Assembly (NCBI RefSeq): GCF_001447785.1
Contig: NW_015171620.1
Span: 1-64,000, forward strand
Source of the DNA: Gekko japonicus
Lineage: Eukaryota
Length of the DNA: 64,000 bases
Reading direction: 5' to 3'
In this document: positions 1-64,000 of the stretch, piece by piece
Position numbering within the stretch: the first letter of the stretch is position 1
Layout: each line of letters begins with the position of its first letter
Notes under the pieces: generated by a model
The model's input: the letters and a program-made list of their open reading frames with translations, nothing else
What the model was told of the DNA's origin: nothing
Databases searched by the model: none
Made by a program: the position numbers and the translations under genes

Positions 1-166
1 GTTCCCTTTTCCCATAAGTAATTAGTAAAATGTACTTTTTTAAAACTAATACACAGGTGTGCTGCGTTTTTCTTTATCTCTGCTACACTGTATACAGACA
101 AGGGGACACAATCTCAAGGGCCCCCAAAGATTTATCATAAGCATCCAGATGTTGACGCTCATCCAT
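1..166 (+). pseudogene. Orphan OR promoter copy whose gene body has been deleted
   Basis: Matches about 1771-1937, then joins directly to sequence matching the OR1 3' flank (4678 onward). Confidence 0.7.
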
Positions 167-1589
167 CTCAGAAAGTTATTTCATCTCAGAAAGTTATTTC
201 CAACCTTGCTGGAAATGGGATTTCAAAGAGCATGAAATTCTGGGCTAGTTTGGCACGAAGAATCAAAGTTGTGGATTCTATGCACTCTTTGTGAAACTGT
301 GTTTATTTTAATATGATGTCTCTGTTCTTCTGGGTTTTTTTTTTTTTACTGATCTGCTGGGTGCTCCAAGTGTTTTGAAAAACAAGCTAAATGTATTTTA
401 AACGTTTAAAAGGATATGTTTTCCTCTTTGGATAGTGGCACAAGTACATTGCCCCTGAATCTGGATTCTTAAAATCTAAGCCACTGAAAAGTTCAGGACA
501 ATCATGACCATCTTGCCACCTCACACACCTTCAAAGAAATTCAGCTCTCACTTTGTATGTGTGTAGAATTACCTTCAGGCTGGTGACCCCATGCAGTTTT
601 CAAAGGGAAGGGACGTTCAGAGGTGGTTCTCCATTGCCTGCCTCTGCATAGCAACCCTGGACTTCCTTAGTGGTCTCCCATCCATATACTAACTGGGCTG
701 ACTCTGCTTAACTTCCCAGATCTGATGAGGTTGGGCTAGGCTGGGCCATCCAGACCAGGGCACCACTGGACTCCCCCAGAACCATGAAGGACTTCCTTGG
801 TGGTCCCTCATCCAAATACTAACCAGGGCCAGTCCTGCTTAGCTCCCCAGATCTGACAAGGTCTGGGTAGCCTGGACAATCCAGGTCATGGCAAGAACGA
901 CACAAGGTTTAAAAAAGAGATGAAAAGGGAATGGTCTCCACCCAGGCTCCATTGCATCAGATAGTGCATAATAAATGAAATGAAATAATGCTCTGCCTTC
1001 TTGGTGCTTGGGGGGGTCAACAGTGGGAGGGCTTCTAGTGTCCTGGCTCCACTGGTGGACCTCCTGATGGCACCTGGTTTTTGGCCACTGTGTGACACAG
1101 AGTGTTGGACTGGATGGGCCTTTGGCCTGATCCAACATTGGCGTCTCTTATGTTCTTATGTTCTTAACTTACCTATTTTTAATATGTGGAGGGGGTTTTA
1201 TGTCTGTGTGGGGGGAACCATCAACTTCATCATTTTTATTTATTTATTCCTTTTGGAAAAAATGATGCTGCCTCTCCAGGAACCTGCCCAAGGAGCCTTA
1301 CAAAATAAAAGTAATAAAAACAAAATATGAAACAATATTCATTAAAATCCAGCATTGGCGGGGGAGGACCCAAAATGGCACATGAAGATTGACCATTAAT
1401 CACGTCTTCTACCCCTCAAAACGTACATGGAATTTACAACCACACGGTTGAAAAGTGGGTGCCCCTGCCTTGAAAGGAATCAGTGGTGTGTCCCCGGAGG
1501 AGGAGGAGGAGGAGGAGGAGGAGGAGGAGGAGACAGTGCCTAATAGAAAAGTCTGCACGTCTTTGGCACCAGAGTGTAGATGACAATAT

Positions 1590-2107
1590 GCATAATGAGT
1601 TTGCCTATTGGCTAATCAATAGATTTCAGGATGTCTCAGGGGTGGAAACTCACTTCTACTGCCTTTGTTCTAATTTCTTCCCTGGGGCACGGACACGGGG
1701 TTTAGCGTTTACAGGGGAAAGATGCGGGTTAGAAAGAGCTAGAAAGGGTGTTTGTTGTTTTGAACTCCCAGTTCCCTTTTCCCATAAGTAATAAGTAAAA
1801 TTTACTTTTTTAAAGCTAATACACTCGTGTGCTGCGTTTTTCTTTTGCTCTGCTACACTGTATACCCAACAGAGGGACACAATCTCAAGGGCCCCCAAAG
1901 ATTTATCATAAGCATCCAGATGCGGACGCTCATCCATGCCCCCTCTTTCTTTCTAGCAAGCCTGTCGCATGGAGCACCAACGTCATGGCTGGGCTCCTCA
2001 GTAAAAGTACAGGAAGGGGCAAAAGACTTCCTTCCCTCCCAGTTCTGAAAGAAGCTTTCTGATGACTTTTCTACTGGATGGAGCATTGTTTCCAAAGCTA
2101 TTGAGGT
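1590..2107 (+). promoter_or_regulatory. Putative OR1 promoter plus non-coding first exon and donor
   Basis: TAATGA at 1593, O/E-like TCCCTGGGGC at 1679 and TCTCAAGGG at 1883, ATTTAT at 1901, donor GAG|GTACAG at 2105/2106; block conserved upstream of paralogues. Confidence 0.55.
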
Positions 2108-2714
2108 ACAGTAATGGGAACAATTGCAGACAGCAAAGGAAACAGAAGTGGGACCTTGCTTGGCTGACAGAGTCCAGGGGGGGGAAGCATTTGTGCTTCT
2201 TGAAGGAAATTACAATGATTTATTATAAAACTGTGGCTAGAAAAGAAAGATTTTGACTAATGAAACTGAGGGGTCATGAGGTAGTCCAGGATTCTCAGCT
2301 GCATCCATAATTTTTACTTACTTCTTCAGGAAAAGTGCTTTCCTCTGCAAATTCCAGTTTCATTCAAAGACACCCTGCCATCTTTAAGTATGGACACTGT
2401 CATATCATTTTCTATCCTACGGGAAAATGAAGTCTCTCTGGAAAATGTGTGGCGGTCCCTGCCTGCCCCCAAGGAGGGTCTCTCATTAGATGCCCTCAAA
2501 AACTGAAAGGCCAGAGATGCCCCTCACAGAACCCTTCCTGATCACTCACATGTATTGGGGGGGGGGGGTTTAAAATGTCTTTTGGCCAATAGATTGGATT
2601 CCCCTGTCTCCCTTGCTTTCCCCTCCAATACCAGTTTCAGAGCATCCCAGACTGTCTAAACTAGTATTTAGACAACTACAGTCTGTTTTATGCAATGCTA
2701 TCATCTAATTCCAG

Positions 2715-3719
2715 ATGGAGTTCACCAATGGGACAGTTCAGGAATTCATTTTGCTGGGCTTTGAGGTTGGGCAGCTGCAACGACTCCTGCTCCTCGTCTT
2801 TTTCACTCTTCTTTACATGCTCACCATGGCTGAGAACATCACCATCATCACACTGGTGGTTCTAGACACCCACTTGTTCCAGCTTCCTATGTACATCCTG
2901 CTGAGCAACTTCTCCTGGCTGGAGATCTGTTATGTGAACACCACTGTGCCCCGGATGCTCTTAGACCTGGCATTATCCAACAAGAGCATCTCCTTCAGCT
3001 CCTGCTTCCTCCAGTTTTACATCTTCTGCTCTCTTGGCAGTACGGAATGCTTCTTCCTCTCTTCTATGGCCTTGGATCGCTACTTGGCCATCTGCCACCC
3101 ACTGCGATATCCACAGATTATGTCCCCAAACTTTTGCTATATCCTAGTCACTGTTTGTTGGGCTCTTGGCTTCCTGGCATACATTGTCCCAGTGACACTG
3201 ATCTCCAAGATGTCTTACTGTGGCCCCAACGTCATTGACCATTTTTTGTGTGATGCTGGGCCAATTCTGGCTTTGGCGTGCCCTCCACTACTAAAAGCAC
3301 CCACCAGTAGTCTGATTTTCATGGATATTGTGGTGATCCTAGGCAACATCGTGTTTGCTGTGCTGTCCTACGGCTCTGTGATTGTCACCTTGATGAAAAA
3401 CTCTAGCAAAGGCAATCGGGCCAAGTCCTTCTCCACCATATCATTCCACTTGTTGGTGGTCACACTTTACTATGGCCCTGCAGCAGGGATTTATATAAAG
3501 CCAAGAGAAGCTGACTCCAGTGTCACTAAGATAGTAACACTCTGCTATACTGCCATAACACCCTTTCTCAACCCCCTGATTTACTGTCTGAGGAATGATC
3601 AGGTGAAGGAGGCACTGTTCAGGCTATGGAGAAGAAAGGCAGTGTTTTTGAAAAGTAAAACTGACAGTGTGAAAAAGAGGAAAAGAACAGGAAATATATC
3701 ACAAAACCTGCAACATTAG
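2715..3719 (+). CDS. Olfactory receptor, family 11 (OR11G/H-like), intact, 334 aa (OR1)
   Basis: Intronless 7TM ORF with N-glycosylation site NGT, PMYILLSNFS, CFLQFY, MALDRYLAICHPLRY, DHFLCD, SY, KSFST..FHL and PFLNPLIYCLRN; these motif variants match OR11G/H. Confidence 0.95.
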   Translation: MEFTNGTVQEFILLGFEVGQLQRLLLLVFFTLLYMLTMAENITIITLVVLDTHLFQLPMYILLSNFSWLEICYVNTTVPRMLLDLALSNKSISFSSCFLQFYIFCSLGSTECFFLSSMALDRYLAICHPLRYPQIMSPNFCYILVTVCWALGFLAYIVPVTLISKMSYCGPNVIDHFLCDAGPILALACPPLLKAPTSSLIFMDIVVILGNIVFAVLSYGSVIVTLMKNSSKGNRAKSFSTISFHLLVVTLYYGPAAGIYIKPREADSSVTKIVTLCYTAITPFLNPLIYCLRNDQVKEALFRLWRRKAVFLKSKTDSVKKRKRTGNISQNLQH

Positions 3720-4869
3720 TGTCCGAGAAAAAGCTGATAAGTTCAATGTGGGATAACAAAGGTACTGTTCTCCGTTCAGTGTTCCTGACTCCTTTGTGCG
3801 CTGGAAGACAAAAATGCACATTTCCACTAGAATACTATGCAAATGCTTTTTAAGCAGATATTTTGTAATAGATTCAGTACAATGAATGGTCCATTGTTTT
3901 AAGGCACTCGCAACTGTATAATTGTTATGCATTCCAGCAAGTGCAGTAAAAATAATTTTATGTTGAAATCATTATTATTTCTCCATGTGATCGAACTGTA
4001 GCTTATGCTAAGTCATATATGTCAACATATCACAGAGATGGCTTTACTGTCATTAGCCCAATACGGAATGGTTATTTTCTGAAAATGAGATAACTACTCT
4101 TCTGAGTTTGAAACGTGTTCTCTCCCATTCTCCCAGCAATGCCATTGAGAACAGAATGGCATTTGATTGTTTTTTCCCTTTCTTGACAGTTCCATAGGGC
4201 CTACAAGATGGAGCTCTATCACCGGGCCTTTAGTTGAGGCAGTGGGCCTCCACCTTGATATGGCCTCCCCTCCAGTGATGGCAGGTTTAAAAGACAAATC
4301 AAAACAAGAAAGGTGCTGTTGGAGATAGCTGGAGACTTCAGGTTGCACAGAGAGAGACCTGCTGGAATAAGGAGACAGACCCACTTTATAACAGTTAACA
4401 TTGGCTGCCATTTTGTTTCTGAGTACAATTCAAGGTGCCCGTTTTAATGTTGATAGCTCTTCATGACCGGGGAGTCTCATGCTTGAAAGACCACTTCTAA
4501 AGACCCACTCACCAGCTCCATTCAGTCCACAAGTTATTTTTCTAAAATCCATCATATAATGTGATTTGCTTGTGTCCTCTTCAGTCTGTGGCATTCTCAC
4601 TTTGTGGAATGACCAACCTGATGGGGTATAAAAACTGTCCCCTTTGGTCATCTTCCTCAAGATACGCACAGCAATTTCATCTCAGAAAGTTATTTCCAAC
4701 CTTGCTGGAAATGGGATTTCAAAGAGCATGAAATTCTGGGCTAGTTTGGCACGTAGAATTACCTTCAAGCTGGTGACCCCACGCAGTTTTCAAAGGGAAG
4801 AGACATTCAGAGGTGGTTCGCCATTGCCTGCCTCTGCATAGAAACCCTGGACTTCCTTTGTGGTCTCCG

Positions 4870-5128
4870 ATAATGAAACTGAAGCTCAAATACTTTGGCC
4901 ACCCAATGAGAAGGGAGCACTCACTGGAGAAGACCCTGATGCTGGGAATGATTGAAGGTCAAAGGAGACGGGGACGGCAAAGGATGAGATGGTTAGACAG
5001 TGTCATAGATGCAACGAACATGAAATTGAGTGAACTTCAGAGGACAGCAGAAGACAGGAGGGCCTAGCGTGACCTGGTCCATGGGGTTGCGAAGAGTCAG
5101 ACTCGACTGTGCGACTGAACAACAAAAA
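4870..5128 (+). mobile_element. BovB/RTE LINE 3' fragment
   Basis: KLKLKYFGH.MRR..SLEKTLMLG.IEG.RRRGRQRMRWLD and a (CAA)n-like tail; inserted into a 5S-derived SINE and absent from the paralogous copy near 675. Confidence 0.9.
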
Positions 5129-7689
5129 TCCATATACTAACCAGGGCTGACTCTGCTTAACTTCCCAGATCTGATGAGGTTGGGCTAGCCTGGGCCATCC
5201 AGACCAGGGCACCGCTGGACTCCCCCAGAACCACGAAGGACTTCCTTGGTGGTCCCTCCTCCAAATACTAACCAGGGCCAGTCCTGCTTAGCTCCCCAGA
5301 TCTGACGAGGTCTGTGTAGCCTGGACAATCCAGGTCATGGCAAGAACGACACAAGGTTTAAAAAAGAGATGAAAAGGGAATGGTCTCCACCCAGGCTCCA
5401 TTGCATCAGATATTGCATAATAAATAAAATGAAATAGCATATCTATATTAATATGTGTGTGGGGGGGTTATGTCTGCATTGGAGAAACCATCAACTTCAC
5501 CATTTATTCCTTTCGGAAAAAATGATGCTGCCTCTCCAGGAACCTGCCCAAGGAGCCTTACGAAATAAAAGTAACAAAAACAAAATATGAAACAATATTC
5601 ATTAAAATCCAGCATTGGCGGGAAAGGAACCAACATGGCACAGGAAGATTGACCATTAATCCAATTTAGAGTTACCATATTTTGAAAAGCTAGAAAGAGG
5701 ACATACTTCCCAAATGACTACTTTGAACAAGTGATCACTGTTACAAATCTCATTTTAAATACCCTTTAAGCTGTGATAATTGCTACTAACTAGGAATATT
5801 CCTAACCTTCCAACCCAAAAGGGGGACATTTTCATTGGTTTTTCAAAAAGAGTCCAAAAGAGGACAGACACCCCCAAAAAAAGAGGACATGTCCTCTAAA
5901 AAGTGCACAGACACACACACACACACAAAAGAGGCCACCTAGTACCAATAAGGATACACAGTTTTGATACAAGCACATCAAATTGTAATTTAGTTTTTTA
6001 GCCCCCCCCCAAAAGAGGACATGTCCTCTAAAAAGCGCACAGACACACATATACAAAAAAAGAGGCCACCTAGTTCCAATGAGGATACACAGTTTTGATA
6101 CAAGCACATCAAATTGTAATTTAGTTTTTTAGGTTCCCTTTTATGTCAAATCTCATGTGTGAGACTTCAAAATGGGTAGAGCTGGTTTTGCTCACGAGCA
6201 CTCAGGTTTTAATTGGATCAGATCTCCTATGGGGAGGCCTGCCATGGCTTAATAGAGTTTCGGTCTCCATAATATGTAAATTCCCACAGAAATAAATCCC
6301 GTGAAGGAGAAGGAGAAGGATGATCAGGGTTATACGCATCATGAGAAAATGGGGTTCATACGAGAGGGTGTAGACTTTCCAATTTCCCGGGGGGGGGGAG
6401 GCTGGGGCTGGGCCAGAGGCATTGCTTTGCTAGGAACAAGGGTGGCTCCCGGGGGAGGCTGAGCACCTTCCTGAAAAATTTGGCGGGGGCTGAAGCCCCG
6501 CTGCCCCCACGAAGATAGAAGGAAGTCTGATTTTATTCAGTCCAACTTAACTCCCAAGTGTCCCTAGGATGGCAGTTTACAGCACATAGCATAGGTCATG
6601 GTGTCCAGTCTTTACCACTGAAGATTCGGCCATGGAGACTGAAAAGACGGAAGGCTGGAGAATCTTCTAACATAGGATTTGATCCAGGAATCAATTTAAA
6701 AATTTGTCCAAAATATTTATAAAGATCTAGTGTCCGATTTCCTCTCTATACCTTGGTGAAATACCATCAGGGTTTGACTGAACTGATACCAGCAACTGGA
6801 AAGGGGCAGATCTCTTAAGATGGTGTCCTGCACGTGGACCGTAAACAGATGATGTACATTGAAACAGAAATGAAAGGCAGAGTCTACCTCCCACGTGGCC
6901 ATAGCCAGTGCCAAATGGCAGGAAAGTCGGTCGTCTGCTGGGGCACAAAGACATCCACTGGGCCCACTCGTAGAAGCAGAGGAGAATGGGAGGGAGGGCT
7001 CTGCATCCCGCCTCCTTCCCCCCCCTCGCAGTTTGGTGCAGGAGATGCAGGAGTAGCTAGCGACTCTCCTCTCTGGCACCATGAAGGCCCCAGTTGCTCC
7101 TGTGCTCCAGGGCTGCATGTTTTTTCATGGGGACTGTTGCTTCTGAGAGCCCAACTAAACCTGAGGGCAAACTTGTGGCCACCATGACTTTGCCCTCACC
7201 GTTTCACAGTGAATTTAAAATGCCACAAGGCCCCGAGGTGCCAATGGCTCGTTGTGTGGAACTCTTGAAGAGTTCTGTGCCACAAGCCGACACCAGATCG
7301 ATCGGGGCCTTGTGGACTTTGTTATTGTGGGGGGGGGGGTTGCATGGCACAATAGGGCTGAACACGTCTTCTACCCCTCAAAACGTACATGGAATTTACA
7401 ACCACACGGTTGAAAAGTGGGTGCCCCTGCCTTGAAAGGAATCAGCGGTGTGTCCCCCTAGGAGGAGGAGGAGACAGTGGCCACCCATTGGTGATCTCTG
7501 ACTATCATCATTGGGTCAGAAAAGAGGTCAGCTCTGGGTTCGTGTCTCTAGCCGCTTGGCATCCTGTTGGGATATAGGAGCAAGTTGCTTTCCTGATGTC
7601 ATGAAAGAATTTACATGTTCACTTGTGCTACTTTCTAGTTAGTTTGCTCAGGGCCAATAGAAAGTACCAGAGCGTAGATGACAATATGC

Positions 7690-8214
7690 ATAATGAGTTA
7701 ATATAGGGATTGCCTATTGGCTAATCAATAGATTTCAGGATGTCTCAGGGGTAGAGACTCAGGAAACTTCTACTGCCTTTGTTCTAATCTCTTCCCTGGG
7801 GCACAGACACGGGGTTTAGCGTTTACAGGGGGGAAAGATGCGGGTTAGAAAGAGCTAGACAGGGTGTTTGTTGCTTTGAACTCCCAGTTCCCTTTTCCCA
7901 TACGTAATTAGTAAAATTTACTTTTTAAGGGTAATACACTTGTGTGCTGCGTTTTTCCTTTCCTCTGCTACACTGTATACCCAACAGAGGGACACAATCT
8001 CAAGGGCCCCCAAAGATTTATCATAAGCATCCAGATGTTGACACTCATCCATGCTCTTTCTAGCAAGCCTGTCGCATGGAGCACCAAGACTATGGCTGGG
8101 CTCCTCAGTAAAAGTACAGGAAGGTGCAAAAGACTTCCTTCCCTCCCAGTTCTGAAAGACACTTTCTGATGACTTTTCTACTGGATGGAGCATTGTTTCC
8201 AAAGCTATTGAGGT
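7690..8214 (+). promoter_or_regulatory. Putative OR2 promoter plus first exon
   Basis: TCTCAAGGG at 7998, ATTTAT at 8016, donor at 8212/8213. Confidence 0.55.
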
Positions 8215-9229
8215 ACAGTAATCGGAACAATTGCAGACAGCAAAGGAAACAGAAGTGGGACCTTGCATGGCTTATAGAGTCCGGGGGGGGGGAGGCATTT
8301 GTGCTTCTTGAAGGATATTATAATGATTTATTATAAAACTGTGGCTAGAAAAGAAGGATTTTGACTAATGAAACTGAGGGGTCATGAGGTAGTCCAGGAT
8401 TCTCACCTGCATCCATAATTTTTACTTACTTGTTCAGGACACTCTGAATCTTTAAGACACCCTGCCACCTTTAAGTATGAACACTGTCATATTGATTTCT
8501 ATTCTACTGGGAAAATGAAGTCTCCCTGGAAAATGTGTGGAGGTCCCTGCCTGTCCCGAAAGAGGGCCTCTCATTCAGTGCCCTGATGAAAGGTCAGACA
8601 TGCCCCTCACAGAACCTTCCTGATCACTCACAGGTCTGTGGGGAGAAAATTTAATATGTATTTTGGCCAGTAGATTGGATTCCTCTCTCTCCCTTGCTTT
8701 CCCCTCCAACACCAGTTTCAGAGCATCCCAGTCTATCTAAACTAGTATTTGTATACTTTCATATGGAATAGAAACTCTGGCTGAAGCTGACAATTTCTCT
8801 GTCTTCATCTCATGCTTTTTTGCTTCTGGTGGGAGAGTCCTACTCTGTGTGCTCATTTTATACCTGGTGTTACTCTACCCGCAAGTTGCTTGAAACGAAC
8901 CAGCTGTTTCATGGTGAATTCTGTACAGCTAATTTCTTCTACCATGTACTAGAAAATTATGGAAATATAAATAATACAGACACAATCTGCTTTTCAGATC
9001 TTATGTACTTTGTAAACCCCTCACCTCATTCGAACTGGCAAGTACAAGATATATAGCAGTGCTGGCAATACAGAACATCTAAAGATGCTGATGCTGATAT
9101 AGTAGTGAATTGTCTCCTCAAAGGTAGAGTTTGGCTGGGTTTGTACATGTTAAATCTATCTTCTTGGTGTCTGCCTAGCAATACAAGGCATTTGGTTGTT
9201 TTGTTGTTCTAATGGATTTGGGGGCAGGG

Positions 9230-9435
9230 CGGGGCTGTAGCTCTGAGGTCAAGCATCTGCTTGGCATGCAGAAGGTTCCAGGCTCAATCCCTGGCATCTC
9301 CAGCTCAAAAGATCAGGTGGTTGGTGATGTGAAAGACCTCTGCATAGGACCCTGGAGAGACTCTGCCAGTCTGAGCAGACAATACTGGCCTTGATGACCG
9401 ATGGTCTGATTCAATATATGGCCGTTTCATGTGTG
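9230..9435 (+). mobile_element. tRNA-derived SINE with CR1-like 3' end (others at about 15618-15812, 21540-21740, 28830-29300, 38050-38256, 60860-61025)
   Basis: ggggctgtagctc...agcatctgcttggcatgcagaaggttccaggctcaatccc head, ggtctgattca...tcatgtg tail. Confidence 0.75.
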
Positions 9436-9911
9436 TGTTTATGTGTGAGAACGTTTCTCCCTCTGCCCCGTTCAGCCAGCCTTTCCACTGTTGCTGTGGA
9501 AGTCATTAAATACTTTCAAATCTCTGCAACCTTCCATGGAGGACCTTCAGGCTCGCCAGAATTGCTGCTGTCAATTATTGGGCAGATTACGCTAAAAGTA
9601 AATAACCTTTGACTTATTTTGACCAGTGAGGTTTGGAACTGAGATCTTGTGACCATCTCCTAGAAGTAACATCATTCCTACTGTACGCAGATTTCTCAAA
9701 GTGCATGTTTTGCTATTATTTTTTATATTTCAAAATTTATACATACCCAGAGGAACAATACCTTCTGATGAAATGTGGATGGGGGGATCGACATCCCCTC
9801 TCTTCCCTAATTGGATGGCATTCCTCTTTAGCATTTCTCTTTCTATGGAGACCAATAGCCAGACAACTACAGTCTGTTTTATGCAATGCTAATTCTGTCA
9901 TCTAATTCCAG

Positions 9912-10898
9912 ATGGAGTTCACCAACGGGACAGTTCAGGAATTCATTTTGCTGGGCTTTGAGGTTGGGCAGCTGCAACGACTCCTGCTCCTCGTCTTTTT
10001 CACTCTTCTTTACATGCTCGCCATGGCTGAGAACATCACCATCATCACACTGGTGGTTCTAGACATTCACTTGTCCCGGCTTCCCATGTACATCCTGCTG
10101 AGAAACTTCTCCTGGCTGGAGATCTGTTATGTGAACACCACTATGCCCCGGATGCTCTTAGACCTGGCATTGTCCAACAAGATCATCTCCTTCGGCTCCT
10201 GCTTCCTCCAGTTTTACGTCTTCTGCTCTCTCGGCAGCACTGAATGCTTCTTCCTCTCTTCCATGGCCTTGGATCGCTACTTGGCCATCTGCCACCCACT
10301 GCGATATCCACAGATCATGTCCCCAAACTTTTGCTATGTCCTCGTCACTGCTTCTTGGGTCCTCGGCTTCCTGGCATCCATTGTCCCAGTGACACTGATC
10401 TCCATGATGTCTTACTGTGGCCCCAACGTCATTGACCATTTTTTGTGTGATCCTGGGCCAATTATGGCTTTGGCTTGCCCTCCACTACCAAAAGCACCCA
10501 TCATTAGTCTGATTTTTATTAATGTTCTGGTGATCCTAGGCAACATCGTGTTTACTGTGCTGTCCTACGGCTCTGTGATCATCACCTTGATGAAAAACTC
10601 TAGCAAAGGCAATCGAGGCAAGTCCTTCTCCACCATATCTTTCCACTTGTTGGTGGTCACACTTTTCTATGGTCCTTTAGCAGGGATTTATATAAAGCCA
10701 AGAGAAGCTGACTCCAATGTCACTAAGATAGTCACACTCTGCTATACTGCCATAACACCCTTTCTCAACCCCCTGATTTACTGTCTGAGGAACGATCAGG
10801 TGAAGGAGGCACTGTTCAGGCTATGGAGAAGAAAGGCAGTGTTTTTGAAAAGTAAAATTGACAGTGCGAAAAAGAGGAAAGGAACAGGAAATATATAA
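9912..10898 (+). CDS. Olfactory receptor, family 11-like, intact, 328 aa (OR2)
   Basis: Close paralogue of OR1 with the same OR motifs. Confidence 0.95.
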   Translation: MEFTNGTVQEFILLGFEVGQLQRLLLLVFFTLLYMLAMAENITIITLVVLDIHLSRLPMYILLRNFSWLEICYVNTTMPRMLLDLALSNKIISFGSCFLQFYVFCSLGSTECFFLSSMALDRYLAICHPLRYPQIMSPNFCYVLVTASWVLGFLASIVPVTLISMMSYCGPNVIDHFLCDPGPIMALACPPLPKAPIISLIFINVLVILGNIVFTVLSYGSVIITLMKNSSKGNRGKSFSTISFHLLVVTLFYGPLAGIYIKPREADSNVTKIVTLCYTAITPFLNPLIYCLRNDQVKEALFRLWRRKAVFLKSKIDSAKKRKGTGNI

Positions 10899-12669
10899 CA
10901 AGACCTGCAACATTAGTGTCCGAGAAAAAGCTGATATGTTCAATGTGGGATAACAAAGGTTTTGTTCTCCGTTCAGTGTTCCTAACTCCTTTGTGCACTG
11001 GAAGACAAAAACGCGCATTTCCACTAGAATACTATTCAGGTGCTTTTTAAGTAGATATTTTGTAATAGATTCAATAAAATGAATTGTCCATTGTTTCTAA
11101 GGCACTCGCAACTGTATAATTGTTATGCATTCCAGCAAGTGCAATAAAATAATTTTATGTGCAAATCATTATTATTCCTCTATGTGATTGAACTGTAGGT
11201 TATGCTAAGTCATATGTCTCGACATATCACAGAGATGGCTTTACTGTCAGTAACTCAATACGGAATGGTTATTTTCTGAAAATGAGATAACTACTCTTCT
11301 GAGTTTGAAACATGTACTCTCCCATTCTCCCAATGATGCCATTGAGAACACAATGGCATTTGATTGTTTTTTCCCTTTCTTAACAGTTCCATAGGTCCTA
11401 CAAGATGGAGCTCTTTCACCGGGCCTTTAGTTGAGGCAGCGGGCCTCCCCTCCAGTGAAGGCAGGTTTAAAAGACAAATCAAAACAAGAAGGGTGCTGTT
11501 GGAGATAGCTAGAGACTTCAGGTTGCACAGAGAGATACCTGCTGGAATAAGGAGACAGACCCATTTTATAACAGTCAACATTGGCTGCCATTTTGATTCT
11601 GAGTACAATTCAAGGTGCCGGTTTTAATGTTGATAGCTCTTCATGATCGGGGAGTCTCATGCTTGAAAGACAACTTCTAAAGACCCATTCACCAAAATGC
11701 CCCCACCAAACCCTAACCCCACTCGGGACGAAAGCAGCGGCTATGCCTGTCAGTTCAGGCTCCACTTTGAATCCGGCATCTAGGACGATCCCTGGTGCTC
11801 CCTGCGAGTTGCTATGATGCAGGGGACTGGATCAAGCCCCTTGCTACCCACTACCCCTTTCCCCAGGAGAGTTGGGGGTCTCCGATTGGTTAGAAGACAC
11901 TTTTTTGGACTCAGAAGTGCCCAGTGCTCATTCAAGTGATTGTCTGGCCACGCTACAGCCACCAAGTTCCTTTCCTGATGTCATGAAAGAATTTACATGT
12001 TCACTTGTGCATGCTACTTTCTAGTTAGTTTGCTTAGGGCTAATAGAAAAGTCTGCAAATCTTTTGGCGCCAGAGTGTAGATGACAATATGCATAATGAG
12101 CTTAGAGGGAACACTGCCCATAGCATAGGTCATGGTGTCTAGTCTTTACTGCTGAAAATCAGGCCATGAAGTGAGCTGGCTCACGCCAACTCAGCTTAGA
12201 GGGAACACTGGTCATGGTGTCCAGTCTTTACTGCTGAAAATCAGGCCATGAAGACTGAAAAGACGGAAGGATGGAGAATCTTCTAACATATGATTTGATC
12301 CTGGAATCAATTTTAAAAATTGTCCCAAATATTTATAAAGGTCTGGTGTTTGATTACCCCTCTTTACCTCAGTTAACTACCATCAGGGTTTGACTCAACT
12401 GATACCAGTAAAGGGAAAAGGGCAGACCTCATAAGACGGTGTCCTGCACGTGGACCGTAAAAATATGATGTACAATGAAAGCGAAATGAAAGGCAGAGTC
12501 TACTTCCCGTGTGACCACAGTCCGTGTCAAAGGGCAGCTGCTGAGGCCCAAAGATCTCTCCTGGGCCCACTTGCAGAAGCAGAGGAGAGTGGGAGGAAGG
12601 ACTCCGGCTCCATCCTCCTTCCCCCTCCCCTCACAGTCTGGTGCAGGGGATGCAGGAGCAGCTAGCAGC

Positions 12670-12875
12670 CAGTGTTCCCTCTAAGCTGAGTTAGTGTGAG
12701 CTAGCTCACAGGTTTTTAGCCTCTGGCTCACACATTTTTGTCTTAGCTCAGGAAGAATGGCTCCAGAGCAGACTAATTTATGCAGTAGCCAAATCGCTCG
12801 CTCCCAACTTTAATGCCAGTAGCTCACAAAGGAGAATTTTTGCTCACAAGACTCCACAGCTTAGAGGGAACATTG
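12670..12875. mobile_element. ~206-bp hAT MITE (copies: 27545-27750, 29344-29549, 32544-32749, 35047-35252, 38918-39123, 46823-47028, 50238-50444, 52443-52649, partial about 52798-52995)
   Basis: TIR CAGTGTTCCCTCTAAGCTG / CAGCTTAGAGGGAACATTG; 8-bp TSDs ctagcagc, cttacagg, ctggctaa, actatgac, ctggcaac, acacatat, cccacagg. Confidence 0.9.
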
Positions 12876-13704
12876 CTAGCAGCTCTCCTCTCTGGCACCA
12901 GGAAGGCTCCAGCTGCACCTGTGCTCCAGGGCTGCACTTTTTTTGATGGGGAGTGTTGCTTCCGGGAGCCCAACTTAACCTGAGGGCAAACTTGTCACCA
13001 CCATGACTTTGCCCTCACCCTTTTACAGTGAATTTAAAATGCCACATGGCCCTGATATGCCAATAGCTCATAGTGTGGAGCTCTTGAAGAGTTCGGTGCC
13101 GCAAGACCACACCAGATAGAGGCCTTGTGGGTTTTGTTATTGTTTTTTGGGGGGTGCATGACCGAATATATCTGTACATCTTCTACCCCTCAAAACGTAC
13201 ATGGAATTTACAACCACACAGTTGAAAAGTGTGCGCTACTGTCTTGAAAGGAATCAGTGGTGTGTCCCCCTTGGGAGGAGGAGAAGACAGTGCCCTGTCT
13301 CTGATCATCATCTCTGGGTGAGGGAAAAGGTCAGCTCAAGGTTTGTTTCTAGAGCTTCTTGGGACCCTGATGAGATATATAAGCAAGTTCCTTTCCTGAT
13401 GTGCTGGAAGAATTTACATGTTTACTTGTTCAAGCTCATTTTCTAGTTAGTTTGTTTAGAGCCAATAGAAAAGCCTGCACATATCTGGCACCAGAGTGTA
13501 GATGACAATATGCACAATGAGTTAGTATTGGGATTAAAGGTAAAGGTTCCCTTGCTCGAAAGCCAGTCGAATCCGACTCTAGGGTTGCGGTGCTCATCTC
13601 CGTTTCAAAGCCGAAGACTTGTGCATGCTACTTTCTAGTTAGTTTGCTTAGGGCTAATAGAAAAGTCTGCAAATCTTTTGGCGCCAGAGTGTAGATGACA
13701 ATAT

Positions 13705-14240
13705 GCATAATGAGTTAGTATTGGGATTGCTTATTGGCTAATCAATAGATTTGAGGATATCTCAGAGGTGGAGACTCAGGAAACGTCTACTGCCTTTGTT
13801 CTAATCTCTTCCCTGGGGCACGGACACGGGGTTTAGCATTTACAGGGGGAAAAGATGCGGGTTAGAAAGAGCTAGACAGGGTGTTTGTTGTTTTGAACTC
13901 CCAGTTCCCTTTTCCCATGAGCAATTAGTAAAAATTACTTTTTTAAAGCTAATACACACGTGTGCTGCGTTTTTCTTTTCCTCTGCTACACTGTATACCC
14001 AACAGAGGGACACAATCTCAAGGGCCCCCAAAGATTTATCATAAGCATCCAGATGTTGACGCTCATCCATGCCCCCTCTTTCTTTCTAGCAAGCCTGTCG
14101 CATGGAGCACCAAGACTATGGCTGGGCTCCTCAGTAAAAGTACAGGAAGGTGCAAAAGGCTTCCTTCCCTCCCAGTTCTGAAAGACACTTTCTGATGACT
14201 TTTCTACTCGACGGAGCATTGTTTCCAAAGCTATTGAGGT
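13705..14240 (+). promoter_or_regulatory. Putative OR3 promoter plus first exon
   Basis: TCTCAAGGG at 14016, ATTTAT at 14034, donor at 14238/14239. Confidence 0.55.
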
Positions 14241-14384
14241 ACAGTAATGGGAACAATTGCAGACAGCAAAGGAAACAGAAGTGGGACCTTGCTTGGCTGA
14301 CAGAGTCCGGGGGGGGGGGGCCTTTGTGCTTCTTAAAGGATATTATAATGATTTATTATAAAACTGTGGCTGGAAAAGAAGGAT

Positions 14385-15085
14385 TTTCACTAATGAAACT
14401 GAGAGGTCATGAGGTAGTCCAGGATTCTCACCTGCATCCGTAATTTTTACTTACTTGTTCCAGAAAAGTGCTTTCCTCCTATTAGACTTTGCAAATTCCA
14501 GTTTCATTCAAAGACACCCGGCATTCTTTAAGTATGGACACTGTCATATCATTTTCTATGCTACTGGGAAATGCTCTCTGGAAAATGTGTGGAGGTCCCT
14601 GCCTGCCCCCCAAGGAGGGCCTCTCTTTCAGTGCCCTGAACAACTGAAAGGCCAGACATGCTCCCCTCAGAACCCTTCCTGATCACTCACAGGTCTCTGT
14701 GGGGGAAAATGTAAATGTGTTTGGGCCAATAGATTTTGACTAATGAAACTGAGGGGTCATGAAATAGTCCAGGATTCTCAGCTGCATCCATAATTTTTAC
14801 TTACTTGTCCAAGAAAAGAGATTTCCTCCTATTAGACTCTGCAAATTCCAGTTTCATTCAAAGACACCCGGCATTCTTTAAGTATGGACACTGTCATATC
14901 ATTTTCTATGCTATGGGGAAATGAAGTAATTCTGGAAAATGTGTGGTGGTCCCTGCCTGCCCCCAAGGAGGGTCTCTCATTCAGTGCCCTCAACAACTGA
15001 AAGGCCAGACATGCCCCTCACAGAACCCTTCCTGATCACTCACAGGTCTGAGGGGGGGGGATGTAAATGTGTTTGGGCCGATAGA
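14385..15085 (+). repeat. ~350-bp tandem duplication in the putative OR3 intron
   Basis: ctaatgaaactgag...tgtttgggcc.atagatt occurs twice head to tail. Confidence 0.8.
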
Positions 15086-16309
15086 TTGGATTCCCCTCTC
15101 TCCCTTGCTTTCCCCTCCAACACCAGTTTCAGAGCATCCCAGACGATCTAAACTAGTATTTGTATAATTTCATATGGAATAGAAAGTCTGGCTGAAGCTG
15201 ACAATTTCTCTGTCTTCATCTCATGCTTTTTAGGTTCTGGTGGGAGAGTCTTACTCTGTGTGCTCATTTTATACCTGGTGTTACTCTCCCCACAAGTTGC
15301 TTGTAACAAACCAGCCATTTCATGGTGAATTCTGTACACCTAGTTTCTTCTAACGTGTTCTAGAAAATCATGGACACAATCTGCTTTTCAGATCCAATGT
15401 TCTTTGTAAACCTCTCACCTCATTCTAACTGGCAAGTACAAGACATACAGCAGTGCTAGCAATACAGAACGTCTAAAGGTGCTGATGCTGATATAGGAAT
15501 GAATTGTTCCTCAAATGCAGAATTTGGCTGGGTTTGTACATGTTAAATCTATCTTGTTGGTGTCTGCATATTAATACAAGGCATTTGGTTGTTTTGTTGC
15601 TCTGATGGATTTGGGGGCGGGGCTGTAGCTCTGAGGTCGAGCATCTGCTTGGCATGCGGAAGGTTCCGGGCTCAATCCCTGACATCTCCAGCTCAAAAGA
15701 TCAGGTGGTAGAAAGACCTCTGCATAAGATTCTGAAGAGCCCCTGCCAGTCTGAGCAGCCAATAAAGCCCTTGATGATCGATGGTCTGATTCAATATAAG
15801 GCCACTTCATGTGTGTGTTTATGTGTGAGAACGTTTCTCCCTCTGCCCCATTCAGCCACTGTTGCTGTGGAAGTCATGAAATCCTTTCAAATCTCTGAAA
15901 CCTCCAATGGAGGACCTTCAGGCTCGCCAGAACTGCTGTTGTCAATTACTGGGCAGATTACGCTAAAAATAAATAACCATAGACTTATTATGTACTAGTG
16001 AGGTTTGGAGCTGAGATCTTGTGACCATCTCCTAGCAGTAGCATCATTCCTACCCTATGCAGAAGATTACTCGAAGCCCATGTTTTGCTATTATTTTTTA
16101 TATTTCATAATTTATGCGTACCTAGAAGAAAAATGCCTTCTGATGATTAAGTGGCTGTGATCTGAAATGTGGACGGGAGGGGGGGTTGACATCCCCTCTC
16201 TTCCCTAATTGGATGGCATGTCTCTTTGGCATTTCTCTTTCTATGGAGACCAATAGCCAGACAACTACAGTCTATTTTATGCAATGCTAATTCTGTCGTC
16301 TAATTCCAG

Positions 16310-17296
16310 ATGGAGTTCACTAATGGGACAGTTCAGGAATTCATTTTGCTGGGCTTCGAAGTTGGGCAGCTGCAACGACTCCTGCTCCTCGTCTTTTTCA
16401 CTCTTCTTTACATGCTCGCCATGGCTGAGAACATCACCATCATCACACTGGTGGTTCTAGACACCCACCTGGCCCGCCTTCCCATGTACATCCTGCTGAG
16501 CAACTTCTCCTGGCTGGAGATCTGTTATGTGAACACCACTATGCCACGGATGCTCTTAGACCTGGCATTGTCCAACAAGATCATTTCATTCAGCTCCTGC
16601 TTCCTCCAGTTTTACATCTTCTGCTCTCTTGGCAGCACTGAATGCTTCTTCCTCTCTTCTATGGCCTTGGATCGCTACTTGGCCATCTGCCACCCACTGC
16701 GATATCCACAGATCATGTCCCCAAACTTTTGCTATGTCCTAGTCACTGTTTGTTGGGTCCTTGGGTTCCTGGCATACATTGTCCCAGTGACACTGATCTC
16801 CATGATGTCTTACTGTGGCCCCAGCGTCATTGACCATTTTTTGTGTGATCCTGGGCCAATTCTGGCTTTGGCTTGCCCTCCAATACCAAAAGCACCCATC
16901 ATTAGTCAGATTTTCATGGATGTGGTGGTGATCCTAGGCAACATCGTATTTGCTGTGCTGTCCTACGGCTCTGTGATTGTCACCTTGATGAAAAACTCTA
17001 GCAAAGGCAATCGGGCCAAGTCCTTCTCCACCATATCATTCCACTTGTTGGTGGTCACACTTTTCTATGGTCCTTTAGCCGGGATGTATGTAAAGCCAGG
17101 AGAGGCTGACTCCAATGTCACTAAGATAGTCACACTCTGCTACACTGCCATAACACCCTTTCTCAACCCCCTGATTTACTGTCTGAGGAATGATCAGGTG
17201 AAGGAGGCACTGTTCAGGCTATGGAGAAGAAAGGCAGGGTTTTTGAAAAGTAAAATTGAGAGTGCAAAAAAGAGGAAAGGAACAGGAAATAAATAA
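16310..17296 (+). CDS. Olfactory receptor, family 11-like, intact, 328 aa (OR3)
   Basis: Close paralogue of OR1/OR2 with the same OR motifs. Confidence 0.95.
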   Translation: MEFTNGTVQEFILLGFEVGQLQRLLLLVFFTLLYMLAMAENITIITLVVLDTHLARLPMYILLSNFSWLEICYVNTTMPRMLLDLALSNKIISFSSCFLQFYIFCSLGSTECFFLSSMALDRYLAICHPLRYPQIMSPNFCYVLVTVCWVLGFLAYIVPVTLISMMSYCGPSVIDHFLCDPGPILALACPPIPKAPIISQIFMDVVVILGNIVFAVLSYGSVIVTLMKNSSKGNRAKSFSTISFHLLVVTLFYGPLAGMYVKPGEADSNVTKIVTLCYTAITPFLNPLIYCLRNDQVKEALFRLWRRKAGFLKSKIESAKKRKGTGNK

Positions 17297-18520
17297 CAAA
17301 CCATGCAGCTTTAGTGTCCGAGAAAAAGCTGATATGTTCAATGTGGGATAACAAAGGTACTGTTCTTCGTTCAGTGTTCCTGACTCCTTTGTGCACTGGA
17401 AGACAACAGTGCACATTTCCACTAGAATACTATGCAGGTGTCTTTTAAGTATATATTCTGTGATAGATTCAGTAAAACGAATTGTCCATTGTTCTATAAG
17501 GCACTCGCAACTGTATAATTGTTATGCATTCCAGCAAGTGCAATAAAAATAATTGAATGTGGAAATCATTATTATTTCTCTGTGTGATCAAACCATAAGT
17601 AATGCTAATTTATATGTGCAGATGTATCATAGAGATGTTTTACTGTCATTTGCTCAATACGGAATGGTTATTTTCTGAAAATCAGATAACTACTCTTCTG
17701 AGTTTGAAATGTGTACTCTTCCATTCTCCCAACAATGCCAGTGAGAACGTAATGGCATTTGATTGTCTCTTCCCTTTCTTAACAGTTTCGCAGGGCCTGC
17801 AAGATGGAGCTCTTCCACCAGGCCTTTAGTTCAGGCACTGAGCCTCCACTTTGATTTATTTATTCAATTCAATATATACCCTGCCCTACCGTAGGAACTG
17901 GATGGGACCACTCTATTATCTGTTGAAGTACATTGCTGTTTTAGTGTGTTGGTGATTTTACTGATTTTAAATGGATTGTTATAATGTATTTTAATTGTAA
18001 ATCAGCATTCATTGCAGACCTAAGCCTACAATGTGGGGAAGGTAGGCTATAAGTCTAACAAAATAAATAAATAAATAAACACCTGGTGAGGGTAGCGGAG
18101 ATGTCTTGCTGGTTGTATTTCTGCAAGGCTTTCCTCCCTTCCTAACAGACGGAGTCTTCAGACTTGCATTTTCTAGGGTTCCTTGCATCCATACTAAGGA
18201 GTTCGTGCCCTGGGCCAAACTACTTTCCCAAGGGCCATTGCCACAGTCCCTGACACACAAACCATCATAGCCTCCAACGCTTGCCTGTGGAGATGGAGAT
18301 GCAGTGGCTGAAATTACTGTCCAACATTGAGAAGACATCTCGAGGCAGATTCACAATGCCACTGGTTATTCTAACCAGATATATTTCATTACTGTCACCA
18401 TGACCTGGATGACCCAGGCTAGCCTGATCTTTTCAGATTTCTAGGCTGAGCAGAGAGATGGGAGACCTCCAAGGAAGTCCAGGGTCACTATGCAGAGGTA
18501 GGCAACGGCAAACCACCTGC

Positions 18521-18983
18521 ATAAGAACATAAGAGACACCAATGTTGGATCAGGCCAAAGGCCCATCCAGTCCAACACTCTGTGTCACACAGTGGCCAAA
18601 AATACCAGGTGCCATCAGGAGGTCCACCAGTGGGGCCAGGACACTAGAAGCCCTCCCACTGTTGACCCCCCCAAGCACCAAGATGACAGAGCATCACTTG
18701 CCCCAGAGGCCCTATCTATACCTTGTGGCTAATAGCCACTGATGGACCTCTGCTCCATATGCTTATCTAACTCCCTTTTGAAGACGTCCATGCTTGTAGC
18801 CGCCACCACTTCCTGTGGCAGTGAATTCCACGTGTTAATCACTCTTTGAGTGAAGAAGTACTTCCTTTTATCCGTTCTAATCTGACCGCTCAGCAATTTC
18901 ATGGAGTGCCTACGAGTTCTTGTATTGTGAGAAAGGGAGAAAAGTACCTCTTTCTCTACCTGCCCTATCCCATGCATAATCTT
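18521..18983 (-). mobile_element. CR1 LINE 3' end (related pieces at about 990-1165, 48010-48480, 55600-56105 and 63910-64000)
   Basis: ORF2 C-terminus ...RTRRHSMKL...KYFFTQRVINTWNSLPQEVV...FKRELD and a (TTCTTATG)n tail. Confidence 0.9.
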
Positions 18984-19194
18984 GACCTCTGAATGTCTCT
19001 TGCCTTGAAAACCCTATGAGGTTGTTATAAGTTGGCTATGACTTTATGGCATCCATCCTCCCATCCAGATACATATATTGAATCTGAAATCACATTCTTG
19101 TTGTGAGATGGGACCAGAACCATCATAGAGGTTGGGGCAACTGGGTCCCAGGGGAGAAAAAGGTGCCCGGTGGTTGAAACCTAGTCCACATTTT

Positions 19195-19666
19195 TTTTAA
19201 AAAATTTTTTATTGTTTTATTTCATAAAACATATCCAACACCAACACCACCCATCTGCGACTTCCAGGCAATAGAGACAGAAATAAAATTCCATACAGTA
19301 TTATATCACAATCAATCTCAGTACAACTCTATTACTCTATTAACCTTCCATCTTAATCTTATAATCAAATTAACCTCTCAATTTCCTATTAACTGACTAA
19401 TCACCCCAAATTTTTTAAACTTTCCCAAATACCCCGCCATCCTTCTAAACCAGTCCTCCTCCTGTTCATTAACCTTTAACCCATTCATTCTACCTATCTT
19501 CATTGTAAGATACTCTAAAATTATTATATTATTCATTTTATCCCTCCAATGATTAATCGTCAGTTCCTCAGCTTCTTTCCAATTCCTTGCTATCACTTGT
19601 CTTGCTGCTACTAACATCAAATTTATCCATTTACATTCCTCTTTTAACCTTAGCCCTATACCATCC
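19195..19666 (-). mobile_element. 5'-truncated L1-clade LINE
   Basis: ORF2 C-terminus-like AARQVIARNWK...W...IILEYLT, A-rich tail and 18-bp TSD aaacctagtccacatttt (19177-19194 / 19667-19684). Confidence 0.8.
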
Positions 19667-20309
19667 AAACCTAGTCCACATTTTGTCTTAGACTAGCTTT
19701 CTGTATGCAGGAACAGACTTTTGTACGGATCCTATGGCTGCACACCTTCCTTTGGGAGAAACATCTGCATGATAGATTATCCACGGGGTTTTTTTAAAGC
19801 GGGATCTTCTTCTCCCGTGGTTCTGTATAGGAGTAAAAAGGTAAAGGTTCCCTTGCTCGAAAGCCAGTCGAGTCCGACTCTAGGGTTGCGGTGCTCATCT
19901 CCGTTTCAAAGCCGAAGACCCGGCGCTGTCCGAAGACATTTCCAGGGTCATGTGGCTAAACACCGAGGCGCACGGAACGCTGTTACCTTCCCACCGAAGT
20001 GGTACCTATTTATCTACTTGCAATTTCTTGCTTTCGAACTGCTAGGTTGGCAGGAGCTGGAATCAGAGATGGGAGGCTCACTCCGTCATGCGGCACACTC
20101 GGGTCTCAAACTGCTGAACTACTGACCTTCCACAGCCTGCAGTTCAGCGTCTTAACCACTTGAGCCATCGCAGCTCCTGTCTGTGTAGGAGTACCTAATC
20201 CCAATACAAAGACAAATGTCAATCTACTTAAAACGCAGTTCTAAAAGTGCATGTGTTTCACCATGGCAGAGAAAGGCAACCTGTTTCTGAAGTGATGATG
20301 TCTACAGAT

Positions 20310-20536
20310 ACTGTTCTTGAGGGACAGGATCCCAAAGGGCCATCAAAGATTTATCAGAAGCTTTCACACTTCAGTGCTCACCTGTGGCCACTCTCTCCGC
20401 ACAGACAGCCTTTCATGTGCATCACCAGCACCATGGCTGGGCTCAGGAAGGCATACTAGACACCCACCCAAGGTCTGACAGTACAGTTCTGACAACTGGT
20501 CTACTAGATGGAGTGACACTTTCAAAGTATTGAGGT
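20310..20536 (+). promoter_or_regulatory. Putative OR4 promoter plus first exon
   Basis: TCTTGAGGGA at 20315, TCCCAAAGGG at 20330, ATTTAT at 20349, donor GAG|GTATAG at 20534/20535. Confidence 0.5.
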
Positions 20537-22719
20537 ATAGTGATGGGAACAATGACCATAGCAATGGAGACTGATATGGGAACTTGAATGGGGTGGGGGG
20601 TGGAATTAGGCTTCTTAATGGAAATTTCCAGGATGTTTAATAAAATGAGGACCAGAAAGAGAGATTCTTGAAGACTGGGCAAATCATGAATTATTATACG
20701 ATTCTCAGCCGCATCCATATTTTTTACTAAATTGTGAAGCTAAGGTGTTTTTCTTCAGTGAGACCCTAAAAAATTCCAGTTTTGTCCAAAGACATCCTGC
20801 CATCTTGCCCAGAAGCAATCATGGTGTCATACGACTGTTTTTACTACTAGAAAACTGAGTCTCTCTTCCAAATGTATGGAGGCCCCTGCCGTCTCCTAAT
20901 CTTTGTTCAGAATGCTGGACAGCTCTTTTTCAGTCTTCATGTGTTTAATGAGGGAAAATCCAGACCCTTCCCTTTCAAAACACTTCCTGATCATTCACAG
21001 GATTAGGAAAGATCAAAGAAATCAATACAATGCAGACACTATATATCAATATCATTTATAAATAATGTGCAGCTTCTGGTAGATCTTGAGATTGTTCTCT
21101 AAGAGTTTGCTAGGACAAACTTTTTGCCAAATGTAGGAATTACAATTACTGTTCCAGAGACGGGGTATTACTCCTTCTTGCATAACTTTATTAAATAGAT
21201 TTGTCATAAATGTTATGAAGAGTTTGTCCTTTTCATTTAAACACAATGTGTATCAAATTGCTTTGTACCTAAATTCCAGTTCATGTATCTTGGCTAGTAA
21301 GTTAGGGGTTCTGTCTTCTGTCCTTTTCCTTTCCTGTCCTGTCCTGTAATAGGAAGTCAAACTATTACACTTTCCCTGCAATACCAGTTTAAGAGCATCC
21401 CAAACTATGTGTCGGCATCCTTAATTCAAAATAGTTTTCAGTTTATACGCTTAGTTAACAGTAACGAGCAGAGGCTGCAAACCTAAGAAACCCAGAGTTG
21501 TATCTCAAATGTGTGCCATGTATTACTTTTCCCATTCTGCCATGTCTCAGTGGTAGATCATTTGCTTGGTGCACGGAAGGTTCCAGGTTCCATACCCAGC
21601 ATCTCCAGCTAAGAGGACCAGGCAGGAAGTGATGGGGAAGACCCCTGCCTGAGACCCTGGAGAGCCACTGCCAGTCTGAGTAGACAGAACTGAGTTGGAT
21701 GGACCCAGGGTCTGATTCAGTATAAGGCAGCTTCATGTAAGCTTCATGTAAGCTACTGTATCGTATCCTCAACCCAACTAAATACCATGTCCATTTGAAG
21801 CTATCACACTAAAACATTATCAAATTATGACTTCTCTGAAATCCCACACACCCACTTACTTTTTCCTCTTCATCAATATCAAATAGTTGTCATGTCGCAT
21901 TCTCATGGAAACATATTTCCCTATGGTGGATCTAGACAAATCCATACGTTCTGAGTTCACCTTCAATAGAAGAACGCCTTAGATTCCTCCCCACCCATGT
22001 AATTACATTGTGAAGTGTGTAGAATCTATAGATGCATACTGTTTCTCTTTTCGATATGCATTGCTAATATGATTATTTTCTTTGCATTTAATTATTTTAT
22101 CGCTATCCAGTCCATCGATAGGCGCTGCTGTTTTCAGGGGGCTGTGAGATTTGAGTGCAGTTTTCCACTGAAAATGACTATGTTTCACTGCAACTGGTTC
22201 TGCATTCCCATCCTAAAGACATGATGATCCTCTCTCTGTAATATTGTTACATGACATTAGATGGTTCCAGTGAACCAAGTATAGGTTGCAACTTCAACAC
22301 AAAGGTCATATGTGACTTTCATATAAAAGAGACCCTTTGTTCTATTTTCTCGTATGCTATAATACATAAATTTAGCCGTATGCGGTGGCTCAAGAGGTTA
22401 AGACACTGAACTGCAGGCTCTCGAAGGTCGGTAGTTCAGCAGTTCGAGACCCGAGTGTGCCGCATGATGGAGTGAGCTCCCGTCTCTAGTTCCAGCTCCT
22501 GCCAACCTAGCAGTTGGAAAGCAAGAAATCGCAAGTAGATAAATAGGGACCACTTCGGTGGGAAGGTAACAGCGTTCCGTGCACCTTGGCGTTTAGTCAT
22601 GCCGGCCACATGACCACGGAAATGCTGGCTCTTCGGCTTTGACATGAAGATGAGCACCACAACCCTAGAGTCGGACTCGACTGGCTTTTGAGCAAGGGAA
22701 CCTTTACCTTTTACCCTTA

Positions 22720-22920
22720 CCTGGATAGCCCAGACTAGCCCAATCTCATCAGATCTTGGAAGCTGCTAAGCAGGGTCAGCCCTGGTCAGTACTTGGGTTG
22801 GAGACCGCCAGAGAATACCAGGAGGATGATACAGAGGCAGGCAATGGGAAGCCACCTCTGAACATCTCTTGCCTTGAAAACCCTACGGGGTCACCATAAG
22901 TCATCTGACTTGATGGAACT
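22720..22920 (+). mobile_element. 5S rRNA-derived SINE (others at about 590-890, 4770-5340, 18405-19050, 23050-23220, 40795-40925, 51770-51930, 56165-56345)
   Basis: Degenerate 5S internal promoter (atctc.tcagatct.ggaagctaagcaggg...ggttagtacttgg.tgggagacc) joined to an RTE-like tail. Confidence 0.75.
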
Positions 22921-23481
22921 TTCTACCACCGAGGTCTCTCTTGACCTCGTTTTCTTTTTTTCCATTGGGTTACCTATTTACACAGTCCAGGAATTCTTTC
23001 ACTTGATCATCAAGTTGCATTAAACCAGCCAGCTATGTACATATCCAAGTACCATCAAATTGCAAGCAACTTATGGCAACCTCAGCAAAGGGCTTTCGGG
23101 GCAAGCGAGAAGCATTTGCCACCGCCTTCCTCCGCGGATGCTTCCTTGGCGATCTCCCATCTAAGCACCAGCCTTGCCTAACTTCTGAGATCTGATGAGA
23201 CTGGACCATACCATGCCAACTTGAACCCCTTAAACCAGCCACATACAGCATGACGAATAGAGCACAATTATTTTCTTCTGATTGCTTTGTACTGAATATC
23301 ACCAAATCTGTTTCATTACCAGCAATTTCAAATCATAACCCTACAGGACTTGGGGTGGATGTTATATCCTCTTACGCTAACTAAATGGTACGTCACTTGA
23401 GCATTCATCTTTCTATGGAAACAGATAGCCAGGCAACAACAGTATATTGCATGTAAAGATAATTCTGGTATCTAATTCCAG

Positions 23482-24444
23482 ATGGAGTTGGCCAACAGGA
23501 CCACAGTTCAGGAATTCATTTTGCTGGGCTTTGAGGTTGGGCAGCCGCAACGACTCCTGCTCCTTGGCTTTTTCACTCTTCTTTACATGATCACCATGGC
23601 TGAGAACATCACCATCATCACACTGGTGGTTCTGGACACCCACCTGTCCCGGCTTCCCATGTACATCCTGCTGAGCAACTTCTCCTGGCTGGAGATCTGT
23701 TACGTGAGCACCACTGTGCCTCGGATGCTCTTTGACCTGGCCTCGTCCCACAAGACCATCTCCTTCAGTTCCTGCTTCCTCCAGTTTTACATCTTCTTCT
23801 CTCTTGGCAGCACTGAATGCTTCTTCCTCTCAGCCATGGCCTTGGATCGGTACTTGGCCATCTGCCACCCACTGCGATACCCACAGATCATGTCCCCAAA
23901 CTTTTGCTATGCCCTGGTAACTCTTTGTTGGGTCCTTGGCTTCATGACATACATTGTCCCAGTGACACTGATCTCCAAGATGTCCTTCTGTGGCCCTAAT
24001 CTCATTGACCATTTTTTGTGTGATCCTGGACCAATTCTAGCTTTGGCTTGCCCTCCCCTTGCAACTGCTCCTCTCATCAGTCAGATTTTCATGGACGTGT
24101 TGGTGATCCTAGGCAATATCGTGTTCGTTGTGCTATCCTACGGCTCTGTGATTGTCACCCTGGTGAAAAACTCTCGCAAAGGCAACCGGTTAAAATCCTT
24201 CTCCACCATATCGTTTCACTTAATGGTGGTGACTCTTTTCTATGGCCCAGTGGCAGGGCTCTATGTCATGCCAAGTGGAGAAATCAATTCAAGTGTCATT
24301 AAGATAGTAACACTCTGCTATACTGCCATAACACCCTTCCTTAACCCCATGATTTACTGCCTAAGGAATGATCAGGTGAAGGAAGCACTGTGCAGGCTGT
24401 GGAGGAGAAAGGCAATATTTTTTAAGAGAAAGGTGGCAGTGTGA
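23482..24444 (+). CDS. Olfactory receptor, family 11-like, intact, 320 aa (OR4)
   Basis: NRT sequon, PMYILL, MALDRY, DHFLCDPGP, NPMIYCLRN. Confidence 0.95.
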   Translation: MELANRTTVQEFILLGFEVGQPQRLLLLGFFTLLYMITMAENITIITLVVLDTHLSRLPMYILLSNFSWLEICYVSTTVPRMLFDLASSHKTISFSSCFLQFYIFFSLGSTECFFLSAMALDRYLAICHPLRYPQIMSPNFCYALVTLCWVLGFMTYIVPVTLISKMSFCGPNLIDHFLCDPGPILALACPPLATAPLISQIFMDVLVILGNIVFVVLSYGSVIVTLVKNSRKGNRLKSFSTISFHLMVVTLFYGPVAGLYVMPSGEINSSVIKIVTLCYTAITPFLNPMIYCLRNDQVKEALCRLWRRKAIFFKRKVAV

Positions 24445-24464
24445 AAAGGATGGTTTCAGGTGGG

Positions 24465-25235
24465 TAGACCAACAAGATTTCCAGGGTACATGCTTTTCAG
24501 CTCATACCTTGGACTTCTTTTTGGTCTTTAAGGTGCTACTGGACTCAAGTGTAAAGAGGAGGAAAGCTGGAGGAAATATAAAACAAAACACCTGGCAATT
24601 CCATCAAAGATATATGCCAGGGCTCTTTTTGTAGAAAAAGTTCAGGTGGGTAGCCATGTTCGTGTGCAGTAGAAGACCAGCCTTTGACTCCAGTAGTACC
24701 TTAAAGACGAACATGATTTCCAGGGTACATGCTTTTCAGCTCATACCTTGGACTTCTTTTTGGTCATTAAGGTGCTACTGGACTCAAGTGTAAAAAGGAG
24801 GAAAGCTAGAGGAAATATAAAACAAAACACCTGGCATTTCCATCAAAGATATAGGACTACTATATTAACCTATACAAGGTTTTTGCTTGCTTTTAGAATT
24901 GTTTTAACTGCTTTTGTCTAACTTATATTTTATGTACATTGTAAATGTTACGTTGTATTTTGTAAGCTGCCCTGAGCCGGCCTTGGCTGGGAGGGCAGGG
25001 TAGAAATGTAATCAGTCAAGAAGAGTACCCTTCCCTGATCAGTAATGACTGCTATATTAACCTATACAAGGTTTTTGCTTGCTTTTAGAATTGTTTTAAC
25101 TGCTGTTGTCTAATGTTTTATGTACATTGTAAATGTCACGTTGTATTTTGTAAGCTGCACTGAGCCGGTCTTGGCTGGGAGGGCGGGGTAGAAATTGAAT
25201 CAATCAGTGAAGAAGCGTACCTTTCCCCGATCAGT
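24465..25235 (+). repeat. Two adjacent direct duplications (AABB) downstream of OR4
   Basis: About 24465-24615 ~ 24710-24855, and about 24856-25045 ~ 25048-25235. Confidence 0.75.
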
Positions 25236-27051
25236 ATTTCTTGGATTTCTCAGGTAGGCAGCCCTCAAATCAGTCTAAGGTTATGGAAGGTCACGGTGGA
25301 GCTTGTGGTTTTCCTGGCGGAGACCATATCAAAGATGTTCTCTTTGTCAAATGGAACACAAGGCCACAAAATTTCAACATTATGTAGATCTCCTTGTAGT
25401 ACACATTAGGTGATACAGAAAGTGAAATGAATTATCTGTTCTTTTTATGGCAGTCACAAGAAGAAGAAGAAGAGATTGGATTTATACCCCACCCTTAACT
25501 ACCCAAAGGAGTCTCAGAGCAGCTTACAAACTCCTTTCCCTTCCCCTCCCCACAACAGACACCCTGTGAGGTGGGTGGCCACGGCCATGCAAGGGAAAAC
25601 CATAGAGTTTTCCCTTGTATGGTCATGGCCCCGCCCCCAGCGTGCCCTGCGTCATGACATCACTTCCCTGTGATGCGCATGCCGGGGCGGGGTTCCCCCC
25701 GGGGCCCGATTCCCTGGCGTCGAGAGACGGGCCTCTGGGGCGGGGGGTTTTCCGCCCCCGGGGGGATTTGGCAGCCCTAGTCTGCGCACTTAACCACTAC
25801 ACCAAACTGTATGGTATTCATGTGTGCTCCCTGAAGTAGCCACCACAAGTTTGCCCACACCATTTTAGAGTGAGTTTAAAATGCCACAAGGTCCTAATGT
25901 GCCAATGGCTCGTTGTGTGGAGCTCTTGAAGAGTTCTGTGCCACAAGCCCACAACCTTGTGGATTTTGTCATTGTTGGGGGGTAGTTGCATGGCCCAATA
26001 TGGCTGTACAACATCTTCTACCCTTCAAAACATACATGGAATTTACAAACACATGGTTGAAAAGTGGGTGCCACTCTCTTGAAAGAAATCAGTGGTGTGT
26101 CCCCTTGGGAGGAAGAGGAGAAGACAGTGGCCCAACCATTGGTGATCTCTGACTATCATCATTGGGCTAGAAAAGAGGTCAGATCGGGGTTTTTTTCTAG
26201 AACTGCCTGGGACCCAAAGGCAGTTTGGTGTAGTAGTTAGGAGCACGGACTCTAATCTGGGAGAGCCGGGCTTGATTCCCCACTCCTCCACATGCAGCTG
26301 CTGGTGTGACCTTGGGTCAGTTACAAGTTCTTTCAGAGCTGTTCTCTCACGAGCAGTTCTCGAAAGAGTTCTCTCAGCCCCACCGACCTCACAGGGTGTC
26401 TATTGTGGGGAGAGGGAGGGAAGGAGATTGTAAGCCACTCTGAGACTCCCTCAGGTAGTGAAGGGTGAGGTATAAATCCAATCTCTTCTTCTTCTTCAGA
26501 AATAGTAGCGGTTGAGGATTCTAGCATAAGTCCCCAAGAACAGGCAGCAAATCAGAGTAAAAGGCTCTACCCAATCTCTTCCCCCTGTCATACTAGTTTT
26601 CTGCATGCATGGATTTTTATTGTTCTGGAGCAGTGCCCCTTTCCACAAGAAGACCATCAATGGAACAGGGTGACTGGTAACCATGTTTCTGGAGAAGAGT
26701 CTTCCTTTGCTATTATTCCAGAGCCCAGCTCCATAGCCATACTACATTACATTTGAATTCAGATACTGCACATCAAAAATAATGTAATAATAAATAAATA
26801 CATAGCTTAGGAAATCAACAACTACCTGTGGAAATTACCTGGGAGCAGCCTATCTCCAGAAAGAGAGCTTGTTGGGGGTGGGGGGTGATTATATTGTCCT
26901 CGAGGGACAAAGCCACCAGCTATGACAGTTGGGTTGGCACACGGATGCGCTCTTCCTTCCTATCAAGCCTATCCAATACCCCACAACTGTACCCCCCAAG
27001 AGACAGAAGAAGAAGAGGAGGAGGAGGAGGAGGAGGAGGAGGAGACGATAG

Positions 27052-27180
27052 NNNNNNNNNNNNNNNNNNNNNNNNNNNNNNNNNNNNNNNNNNNNNNNNN
27101 NNNNNNNNNNNNNNNNNNNNNNNNNNNNNNNNNNNNNNNNNNNNNNNNNNNNNNNNNNNNNNNNNNNNNNNNNNNNNNNN
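27052..27180. other. Assembly gap (others at 49595-49728, 58325-58579, 60132-60282, 60542-60564)
   Basis: N runs, each adjacent to a young SINE copy. Confidence 1.
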
Positions 27181-28219
27181 AGGAGGAGGAGGTGGAGGAG
27201 GAGGAGATTGGATTTATACCCCACCCATCACTACCCAAAGGTGTCTCAGAGTGGCTTACAAACTCCTTTCCCTTCCCCTCCCCACAACAGACACCCTGTG
27301 AGGTAGGTGGGGCTGAGAGCTCTGACAGGAACTGTTCTTTTTCAAGAACAGCTCTTATCAGAACTACCTCTTGCCCAAGGCCAGCCAGCCAGGTGCAAGT
27401 GGAGGAGTGGGGAATCAAACCCGGTTATCCCAGATTAGAATCCGCACACTTAACCACTTCACCAAACTGGTGTAGCACTCGTGAACCATATCCTGACACA
27501 GGAAATAGCACTCGTGACCCATATCCTGACACAGTGCTTACAGGCAATGCTCCCTCTAAGCTATGGAGTCTTGTGAGCAAAAATTCTACTTTGTGAGCTA
27601 CTAGCATTAGAGTTGTGAGCGAGTGATTTGGCTGCTGCATAAATTAATTTGCTCTGGAGCCATCCTTCCTGAGCTAAGACAAAGATCTGTGAGCTGGAGG
27701 CTAAAAAAGTGTGAGCTAGCTCACACTAACTCAGCTTAGAGGGAACACTGCTTACAGGGTACCTTATTACGGACAGAGCATCACTCTGAATGCTATTGAG
27801 GTACAGAAAAGAGAACCATCTCAAAAGCATTTATGGGGAAAGGGAGTCCAGGGGTCTCTACAACAGGGAAGGGAAGGAAATACGGCTCCTGTAGGCTGCC
27901 ATAAACCCATATTTATTTCACTTCACCAAATCCCAGGGAACGGATGCATCCTCCCAGAACTAGTTTCCTCTCACTTTGAGAACCACGGGGTTAGATCCAA
28001 TTAGCCCCTCGCTTGCAGCACTGCCTAAGAAGACAACTGCATGTGGAAGACCACCTAGAAAAATCTCTTTGGTCTACAAAATCTACAAAAGAGGAATACC
28101 AATCCCAGTGTGGGTGCTGCCCTAAGGCAACCTCTCCTTTCGCCGCTGGGTGTGCAGCTACGGTAGCAACATCCGATGTAGGAGAGAAATCCTGTCACGC
28201 TGCCACCTTCCCTAAAACC

Positions 28220-28616
28220 CAGGGCTATTTTTGGGCAGGAACGCACAGGAATGGAGTTCCGGCTGGCTCCCAAGTTGGCCACACCCAGCAGGAACGCATT
28301 AGCATAACAGGCCACACCCAACAGCAGAAACTCATTAGGATTGGCTACATTAGGGGGGTGTGGCCTAACATGCAAAGGAGTTCCTGCTACAAAAAAAGGC
28401 CCTGGGTTTTGACAACAAACAAGGTCAACAGAATAAGAAGCAAAAGGTGGGTGTGGCTGGATGAGCACACTTCTGGTAACATGGGGGGGTGGCCTAATGT
28501 GCTAATGAGCTGTGATGTCAGGAGTGTGGCCCAATATGCTAATGAGTTCCTGTTGTTGGGTGTGGCCTATTATGCTAATGAGTTCCTGCTGGGCTTTTTC
28601 TACAAAAAGAGCCCAG
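28220..28616. mobile_element. ~400-bp hAT MITE (copies at 44321-44716 and 62745-63140; short palindromic relative at 61846-62027)
   Basis: TIR CAGGGCT...AGCCCTG, internal CTCATTAGCAT repeats, 8-bp TSDs ctaaaacc and aatacaag. Confidence 0.85.
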
Positions 28617-31600
28617 CTAAAACCTACAACTCAACAAACATAACCAGAAGCTAGAGTTTTATGGGATAAAGAAGGATATGAGCACTGCAGGTTTCATCTC
28701 ACTCACTCACTCACTCACTCAAAACCTCAATCAAGAACTCATTCCCTATGTTGCAAAGCTGCACAAATCAAGGAGGCCTTTGGCCACATAGAGCCTCAGA
28801 AGGCATTCCTTCACCACTGGCTATGGGGAGGAGCCAGGGTTCGGTGATAGGGCGTCTGCTTGGTATGCAGAAGGTCCCAGGTTCCATCCCCGGCATCTCC
28901 AGTTAAAAGACCAGACAGTAGGTGAAGTGAAAGACCTCTGTCTGAGACCCTGGAGAGCCACTGCCAGTCTCAGTAGACAGTACCAGTGGCCAGGGGTCAT
29001 TTCGTAGAAAAAGAGCTAGGGGAACTCATTAGCATAACTCATTAGCATATGCCACACCCCCTGACATCAGAGGTGGGGAGGAAGCAACTTACCCTCCCTC
29101 TTCTCCTGCCTCCTCCTGGCTGAATGAGGGCCGGAAGCGGGGTGGCCGGAAGCAGGGGGCGGGGCTTCGTCATGTGCCCTGCCCATCGCATCTCACCCGG
29201 GGGAACGGTGATCCCCCGTGATGCCCCCAAATCGACCTCTGCTAATGGCTTTGATGAACCAGTGTCCTGATTCGGTGTAAGGCAGCTTCATGTATTCGTG
29301 TGGCAATTAACTATAATACCAACAGCCCACATCAGATTGGCTTCAGTGTTCCCTCTAAGCTGAGTGAGTGGGAGCTAGCTCACCGTTTTTTATCCTTCAG
29401 CTTACACATTTTTGTCTTAGCTGAGGAAGGAGGGCTCCAGAGCAATCTAATTTATGCAGCAGCCAAATCGCTCGCTCACCACTTTAATGCCAGTAGCTCA
29501 CAAAGTAGAATTTTTGCTCACAGGACTCCACAGCTTAGAGGGAGCATTGGCGTGGGTTGTTGGTTTTGTATTCGAGCCTTTTAGAGTCTCAGCACCTTTA
29601 CTGGCAACAAAAAAAAAGATTGAGAGAATGTGCAGATTTGCCTTCAAATTACCTTTGGTACAATCTACCAATGGCACAATTTGCCAAGGATGCAATGCTA
29701 TACCTGTTGGTCCTCCTAATTTCAACACACACACCCTCAATTTGTTCTTCAGTATGAATTTGATTCTGAATAAAGGGGAAAGTGGATGGAGGGTGGCGGG
29801 CCGCTCCTTGGGGAATGTCAGATCCCCTGCCCTGGTGGCAGTTTAAAAAAAAACAGTACACTAGGACATTGTGACTTTGGTACCCCATCAGACAGAGTCC
29901 CTGGTTGGTTAAAAAAAGCAACCTTTTTTTTTCCCTACCAGGGAAAGATCAACAAGACTGATCAAGGGGGTTCTATGGATCCACTGACCAATCAGGGCCT
30001 CAGAGGGAGCCATAAGGAGTGCTCCCTGCCCAATATACTAATACACTGGTGTGGATGGAGTTGGCTTAAAGTGAAAAGCCTGCTGCTCTGTAGCATAGTT
30101 GCCAACTCCTGCTTGGGAAATTCCTGGAGTTTTGGGGGTGATGCCTGGGGAAGGCAGAGTTTGGGGAGGGAAGGGAGCTCAGTGGAGATGAAATGCCACA
30201 GAGGAGGAGGGATTCCCAAAATGGCGCCCACAGGTATCATGGTCTCCACCAACACCTTTCCTGGAGCCAACCAAGTAACTTTAGAAAGTGGAACCAGGTG
30301 GGACACTTGCCCAACAAGGCCTCTGACCGACCACTGGGGATTTGATTGGCTGGGTAGATGGAGGAGAAGGAGGAGGAGAAATTGGATTTAGACCCCACCA
30401 TTCACTCGGAGTCTCAGGTCAGTTTACAAACTCCTTTCCCTTCCCCTCCTCACAACAGACACCCTGTGAGGTAGGTGGGGCTGAGAGAGCACTTTCCAGA
30501 ACTGTCCTTTCAAGGACAGCTCTGACAGAACTATGGCTTGCCCAAGGTCATCCAGCAGCTGCAGGTGGAGGAGTGGGGAACCAAACCCAGTTCTCCCAGA
30601 TTAGAGTCCGCACACTTAACCACTACACCAAACTGGCTCTCATTTCAGTTGAGGCTGCCACCACATTGTGGTTTTACACTCTCACTCCTCCTTCCCGGTC
30701 TATTTTTGAAAGTTATCATTCTTCTCCCCCGCACTTAGGCTTCCTTTTGTGTGTGTGACTCTGCCTCCCCCGGCAGCCATTTTGTGGTTGGCTCTGCTTC
30801 TGCTGGCAGCCATTTTGCAGTTGTGCCCACCACCCTGTGCCAGAATTCTGAACTAGCGTCTTAGCTCAAAAAGGTTTCGGACCCCTGCCATAGATTCTGC
30901 CCTCCAAAGCTGCCATTTTTTCCCAAGGGAACTCTGTTGTCTGGGGATCAAGAACTTCAGGCCCCACCTGGAGGTTGGTAACCTTAGGGAGGGACTTGCT
31001 TGCACTGCTGAGTTAAACAATGGCAAGAGTGACTTAGCTGCCAGCCTACCACCACAGGGACTATCTGCTAAGGACAATCAGGAGGCCGGGAGGAGGTGGT
31101 AGAGCCTCGTCCCATTTCCCCTACTGGGCCAGCCTCCACTGATTCCCCGCCAATTTGATTGGATGACTCCCAAGTCTAATATTGCAGGAGGAACGGGAGA
31201 AGATGCCCACACTGTGTGTAACTGTATCCTCACACACCCACCTCAGGTAAAGGTAAAGGTTTCCCTTGCTCGAAAGCCAGTCGAGTCTGACCCTAGGGTT
31301 GCAGTGCTAATCTCCGTTTCAAAGCCGAAGAGCCAGCGCTGTCCGAAGACGTTTCCGTGGTCATGTGGCCGGCATGACTAAACACTGAGGCGCACGGAAC
31401 GCTGTTCCCTTCCCACCGAAGTGGTACCTATTTATCTACTTGCAATTTCTTGCTTTCGAACTGCTAGGTTGGCAGGAGCTGGAATGAGAGACGGGAGCTC
31501 ACTCCGTCATGCGGCACACTCGGGTCTCGAACTGCTGAACTACCGACCTTCCACAACCTGCAGTTCAGCGTCTTAACCACTTGAGCCACCGCAGCGCCTT

Positions 31601-31809
31601 TACACCCACCTTAGTCGTGTCTTTTTCTAAACTAAAAGGTGCCAGCCGCTTTAGCCCTTCCTCAACAACCTAATCAACTCTATCGGCGTATCTGGTTGCT
31701 TAAAATAGTCCAAAGAGAAAACTCAGGGAAATGATTGTGTGAGGAAATGGTGTTTGTTTCCTCATGGCAGAAGTAAGCAGCCTGTGTCTGAAGTGAGAAC
31801 TTACTGATA

Positions 31810-32054
31810 TTGTCCTTGAGGGGCACAGTCTCAAGGGCCCCCCAAAGATTTATCAGAAGCATTCAGACGCCCACGCTCATGCATGCCCTCTCTTTCGTCC
31901 TAGCAAGCCTGCCGCATGGACAGCTACATCACAGCTGGGCTCCGCGGTAAAACTACAGGGAGGTGCAATAGACTTTTCCCCCCTCCCAATTCTGACAGAA
32001 GATTTCTGATGACTTTTCTCCTGGATGGCGCATCGCTTTCAAAGCTATTGAGGT
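31810..32054 (+). promoter_or_regulatory. Putative OR5 promoter plus first exon
   Basis: TCCTTGAGGGG at 31813, TCTCAAGGG at 31829, ATTTAT at 31848, donor at 32052/32053. Confidence 0.55.
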
Positions 32055-33625
32055 ACAGTAACGGGGACAATTACAAAAAGCAAAGGCGACTGAAGTGGGA
32101 CCGTGGGGGGGGGAGCATTTGTGCTTCTAAAAGGAAATTATAATGATTTATGATAAAATCGTGGCTAAGGCTAAGCTGCGGTGGCTCAAGTGGTTAAGAC
32201 GCTGAACTGCAGGCTGTGGAAGGTCAGTAGTTCAGCAGTTCGAGACCCGAGTGCCGCATGATGGAGTGAGCTCCCATCTCTAGTTCCAGCTCCTGCCAAC
32301 CTAGCAGTTCGAAAGCAAGGAATTGCAAGTAGATAAATAGGTACCACTTCGGTGGGAAGGTAACAGCGTTCCGTGCACCTCGGTGTTTAGTCATGCCGGC
32401 CACATGACCACGGAAAACGTCTTCAGACAGCACTGGCTCTTCGGCTTTGAAACGGAGATGAGCACCGCAACCCTAGAGTCGGATTCGACTGGCTTTCGAG
32501 CAAGGGAACCTTTACCTTTAAGGGGAAAAAAGATTCTGGCTAACAGTGTTCCCTCTAAGCTGAGTTTGTGTGAGCTAGCTCACAGTTCTTTAGCCTCCGG
32601 CTCAAACATTTTTGTTTTAGCTGAGGAAGGATGGCTCCAGAGCAAACTAATTTATGCAGCAGCCCAATCGCTTGCTCACAACTTTAATCCCAGTGGCTCA
32701 CAAAGTAGACTTTTTGCTCATTAGACTCCACAGCTTAGAGGGAACATTGCTGGCTAATGAAACTGAGGGATGATGAGGTATCTCAGGATTCTCAGCTGCA
32801 CCCGTAATTTTTACTTAATTGTTCAGGCAAAGTGATTTCTTCCACTTAGACTCTAGAATTTCCAGTGTCATTCAAAGACACCCTGCCATCCTTAAGTATG
32901 GACACTGTCATATCGTTTTCTATGCTATGGGGAAATGAAGTCTCTCTGAAAAAAATGAGTGGAGGTCCCTGCCTGCTCCAAGGAGGGTCTCTCATTCAGT
33001 GCCCTCAACAACTGAAAGGCCAGACATGCCCCTCACAGAACCCTTCCTGATCACTCACAGGTCTCTGTGGGGAAAAAAATTAGAATGTGTTTGGGCCAAA
33101 AGATCGGTTTCCCCTTCTCTCCCTCTCCTTCCCCTGCAACACCAGTTTCAGAGAATCCCAGACTATCTAAGGTACTATTTGTATACTTTCATATGGAATA
33201 GAAACTTTTGAAACTCTGGCTGCTGCTGACAATTTCTCTGTCTTCATCTCATGCTTTTTTGGTTCTGGTGGGAGAGTCTTGCTCTGTGGGTTCACTGTGC
33301 TCCCAACTTACCCCACCCCCCCACCCATGTGGGGACACAGTTATAATTAGATTCATCAGTGTTATCTGAATACTTCTGAAATGGTTATTTATGAAATTGT
33401 TTTCATTTATGAATTTTTAAAAAATTAATTTTAAAGCACTGGAATTGATTTTTGTATTTATCGGAATGGATATGTAATTATGGTTGTTCGTCGCTTAGAG
33501 CCCTGAATACTCAGGGATTGAGTGATTTATAAATCCAATTTATAAACAAATAAGTTCCTGGTGTTACACTAGCCACAAGTTGGATGAAACAACCCAGCCA
33601 TTTCATGGTAAATTCTGTACAGTTA

Positions 33626-34296
33626 GGGTGCGGTCAGATGGCGTGCTGGGAACAGTTTAAATTGCTCTGGCCCTGATGCGGTCTTTTTTAACCTGGAGAA
33701 TCGCAATCACACTCACCTCCTTGCTTCAGATTGCTGCGCTGTTGTTTTTCTCTCTCTCTCATTCTGGCCATGTGCACAGGCAGCCATCTGTGGAAATAAA
33801 AGTTTCACACCTGCGCAGAACAGCGATTTCCACTTCAACCTGACTGCTGTAACACTTCCCTTTAAACGTTTACCGCCGAAAATGGCCTCCGTGAGATCCC
33901 GAACTCGTCTAAAGGTTAAAACTAGGCACCATTTAAACATTGTTTATAATAACCCTGTGGCGGACCTCCGCCTATGCGCACACCGCCAACGCTTTTTTAA
34001 AAATGGCAGGCGAAAAGCGGAAGCCTCGGGCTGATTTCGAGCACGGAGGGGGTTTAAAATGGAAGTGGCTCGACACCGGAGGCACGATCACACAGGGGGG
34101 GAAATGTGGCTGGAACCGGAGAATCAGGAAAACACCACTTGGGGACCTGGTATCAAAATACTCCGGGTTAAAGCTGTTTTGAGCCAGAAAGCGACGGCTG
34201 GGAACAGGAGGCAGATGCTGACCGTGTGACCGCGCAGATAAAATCCGTCTCTGAGGCGGGCCGAAAGCGGACTAAACGGCCCGTCTGAATGCACCC
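33626..34296. mobile_element. PIF/Harbinger-type non-autonomous DNA transposon
   Basis: TIR GGGTGCGGTCAGATGG / CCGTCTGAATGCACCC, TTA TSD; empty site visible in paralogues at about 8930 and 15340. Confidence 0.85.
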
Positions 34297-35664
34297 TTAG
34301 TTTCTTCTACTGTATTCTAGAAAATTATGAAAATATAAATAATAAAAAAACACAATCTGCTTTTCAGATCTTCAAGTTTTGATGGCATTATCTATGTACT
34401 TTGTAAACCTCTCCCCTCATTCTAACTGACAAGTACAAGATATATAGCAGTGCTAGCAATATAGAACATCTCTTTAAGAGACTCGTTTATCTGAGACAGC
34501 TGGTGCTGTGTAGGAGGGAATTGTTTCCTCAAACGTAGAATTTGGCTGGGTTTGAATATGTTAAATCTATCTTGTTAGTGTCTGCCTATCAATACAAGGC
34601 ATTTGGTTGGGGTTTTTTGTTCTAATGGTTTTGGGAGGGGCTGTGGCTCATGGCTGAGCATCTGCTTGGTATGCAGAAGGTCCCAGATTCAGTCCCTGGC
34701 ATTTCTCCCTCTGCCCCATTCAGCCACTGTTGCAGTGGAAGTTATTAAATCCTTTCAATTCTCTGCAACCTCCAATGGAGGACCTTCAAGCTTCCCAGAA
34801 CTGCTGTTGTCAATTACCAGGCTGATTACACTAAAAATAAATTACCATTGACTTATTTTGACTAGTGTGGTTTGGAGACAAGAACTTCAGCTAAGGAGCT
34901 GCCCCCAATAGATGAAAGGCAGAGAGCCCTGCCCCCCGGAGCGACCAGCCACAGCCTGTGCCAGCCACATAAAGGAATCCATGAATGAGCTGATTATTAG
35001 AATAGATCACTGAATGGTTGCCGCCATCGCTAAACAACACTATGACCAGTGTTCCCTCTAAGCTGAGTTAGTGTGAGCTAGCTCACAGTTTTTTAGCCTC
35101 CGGCTCACAAATTTTTGTCTTAGCTCTGGAAGGATGGCTCCAGAGCAAACTAATTTATGCAGTAGCCAAATTGCTTGCTCACAACTTTAATGCCAGGAGC
35201 TCACAGAGTAGAATTTTTGCTCACACGACTCCATAGCTTAGAGGGAACATTGACTATGACTATCAGATTCGTTTCTTACTAGCACTTTATAATAATAGAT
35301 TGTTTTTAGAAGGTTTTAGGATTGTTAATAACTGTTATTTATGCGTTTTTGCTCTTTTATGTAAGCCACCCTGAATAATAAATAAACAAACAAACAAATT
35401 GTGACCATCTCCTAGCAACGGCATCACTCCAACCCTATGCAGAAGATTACTCAAAGTGCACGTTTTGCTATTATTTTTTATATTTCATAATTTAAAGTAC
35501 CCAGAGGAACAATACCTTCTGATGAAACCTGGATGGGGGGGGTTTGACATTCCCCCTCCCTCTGTGGATTCCATGTCTCTTTAGCATTTCTCTTTCTATG
35601 GAGACAGATAGCCAGACAACTGCAGTCTATTTTATGCAATGCTAATTCTGTCATCTAATTCCAG

Positions 35665-36624
35665 ATGGAGTTCACCAACGGGACGGTTCATGAATTCATT
35701 TTGCTGGGCTTTCAGGTTGGGCAGCTGCAACGACTCCTGCTCCTCGTCTTTTTCACTCTTCTTTACATGCTCGCCATGGCTGAGAACATCACCATCATCA
35801 CACTGGTGGTTCTAGACACCCACTTGTCCCGGCTTCCCATGTACATCCTGCTGAGCAACTTCTCCTGGCTGGAGATCTGTTACGTGAGCACCACTATGCC
35901 CCGGATGCTCTTAGACCTGGCATTGTCCAACAAGATCATCTCCTTCAGCTCCTGCTTCCTCCAGTTTTACATCTTCTTCTCTCTCGGCAGCACTGAATGC
36001 TTCTTCCTCTCTTCTATGGCCTTGGATCGGTACTTGGCCATCTGCCACCCACTGCGATATCCACAGATCATGTCCCCAAGTTTCTGCTATGTCCTCGTCA
36101 CTGCTTCTTGGGCTCTTGGCTTCCTGGCATACATTGTCCCAGTGACACTGATCTCCATGATGTCTTTCTGTGGCCCCAACGTCATTGACCATTTTTTGTG
36201 TGATCCTGGGCCGATTCTGGCTTTGGCGTGCCCTCCACTACCAAATGCTCCCCTCAGTAGTCTGGTTTTTATGGATGTTGTGGTGATCCTAGGCAACATC
36301 TTGTTTGCTGTGCTGTCCTACATCTCTGTGATTGTCACCTTGATGAAAAACTCTAGCAAAGGCAATCGGGCCAAGTCCTTCTCCACCATATCATTCCACT
36401 TGTTGGTGGTCACACTTTACTATGGCCCTGCAGCAGGGATTTATATAAAGCCAGGAGGAGAAACTGATCCAAATGTCACTAAGATAGTCACACTTTTCTA
36501 TACTGCCATAACACCCTTTCTAAACCCCATGATTTACTGTCTGAGGAATGATCAGGTGAAGGAGGCACTGTGCAGGCTATGGAGAAGAAAGGCTGTGCTT
36601 TTGAAAAGAAAAGTCACAGTGTGA
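35665..36624 (+). CDS. Olfactory receptor, family 11-like, intact, 319 aa (OR5)
   Basis: Same OR motifs; OR1-3-type paralogue with the shorter C-terminus KRKVTV. Confidence 0.95.
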   Translation: MEFTNGTVHEFILLGFQVGQLQRLLLLVFFTLLYMLAMAENITIITLVVLDTHLSRLPMYILLSNFSWLEICYVSTTMPRMLLDLALSNKIISFSSCFLQFYIFFSLGSTECFFLSSMALDRYLAICHPLRYPQIMSPSFCYVLVTASWALGFLAYIVPVTLISMMSFCGPNVIDHFLCDPGPILALACPPLPNAPLSSLVFMDVVVILGNILFAVLSYISVIVTLMKNSSKGNRAKSFSTISFHLLVVTLYYGPAAGIYIKPGGETDPNVTKIVTLFYTAITPFLNPMIYCLRNDQVKEALCRLWRRKAVLLKRKVTV

Positions 36625-36689
36625 AAAAGAGGAAAGGAACAGGAAATGTATCACAAAACATGCAATAGTAGTGTCCACAATAAAGCTTT

Positions 36690-38433
36690 TTAATGGAAAC
36701 TATCAGGATGTTTAATAAAATGAGGACCAGAAAGAGATATTCTTACTGGTGAGACAGGGCAAATCATGAATTATTCGAGGGTTCTCAGCTGCACCCACAA
36801 TTTTGACTAAATTGTTAAGTCAAAGTGCTTTTCTTCAGTGAGACCCTAAAAATTCCAATTTTGTCCATAGGCATCCCGCCATCTTGCCCAAAATCAAACA
36901 TGGTGTGAAACAATTGTTTTTACTACTAGAAAACTGAGTATCTCTTCCAAATGTATGAAGGCCCCTGCCGTCTCCTAATCTTTGTTCAGAACGCTGGACA
37001 GCTCCTTCCTCAGCCTCCATGTGTTTAATAAGGGGAAATCCCTTTCAAAACACTTCCTGATCATTCGCAGGATTAGGACGATCAAAGAAATTAATACAAT
37101 GCTGATACTATATATCAATATCATTTTTAAATGATGATGCACAGCTTCTGGTAGACCTTGACACTGTTCTCTAAGAGTTTGCAAGAACAAACATTCTGCC
37201 AAACGTAGGAACTACAGTGATTGTTCCAGATACGGGGCATTACTCCTTCTTCTGTTACTTTATTAAATAGATTTGTCATAAATATTGTGACAAGTTCATC
37301 CTTTTCATTTAAACACAATGTGTATCAAATTGCTTTGTACCTAAATTCCAGTTCATGTATTTTAGGCAAGAGGTTAGGGGTTCTGTTCTTCTGTTCCTTT
37401 CCTTCTCTGTCCTGCAATAGGAAGTCAGACTATTATGTTTTCCCTGCAATACCAGTTTAAGAGCATCCCAAACTATGTGTCAGCATCCTTAATTCAAATT
37501 AAAATGGTTTCCAATGTATCATAGAATCATAGAGTTGGAAGGGACCTCCAGGGTCATCTAGTCCAGCCCCCTGCACAATGCAGGGAATTCACAAATGCCT
37601 CCCCCACACAGACACACCCAGTGACCGCTGTTCCTTGCCCAGAAGATGACAAAAAAACCTCCAGGATCTCCAGCCAAACTGGCCTGGAGAAAATTTGCTT
37701 CCTGACCCCAAAGTGGCGATCGGCATTTCCCTGGGCGTGTAAGAAAGGGCCACAAAAACTAAGCACTGATGCAGCTCTTCCTGCCCTCCCTCTCATGATC
37801 TGCCTCAGTTCACAGAATCAGCATTGTTGACAGATGGCCATCTAGCCTCTGTTTGAAAACCTCCAAAGAAGGAGAGCCCACCACCTCTCGAGGAAGCCTG
37901 TTCCACTGAGAAAACAGCTCTGACTGTCAGAATATTTACTCAGTTTTTCTACCACCAGATCTCACACGAGTAACTAGCAGAGGCTGCAAACCTAAGAAAC
38001 CCGGAGTTGTACCTCAAACATTTGCCATGTATTGCTTTTCCCTTTCTACCGTGGCTCAGTGGTAGAGCATCTGCTTGGTGTGCAGAAGGTTCCAGGTTCA
38101 ATTCCCAGCATCTCCCGCTAAAAGGACCAGGCAGGATGGGAAAGTGATGGGAAAGACCTCTGCCTGAGACCCTGGAGAGCTGCTGCCAATCTGAGTAGAC
38201 AAAAAACTGACTTTTATGGACCGAGGGTCTGGTGCAGTGTAACGCAGCTTCATGTAAGCTATAGTCTCACATCCTCAACTCGACTGAATACCATGTCCAT
38301 TTGAAGCTATCACACTAAAACATTATCAAATCACTAATTCTCTGAAATCCCCCCCACCCAGTTACTCTTTCCTCTACACCAGTATCAAATAGCTGTCGTG
38401 TTGCATTCCCGTGGAAACATGTTTCCCTGTGGT
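36690..38433 (+). pseudogene. Remnant of an OR4-like unit (intron only; no promoter or CDS)
   Basis: Colinear with about 20617-21927 upstream of OR4, with a later CR1 insertion. Confidence 0.75.
37518..37930 (-). mobile_element. Second CR1 family, 3' end (another copy at about 53755-54128; an older CR1 piece at about 48485-48902 on +)
   Basis: catagaatcatagagttggaagggacc tail typical of CR1. Confidence 0.8.
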
Positions 38434-39590
38434 AAGTAAAGGTTTCCCTTGCTCCAAAGCTAGTTGAATCTGACTCTCTATGCCAGTGGTGGCGAACCTA
38501 TGGCACGGGTGCCAGAGGGGGCACTCAGAACACTCTCTGTGGGCACGCGTGCCATCGCCCCAGCCAGGCCCAGACCACCATTAAAGTGTCGAACTCTCTG
38601 CCAAATAATTTTAAGTAAATGAAAGCATTTGGGATTGCTTTCCTTACTTTGGATCATCTTAAGTTAATGTATGAGTTGTTTTTTTCTAACGTAAAACCTC
38701 AGTATTCAGGTTTAATTGCCATGTTGGCACTTTGCGATAAATAAGTGGGCCTCAGTGCTTAGTTCTCGTGGCCCTTTCTTACACACAGAGATCAGTTCCC
38801 CTGAGGGGAAATGGCAGCTTCAGAGAGTGGACTCTGGCTTTGCAACCCTCTTCTCCTCACCCACCCCAGGATCCATTCCCCAAAACTCCACGAATTTCCC
38901 AGCTCAGAGCTGGCAACCAGTGTCCCCTCTAAGCTGAGTTAGTGTGAGCTAGCTCACAGTTCTTTAGCCTCCAGCCCACACATTTTTGTCTTCGCTCAGG
39001 AAGGAGGGCTCCAGAGCAAACTGATTTATGCAGCAGCCAAATCGCTCCCTCACAACTTTCATGCCAGCGGCTCACAAACTAGAATTTTTCCTCACAAGAC
39101 TCCACAGCTTAGAGGGAACATTGCTGGCAACCCTATTACTCCAGGGTGTCTAGAGTGGAGTAACTCTGCATAAGTATGCACCGTGTTAGCCATATTTGGA
39201 GATAAAAGAAAGAGGAAAGACTTGGGCTTAGAACCTCACCACGGGAAGACAATTTTATCCAGTTCCTCCTTCCCACTACAGGGCCCTCTTCTCCCCACAG
39301 CTGTTCAGTGGGGTCCAGAGACCACTGGGGCTGCAGCAAGAAGGGGGAGGCAGGAAAATCCATGTATATAAGTCCCTTTCCATTTGCACTAGTTGGATCC
39401 AGCCAGGTTTCTCACTCTACCTCACCTAATTCCCTTCTTGACTACAACCCTTGTGCCACAAGGCTTTTGTTCATATGAGTCCCACGATCCCTGGCATAGC
39501 CTTTTCTGGATGGTTGAAGGGCACCTGCCCTTCCTGTTTCACCCACAGAAAAGCCACTTGGATCTAAACCTTGGTGTCCATCTGTTTGTA

Positions 39591-40053
39591 CAGGGGTCAT
39601 TTCGTAGAAAAGGAGGTGCAGGAGCTCATTAGCATAACGTATTTGCATATGACACACGCCCTGACAACACCAGAAGTGTGTCAGAAGGCAACACCCACCA
39701 CTTAGGCTCCACTGGACAGTTTTGGATTGCTAGCTATTGGGGGGGGGGGGAATGGGCAGATCTGTCCTTGCAGAGGAGGGAGAGCTTGTACCTGAATAAA
39801 ACTTGGTCTTTTAAAAAAAAGATTTATTTATGATTTTTACATTACAAAGAGAAAAACAAAGTTGATCTTAAAGGTGCCACTGGACTGTCTTGGACCGGGG
39901 GGGCAGGGGGAGCTCTGCAACTTACCTGGCTGCTTTTTGCTCTGACTGAGGGCTGCTGGGAGCAGGGGGTGGGGCTTGTTGCATGTGCCCGCCACCTCAT
40001 CTCTTGACTGCCGGAGCTGCGCTCCTGGGCAGTCCTGCAGGAAATGACCCCTG
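39591..40053. mobile_element. hAT MITE with CAGGGGTCATTTC TIRs (second copy at 45106-45507, opposite orientation)
   Basis: 8-bp TSDs tgtttgta and gccatcat. Confidence 0.85.
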
Positions 40054-40294
40054 TGTTTGTAACTGAGAGCCGTCTCCAAGAACAGAGTGGCCTCAGTCCC
40101 ATCTCAGCCACTGTCCTTCAGAGACTAGCCAAGCATCTAGCCGAGGTCGTTTCCTAATGCCCCAGTTTTCCATGTACAGGGAAGCATCCTTGTTTCTGTT
40201 TTGGTCCTGTGGAGGTAGGTCTTCCCTTGACAGATCTATCAACAGGAGATGGCCCATGTTTACCAAACACAGCATTCTGGAAGGAAAGGCTGAT

Positions 40295-40470
40295 TACTCG
40301 TGGCAATTGCCTGCATATCATAACAACAGGGAGCCGAGCTGTCTTCTAGCGATATTACTCTTGAGGGGCCATTTCCCACGGGTCACCGATAATTTATTAG
40401 TAGCATTTCGGTTTCTCCTCTCATTTCCCTCCAAGCCATGACCAAAGCTGCAGCTGAACACCACTGTCAG
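40295..40470 (+). promoter_or_regulatory. Putative OR6 promoter
   Basis: CTCTTGAGGGG at 40358, TTCCCACGGG at 40373 and ATTTAT at 40392, in the same spacing as paralogues; homologous donor not found. Confidence 0.45.
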
Positions 40471-41143
40471 ACCACAGTCTCTGCCAACAGTCTGGAGAGA
40501 GACTGAAAGAGAAGGTTCATGTTATGCATCTGCTATTCTTCACTGGTTTTCGTGATTTTAACTTAATTATCAGTGAATCCAAACACTCTGGGGCTGCTGC
40601 TTTCTTCCAGTCCGACCTGTTTTATGGGGTTCCGTGCGCCTTGCTGTTTAGTCATGCCGGCCACATGACCACGGAAGCGTCTTCGGACAGCGCTGGCTCT
40701 TCGGCTTGGAAACGGAGATGAGCACCGCAACCCTAGAGTCGGATTCGACTGGCTTTTGAGCAAGGGAGACCTTTACCTTTTTAATACTGGCTTGCTGTGA
40801 CCTGGATGGCCCAGGCTAGCCCGATCTCATCAGATCTCAGAAGCTAAGCAGGGTTGGCCTTGGTTAGTACTTGGATTGGAGACCACCAAGGAAGTCCAGG
40901 GTCACTATGAAGAGGCAGGCAATGACGTTTGGTTTTTTGTTTGTTTTTCTGTACTCGGGGTAATCTGTATTGCACCCGAAACATTCTAAAAAGGCATTCC
41001 CTGCGATTCGATTAGGACTTCCATTTTATCATGACATAGGTGAGTGTCATTACATAAGAGATTGTGTGTGCGTGGCTTTCTAAATGGAACTTGCATATTC
41101 AAGCTTAGCCTCACTGGCATTATTTTGGCCTTCCTTCAGCCCA

Positions 41144-41728
41144 TGAAAAGATAGAGCCACAGGAACTGTGTGAAGTGCGCCCAATGTTTCTTTAACGATA
41201 GCAATAATGTTATAGATATGAAAATTGCAAAAGTGATACTAATACACTCAAGTTGTAAATCCAGTTACATATGATAGAAGATCACAACGACGGCGGGACG
41301 GTGGTCTCCAGAATGTGATGCCGTTTCGACAAACGTCTTCTTCTGACCAAGAATCTAGAAGTGGATGATGTTTGGAAAGTTGCACTTCAATAGAAAAGCT
41401 ACCCGATTCACATGAAGTTCAATAACAGTTTCACCTATTTCATTGCACAAGTAATGGAGAAAATTTCTCCCCACTTATAGATTCTTGGTCAGAAGAAGAC
41501 GTTTGTCGAAACGGCATCACATTCTGGAGACCACCGTCCCGCCGTCGTTGTTATCTTCTATCATATGTAACTGGATTTACAATTTGAGTGTATTAGTATC
41601 ACTTTTGTAATTTTCATATCTAAAACATTATTGCTATCGTTAAAGAAACATTGAGCGCACTTTACACAGTTCCTGTGGCTCTATCTTTTCATGTCTATGG
41701 ACTGTGACCATATTTGTCTTTGTACATA
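41144..41728. mobile_element. Penelope-like element remnant with a 223-bp inverted repeat
   Basis: Arms 41142-41364 / 41471-41693, 14-bp TSD cttccttcagccca, hammerhead-like motif. Confidence 0.7.
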
Positions 41729-42027
41729 CTTCCTTCAGCCCAGACATGAAGACAATTTAGCATGTGCAAGATAGGAAGGGAATGACTCCCAGCCACATTC
41801 AAAAGCATAATATGTGGCCCAAAGTTACTCTTTAGACTTAACAACGTATAGCTACCCGATGCAGCTTGTTTCTGCAGAAAATGGACATGATATCTGAACT
41901 GCAGGAGGACTGCTCTCCTTCCCTAACTGATTGGCATGTATCTTTAGCACTTCTTTTTCTAGGGATACAAATAACCAGTCAATAAAGGTATATCATGCAT
42001 AACGATAATTTTCTTATCTATTTTTAG

Positions 42028-42990
42028 ATGGAGGTAGTCAATGGGACTAGAATTCGGGAATTCGTTTTGCTGGGATTTGAACTCGGGCAGCGGAAGTGTT
42101 TCCTACTCCTCATCTTCTTCAGCATTCTCTATGTGTTGACACTGGCTGAGAACATCACCATCATCACACTGGTGGTTCTAGACACCCACTTGTCCCGGCT
42201 TCCCATGTACATCCTGCTGAGCAACTTCTCCTGGCTGGAGATCTGTTATGTGAGCACCACTATGCCCCGGATGCTCTTTGACCTGGCCTCATCCCACAAG
42301 ACCATCTCCTTCAGTTCCTGCTTCCTCCAATTTTACATCTTCTTCTCTCTGGGCACAACAGAATGCTTCTTCCTCTCATCCATGGCCTTGGACCGGTACT
42401 TGGCCATCTGTCACCCACTGCGCTATCCACAAATTATGTCTCCAAATTCTTGTTATGTTTTGGTAACGTCTTGTTGGCTCCTTGGATTCCTGGTGTATGT
42501 CATCCCAGTGACTTTGATTTCCAGTATGACTTTCTGTGGTCCCAATGTTATCGACCATTTTTTGTGTGATCCTGGGCCAATTCTGTCATTGGCTTGCCCT
42601 CCACTAGCAAATGCTCCTATTATCCTTCAGACCGCCATGAATGTTGTCGTTTGTCTAGGCAATATGTTCTTTGTTGTGCTCTCCTACGGGGCCGTGATTC
42701 TAACCCTGATGAAAACCTCTCGCCAAGGCAACCGGACAAAGTCCTTCTCCACCATATCTTTCCACTTAGTGGTGGTGGCGCTTTTCTATGGCCCCGTGGC
42801 AGGGTCTTATGTAGTCCCGGTTGGAGAAGGCGAGATGAAGGTCATTAAGGTCATAACACTCTTCTACACTGCCGTGACACCCTTTCTCAACCCCATTATC
42901 TATTGTCTGAGAAATGATCAGGTGAAGGAGGCACTAGGCAGGTTGTGGAAGAGAAAGACAATATTTCTGATGAGGAGAGTGACTGTGTAG
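42028..42990 (+). CDS. Olfactory receptor, family 11-like, intact, 320 aa (OR6)
   Basis: Same OR motifs, more divergent N-terminus. Confidence 0.95.
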   Translation: MEVVNGTRIREFVLLGFELGQRKCFLLLIFFSILYVLTLAENITIITLVVLDTHLSRLPMYILLSNFSWLEICYVSTTMPRMLFDLASSHKTISFSSCFLQFYIFFSLGTTECFFLSSMALDRYLAICHPLRYPQIMSPNSCYVLVTSCWLLGFLVYVIPVTLISSMTFCGPNVIDHFLCDPGPILSLACPPLANAPIILQTAMNVVVCLGNMFFVVLSYGAVILTLMKTSRQGNRTKSFSTISFHLVVVALFYGPVAGSYVVPVGEGEMKVIKVITLFYTAVTPFLNPIIYCLRNDQVKEALGRLWKRKTIFLMRRVTV

Positions 42991-43121
42991 GGAGGTGAGA
43001 AGAAGGTGGGGAAGAAACACCCAACCTCCCGGCAACATTAATACATTCAACCTTTGGACAAGAAGGGTATCTTTCCTTGATCATAGATTCAGGTGGGGTA
43101 GCCGTGTTGGTCTGAAGCAAT

Positions 43122-43344
43122 CAGGGCCGGCTCATTCACTAGGCAAACTAGGCAATCGCCTAGAGTGGGCCAGCCCTTAGGGGCGCCAAGCTGCACCCGG
43201 CCCCGTACTCTGGGAGTTTCTTGATTATTTGTGTTTTTCATTCTTCCTAAAATGCATTTATTTTTTAAAATTGGTGGGCGCATGGGGGGGGGGCGCCAGA
43301 AGGGATCCTCGCCTAGGGTGCAAAATAAGCTGGGGCCGGCCTTG
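43122..43344. mobile_element. hAT MITE nested in a Penelope remnant
   Basis: TIR CAGGGCCGGC / GCCGGCCTTG, TSD gaagcaat. Confidence 0.8.
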
Positions 43345-43358
43345 GAAGCAATAGAAAT

Positions 43359-43517
43359 AAGTCTGAGTCCAGTGGCACCGTTAAGACCAACAAGTTTAAT
43401 TCTGGGTATAAGCTTTCGTGTGCACACACACCGTATCTGAAGAAACGTGCTTGCACATGAAAGCGTATACCCAGAATTAAACTCGTTGGTCTTAAAGGTG
43501 CCCCTGGACTCAGACTT
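43359..43517. mobile_element. Penelope (Neptune-type) inverted terminal repeat; related pieces at about 24455-24550 and 24640-24790
   Basis: Palindrome gagtccagtggcacc.ttaagaccaac...gttggtcttaaaggtgcc.ctggactc containing CTGAAGA...GAAA. Confidence 0.8.
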
Positions 43518-46234
43518 TGCCCTGTTTCCCTGATCAGTGTGTCTTAGATTGCCAGTCAGAAAGCCTTCCCATTAAGCTGGGGAAAGAGCCAAGCTTGTTG
43601 CTTCCTTGGAAACCCAGAGGCCACCTCAAGGTATTTCTCTGACCGCTTTGTGAACCAGAACCCAAATCTGCAAACATTTTAAGCCCAAGGTTATTGAGAT
43701 CTCTCTGTCGTGCAACTCTTCTGTGATGCTTAAAATGAAAGGCTTGGTCTGTTCTTTTTATACAGCAGCCTCAACCGTATGGTTTTTAAAAAGGTCAAGG
43801 TTCCCTTGCTCGAAAGCCAGTCGAATCCGACTCTAGGGTTGCGGTGCTCATCTCCATTTCCAAGCCGAAGAGCCAGCGCTGTCCGAAGACGTTTCCGTGG
43901 TCATGTGGCCGGCATGCCTTTGTTTGTTCTATTTGTATACTTTGATTAGATTTTAAAGAACTGCATGTGACCTTTAACATGTAGACATATACCCAAAGCG
44001 TTTGATTAGCCTGTCAAAGTTCCTTGTTACTCTCTTTGTAGTTTTAGTTTTGTAGTTTATAGTTTGTAGTGTGTAGTAAGAAAACAATAACAATTATATA
44101 TATATTAAAAAAAGAAGTCCAGGGATGCTGTGCAGAGGCAAGCAATGGCAAAACCCCCACGGGGCTGCCGTAAGTCAGCTGTGACTTGATGGCAAAAGAA
44201 AAGTTGGCATGTGTACAACTTTAGTCTCCTTTTAAAGCCCTCAAAGCCAGTAGTGTCTATCACCAGATCAATTGGCAGTAACTCCTGAAGAAATACTTCA
44301 TTTGTATGTCCTAAATGATCCAGGGCTATTTTTGGGCAGGAACGCACAGGAACGGAGTTCCAGCGGGCTCCCGAGTTGGCCACGCCCAGCAGGAACTCAT
44401 TAGCATAATAGGCCACACCCAACAGCAGACACTCATTAGGATTGGCTACATTAGGGTTGTGTGGCCTAACATGCAAAGGAGTTCCTGCATCAAAAAAAGC
44501 CCTGGGTTTTGACAACAAACAAGGTAAACAGAATAAGAAGCAAAAGGTGAGTGAGGCTGGATGACCACACTTCTGGTAACATGGGGGTGTGGCCTAATGT
44601 GCTAATGAGCTGTGTTGTCAGGGGTGTGACCTAATATGCTAATAAGTTTCTGCTGTTGGGTGTGGCCTATTATGCTAATGCGTTCCTGCTGGGCTTTTTC
44701 TACAAAAAGAGCCCTGCGCTAAACCTCCTGCCTATCAGTTTCACTGGGCAAAGTGTTTCAAAGCATTCTTGAGCTTGAATTGTGTTGCTTACGATGTTAG
44801 CTTTACATCTCATATTTCTGTGCTCAGTTATCTCTTTTTTGCCTCCTTGGAAAATGACTAGACATAAAACAAAATACTTAGCACAAGGCGACCCATATCT
44901 TCAAAGCAAAGGCCCCCATCGCCTTATTTTGCACTCCGTCTGCTATCAAAGATGTGCAGTCCGTACTTGAACAAGTCAAACATTCATTTCCCATTTATTG
45001 CTTTTGAAGAATTGTAGTCCCCTTCGCCGCCACCTCTGCCACCAGGCTGTCCACACAAGGTTCTCTCCCACCCACCCCAGATGCACGCGTTGGATTTGCC
45101 ATCATCAGGGGTCATTTCCTGCCGGAGCGCACAGGAGCGGAGCTCCGGCAGTAAAGAGCCCAGGAGGTGGGCACATGCAACAAGCCCCACCCCCTGCTTC
45201 CAGCAGCCCTCAGTCAGAGTAAGAAACAACCAGGTAAGTTGCAGAGCCCCCCCCAAAAAACAGTCCAGTGGCACCTTTAAGACCAAGTTTTATTCAGGCA
45301 CAAGCTCTCCCTCCTCTGTGAGGACAGATCTGCATGTCCCCCCCCCCATAGCTAGCAATCCAAAAGAGTCCAGTGGTGCCTGAGCAGTGGGTGTTGCCTT
45401 CTCACACACTTCCAGTGATGTCAGGGGGCGTGGCATATGCAAATAAGTTATGCTAATGAGTTATGCTAATGAGCTCCTGCATCTCATTTCCTACGAAATG
45501 ACCCCTGGCCATCATACTGTTTTTGCCAGGCGGGAGCCAGGCCAACCATACACATGAGGGGCAAGTGGCTCCCACTGGGAGAAGGAAAAGGAGGCCACAC
45601 AAGACACCATTTGGCCTTCAGCTCCTATCTCTGTTAGCGAGAGAAGAAGAGGAAGAAGAAGAGAAGAGATTGGATTTATAGCCCGCCCTTCACTTGGAGT
45701 CCCAGAGCGGCTCACAAACTCCTTTCCCTCCCCCTCCCCACAACAGACACCCTGTGAGGTGGGTGGGGCTGAGAGAACTCTGACAGAAACGGCTCTTTTT
45801 CAAGGACAGCTGTGCCAGAGCTTGTGACTGACCCAAGGTCACATCAGCAGGTGCAAGTGGAGGAGTGGGGACTCAAACCCGGTTCTCCCAGATTAGAGTC
45901 CGCGCACTTAACGACTACACCAAACTGGCTCTTTTCCAAGTACCGTACAGAATGGTGGCTCATTGCCTCAGTCAATCCAACACTGTTCAGGGAGAATAAT
46001 ATCTAGCCAAGGTTTCTGCCAGACACATCAGGGAGAGTCTTGTTTTGATCTTCTGGCAGCAAGTCTTCCCTTGGGAGATGCATCAATAGGACTTGGTGAC
46101 ATCAGTTATTGGGTGGAACCTTTTTCTATCACCTCTCCCTTGAACTGCAGACGTTTTCCTATAATAAGTCAAAGTTACTAATACATTTCATTGTTCATAA
46201 CGGTCCATAGCAGACACAGAATTCCAAAGGGGGC

Positions 46235-46552
46235 TTACCTGTGGAAACTGCCTGTTTCTCTATTCCCTGGAAGAGCTAAGCTGCCTCCAAAGAGGCAATA
46301 TTGTGGCTTCTATTGATGTTGCTCTACAGGGACCCTTTCCCAAGGGGCACCAAATATTTATCAGCAGCATTCCACTTTGCCCTTCCCACATAGCCACTCC
46401 GTCTTCCCGCTATCTGACCACATGACCAACGCTACAGTTGGGCATCATCGTCCAACACCAGGAAAAACGACGTATGTCTTCACAAGATTTCACCCCTGAC
46501 CTTATGATGAAGCTTTTGCTGGATGGAGCAGCATTTTAAACACTACTAAGGT
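46235..46552 (+). promoter_or_regulatory. Putative OR7 promoter plus first exon
   Basis: CTCTACAGGGA at 46322, TTCCCAAGGGG at 46337, ATTTAT at 46356, donor AAG|GTACAG at 46550/46551. Confidence 0.5.
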
Positions 46553-49500
46553 ACAGAAATGGGAACCTTAAGAAGGTTGCGGAAAGCAGGATGAATCTGA
46601 ATGGGTGTCACAGTCAATCAACAGATGTGAGCGTCATCAAAGAAATTACAATAGGCCAATATAAAGCTATGTCTGTTGAAAGAGAGTGTGGGAAGGCTTA
46701 CAACATCCCTGTGATGCTTTTGGCCTCCTTGATTTTAACTTGGTTAATAATAAAGTCAGGAGGGAAGGCAAGATGGGGTAGCCCAGTCTTATCAGTTCTT
46801 GGAAGCTAAGCACGGTCAGTACCAGTGTTCCCTCTAAGCTGAGTTAGTGTGAGCTAGCTCACAGTTTTTTAGCCTCCGGCTCACACATTTTTGTCTGAGC
46901 TCAGGAAGGATGGCTCCAGAGCAAACTAATTGATGCAGTAGCCAAATCGCTCGCTCACAATTTTAATGCCAGTAGCTCACAAGCTAGAAGTTTTGCTCAC
47001 AAGACTCCACAACTTAGAGGGAACATTGGAAGGGTGACCGCCAGGGAAGGCTTCCCCTAGGCAATGGTAAACCTCCCCCCCCCCCGCTTCTCGCTTGCCT
47101 CACTGGAGTTGCCATAAGTCAGTGGAGACTTGATAACACATAAATAAGTAATAATGAAGTCAAAGACCCATTTTGCTGCCTTTTTATATATATATATAAA
47201 CTCTCCTAAAAAGGAGAGAATTTTATTGCTTTTAATTTCAGAAAGACGGAGGGTATATAGCGGGATTAAGAAAAGAGTGAGTGATGCTTTTATTAGCATA
47301 TTAATCTTTTGTTAGTATTAATCATATCTTCTTTTGGCTTCTTCTGTGAGTTGATCAATCGTCTTTCATCTTATCCTGTGAAAACAAATAGAAATGTTAG
47401 TGTATTAGTATTGTTAGTAAAGTCTTTTCATGCGCTTCCCAAACCAATCTTCATGTTCTGGGCTGTCTTCCTTTTATGTCTCTCAGATTGTAAGATGGAC
47501 CTTTCGCTGCTCCTTCATCTTCCGGACTCTTGTCCCCTTTCTCTGAGCCGCTGTCTTCGTCGCTGCCAAATACCTCCCATTTACCATTTTGCTGCCTTTT
47601 TTTATAGAATTCTGCCTTTTTATAGAATTATAGAATTCTGCCTGCAAACCTGCAGAGTTATTGAGAGGGCATAAATGTGGCAAAGTGCAAATCTAGTGGT
47701 GTTCGGAAAGACAACAATCGTCAGTCAAAGTCTAAGCACCCCACCAAAATGCACAGACATGAGACCAGAGGAATGCTCTGAGCAGAACAGGCTAAGCAAG
47801 TCCCCTCCTAACTGGGACATTGCTTGGGGGGGTCCCAGGTGAACAACAGTTGGCTTCCAAGGGGTGAGGAAGATGGAGGTAATAAATGAAAAGCAGGAGG
47901 ATATACTTACTTTGATGTGACATGTTCAGTTTCTGGGCTCAGTGCTTTGAAAATAATTTAGGGACGCAGGATCAGTTGCAGAAGAGGGCAGTGAAGGTGG
48001 TCATGCAAACAAACATGGACGGCTTCAAAGGGGAATTAGATAGGCATATGGAGCAGAGGTCCATCAGTGGCTATTAGCCACAAGGTATAGATAGGGGCTC
48101 TGGGGCAAGTGATGCTCTGTCTTCTTGGTGCTTGGGGGGGGGCGTGTCAATCAGTGGGAGGGCTTCTAATGTCCTGGCCCCACTGGTGGACCTCCTGATG
48201 GCACCTGGTATTTCTGGCCACTGTGTGACAAAGAGTGTTGGACTGGATGGGCCTTTGGCCTGATCCAACATTGGTGTCTCTTATGTTCTTATGTCTGGGG
48301 CAAGTGATGCTCTGTCTTCTTGGTGCTTGGGGGGGTGTCAATCAGTGGGAGGGCTTCTAATGTCCTGGCCCCACTGGTGGACCTCCTGATGGCACCTGGT
48401 ATTTCTGGCCACTGTGTGATACAGAGTGTTGGACTGGATGGGCCTTTGGCCTGATCCAACATTGGTGTCTCTTATGTTCTTAAGTCCTGTGAGAAAACGC
48501 TGAAGCAACTGGGCATGTTTAGTCAGGTGAAGGGAAGAGCGAGGAAATGTGATTGTGTGATTGCATGTTCCAGATACTCGAAGGGCTGCCACACAGAGGA
48601 AGGCAAAAAACAACAACCCAGGTTCTCTGCTGTCCCAGAGTACAAGACCTCATCTAATGGGCTGGTGTTGCAGAGGGTAGATTTCAGCTGAGTATGAGAA
48701 GAAGCTTTGTGATGGAGAGAATAGTCCAACAACGGAACCAATTCCCTATAAGTGTGGTGGGCTCTCCCTTGCTGGAGGACTTCAGCCAGAGCATAGCGAG
48801 CCATCTGTGGGGAATGCACTTGCTGTGGTTCTTCTGAGCTGAGCAGAGGGTTAGCCTACATGGCCAGTAAGGCCCCTTCCAACTCTATGAATGGTTCTAT
48901 GACGAGCATCCAGGAAGAAATCCAAAGATGCCGAGTTTGGACAGACCGAGCCTCCTTCCCTCACAGTTTGGTCTTGGTGGAAACGTCCAGCTACGTCAAG
49001 AACTTCTAAGAAGCTTCTTGTATCATTTAGCAATGCTGAGAATTATTGTCATGGTTATTGTAGGAACGGGTAAGGTCTGAGGAGATAAGGTGGGAGAGAA
49101 ACGTTTTAAATAAATAGGTTACTGAATTGCTTCAGGCAAGCAGCCTGCACCCTTTTCAGCCTTCTAATACATCCTGAAACGCAGTTAGCCAAGGGAGGCT
49201 CCTTTCGATAGCTGGAAAATGAATGCATTGAAGTTTGGTGTCGTGGTTAAGTGCGCGGACTCTAATCTGGGAGAACCGGGTTTGATTCCCCACTCCTCCA
49301 CTTGCACCTGGCTGGATGACCTTGGGCAAGCCATAGCTCTGATAAGAGCTGTCCTTGAAAAAGAGCAGTTTGTGTCAAGAGCTCTCTCAGCCCCACCTAC
49401 CTCACAGGGTGTCTGTTGTGGGGAGGGGAAGGGAAGGGAGTTTGTAAGCCATTCTGAGACACCTTTGGGTAGTGAAGGGCGGGGTATAAATCCAATCTCT

Positions 49501-50518
49501 TCTTCTTCTTTTACCTCACAGGGTGCCTGTTGTGGGGTGGGGAAGGGAAAGGTGTTTGTGAGCCGCTCTGAGACACCTTTGGGTAGTGAAGGGCNNNNNN
49601 NNNNNNNNNNNNNNNNNNNNNNNNNNNNNNNNNNNNNNNNNNNNNNNNNNNNNNNNNNNNNNNNNNNNNNNNNNNNNNNNNNNNNNNNNNNNNNNNNNNN
49701 NNNNNNNNNNNNNNNNNNNNNNNNNNNNCCGCAGGTCTATCAAGGTCAGCACTGTCTACTCTGACTAACCCCAGTTCTCCATGGTCTCAGGCAAGGGTAT
49801 TCGCATGTCACTGACACTGAGTCCCGACACCTTCCAATGCCAGCAGACCCCGTATTTTTCATCTTACGGAAGTCTCTGGCTCAGATCTTGGCTCAGCTCA
49901 TGAGGGGAATGTAGGCAAGATTCTTCATTCTTCATTTCATTGGGACCTCACCAGTTTTATGGGGGTTCATAATATCAGCACACTTGATACGGTTCTTCTG
50001 AAGAAGCCTGGGATGTCATACGAAGTCCTTTAAATACTTGGTATGAATTTCCAAAGGTTTTTAAGCAAAAAAGAAAAGAAAAAAGTAGAACGATTCCAGA
50101 TAACGAATGCTTATTCCTCCGTTTATATATATATAGATACGATTTCAGATAACTAATGCTTATTCCTCCGTTTATATATATATATAGATATACACAGACA
50201 TATATACATATATATGCACAGACACAGACACACATATCAATGTTCCCTCTAAGCTGTGGAGTCTTGTGAGCAAAAATTCTACTTTGTGAGCTACTGGCAT
50301 GAAAGTTGTGAGCGAGCGATTTGGCTGCTGCATAAATTAGTTTGCTCTGGAGCCGTCCCCTCCTGAGCTAAGACAAGAATGTGTGAGCCGGAGGCTAAAA
50401 AACTGTGAGCCAGCTCACACTAACTCAGCTTAGAGGGAACACTGACACATATATGTTTCCTCCCTTGTGTTTTTTGGTAATTTCACCCGCACAGGGGTGT
50501 CTAACAATAATTCTGCTA

Positions 50519-50677
50519 GTTGCTGTAGATTTTCCAGGTTGCGTGGTCGTGGTCTTGGCATTGTAGAACCTGACGTTTCGCCAGTAGCTGTGACTGGATC
50601 CACAGAGACCACAGCCACACAACCCGGAAAATCTACAGCAACTCATGAACTCCGGCCGTGAAAGCCTTCGATGTCAT
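50519..50677. mobile_element. Penelope (Poseidon-like) short inverted insertion
   Basis: gttgctgtagattttcc / ggaaaatctacagcaac inverted ends, tail ccggccgtgaaagccttcga, 13-bp TSD aataattctgcta. Confidence 0.8.
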
Positions 50678-50701
50678 AATAATTCTGCTATCTGATTCCA
50701 G

Positions 50702-51640
50702 ATGGATCCAGCCAACAGGACTGGAGTGGAGGAATTCGTTTTGCTGGGATTTGAAGTCGGGCAGCAGAAACGGCTCCTGCTTCTCACCTTCTTCGCCATT
50801 CTCTACGTGCTCACTCTGGCCGAGAACATCACCATCATCGTACTGGTGGTTCTGGACACCCACCTGGCCCGCCTTCCCATGTACATCCTGCTGAGCAACT
50901 TCTCCTGGCTGGAGATGTGCTACGTGAGCGCCACAGTCCCCCGGATGCTCTTTGACCTTACGTCCCCTCAAGGGGCCATCTCCTTCCATAACTGCTTCAT
51001 TCAGTTCTACATCTTCTTTGCTCTCGGCAGCACCGAATGCTTCTACCTTTCGGCCATGGCCTTGGATCGGTACCTGGCCATCTGCCACCCGCTGCGCTAC
51101 CCGCAAATCATGTCCCCAAACTCCTGCTACGGTCTGGTGGGTTCTTGTTGGGCCGTCGGCTTCCTGTGGTACCTCGTCCCGGCCGTTTTGATCTCCAGGC
51201 TGTCCTTCTGCAGGTCCAACGTCATCGACCACTTTCTGTGTGATGCCGGGCCCATTCTGTCCCTGGCCTGCCCTCCGCTAGGAGCCGCGCCCGTCATCAG
51301 CCAGTTTTGCCTGAACGCTCTGATCATCGGCAATATGTTCTTTGTCGTGCTCTCCTACAGCATCATGGTGAACACTCTAATGAAAGCGTCCAGCCAAGGC
51401 AGTCGGATGAAGGCCTTCTCGACCATATCGTTCCACTTACTGGTGGTGACTCTTTTCTATGGCTCAGTGGCAGGGATGTACTTGATTCCGGGTGGGGAAA
51501 ACCAGTCAGCCATAACTAAGGCCGTGACACTCTTCTACACCGCCGTGACACCCTTCCTCAACCCCATGATCTACTGCCTGAGAAACAATCAGGTGAAAGA
51601 AGCCCTGGTCAGGCTCCTGAAGAGAAAGGAGACAGTGTAA
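50702..51640 (+). CDS. Olfactory receptor, family 11-like, intact, 312 aa (OR7, most divergent)
   Basis: PMYILL, MALDRY, DHFLCD, KAFSTISFHL, LFYGS, NPMIYCLRN. Confidence 0.95.
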   Translation: MDPANRTGVEEFVLLGFEVGQQKRLLLLTFFAILYVLTLAENITIIVLVVLDTHLARLPMYILLSNFSWLEMCYVSATVPRMLFDLTSPQGAISFHNCFIQFYIFFALGSTECFYLSAMALDRYLAICHPLRYPQIMSPNSCYGLVGSCWAVGFLWYLVPAVLISRLSFCRSNVIDHFLCDAGPILSLACPPLGAAPVISQFCLNALIIGNMFFVVLSYSIMVNTLMKASSQGSRMKAFSTISFHLLVVTLFYGSVAGMYLIPGGENQSAITKAVTLFYTAVTPFLNPMIYCLRNNQVKEALVRLLKRKETV

Positions 51641-52281
51641 ACAGAGGGGGAGGACAGAAAAATTGAGGGGGGGGGGAAATCCCACCTTCTGGAAAATTAG
51701 GACCAAGTGGTATATCTATCTTTCCTCTGGGTTTTTACGGCCTGTACTACGTATGCATGTGCTGCTGAGCCACAACTGACTTACGGCGACGCCAACAAGA
51801 GGCTTTCGTGGCAAGTGGCTAAGCAGAGGTGGCTTGCCATCGCCTTCCTCTGGCGAGCCTTCCTTGGTGGTCTCCCATCCAAGTACTGATCCTGCTTCAC
51901 TTCCAGGATCTAATGAGATCAGGCTATACCGTGCTGCCTTATGACCTGTACTAGATGCCCAAAATTAAGGTTTGGAACTAAGTTGCGGAAGACCTTGTTG
52001 GTTTCTTGGCAACAACATACCAGAACAAGACAGTTTCCCACTTAGAAACAAAAGACGAGTCATGAAAATATATAGAATGTGAAAAATCAGCCAGGCAGAA
52101 ATCCTGGAACCTAATAATAGGCAACAGTAAAATAAAATGGGTGCTCTGTTCTATTCTGTGTGTCTATTTGTGTGTGTGTGTGTGATTTATATTAATTATC
52201 ACATGGCAGTGTGTGTAGTATAGCCAGAAGATCCTGAGATTGTCTGGCAGCCAGAGGTTCCAGCTCTTTTAGTATTATGTA

Positions 52282-52295
52282 CCACTAGGTGGCGA
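52282..52295 (+). promoter_or_regulatory. CTCF core motif
   Basis: CCACTAGGTGGCGA matches the CCASYAGRKGGCR consensus. Confidence 0.6.
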
Positions 52296-54277
52296 GCTAG
52301 ACTAGTTTTTAAGGCAAGAGACATTGCAGAGGTAGTTTGCCATTGCCAGCTGGGTGACCTTGGGTCAGTCACAAGTTCTCTCAGCGCTGTTCTCTCAAGG
52401 GCAGTTGTCTTAGAGCTCCCTCAGCCCCACCTACCCCACAGGCAATGTTCCCGCTAAGCTGTGGGGTCTTGTGAGCAAAAATTCTACTTTGTGAGCTGCT
52501 GGCATTAAAGTTGTGAGCGAGCGATTTGGCTGCTGCATAAATTAGCTTGCTCTGGAGCCCTCCTTCCTGAGCTAAGACAAAAAATGTGTGAGCCGGAGGC
52601 TGAAAAACTGTGAGCTAGCTCACAGTAACTCGGTTTAGAGGGAACACTGCCCACAGGGTGTCTGTTGTGGGGAGGGGAAGGGAAAGGAGATTGTAAGCCG
52701 CTCTGAGACTCCTTCAGGGAGTGAAGGGTGGGGTATAAATCCATCTTCTTCTTCCCATCCAAATACTAGTATTTAGGTCAGTTATTTAGCTTTTTTTAAT
52801 GCTCCCTCTAAGCTGTGGAGTCTTGTGAGCAAAAATCCTACTTGGTGAGCTCCTGGCATTAAAGTTGTGAGCGAGCTACTTGGCTCCTGCATCAATGAGC
52901 TTGCTCTGGAGCCCTCCTTCCTGAGCGGAGACAAAAATGTGTGAGCCGGAGACGGAAAAAAACTGTGAGCTAGCTCACACTCACTCAGCTCAGAAGGTAT
53001 ATTCCTGCACATTCTTTTAATAAATCACTTTAATTACAAATACTAGCCAGGGCCGACCCTGCTTAGCTTCCGAGATCAGGTTAGCCTGGGTGTGTGTGTG
53101 TGTTCTATGAAATGCACCCAACATGAGATGGATTGACTCAGTAAAAGGAAGCCACAACACATAGTGTGCAAGACCAGAACAAGGCTGTTAAGGTAGGATG
53201 TTTTGGAGGACATTAATTCACAAGGTTGCCATACGTCGGAAGCGACCTGACGGCACATGACAGGTGAGAGGCTGTGTGTGCGGATGTGCGTCATTCCAAC
53301 CGTCGATGCAACGAAGACAAAAGGTGCCGGCATCAGCGTCCCATGTGAGGACAGCCCCAGCCAGAGAACCAAGAGGCAGGTGGCTGGAAGGGTGCAGATG
53401 TTTGGGGTCTGGATCGTGCGGGTTCAGTGCAATGCAGGCAGCACCGCTTGGGAGCCCCTGCAAGTATTCAGGAGTGATCTAAAACCAGACCACAATCCAC
53501 AGTCACTCAATCACGCCAGGCTTACGGCGACACTCCAAGCTGAGTTACGTTCTTCTACGTCCAGTGAAGTCAGTGGTATTAAAAGGGTATAACTCTGCTT
53601 TGGAGTGCACTGCTGGCCAAGTCCCTGTCTCTTGGTCTAGCTTGCATCCTGCAAGGAGGTTTAGCACACCTTCTATTCGGAAAAAATTACCATGAAATGA
53701 CTAGTATTCATAAGCTAGCCAGACACGGAGATTGGCACTAGTCCCAAGGACTTAGAATCACAGAATCTTAGAGTTGGAAGGGATCTCCAGGGTCATCTAG
53801 TCCAGCCCCCTGCACAATGCAGGACATTCACAAATACCTCCCCACACACACACCCAGTGACCCCAGAAGAGGACAAAAAGCCTCCAGGATCCCCAGCCAA
53901 ACTGGCCTGGAGAAAAATTGCTTCCTGACCCAAAGTGACGATCAGCATTTCCCTGGGTGTGTAAGAAAGGGCCACGAGAACTAAGCACTGAGGCAGCCCT
54001 TCCTGCCTTCCCTCTCATGGTCTGAGTCCACAGAATCAGCATGGCTGTCCGATGGCCATCTAGCCTCTGTTTGAAACCCCCCCAAAGAAGGAGAGCCCAC
54101 CACCTCCCGAGGAAGCCTGATTCCACTGTGGAATTTGCTCAGGATGACTGCAAAATGGGGAGCAGACCCCGTTCTCTCCCTCCAATTTTCACACCATTAA
54201 CATAAATTTAACTACATTTACACCCAGCCTTTCTTCCACCATGAAACTCAGCAGCTTACAAAGGGGTCTCCCCTCCA

Positions 54278-54560
54278 GAGAGCCAGTTTGGTGTCGTGGT
54301 CAAGTGCGCGGACTCTATAATCTGGGAGAACCGGGTTTGATTCCCCACTCCTCCACTTGCACCTGCTGATGTGACCTTGGGTCAGCCACAAGCTCTGGCA
54401 CAGCTGTCCTTGAAAAAGAGCATTTTCTGTCAGAGCTCTCTCTCAGCCCCACCCACCTCCCAGGGTGTCTGTTGTGGGGAGGGGAAGGGAAAGGGGTTTG
54501 TAAGCCGCTCTGAGACTCCAAGTGAAGGGCGGGGTATAAATCCAATCTCCTCTTCTCTTC
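54278..54560 (+). mobile_element. Squam3-like tRNA-derived SINE (others at about 26220-26497, 27200-27470, 30380-30640, 45660-45930, 49232-49510, 52350-52750, 60283-60535, 60565-60788)
   Basis: Head gagagccagtttggtgtcgtggtcaagtg with A/B boxes, L2-like 3' end and (CTT)n tail. Confidence 0.75.
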
Positions 54561-55027
54561 TTCTCCAGGCAATGACCAGACCCCAGTCCTGCTTAGCATC
54601 AACTCTTCCTCCCCCCCTTCCCAGAAGCAGGACCGGAGGGTCCCAGCTCTCCAAATCCATCCCTTCCCCGTCCTATCGTTGTAAGCCGCTACAGCTTACG
54701 TGGCTTCAGACCCCAAATTCAGGGGGAGCCTGCCACCTCAGGGCGACACTGTCCCGGGGAATTCCACCAGACTTAAACCAGGACGAGAGGACAGCCATCT
54801 TGGCGACATTCCCATTGTTTGCATTTGAACTTTCGTGGCTCGCTTTCTTGGCTTCCCCCCGTGGGAGCCAATTAAGAAGACTCGCAGCAACACTTGCTAA
54901 AGTTGGGCAATTAGAGGGCACGCAGGCAGTCTTTGCCCTGCCAAGTCAAGAGAGGTCACAGGGAGGTGAGCCTGGCTGTTCCTTGGGGGGGTGGGCAGAA
55001 CTTGTCTCTCTTTAGTTGTCCGCTAGA

Positions 55028-55354
55028 AGGAGCTGCGGTGGCTCAAGTGGTTAAGACGCTGAACTGCTGGCTGTGGAAGGCCGGCAGTTCAGCAGTTCGA
55101 GACCCGAGTGTGCCGCATGACGGAGTGAGCTCCCGTCTCTAGTTCCAGCTCCTACCAACCTAGCAGTTCGAAAGCAAGACATTGCAAGTGGATAAATAGG
55201 GACCACTAAGGTGGAAAGGTGTTTAGTCATGCCAGCCACATGACCACGGAAATGGCTTCAGACAGCGCTGGCTCTTCGGCTTTGAAACGGAGATGAGCAC
55301 CGTAACCCTAGAGTCAGATTCGACTGGCTTTCGAGCAAGGGAACCTTTACCTTT
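55028..55354 (+). mobile_element. Sauria SINE, full length (other copies: 19831-20177 -, 22380-22720 +, 31245-31595 -, 32175-32520 +, 58061-58324 -; partials at 13535-13616, 40630-40780, 43790-43916)
   Basis: tRNA-like head gctgcggtggctcaagtggttaag, core ttaccttcccaccgaagtggtacc in most copies, (ACCTTT)n tail, TSD tagaagg. Confidence 0.85.
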
Positions 55355-56394
55355 TAGAAGGGTGATATGGGGCTGATTCTTGGCTCGAATTTAACAATAG
55401 GGCTCCTTAAAGCCGGGGGTGGGGGGGGAGCTTGAAATGGCACAAAAGGGAGGAATGTCTGCTGCAGCAGTTTCCGCCAGCTGGAGGAGTGGCGGTGGGA
55501 GAAGTTAACCTGTTGGGATTTTCTTCTATGTACAGCTGATTAGAAAGTTCTGCAGATAAAACTGGCAATCCTCAACATTAGCAAAAGGTGAAGAGGGAAC
55601 ATAAGAGAACATAAGAGAAGCCAATGTTGGATCAGGCCAATGGCCCATCCGGTCCAATACTCTGTGTCACACAGTGGCCAAAAATACCAGGTGCCACCAG
55701 GAGGTCCAGCAGTTGGGCCGGGGCACTAGAAGCCCTCCCACTCTTGCCCCCCCCCCAGGCACCAAGAATACCTGCCCCAGATCACTTGCCCCAGATCGAG
55801 AGTTCCTATAAGAACATAAGAGAAGCCAATGTTGGATCAGGCCAATGGCCCCTCCAGTCCAACACTCTGGGTCACACAGCGGCCAAAAATACCAGGGGCC
55901 ATCAGGAGGTCCACCAGTGGGGCCAGGGTGAAGGGCTTCCTTTTATCTGTTCTAGCCCGACCGCTCAGCAAATTCATGGAGTGCCCACGAGTTCTTGTAT
56001 TGTGAGAAAGGGAGAAAAGTACTTCTTTCTCAGCCTGCTCTATCCCATGCATAATCCTCTAGACCTCGATCATGTCACCCCTCAGTTGCCGTTTCTCCAA
56101 GCTAAAGAGCAGGTCTAGTGTGTGTGTGTGGGGTTACAAATTATTAGGATAATGAATGGGAATGACCCTGACTGGTTGGCCTGATCTCGTCAGATCCCAG
56201 AAGCGAAGCAGGGTGGGTTCTGGTCAGTGTTTGGATGGGGGCCCCCCAAAGGAATACCAAGGTCGTGACATGGAGGCACTCAATGGTAAACCAGCTCTGA
56301 ACCTCTCTTGTCTTGCAAACCCCCACAGGGTCACCGGAAGTTAGCTGAAGTGAGAGATAGACTCAAATTTTGAGCCTAACGACACTTTCTATGC

Positions 56395-56780
56395 AATTTT
56401 ATTTTATATTTATTTATTTTTCATATTTGTATCCCGCCCTCTCCGATGGGCTCAGGGCGGCTCACAAGGGCAAGGTACATCCATGCCATGATTAAAACCT
56501 ATAATACATAATAAAAACATCCAACATCATTAAAAACAACGGTGCTCAGTCAGTTATTAATATCGTGACTCCAAGATGGATCAACTCAGTTCCAAGTGTC
56601 CCATGATGTTATGCCCGCACGGAGACGGCTTATCAGGTCTTCTATCCAATTCCAGATTCTTCCTCAGGGCCTTGTCAGTGCATCCTTTAAGGTACCGTGA
56701 CGGTGGTGGTATAGTGGGGCGGCGGCTCAAAGGCCTGGCGGAAGAGCTCCTTCTTACAGGACCTGAGGAACTTTGTGTAC
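56395..56780 (-). mobile_element. L2-type LINE 3' fragment (others at about 61560-61780 and 4190-4240)
   Basis: FLRSCKKELFRQAF / RRACKTELFRQAF ORF2 terminus. Confidence 0.65.
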
Positions 56781-57190
56781 CAGCACCCCAACATATTTAA
56801 ATGTTGAATGGAAAATTGGCTGGAATGGTAAGGGGGATATGCTTGACCCTGTCCCAACTGCCTATTCTTCCTGCTCACAACTGCAGGCACTCATCGACTT
56901 CTTCCTCTTCCAAGAGCAGTTACAGTCCCTGTATCTTTTCCCCACACGGCAAAAAATAAAAGCTGTGGGGGGAGGGGAGGTTGAGCCAAGTAAAGACACA
57001 CACACACACCCCAGTCTCGCTCTCAGGAATGCAGCTTCTCAGCGATGTTTGTCATTAAACAAACAGCAACCCAAACAGTCAGAGAAAAATCACACACAGC
57101 ATCACGTGTCGTTCAACCCTTAAGTTCCTCACATCGCACTTAAACCTGACCTGCAGGAGTCAATGGAATTGAACTGAGATATTACAGTAG

Positions 57191-57205
57191 ACACCAGGGG
57201 GCAGC
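57191..57205 (+). promoter_or_regulatory. CTCF core motif
   Basis: ACACCAGGGGGCAGC. Confidence 0.55.
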
Positions 57206-58948
57206 AGTGCATGAAGGATGGGGAAATGGAAGGGAAGATGACATTGGGATGCGTGCCTTGATTTTCAGCACACGTATTCCTGCAAGCCACACTCCATCAC
57301 GTACCCCCTTTGCTGAAATGCCAACAGGCCACACAACGGACGGTGAGGCTTAACGGGATCCGTGCGAGTAGCTGGTGCAGAGCACGGAGTATGAAGCAAA
57401 GGCCTTCCCGGTAGAGCTCCTCTGTGTCCTTGCAGGGCTCCTTCCTAATTCCTCCAAGCTGAGACCTATGCTGGAGATGGCCAGCTTCAGGGCCTTCGGG
57501 GCCACTCCACCGTCCAAGGGCCAGGAATAGGGTTTGTCTCGAACACTGAGGCCCCTTGCCCAACAGCCGGCCTCCACAATCAATACCAGAGCCATCTGGA
57601 AGGGTTTCATAATTAAGAACGGGCCTTCACACACAGCTTTATAAATGGGAAGATGTGCCCATTGTTGTGTACTCAGACAAAGACAAACTTGTTCACATCT
57701 CGGCGTACGACTCCCTTCTTTCTTACAGCTGGAAAAGCCCCCTCCCCCCCACACACCTTTTTAAAAGAGACGATGGGCAACTTTTTAAACGTTAACCTCT
57801 GGTAGGGCCATCAGAGGCCAGCGTTCCAATAAAAACTGACTGCTCCGGTGGGGCCACTCTAGCACTTTGTTATAGGATGCCGCTGTATTTATTTACTGAG
57901 TCTTATTGTATTTATTGAAATTGTATGAATTGCATTTTATATTTTGTATCTGCTGGTTTTAAGCTGTATGCTGGTTTTAAATTGTTTGTAAGCCGCCCTG
58001 AGCCACTTCGGCGGGAGGGCGGGGTAGAAATTTAATAAAGAAAGAAACAAACCAATGCTTAAAAAGGTAAAGGTTCCCTTGCTCGAAAGCCAGTCGAATC
58101 CGACTCTAGGGTTGCGGTGCTCATCTCCGTTTCAAAGCCGAAGAGCCAGCGCTGTCCGAAGACGTTTCCGTGGTCATGTGGCCGGCATGACTAAACACCA
58201 AGGCGCACGGAACGCTGTTACCTTCCCACCAAAGTGGTACCTATTTATCTACTTGCAATTTCTTGCTTTCGAACTGCTAGGTTGGCAGGAGCTGGAACTA
58301 GAGATGGGAGCTCACTCCATCATGNNNNNNNNNNNNNNNNNNNNNNNNNNNNNNNNNNNNNNNNNNNNNNNNNNNNNNNNNNNNNNNNNNNNNNNNNNNN
58401 NNNNNNNNNNNNNNNNNNNNNNNNNNNNNNNNNNNNNNNNNNNNNNNNNNNNNNNNNNNNNNNNNNNNNNNNNNNNNNNNNNNNNNNNNNNNNNNNNNNN
58501 NNNNNNNNNNNNNNNNNNNNNNNNNNNNNNNNNNNNNNNNNNNNNNNNNNNNNNNNNNNNNNNNNNNNNNNNNNNNNNNTGACACCCCCCCCCCTTGGTT
58601 TTTTCTACAATACGGGGAGGGCGAGATAAAAGTCCAATAAAATAAATAAATAAATAAATCATAAACATTCCTCTGCAGATAAAGTTGCCTTGTCTGTGGT
58701 GCTGTTTGTATGCCCTAATTTTTGATTTGTAGCTTGAGGCACGTTCAGTGATAATGTGTGTTGGATGGGCAGTAGCAGATTAAAAGTTAAGAACCATTGC
58801 CCCGGTCTCTCTCACAGGGCTGTTACAGAGATAAAATTCAATGTCATCCCTTAAACCTACCTTGAGCTACTTCTAAATGCAGCATGGCGTCCTTCTTTGG
58901 TTCTGGAACCCTGACAAAAGACACCCCACGAAGGGCAATGAACAAATA

Positions 58949-58954
58949 TTTATT
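58949..58954 (-). terminator. TTC5: Probable TTC5 polyadenylation signal (3' UTR about 58930-59843)
   Basis: AATAAA on the - strand followed by a GU-rich tract (tatttgttcattgcccttcgtggggtgtctttt). Confidence 0.6.
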
Positions 58955-59843
58955 GCCATGGGAGAACAGTCTGAAAAAAATGTATTTTAAAAAACCTTAC
59001 AAAAGCAAACTCAAACTTTACCAAATAAATACAGGTCATCTCCTATACACACACACACATATATATATACACATTCACTCACACACACACAAAGATAATT
59101 AGACCTTGAGCAATCGGGATTTACAAAAGGCTTCGAGCCCAAGGATCTTAAGTGCCCAAACTCAACTGGAACCAGAGGGAGCAACTGGCCACCGACAGTG
59201 AAGTCAAAAAAACAAAGTCTTGAAAGTGGGAGAAGTCCGAGGGGGCCAAGGCTACCTTGGGGATCGCTGGATTCCCAACATGTCGTCCACCCTTGAAACG
59301 TGACTGCTGGTTCCCCTGATCGAAGCCCCCACCGTCCTCCCCTGGCCAGTTGGTTTTCCCTTCCAGGAAGGGGAAGCACACAGTATGGGAAAGACAGTTC
59401 GATCTTGTTGCTTTCAAAGGGTGACTTCATCCGGGATCTGCGGCAGCAGCTGATTTTTAAGGCTCAGCTGCGTCCCTGACGCTCCGACTGCAGATCCTCA
59501 TCGTCACGCCTAGCATGACTTCGAAAGAAGAACAGACAAGGAGGGGAATCCGAGGTCCACCCTCTCTTTTTTCCCCCCCGGACTGATTTAAGCCTGATTT
59601 CGTTCAAAACCATGCATCAAAGCACAGGCTGGCGTCTTCAGAAGTGGAGCGGCTGAGAGAAGCCAAGCAAAGCTATCCCCCAGTCTGAGCACGCGCTCGA
59701 ACCGTTCTTTCCCTTCTCCCCACCTCTTCCCTTCGACTCCAAAATGCCCAGACAGGAGGTACAACAACCAGCCCCATCCTCCTAGGTCACGGCTCTTCCA
59801 GGTCCGCTGAGAGCCGTCCATGAGACAGGCCAGAGGTCACTGG

Positions 59844-59963
59844 TCACTCGCTCTGTGCCTGGTAGGCCACAGTGGCGGCAGCCTGGCTCTGGGATCCCTG
59901 CACCTTCCCATTCACCACCAGCAGCAGCGGGGTCTCCACACGGATGCTCGAGAAAGTGAAACT
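59844..59963 (-). CDS. TTC5: TTC5 last coding exon
   Basis: Polypyrimidine acceptor ctttttccttttccag|, phase 0 matching the previous exon; encodes [39 protein letters not shown], similar to the human TTC5 C-terminus. Confidence 0.93.
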
Positions 59964-61351
59964 CTGGAAAAGGAAAAAGAGAGGGGGGGGAGAGACTGAA
60001 TTTTCTACCCAATCAAACTAGGACTTGCTTCCCTGTGAATCGTAACAATTACTGTATTGTGAAACAGGAATGGGACTTCTGTGTTTTTGGACAACTGAAA
60101 GGAAGTCGGAAAAGCACCACTAAAATGAAGGNNNNNNNNNNNNNNNNNNNNNNNNNNNNNNNNNNNNNNNNNNNNNNNNNNNNNNNNNNNNNNNNNNNNN
60201 NNNNNNNNNNNNNNNNNNNNNNNNNNNNNNNNNNNNNNNNNNNNNNNNNNNNNNNNNNNNNNNNNNNNNNNNNNNNNNNNNNCCGCCCTTCACTACCCAA
60301 AGGTGTCTCAGACCAGTTTACAAACTCCTTTCCCTTCCCCTCCCCACAACAGACACCCTGGTGAGGTAGGCGGGGCTGAAAGAGCTCTGACAGAAACTGC
60401 TCTTTTTTCAAGAACAGCTCTTATCAGAGCTACAGCTTGCCCAAGGTCATCCAGCCAGGTACAAGTGGAGGAGTGGGGAATCAGACATGGTTCTCCCAGA
60501 TTAGAGTCCGCGCACTTAACCACGATACCAAACTGGAGAAGNNNNNNNNNNNNNNNNNNNNNNNCGGCTCACACACTCCTTTCCCTCCCCCTCCCCACAA
60601 CAGACACCCTGTGAGGTAGGTGGGGCTGAGAGAGCTCTTTCGAGGACTGCTTGTGAGAGAACAGCTCTGAGACAGCTTGTAACTGACTCAAGGTCACACC
60701 AGCAGCTGCATGTGGAGGAGTGGGGACTCAAACCCAGTTCTCCAAGATTAGAGTCTGCGCTCCTAACTACGGTACTACACCAAACTGGCCCTCGGACTAG
60801 AGGCCTGCAAGCTATTTTGAACCCAGCTGAAGCTGCCTGATACTGACTCAGACCACTGGTCTGGTCCCTCAAGGTCAGTCTTCTCTACTCTGACTGGCAG
60901 TGGCTCTCCAGGGTCTCAGGCAGAGGTAGCTCACATCACCTACTGTGTGGTCCTTTTTCACTGGAGATGCCGGGGACCAAACCTGGAACCTTCTGAATGT
61001 CAAGAAGAGGCTCATCCACTAAGCCATTCCAGCTTGCACAGTATTTTCCCAGGAAACAGTTTTTGCTTGAGAACAACTGATCCGTGGTTGAGTCACAGCA
61101 GCGATTTATTTTTTTTTTTGGGGGGGGGGGGGGGGGAGTTTCACAGTGCTTCCCCCTGCTTTAAGAATTGGTTGTTTCCAGTACTCAAGGAATTCCAGTT
61201 CAGGCTGTCACAACAATGCGACTTCAGGGTCTGTGATTATATGAGGCCCCTTGTTCATGTTAATAATAATAATTATGGCATTGTGTGTAGAATAGCCAGG
61301 TGATCCTAAGATTGTCTGGCAGCCACAAGTTCTAGCTCTTAGTGCTATGCA

Positions 61352-61365
61352 CCACTAGGTGGCGA
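61352..61365 (+). promoter_or_regulatory. CTCF core motif (in the last TTC5 intron)
   Basis: CCACTAGGTGGCGA, in a context homologous to that at 52282. Confidence 0.6.
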
Positions 61366-62204
61366 GTGAGACTTGTTTTTAGGGGGTGAGAGCGCTCTGG
61401 GAAAACCGTGACAGACCCAAGGTCACCCAGCTTGCTTCACATGCAGGAGTGGGGAATCGAACCCGGTTCTCCAGATTAGAATCCACCACTCTTAACCACT
61501 AAACCACAGTGGCTCTCATATTTGCGTTATGTATGGGAGCATGGAAAGGCAGGGTGGGAGTGCAATGAGCTCCCGGAGGAGATCAGGGCCCTGCGGGACC
61601 TTTCACAGTTGCGCAGGGCCTGCAAGACGGAACTCTTCCGCCAGGCTTTCAAATAGGAGCTGCCACCACTGTTACTGTTACCACCAACGATCCCATGTGT
61701 ACATCAGGAATACTGGACTGCCCCACTACCAACGGTGCCATTTAATGTCTGGCCCATAGGACTGGCCTGAAGATCAGAAGATGACCAGAATGAAAACGCA
61801 CGCCATTCACTTTAGTACTACGAGCATATTCACTTTAGTACTACGCAGGGCTCTTTTTGTAGCAGGAACTCCTTTGCATATTAGGCGACACACCCCTAAT
61901 GTAGCCAACCCTCCAAGAGCTTACAGAGCTCTTCTTACAGGGGCTACTGTAAGCTCTTGGAGGATTGGCTACACTAGGGGTGTGTCACCTAATATGCAAA
62001 GGAGTTCCTGCTTCAAAAAGAGCCCTGCGAGCATATTCACTTTAGTACTACAAAATACTGCGAGCATTTTAATGTTTATTGTTGATATATTAAGTATGTT
62101 TTACGCTATTTTAATGTTTTATGGGTCATGTGAAATCGGCATATTTTGCCGTCCTTTGTAAGCCGCCCAGAGCCTGTTTACAGGGTGGGCGGGGTATAAA
62201 TACA

Positions 62205-62727
62205 TATATATAAACAGAATGGAACTACTGCAAACCGTGCATTTGCAAACTTATATTAAATGCAATTACAACATATCAGATCATATATTCATTAATATGT
62301 TTTACAGAAAACTGAAACCAATGATGTCAAAGATGGATGAACTCCCCCGGAGTTAATATTCGTTTCGAGGCGTCTTTTTTTCATACATCAAACCTCATAT
62401 AAGCGTGCCTCCACATGGTCATAAATCTTCCAAATTGGATTTTCCTTGGTTCCTATACGTTTTGGTGTTATTCACAAGATGTTCTTAACCACAATATCAA
62501 AGACGGGCTGAGGTTTGATGTATGAAAAAGACGCCTTGAAAGGAATAACAACTCCGGGGGAGTTCGTCCATCTTTGACATCATTGGTTTCAGTTTTCTGT
62601 AAAACATATTAATGAATATATGATCTGATATGTTGTAATTGCATTTAATATAAGTTTGCAAATGCACGGTTTGCAGTAGTTCCATTCTGTTTACACCTTT
62701 ACCATACTGCAACCCCCCTCTATCTTT
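62205..62727. mobile_element. Probable Penelope-like remnant with a ~186-bp inverted repeat
   Basis: Arms 62211-62397 / 62509-62693, 15-bp TSD cggggtataaataca. Confidence 0.6.
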
Positions 62728-63177
62728 CGGGGTATAAATACAAGCAGGGCTATTTGGGGGCAGGAACGCACAGGAACGGAGTTCCGGCTGGCTCCCGAGT
62801 TGGCCACGCCCAGCAGGAACTCATCAGCATAATAGGCCACACCCAACAGCAGAAACTCATTAGGATTGGCTACGTTAGGGGTGTGTGGCCTAACATGCAA
62901 AGGAGTTCCTGCAACAAGAAAAGCCCTGGGCTTTGACAACAAACAGGGTAAACAGAATAAGAAGCAAAAGGGGTGTGTGGCTGGATGACTACACTTCTGG
63001 TAACATGGGGGTGCGGCCTAATATGCTAATGAGCTGTGTTGTCTGGGGTGTGGCCTAATACACTTATGAGTTTCTGCTGTTGGGTGTGGTCTATTATGCT
63101 AATGAGTTCCTGCTGGACTTTTCCTACAAAAAGAGCCCTGAATACAAGTATAAATAAATAAATAAACCTAGACTCAC

Positions 63178-63325
63178 CTTGCCTCGATGCTGGATGTGGT
63201 GGTGCCGAAGGTGAGGCTCGGGAACAGCCACCGCGTCCCCAATCAGAACCCCCCAGCTCTGGGCCATGTTGTAAACTGTCACGGCGAAACAGGAGCCCTC
63301 GGCGGAGTCTGCCAAGCCGAAAGTG
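63178..63325 (-). CDS. TTC5: TTC5 (tetratricopeptide repeat protein 5 / Strap), penultimate coding exon
   Basis: Acceptor ccttggcag| and donor aag|gtgagt; encodes [49 protein letters not shown], recognisable as the TTC5 C-terminal OB-fold region. Confidence 0.93.
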
Positions 63326-63550
63326 CTGCCAAGGAGCAGAAAGGAAAGGACAAGGAAACATCAAGACGCATCAGTGTGGGTGAGTGGAGGCAGGCATCTC
63401 CACACAGTACACCACGACGGATCGATGACGCTCGGGGGAGGTTCTCGTTTTGTTGCAACTGAATGGAGCTTTTAACGGTTACTCTTGTTTTAATCGGATC
63501 ATCTCTTGGGGCCTCTACTTTGAGGGAAAGTGAGATATAAACATTTTAAA

Positions 63551-63757
63551 TAGGGCTGCCAACCTCCAGGAGGCACCCGGAGAGCTCCTCCTATAACAAC
63601 TGACCCCCAGATGGGCAAGATCAGCTCCCCTGTAGAAAACGGTGGCTCTAGTTGGTGGACTCTGTGGCATCGTACCCTGCCGAGGGCCCCTCCCCTCCCC
63701 AAGCCCCACCCTCCCCAAAATCTCCAGGTATTTCCCAATCCAAAGCTGGCAACCCTG
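63551..63757. mobile_element. hAT MITE (TAGGG.TGCCA type)
   Basis: TIR tagggctgcca / tggcaaccctg, near-TSD attttaaa/attttaag. Confidence 0.7.
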
Positions 63758-64000
63758 ATTTTAAGCAAAAAACAGATAAAAGATTCAAGTGTCTGGCTGT
63801 GTCCTATAAAGCTCTGAGACTGAGCTGTTTACGGGGACTGAGACTCCTAAACTCAGCTGAAAATGCCGTTCTAAAACGCATCCATCCACCCAACTCAAAC
63901 GTCAAGGGTAAGAACATAAGAGACGCCAATGTTGGATCAGGCCAAAGGCCCATCCAGTCCAACACTCTGTGTCACACAGTGGCCAGAAATACGTGGGGCC

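What the first reader, a model, noticed from the sequence alone, without database searches (positions are those of the whole stretch)
1880..2714. Shared two-exon architecture: a conserved promoter/exon-1 module spliced to an acceptor AG directly abutting each OR ATG
Seen: all seven OR start codons are immediately preceded by YAG (ttccag|ATG in six, tttttag|ATG in OR6), usually with a CTAAT-like branch point upstream. Each gene also has, 0.8-4.4 kb upstream, a homologous block with a TCYCNNGGG-like site (usually two in tandem) and an ATTTAT box 18-19 nt after the start of that site (1901, 8016, 14034, 20349, 31848, 40392, 46356). In six genes an AG|GTAYAG follows about 190-200 nt later. The block persists between OR1 and OR7 although their other flanks show no similarity I can see. 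Known: OR promoters use O/E (EBF) and homeodomain (Lhx2, TAATGA) sites and have 5' non-coding exons. Inference: this is the promoter and exon 1. Splicing would change the -3 Kozak base from a pyrimidine to G or A (gagATGG, aagATGG), which fits the model.
Basis: partly seen in the sequence, partly recalled or inferred. Interest (0 to 1): 0.7.

Follow-up and report, generated by a model that had tools for sequence, protein, structure and literature searches.

The report
Lizard odorant-receptor promoter and first exon
Seven neighbouring smell-receptor genes of a gecko each carry a copy of the same upstream block, likely their promoter and short non-coding first exon, which is predicted to be spliced straight onto the start codon; this is the usual layout of such genes, and the exact splice position appears to be shared across lizards and snakes.

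Summary
Real, and mostly ordinary. The window is a tandem cluster of seven intact OR11G2/11H6-like genes of a gecko. YAG|ATG holds in 7 of 7 and in 13 of 18 further paralogs; the five exceptions form one clade. Only 3 of 40 distant ORs have it. The upstream block is not a dispersed repeat: a profile finds it again, on the gene strand, upstream of 7 of 8 paralogs on another contig. One RNA-type contig matches the OR1 block exactly and stops precisely at donor 2105, but its remaining 93 nt do not lie on the OR1 start, so the 2105>2715 junction was not seen. Snake gene models diverge exactly at this Met, supporting a junction there. Corrections: the shared CTAAT is too close to be a branch point; the tandem O/E pair is cut in OR1-3 by an LTR-like repeat; no TAATGA site is present; two orphan blocks were missed; the seven copies are not independent. 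Promoter with O/E sites plus a non-coding first exon is the known mammalian OR architecture. The clade-wide junction at the ATG and the LTR-capped promoters are modest additions.

The parts
1540..1871 (+). 3' part of a dispersed LTR-like repeat (ends ...TATACCCAACA) abutting the OR1 promoter; replaces the left half of the upstream O/E-like site
   Evidence: 129 candidates, 40 scored, 74-80% identical elsewhere in G000; boundaries; TGTTGGG...CCCAACA ends, 5-nt flanking duplication perfect in 1 and near-perfect in 2 of 5 unlinked copies viewed
1872..1906 (+). OR1 predicted proximal promoter: half O/E-like site (GAGGGA), O/E-like site 1883-1892, AT-rich box ATTTAT 1901-1906
   Evidence: function inferred
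1930..2105 (+). OR1 predicted non-coding exon 1 (5' end a guess); five uATGs, none in frame; donor GAG|GTACAG after 2105
   Evidence: contig X5 record 3 matches 2023-2105 with 0 differences and stops at 2105; the 83 nt are unique to this copy among fetched DNA
2106..2714 (+). OR1 predicted intron, 609 nt, ending atctaattccag directly before ATG
   Evidence: junction itself not observed
2715..3719 (+). OR1 coding sequence, 334 aa, OR11G2/11H6-like
7565..7986 (+). LTR-like repeat, both ends present, before OR2 block; flanks CATCC / GAGGG are not a duplication
7987..8212 (+). OR2 promoter/exon-1 block (site 7998, ATTTAT 8016, donor after 8212)
9912..10898 (+). OR2 coding sequence, preceded by ttccag
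13654..14004 (+). LTR-like repeat part before OR3 block
14005..14238 (+). OR3 promoter/exon-1 block (site 14016, ATTTAT 14034, donor after 14238)
16310..17296 (+). OR3 coding sequence, preceded by ttccag
20315..20534 (+). OR4 block: O/E-like sites 20315 and 20330, ATTTAT 20349, donor after 20534
23482..24444 (+). OR4 coding sequence, preceded by ttccag
26897..27805 (+). Orphan block: one O/E-like site at 26897, exon-1 3' end and donor GAG|GTACAG after 27800, split by repeat insertions; no coding sequence of its own
   Evidence: (E 7e-6)
31814..32052 (+). OR5 block (degenerate site 31814, site 31829, ATTTAT 31848, donor after 32052); closest LTR-free relative of the OR1-3 blocks
35665..36624 (+). 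OR5 coding sequence, preceded by ttccag
40359..40493 (+). OR6 block: promoter part and start of exon 1 only; homologous donor lost
   Evidence: profile positions 2-172 of 273
41037..41045 (+). Candidate replacement donor for OR6, TAG|GTGAGT
   Evidence: best consensus match between block and ATG; untested
42028..42990 (+). OR6 coding sequence, preceded by tttttag
46323..46550 (+). OR7 block: O/E-like sites 46323 and 46338, ATTTAT 46356, donor AAG|GTACAG after 46550
   Evidence: single copy in G000 by DNA search
50702..51640 (+). OR7 coding sequence, preceded by ttccag; 92% identical to a Heteronotia OR11G2-like protein
1..166 (+). Orphan truncated block: LTR-like end, O/E-like site 112, ATTTAT, then breaks off

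Best explanation
Each upstream block is likely the proximal promoter and short non-coding first exon of its olfactory receptor gene, copied with the gene at each tandem duplication, and is predicted to be spliced to an acceptor AG directly before the ATG. Shown: the block, donor and acceptor sequences, their one-per-gene placement and their conservation, and one contig that stops at donor 2105. Inferred: O/E (EBF) proteins bind the TCYC..GGG sites, the AT-rich box is TATA-like and transcription starts about 30 nt after it, a 0.6-4.2 kb intron is removed, and the last exon-1 bases (RAG) serve as both donor and Kozak context. The junction exactly at the ATG is an inherited trait of the squamate OR11G2/11H6-like clade, a special case of the general habit of OR acceptors to sit near the start codon.
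For: Out of sample: a profile built from 5 window blocks hits upstream and on the gene strand of 7 of 8 paralogs on contig C9610 (E 5e-16 to 0.038; 6 below 1e-3), and 5 of those 7 keep AG|GTA. Best hit in 234 kb upstream of 40 distant ORs: E 0.91, wrong strand. In 11 paralogs of 66-77% protein identity AG, Y(-3) and T(-6) are invariant, while only 5 of 36 four-fold columns are and positions -40..-13 are near background. B1/B7 identity peaks at the promoter (0.70) and around the donor (0.69/0.67) and falls to about 0.5 elsewhere. RNA-type contig X5 record 3 (176 nt) matches 2023-2105 with 0 differences and ends exactly at the donor. Genomic read-throughs of homologs end FQ|M or LQ|M in Anolis, Tiliqua, Candoia, Crotalus horridus, Thamnophis, while other models of the same snake gene end NPE|M, RKM|M, NIK|M, diverging exactly at the Met. 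Three C3484 genes that lost the AG (CAC/TAC|ATG) have another AG 18 nt upstream. Mammalian precedent: PMC7055050, PMC3247239, PMC4982115.
Against: No junction 2105>2715 or paralogous junction in 8 runs. The other 93 nt of the X5 contig lie nowhere in 1600-3900, so that molecule did not splice to OR1 (nor to OR2-5, whose starts are 89-99% alike). Contig X2 record 10 has the OR5-block difference count (8 mismatches, 1 gap) and covers the promoter itself, so either DNA is in these runs or starts lie further upstream. The block was not found for the 6 genes of one YAG|ATG subclade (some have short upstream DNA). The second O/E site and ATTTAT are degenerate in C9610 copies. OR6 is intact without the homologous donor. 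The polypyrimidine tract is modest (8-12 of 14) and no shared branch point is evident. Snake evidence rests on annotated protein models, not on reads I saw.
Confidence: 0.85

Rival explanations
1. The block is a real spliced exon but not simply 'promoter + exon 1 joined to the ATG': it is an internal or shared 5' exon, starts lie further upstream (for OR1-3 possibly in the LTR-like repeat), and its donor is often joined to other exons or skips the coding exon.
For: The only contig at donor 2105 continues into sequence that is not the OR1 start; acceptor-like sites lie at 4137 and 4190, just beyond the stretch laid; one contig covers the OR5 promoter; shared exons and coding-exon skipping are reported for mammalian ORs (PMC7055050; PMC4982115).
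Against: O/E-like sites sit at the 5' edge of each block as expected of a promoter; acceptor and donor are both conserved; tissue of the runs is unknown and depth is 2-3, so these may be ectopic transcripts.
Confidence: 0.15
2. The similarity is a passive leftover of tandem duplication or gene conversion, with no function.
For: All copies are paralogs; OR1, 2, 3, 5 share long flanks; two orphan blocks persist without genes; 2-mismatch O/E matches are common.
Against: Conservation is focal (AG, GT, GGG) in paralogs whose other flanks no longer align; YAG|ATG is kept across lizards and snakes; a contig ends on the donor.
Confidence: 0.04
3. The block is a dispersed repeat unrelated to OR genes.
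For: The 330 nt directly upstream of the OR1-3 blocks are a dispersed repeat.
Against: The block itself has 7 matches in G000, five on this contig, one on a contig carrying an OR end and one on a 909-nt contig; B7 finds only itself and B4 only itself and B5 (these searches give lower bounds).
Confidence: 0.01

Closest known systems
Mammalian class II OR gene architecture (Barnes et al. 2020, PMC7055050; Olender et al. 2016, PMC4982115; passages and one section read)
   Same: Short 5' non-coding exon(s), an intron, one long coding exon, uORFs in the leader, occasional shared exons and coding-exon skipping.
   Different: Here inferred in a lizard from paralog comparison; the acceptor abuts the ATG across a whole clade; not confirmed by olfactory RNA.
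O/E (EBF) + homeodomain + TATA OR promoter (Young et al. 2011, PMC3247239; Michaloski et al. 2011, PMC3247230; passages read)
   Same: One or more O/E-like sites within 200 bp of the presumed start (78% of 314 mouse promoters, mean 1.38 sites) and an AT-rich box downstream.
   Different: No canonical homeodomain site in the window's blocks (TAATTA/TAATTG beside the first site in 3 of 5 C9610 promoters); in OR1-3 an LTR-like repeat caps the promoter.
Split-CDS OR genes (PMC7055050: 13 human, 41 mouse)
   Same: An upstream exon joined in frame to the coding exon; predicted here for paralog a8251 (in-frame uATG, 9 aa) and seen in snake protein models (24 aa).
   Different: The six window genes with a donor have no open in-frame uATG, so their exon 1 is non-coding.
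Leader exon junctions near the start codon (Lim et al. 2018, PMC5961209; passages read)
   Same: A junction within 100 nt of the start codon, together with uAUGs.
   Different: That study is genome-wide and the word 'olfactory' does not occur in it.

Membership tests
Squamate OR11G2/11H6-like olfactory receptors | Intact single-exon ORF of about 310-330 aa with best hits to that group | tested here: met
   7 ORFs of 312-334 aa; top named hits are all OR11G2/11H6-like of lizards and snakes, PF13853; one clade at 100/100 against 5 distant ORs
Vertebrate OR gene with 5' non-coding exon | Conserved splice donor upstream and acceptor near the ATG | tested here: met
Vertebrate OR gene with 5' non-coding exon | Donor used in a transcript | tested here: inconclusive
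   one low-depth contig of a run only guessed to be RNA ends exactly at 2105
Vertebrate OR gene with 5' non-coding exon | Exon 1 joined to the coding exon in RNA | tested here: inconclusive
   no joint listed in 8 runs of unknown tissue and very low cover; indirect support from snake models
O/E-homeodomain OR promoter | O/E-like site within 200 bp upstream of exon 1 | tested here: met
   1-2 mismatches to the recalled consensus TCCCNNGGGA at a homologous position in all blocks scored; no PWM available
O/E-homeodomain OR promoter | Homeodomain (TAATGA/TAATTA-type) site | tested here: not met
   none beside the O/E sites in the 7 window blocks; present in 3 of 5 C9610 promoters
O/E-homeodomain OR promoter | Transcription start and EBF/Lhx2 binding at the block | not testable with these tools
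   needs CAGE/RACE, ATAC or CUT&RUN
Split-CDS OR | In-frame ATG in exon 1 without a stop before the junction | tested here: not met
   0 of 6 window genes; met by prediction in paralog a8251
Solo LTR | TG...CA ends with short inverted repeats, dispersed copies, short target-site duplication | tested here: inconclusive
   ends and dispersal met; duplication seen in unlinked copies but absent in the OR-linked copy; no internal element was sought

The most novel reading that the evidence does not exclude
The junction fixed exactly at the start codon works as a socket across the squamate OR11-like clade: whichever first exon is spliced in supplies the Kozak context and can add an in-frame N-terminal extension (9 aa in one gecko paralog, 24 aa in viper and sea-krait models), and in the youngest gecko copies (OR1-3) a solo LTR replaced the distal promoter and drives non-olfactory transcripts that leave exon 1 and skip the receptor coding exon.
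Probability: 0.15. Interest if true: 0.55.

Novelty: new member of a known kind. Interest (0 to 1): 0.3.

Why it matters
It gives concrete promoter, exon-1 and junction predictions for a reptile OR clade, for which my eight literature searches found no promoter study, and suggests that the O/E-plus-non-coding-exon layout is shared by lizards and mammals. It offers a natural comparison of sister promoters with (OR1-3) and without (OR5) an LTR-like cap. For annotation, it shows that in-frame N-terminal extensions ending FQ|M in squamate OR11-like models are likely intron read-through. It does not reveal a new mechanism.

Tried and rejected
No RNA holder was listed as on record; five contig sets guessed to be RNA held 6-14% of the words. 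Raw RNA runs X6-X8 gave no reads on exon 1, X7 none at all, X8 a few on the CDS, X6 only on the LTR-like repeat: no test. Lack of intron cover in X1-X5 (one repeat-like 36-nt piece) is not used as evidence. A search for short proteins spanning the junction found nothing. A conserved uORF: an 8-codon uORF ends 1 nt before the junction in OR1, 2, 5, 7 but is absent in OR3, OR4 and the C9610 copies; rejected as a conserved element. CTAAT at -7 as branch point: rejected on distance (recalled knowledge). Kozak gain as proof: -3 is G or A in 9 of 9 retained donors but they share ancestry. Consensus O/E matching alone: 4, 26 and 245 sites with 0, 1, 2 mismatches in the window. Literature: searches found no paper on an acceptor abutting OR start codons, on squamate OR promoters or on LTR-capped OR promoters; the library lacks most subscription papers, and Young 2003 and Plessy 2012 were not held, so absence from print is not established. 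No supplements were read; those of PMC7055050 hold gene models from which acceptor-to-ATG distances in mammals could be counted. Earlier findings: none.

Full report
Setting. The window is the first 64 kb of contig C11910 of G000 (2.49 Gb). It holds seven intact + strand ORFs of 312-334 aa whose named homologs are OR11G2-like and OR11H6-like receptors of geckos, other lizards and snakes; the best is a gecko protein at 92%. A protein search of G000 gave 25 matches at 63-100% identity on five contigs, then a drop to 45% or less (127 scored of 1059 candidates).

Acceptor. YAG precedes the ATG in 7 of 7 window genes and in 13 of 18 further paralogs with an alignable start (fragments without an N-terminus were left out). 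The five exceptions, all on C3484, form one clade (93/96): three read CAC or TAC|ATG and have another AG 18 nt upstream, two have ACG for ATG and an upstream Met. Among 11 paralogs under 80% protein identity, AG, the -3 pyrimidine and the -6 T are invariant; four-fold sites are 62% identical pairwise and 5 of 36 such columns are invariant; identity is 0.79 over -12..-1 and 0.47-0.50 further up. Control: of 40 distant ORs fetched from the list, 3 have YAG|ATG and 21 have an acceptor-like site within 30 nt of the ATG, against 6.9% at random upstream positions. An acceptor near the ATG is thus a general OR habit here and distance zero is the inherited state of this clade. The branch-point claim does not hold: the shared CTRAT has its A at -7; a CTAAT at -20 occurs only in OR2, 3 and 5.

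Other species. Only proteins were available. Of 175 homologs and cluster members fetched, those extended upstream fall in two groups. Extensions ending FQ|M or LQ|M (Anolis P0160, Tiliqua P0032, Candoia P0021, Crotalus horridus P0125, Thamnophis P0132, Ophiophagus P0136, unnamed P0039) are what read-through of ttYcag|ATG gives. Models of the same snake gene with other extensions (C. tigris X1 ..RKM|M and X2 ..NPE|M, C. adamanteus ..NPE|M, Laticauda ..NIK|M) diverge exactly at the Met, as alternative exons joined there would. These are annotations; I did not see their DNA or reads. Five lacertid models diverge from one another at about the position of the ancestral Met, which reads V or I in them.

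Upstream block. All seven ATTTAT positions and six donors are as stated. A DNA search with the OR1 block gave 7 matches in G000: five on this contig, one on C1989 (which carries an OR 3' end) and one on a 909-nt contig; the OR7 and OR4 blocks gave 1 and 2. A profile from B1 and B4-B7 found, out of sample, a hit upstream and on the gene strand for 7 of 8 C9610 genes, none for the six genes of one subclade, and nothing better than E 0.91 in 234 kb upstream of the 40 distant ORs. AG|GTA is kept in 5 of the 7 C9610 blocks and lost at that position in two, one of them a gene with a stop. Between OR1 and OR7 the block is the only non-repeat flank match and identity peaks at promoter and donor. The upstream O/E-like site is the better conserved in C9610 copies, three of five of which have TAATTA or TAATTG beside it; the second site and ATTTAT are best in the window. 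The O/E consensus used is recalled; matches with up to 2 mismatches are common (275 in the window), so identity as O/E sites rests on position and on mammalian precedent (PMC3247239, section read). ATTTAT as TATA-like is inference.

Window 1540-1871 is a dispersed repeat with 129 candidates in G000. Unlinked copies are about 440 nt, run TGTTGGG...CCCAACA and show a 5-nt flanking duplication, as solo LTRs do. In OR1-3, the 103-166 orphan, C1989 and C55449 its 3' end abuts GAGGG, where OR4-7 read YCTW(G/C)AGGG, so it has replaced the left half of the upstream site and the distal promoter. Its flanks in the OR-linked copy are not a duplication, and its left flank matches DNA upstream of the second orphan block (25836-26215), which suggests a deletion associated with the repeat (inference). 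The second orphan (26897-27805) keeps one site and the donor but is split by repeats. OR6 keeps the promoter part only; TAG|GTGAGT at 41039 is a candidate donor.

RNA. No holder on record as RNA was listed. Eight runs were laid on 1600-3900; no joint was listed. One contig of X5 (176 nt, depth 2.5, RNA status a guess) matches 2023-2105 with no difference, a stretch unique to the OR1 block among the fetched DNA, and stops exactly at the predicted donor. Its other 93 nt lie nowhere on the stretch; OR2-5 starts would have been laid, OR6 and OR7 starts (75%) would not. So the donor has support and the direct junction does not; acceptor-like sites at 4137 and 4190 are untested candidates. One X3 contig lies wholly in exon 1 and is closest to the C1989 copy; one X2 contig has the OR5-block difference count and overlaps the promoter, which warns of DNA in these runs or of upstream starts.

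Mechanism. Inferred model: O/E proteins at one or two sites, start about 30 nt after the AT-rich box, a 150-180 nt exon 1 with several uATGs and none open in frame, removal of a 609-4151 nt intron, and RAG|ATGG at the junction, so exon 1 supplies the Kozak -3 purine. That purine is present in 9 of 9 retained donors but these share ancestry. Because the junction is in phase 0, an in-frame uATG would extend the receptor; this is predicted for paralog a8251.

Comparison. Barnes et al. (PMC7055050; passages and section 6) describe one to six non-coding 5' exons, uORFs in 54-86% of genes, shared exons, coding-exon skipping and split-CDS genes; Olender et al. (PMC4982115; passages) the same in human with O/E sites 100-300 bp from the start; Young et al. 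(PMC3247239) O/E in 78% and TATA-like matches in 39% of mouse promoters, and they filtered out recent duplicates because these share promoter sequence. The finding works like, and meets the sequence tests for, that architecture; the homeodomain feature is not met in the window and the start and junction are untested. Eight searches found no squamate OR promoter study, but two key papers were not held.

Verdict. Observation largely real, interpretation supported at about 0.85, a new member of a known kind. Interest 0.3; the bolder reading (junction as a socket for first exons, LTR-driven skipping transcripts) has probability about 0.15 and would merit 0.55.

Noticed in passing
window 36679-38433: Directly after the OR5 stop region the sequence is an 83-86% copy of the OR4 intron (20604-21927), without promoter, exon 1 or coding sequence: a relic of a duplication and deletion.
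   Followed up: partly
window 26897-27805 and 1-166: Two orphan promoter/exon-1 blocks without their own coding sequence; the first keeps an intact donor and could be an alternative upstream exon for OR5.
   Followed up: partly
L064/L008 (G000:C1989 5056-5860) and L007 (C55449): Another LTR-capped block with donor and intron start but no downstream OR within the contig; the two contigs look near-identical there and may be redundant assembly.
   Followed up: partly
G000:C9610 about 68900-68640 and 49000-48730 (minus strand): Two blocks contain what looks like a degenerate OR 5' coding fragment just upstream of the exon-1 end, possibly recombination products.
   Followed up: no
G000:C9610 10827-11074 (gene a8251): Exon 1 has an in-frame ATG that would add 9 residues after splicing: a candidate split-CDS OR.
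   Followed up: partly
Proteins P0061, P0121, P0139: Viper and sea-krait models share a similar 24-aa N-terminal extension joined at the Met, a candidate conserved split-CDS OR in snakes; may reflect annotation projection.
   Followed up: no
G000:C3484 29290-51568: Clade of five genes with acceptor or start-codon turnover (CAC/TAC|ATG with an AG 18 nt upstream; ACG with an upstream Met).
   Followed up: partly
window 4137 and 4190: Strong acceptor-like sites in the OR1 3' flank; the 4137 AG is specific to OR1 among four copies. No AATAAA or ATTAAA in 3721-5200.
   Followed up: partly
window 5879-6132, 24855-25236, 48099-48482: Two-copy tandem duplications of 131, 192 and 191 nt, and many SINE-like dispersed repeats of 200-350 nt throughout the window.
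   Followed up: no
window 51641-64000 and contig 64001-114000: No further OR match was found downstream of OR7 in the fetched part of the contig; OR7 appears to end the cluster.
   Followed up: partly
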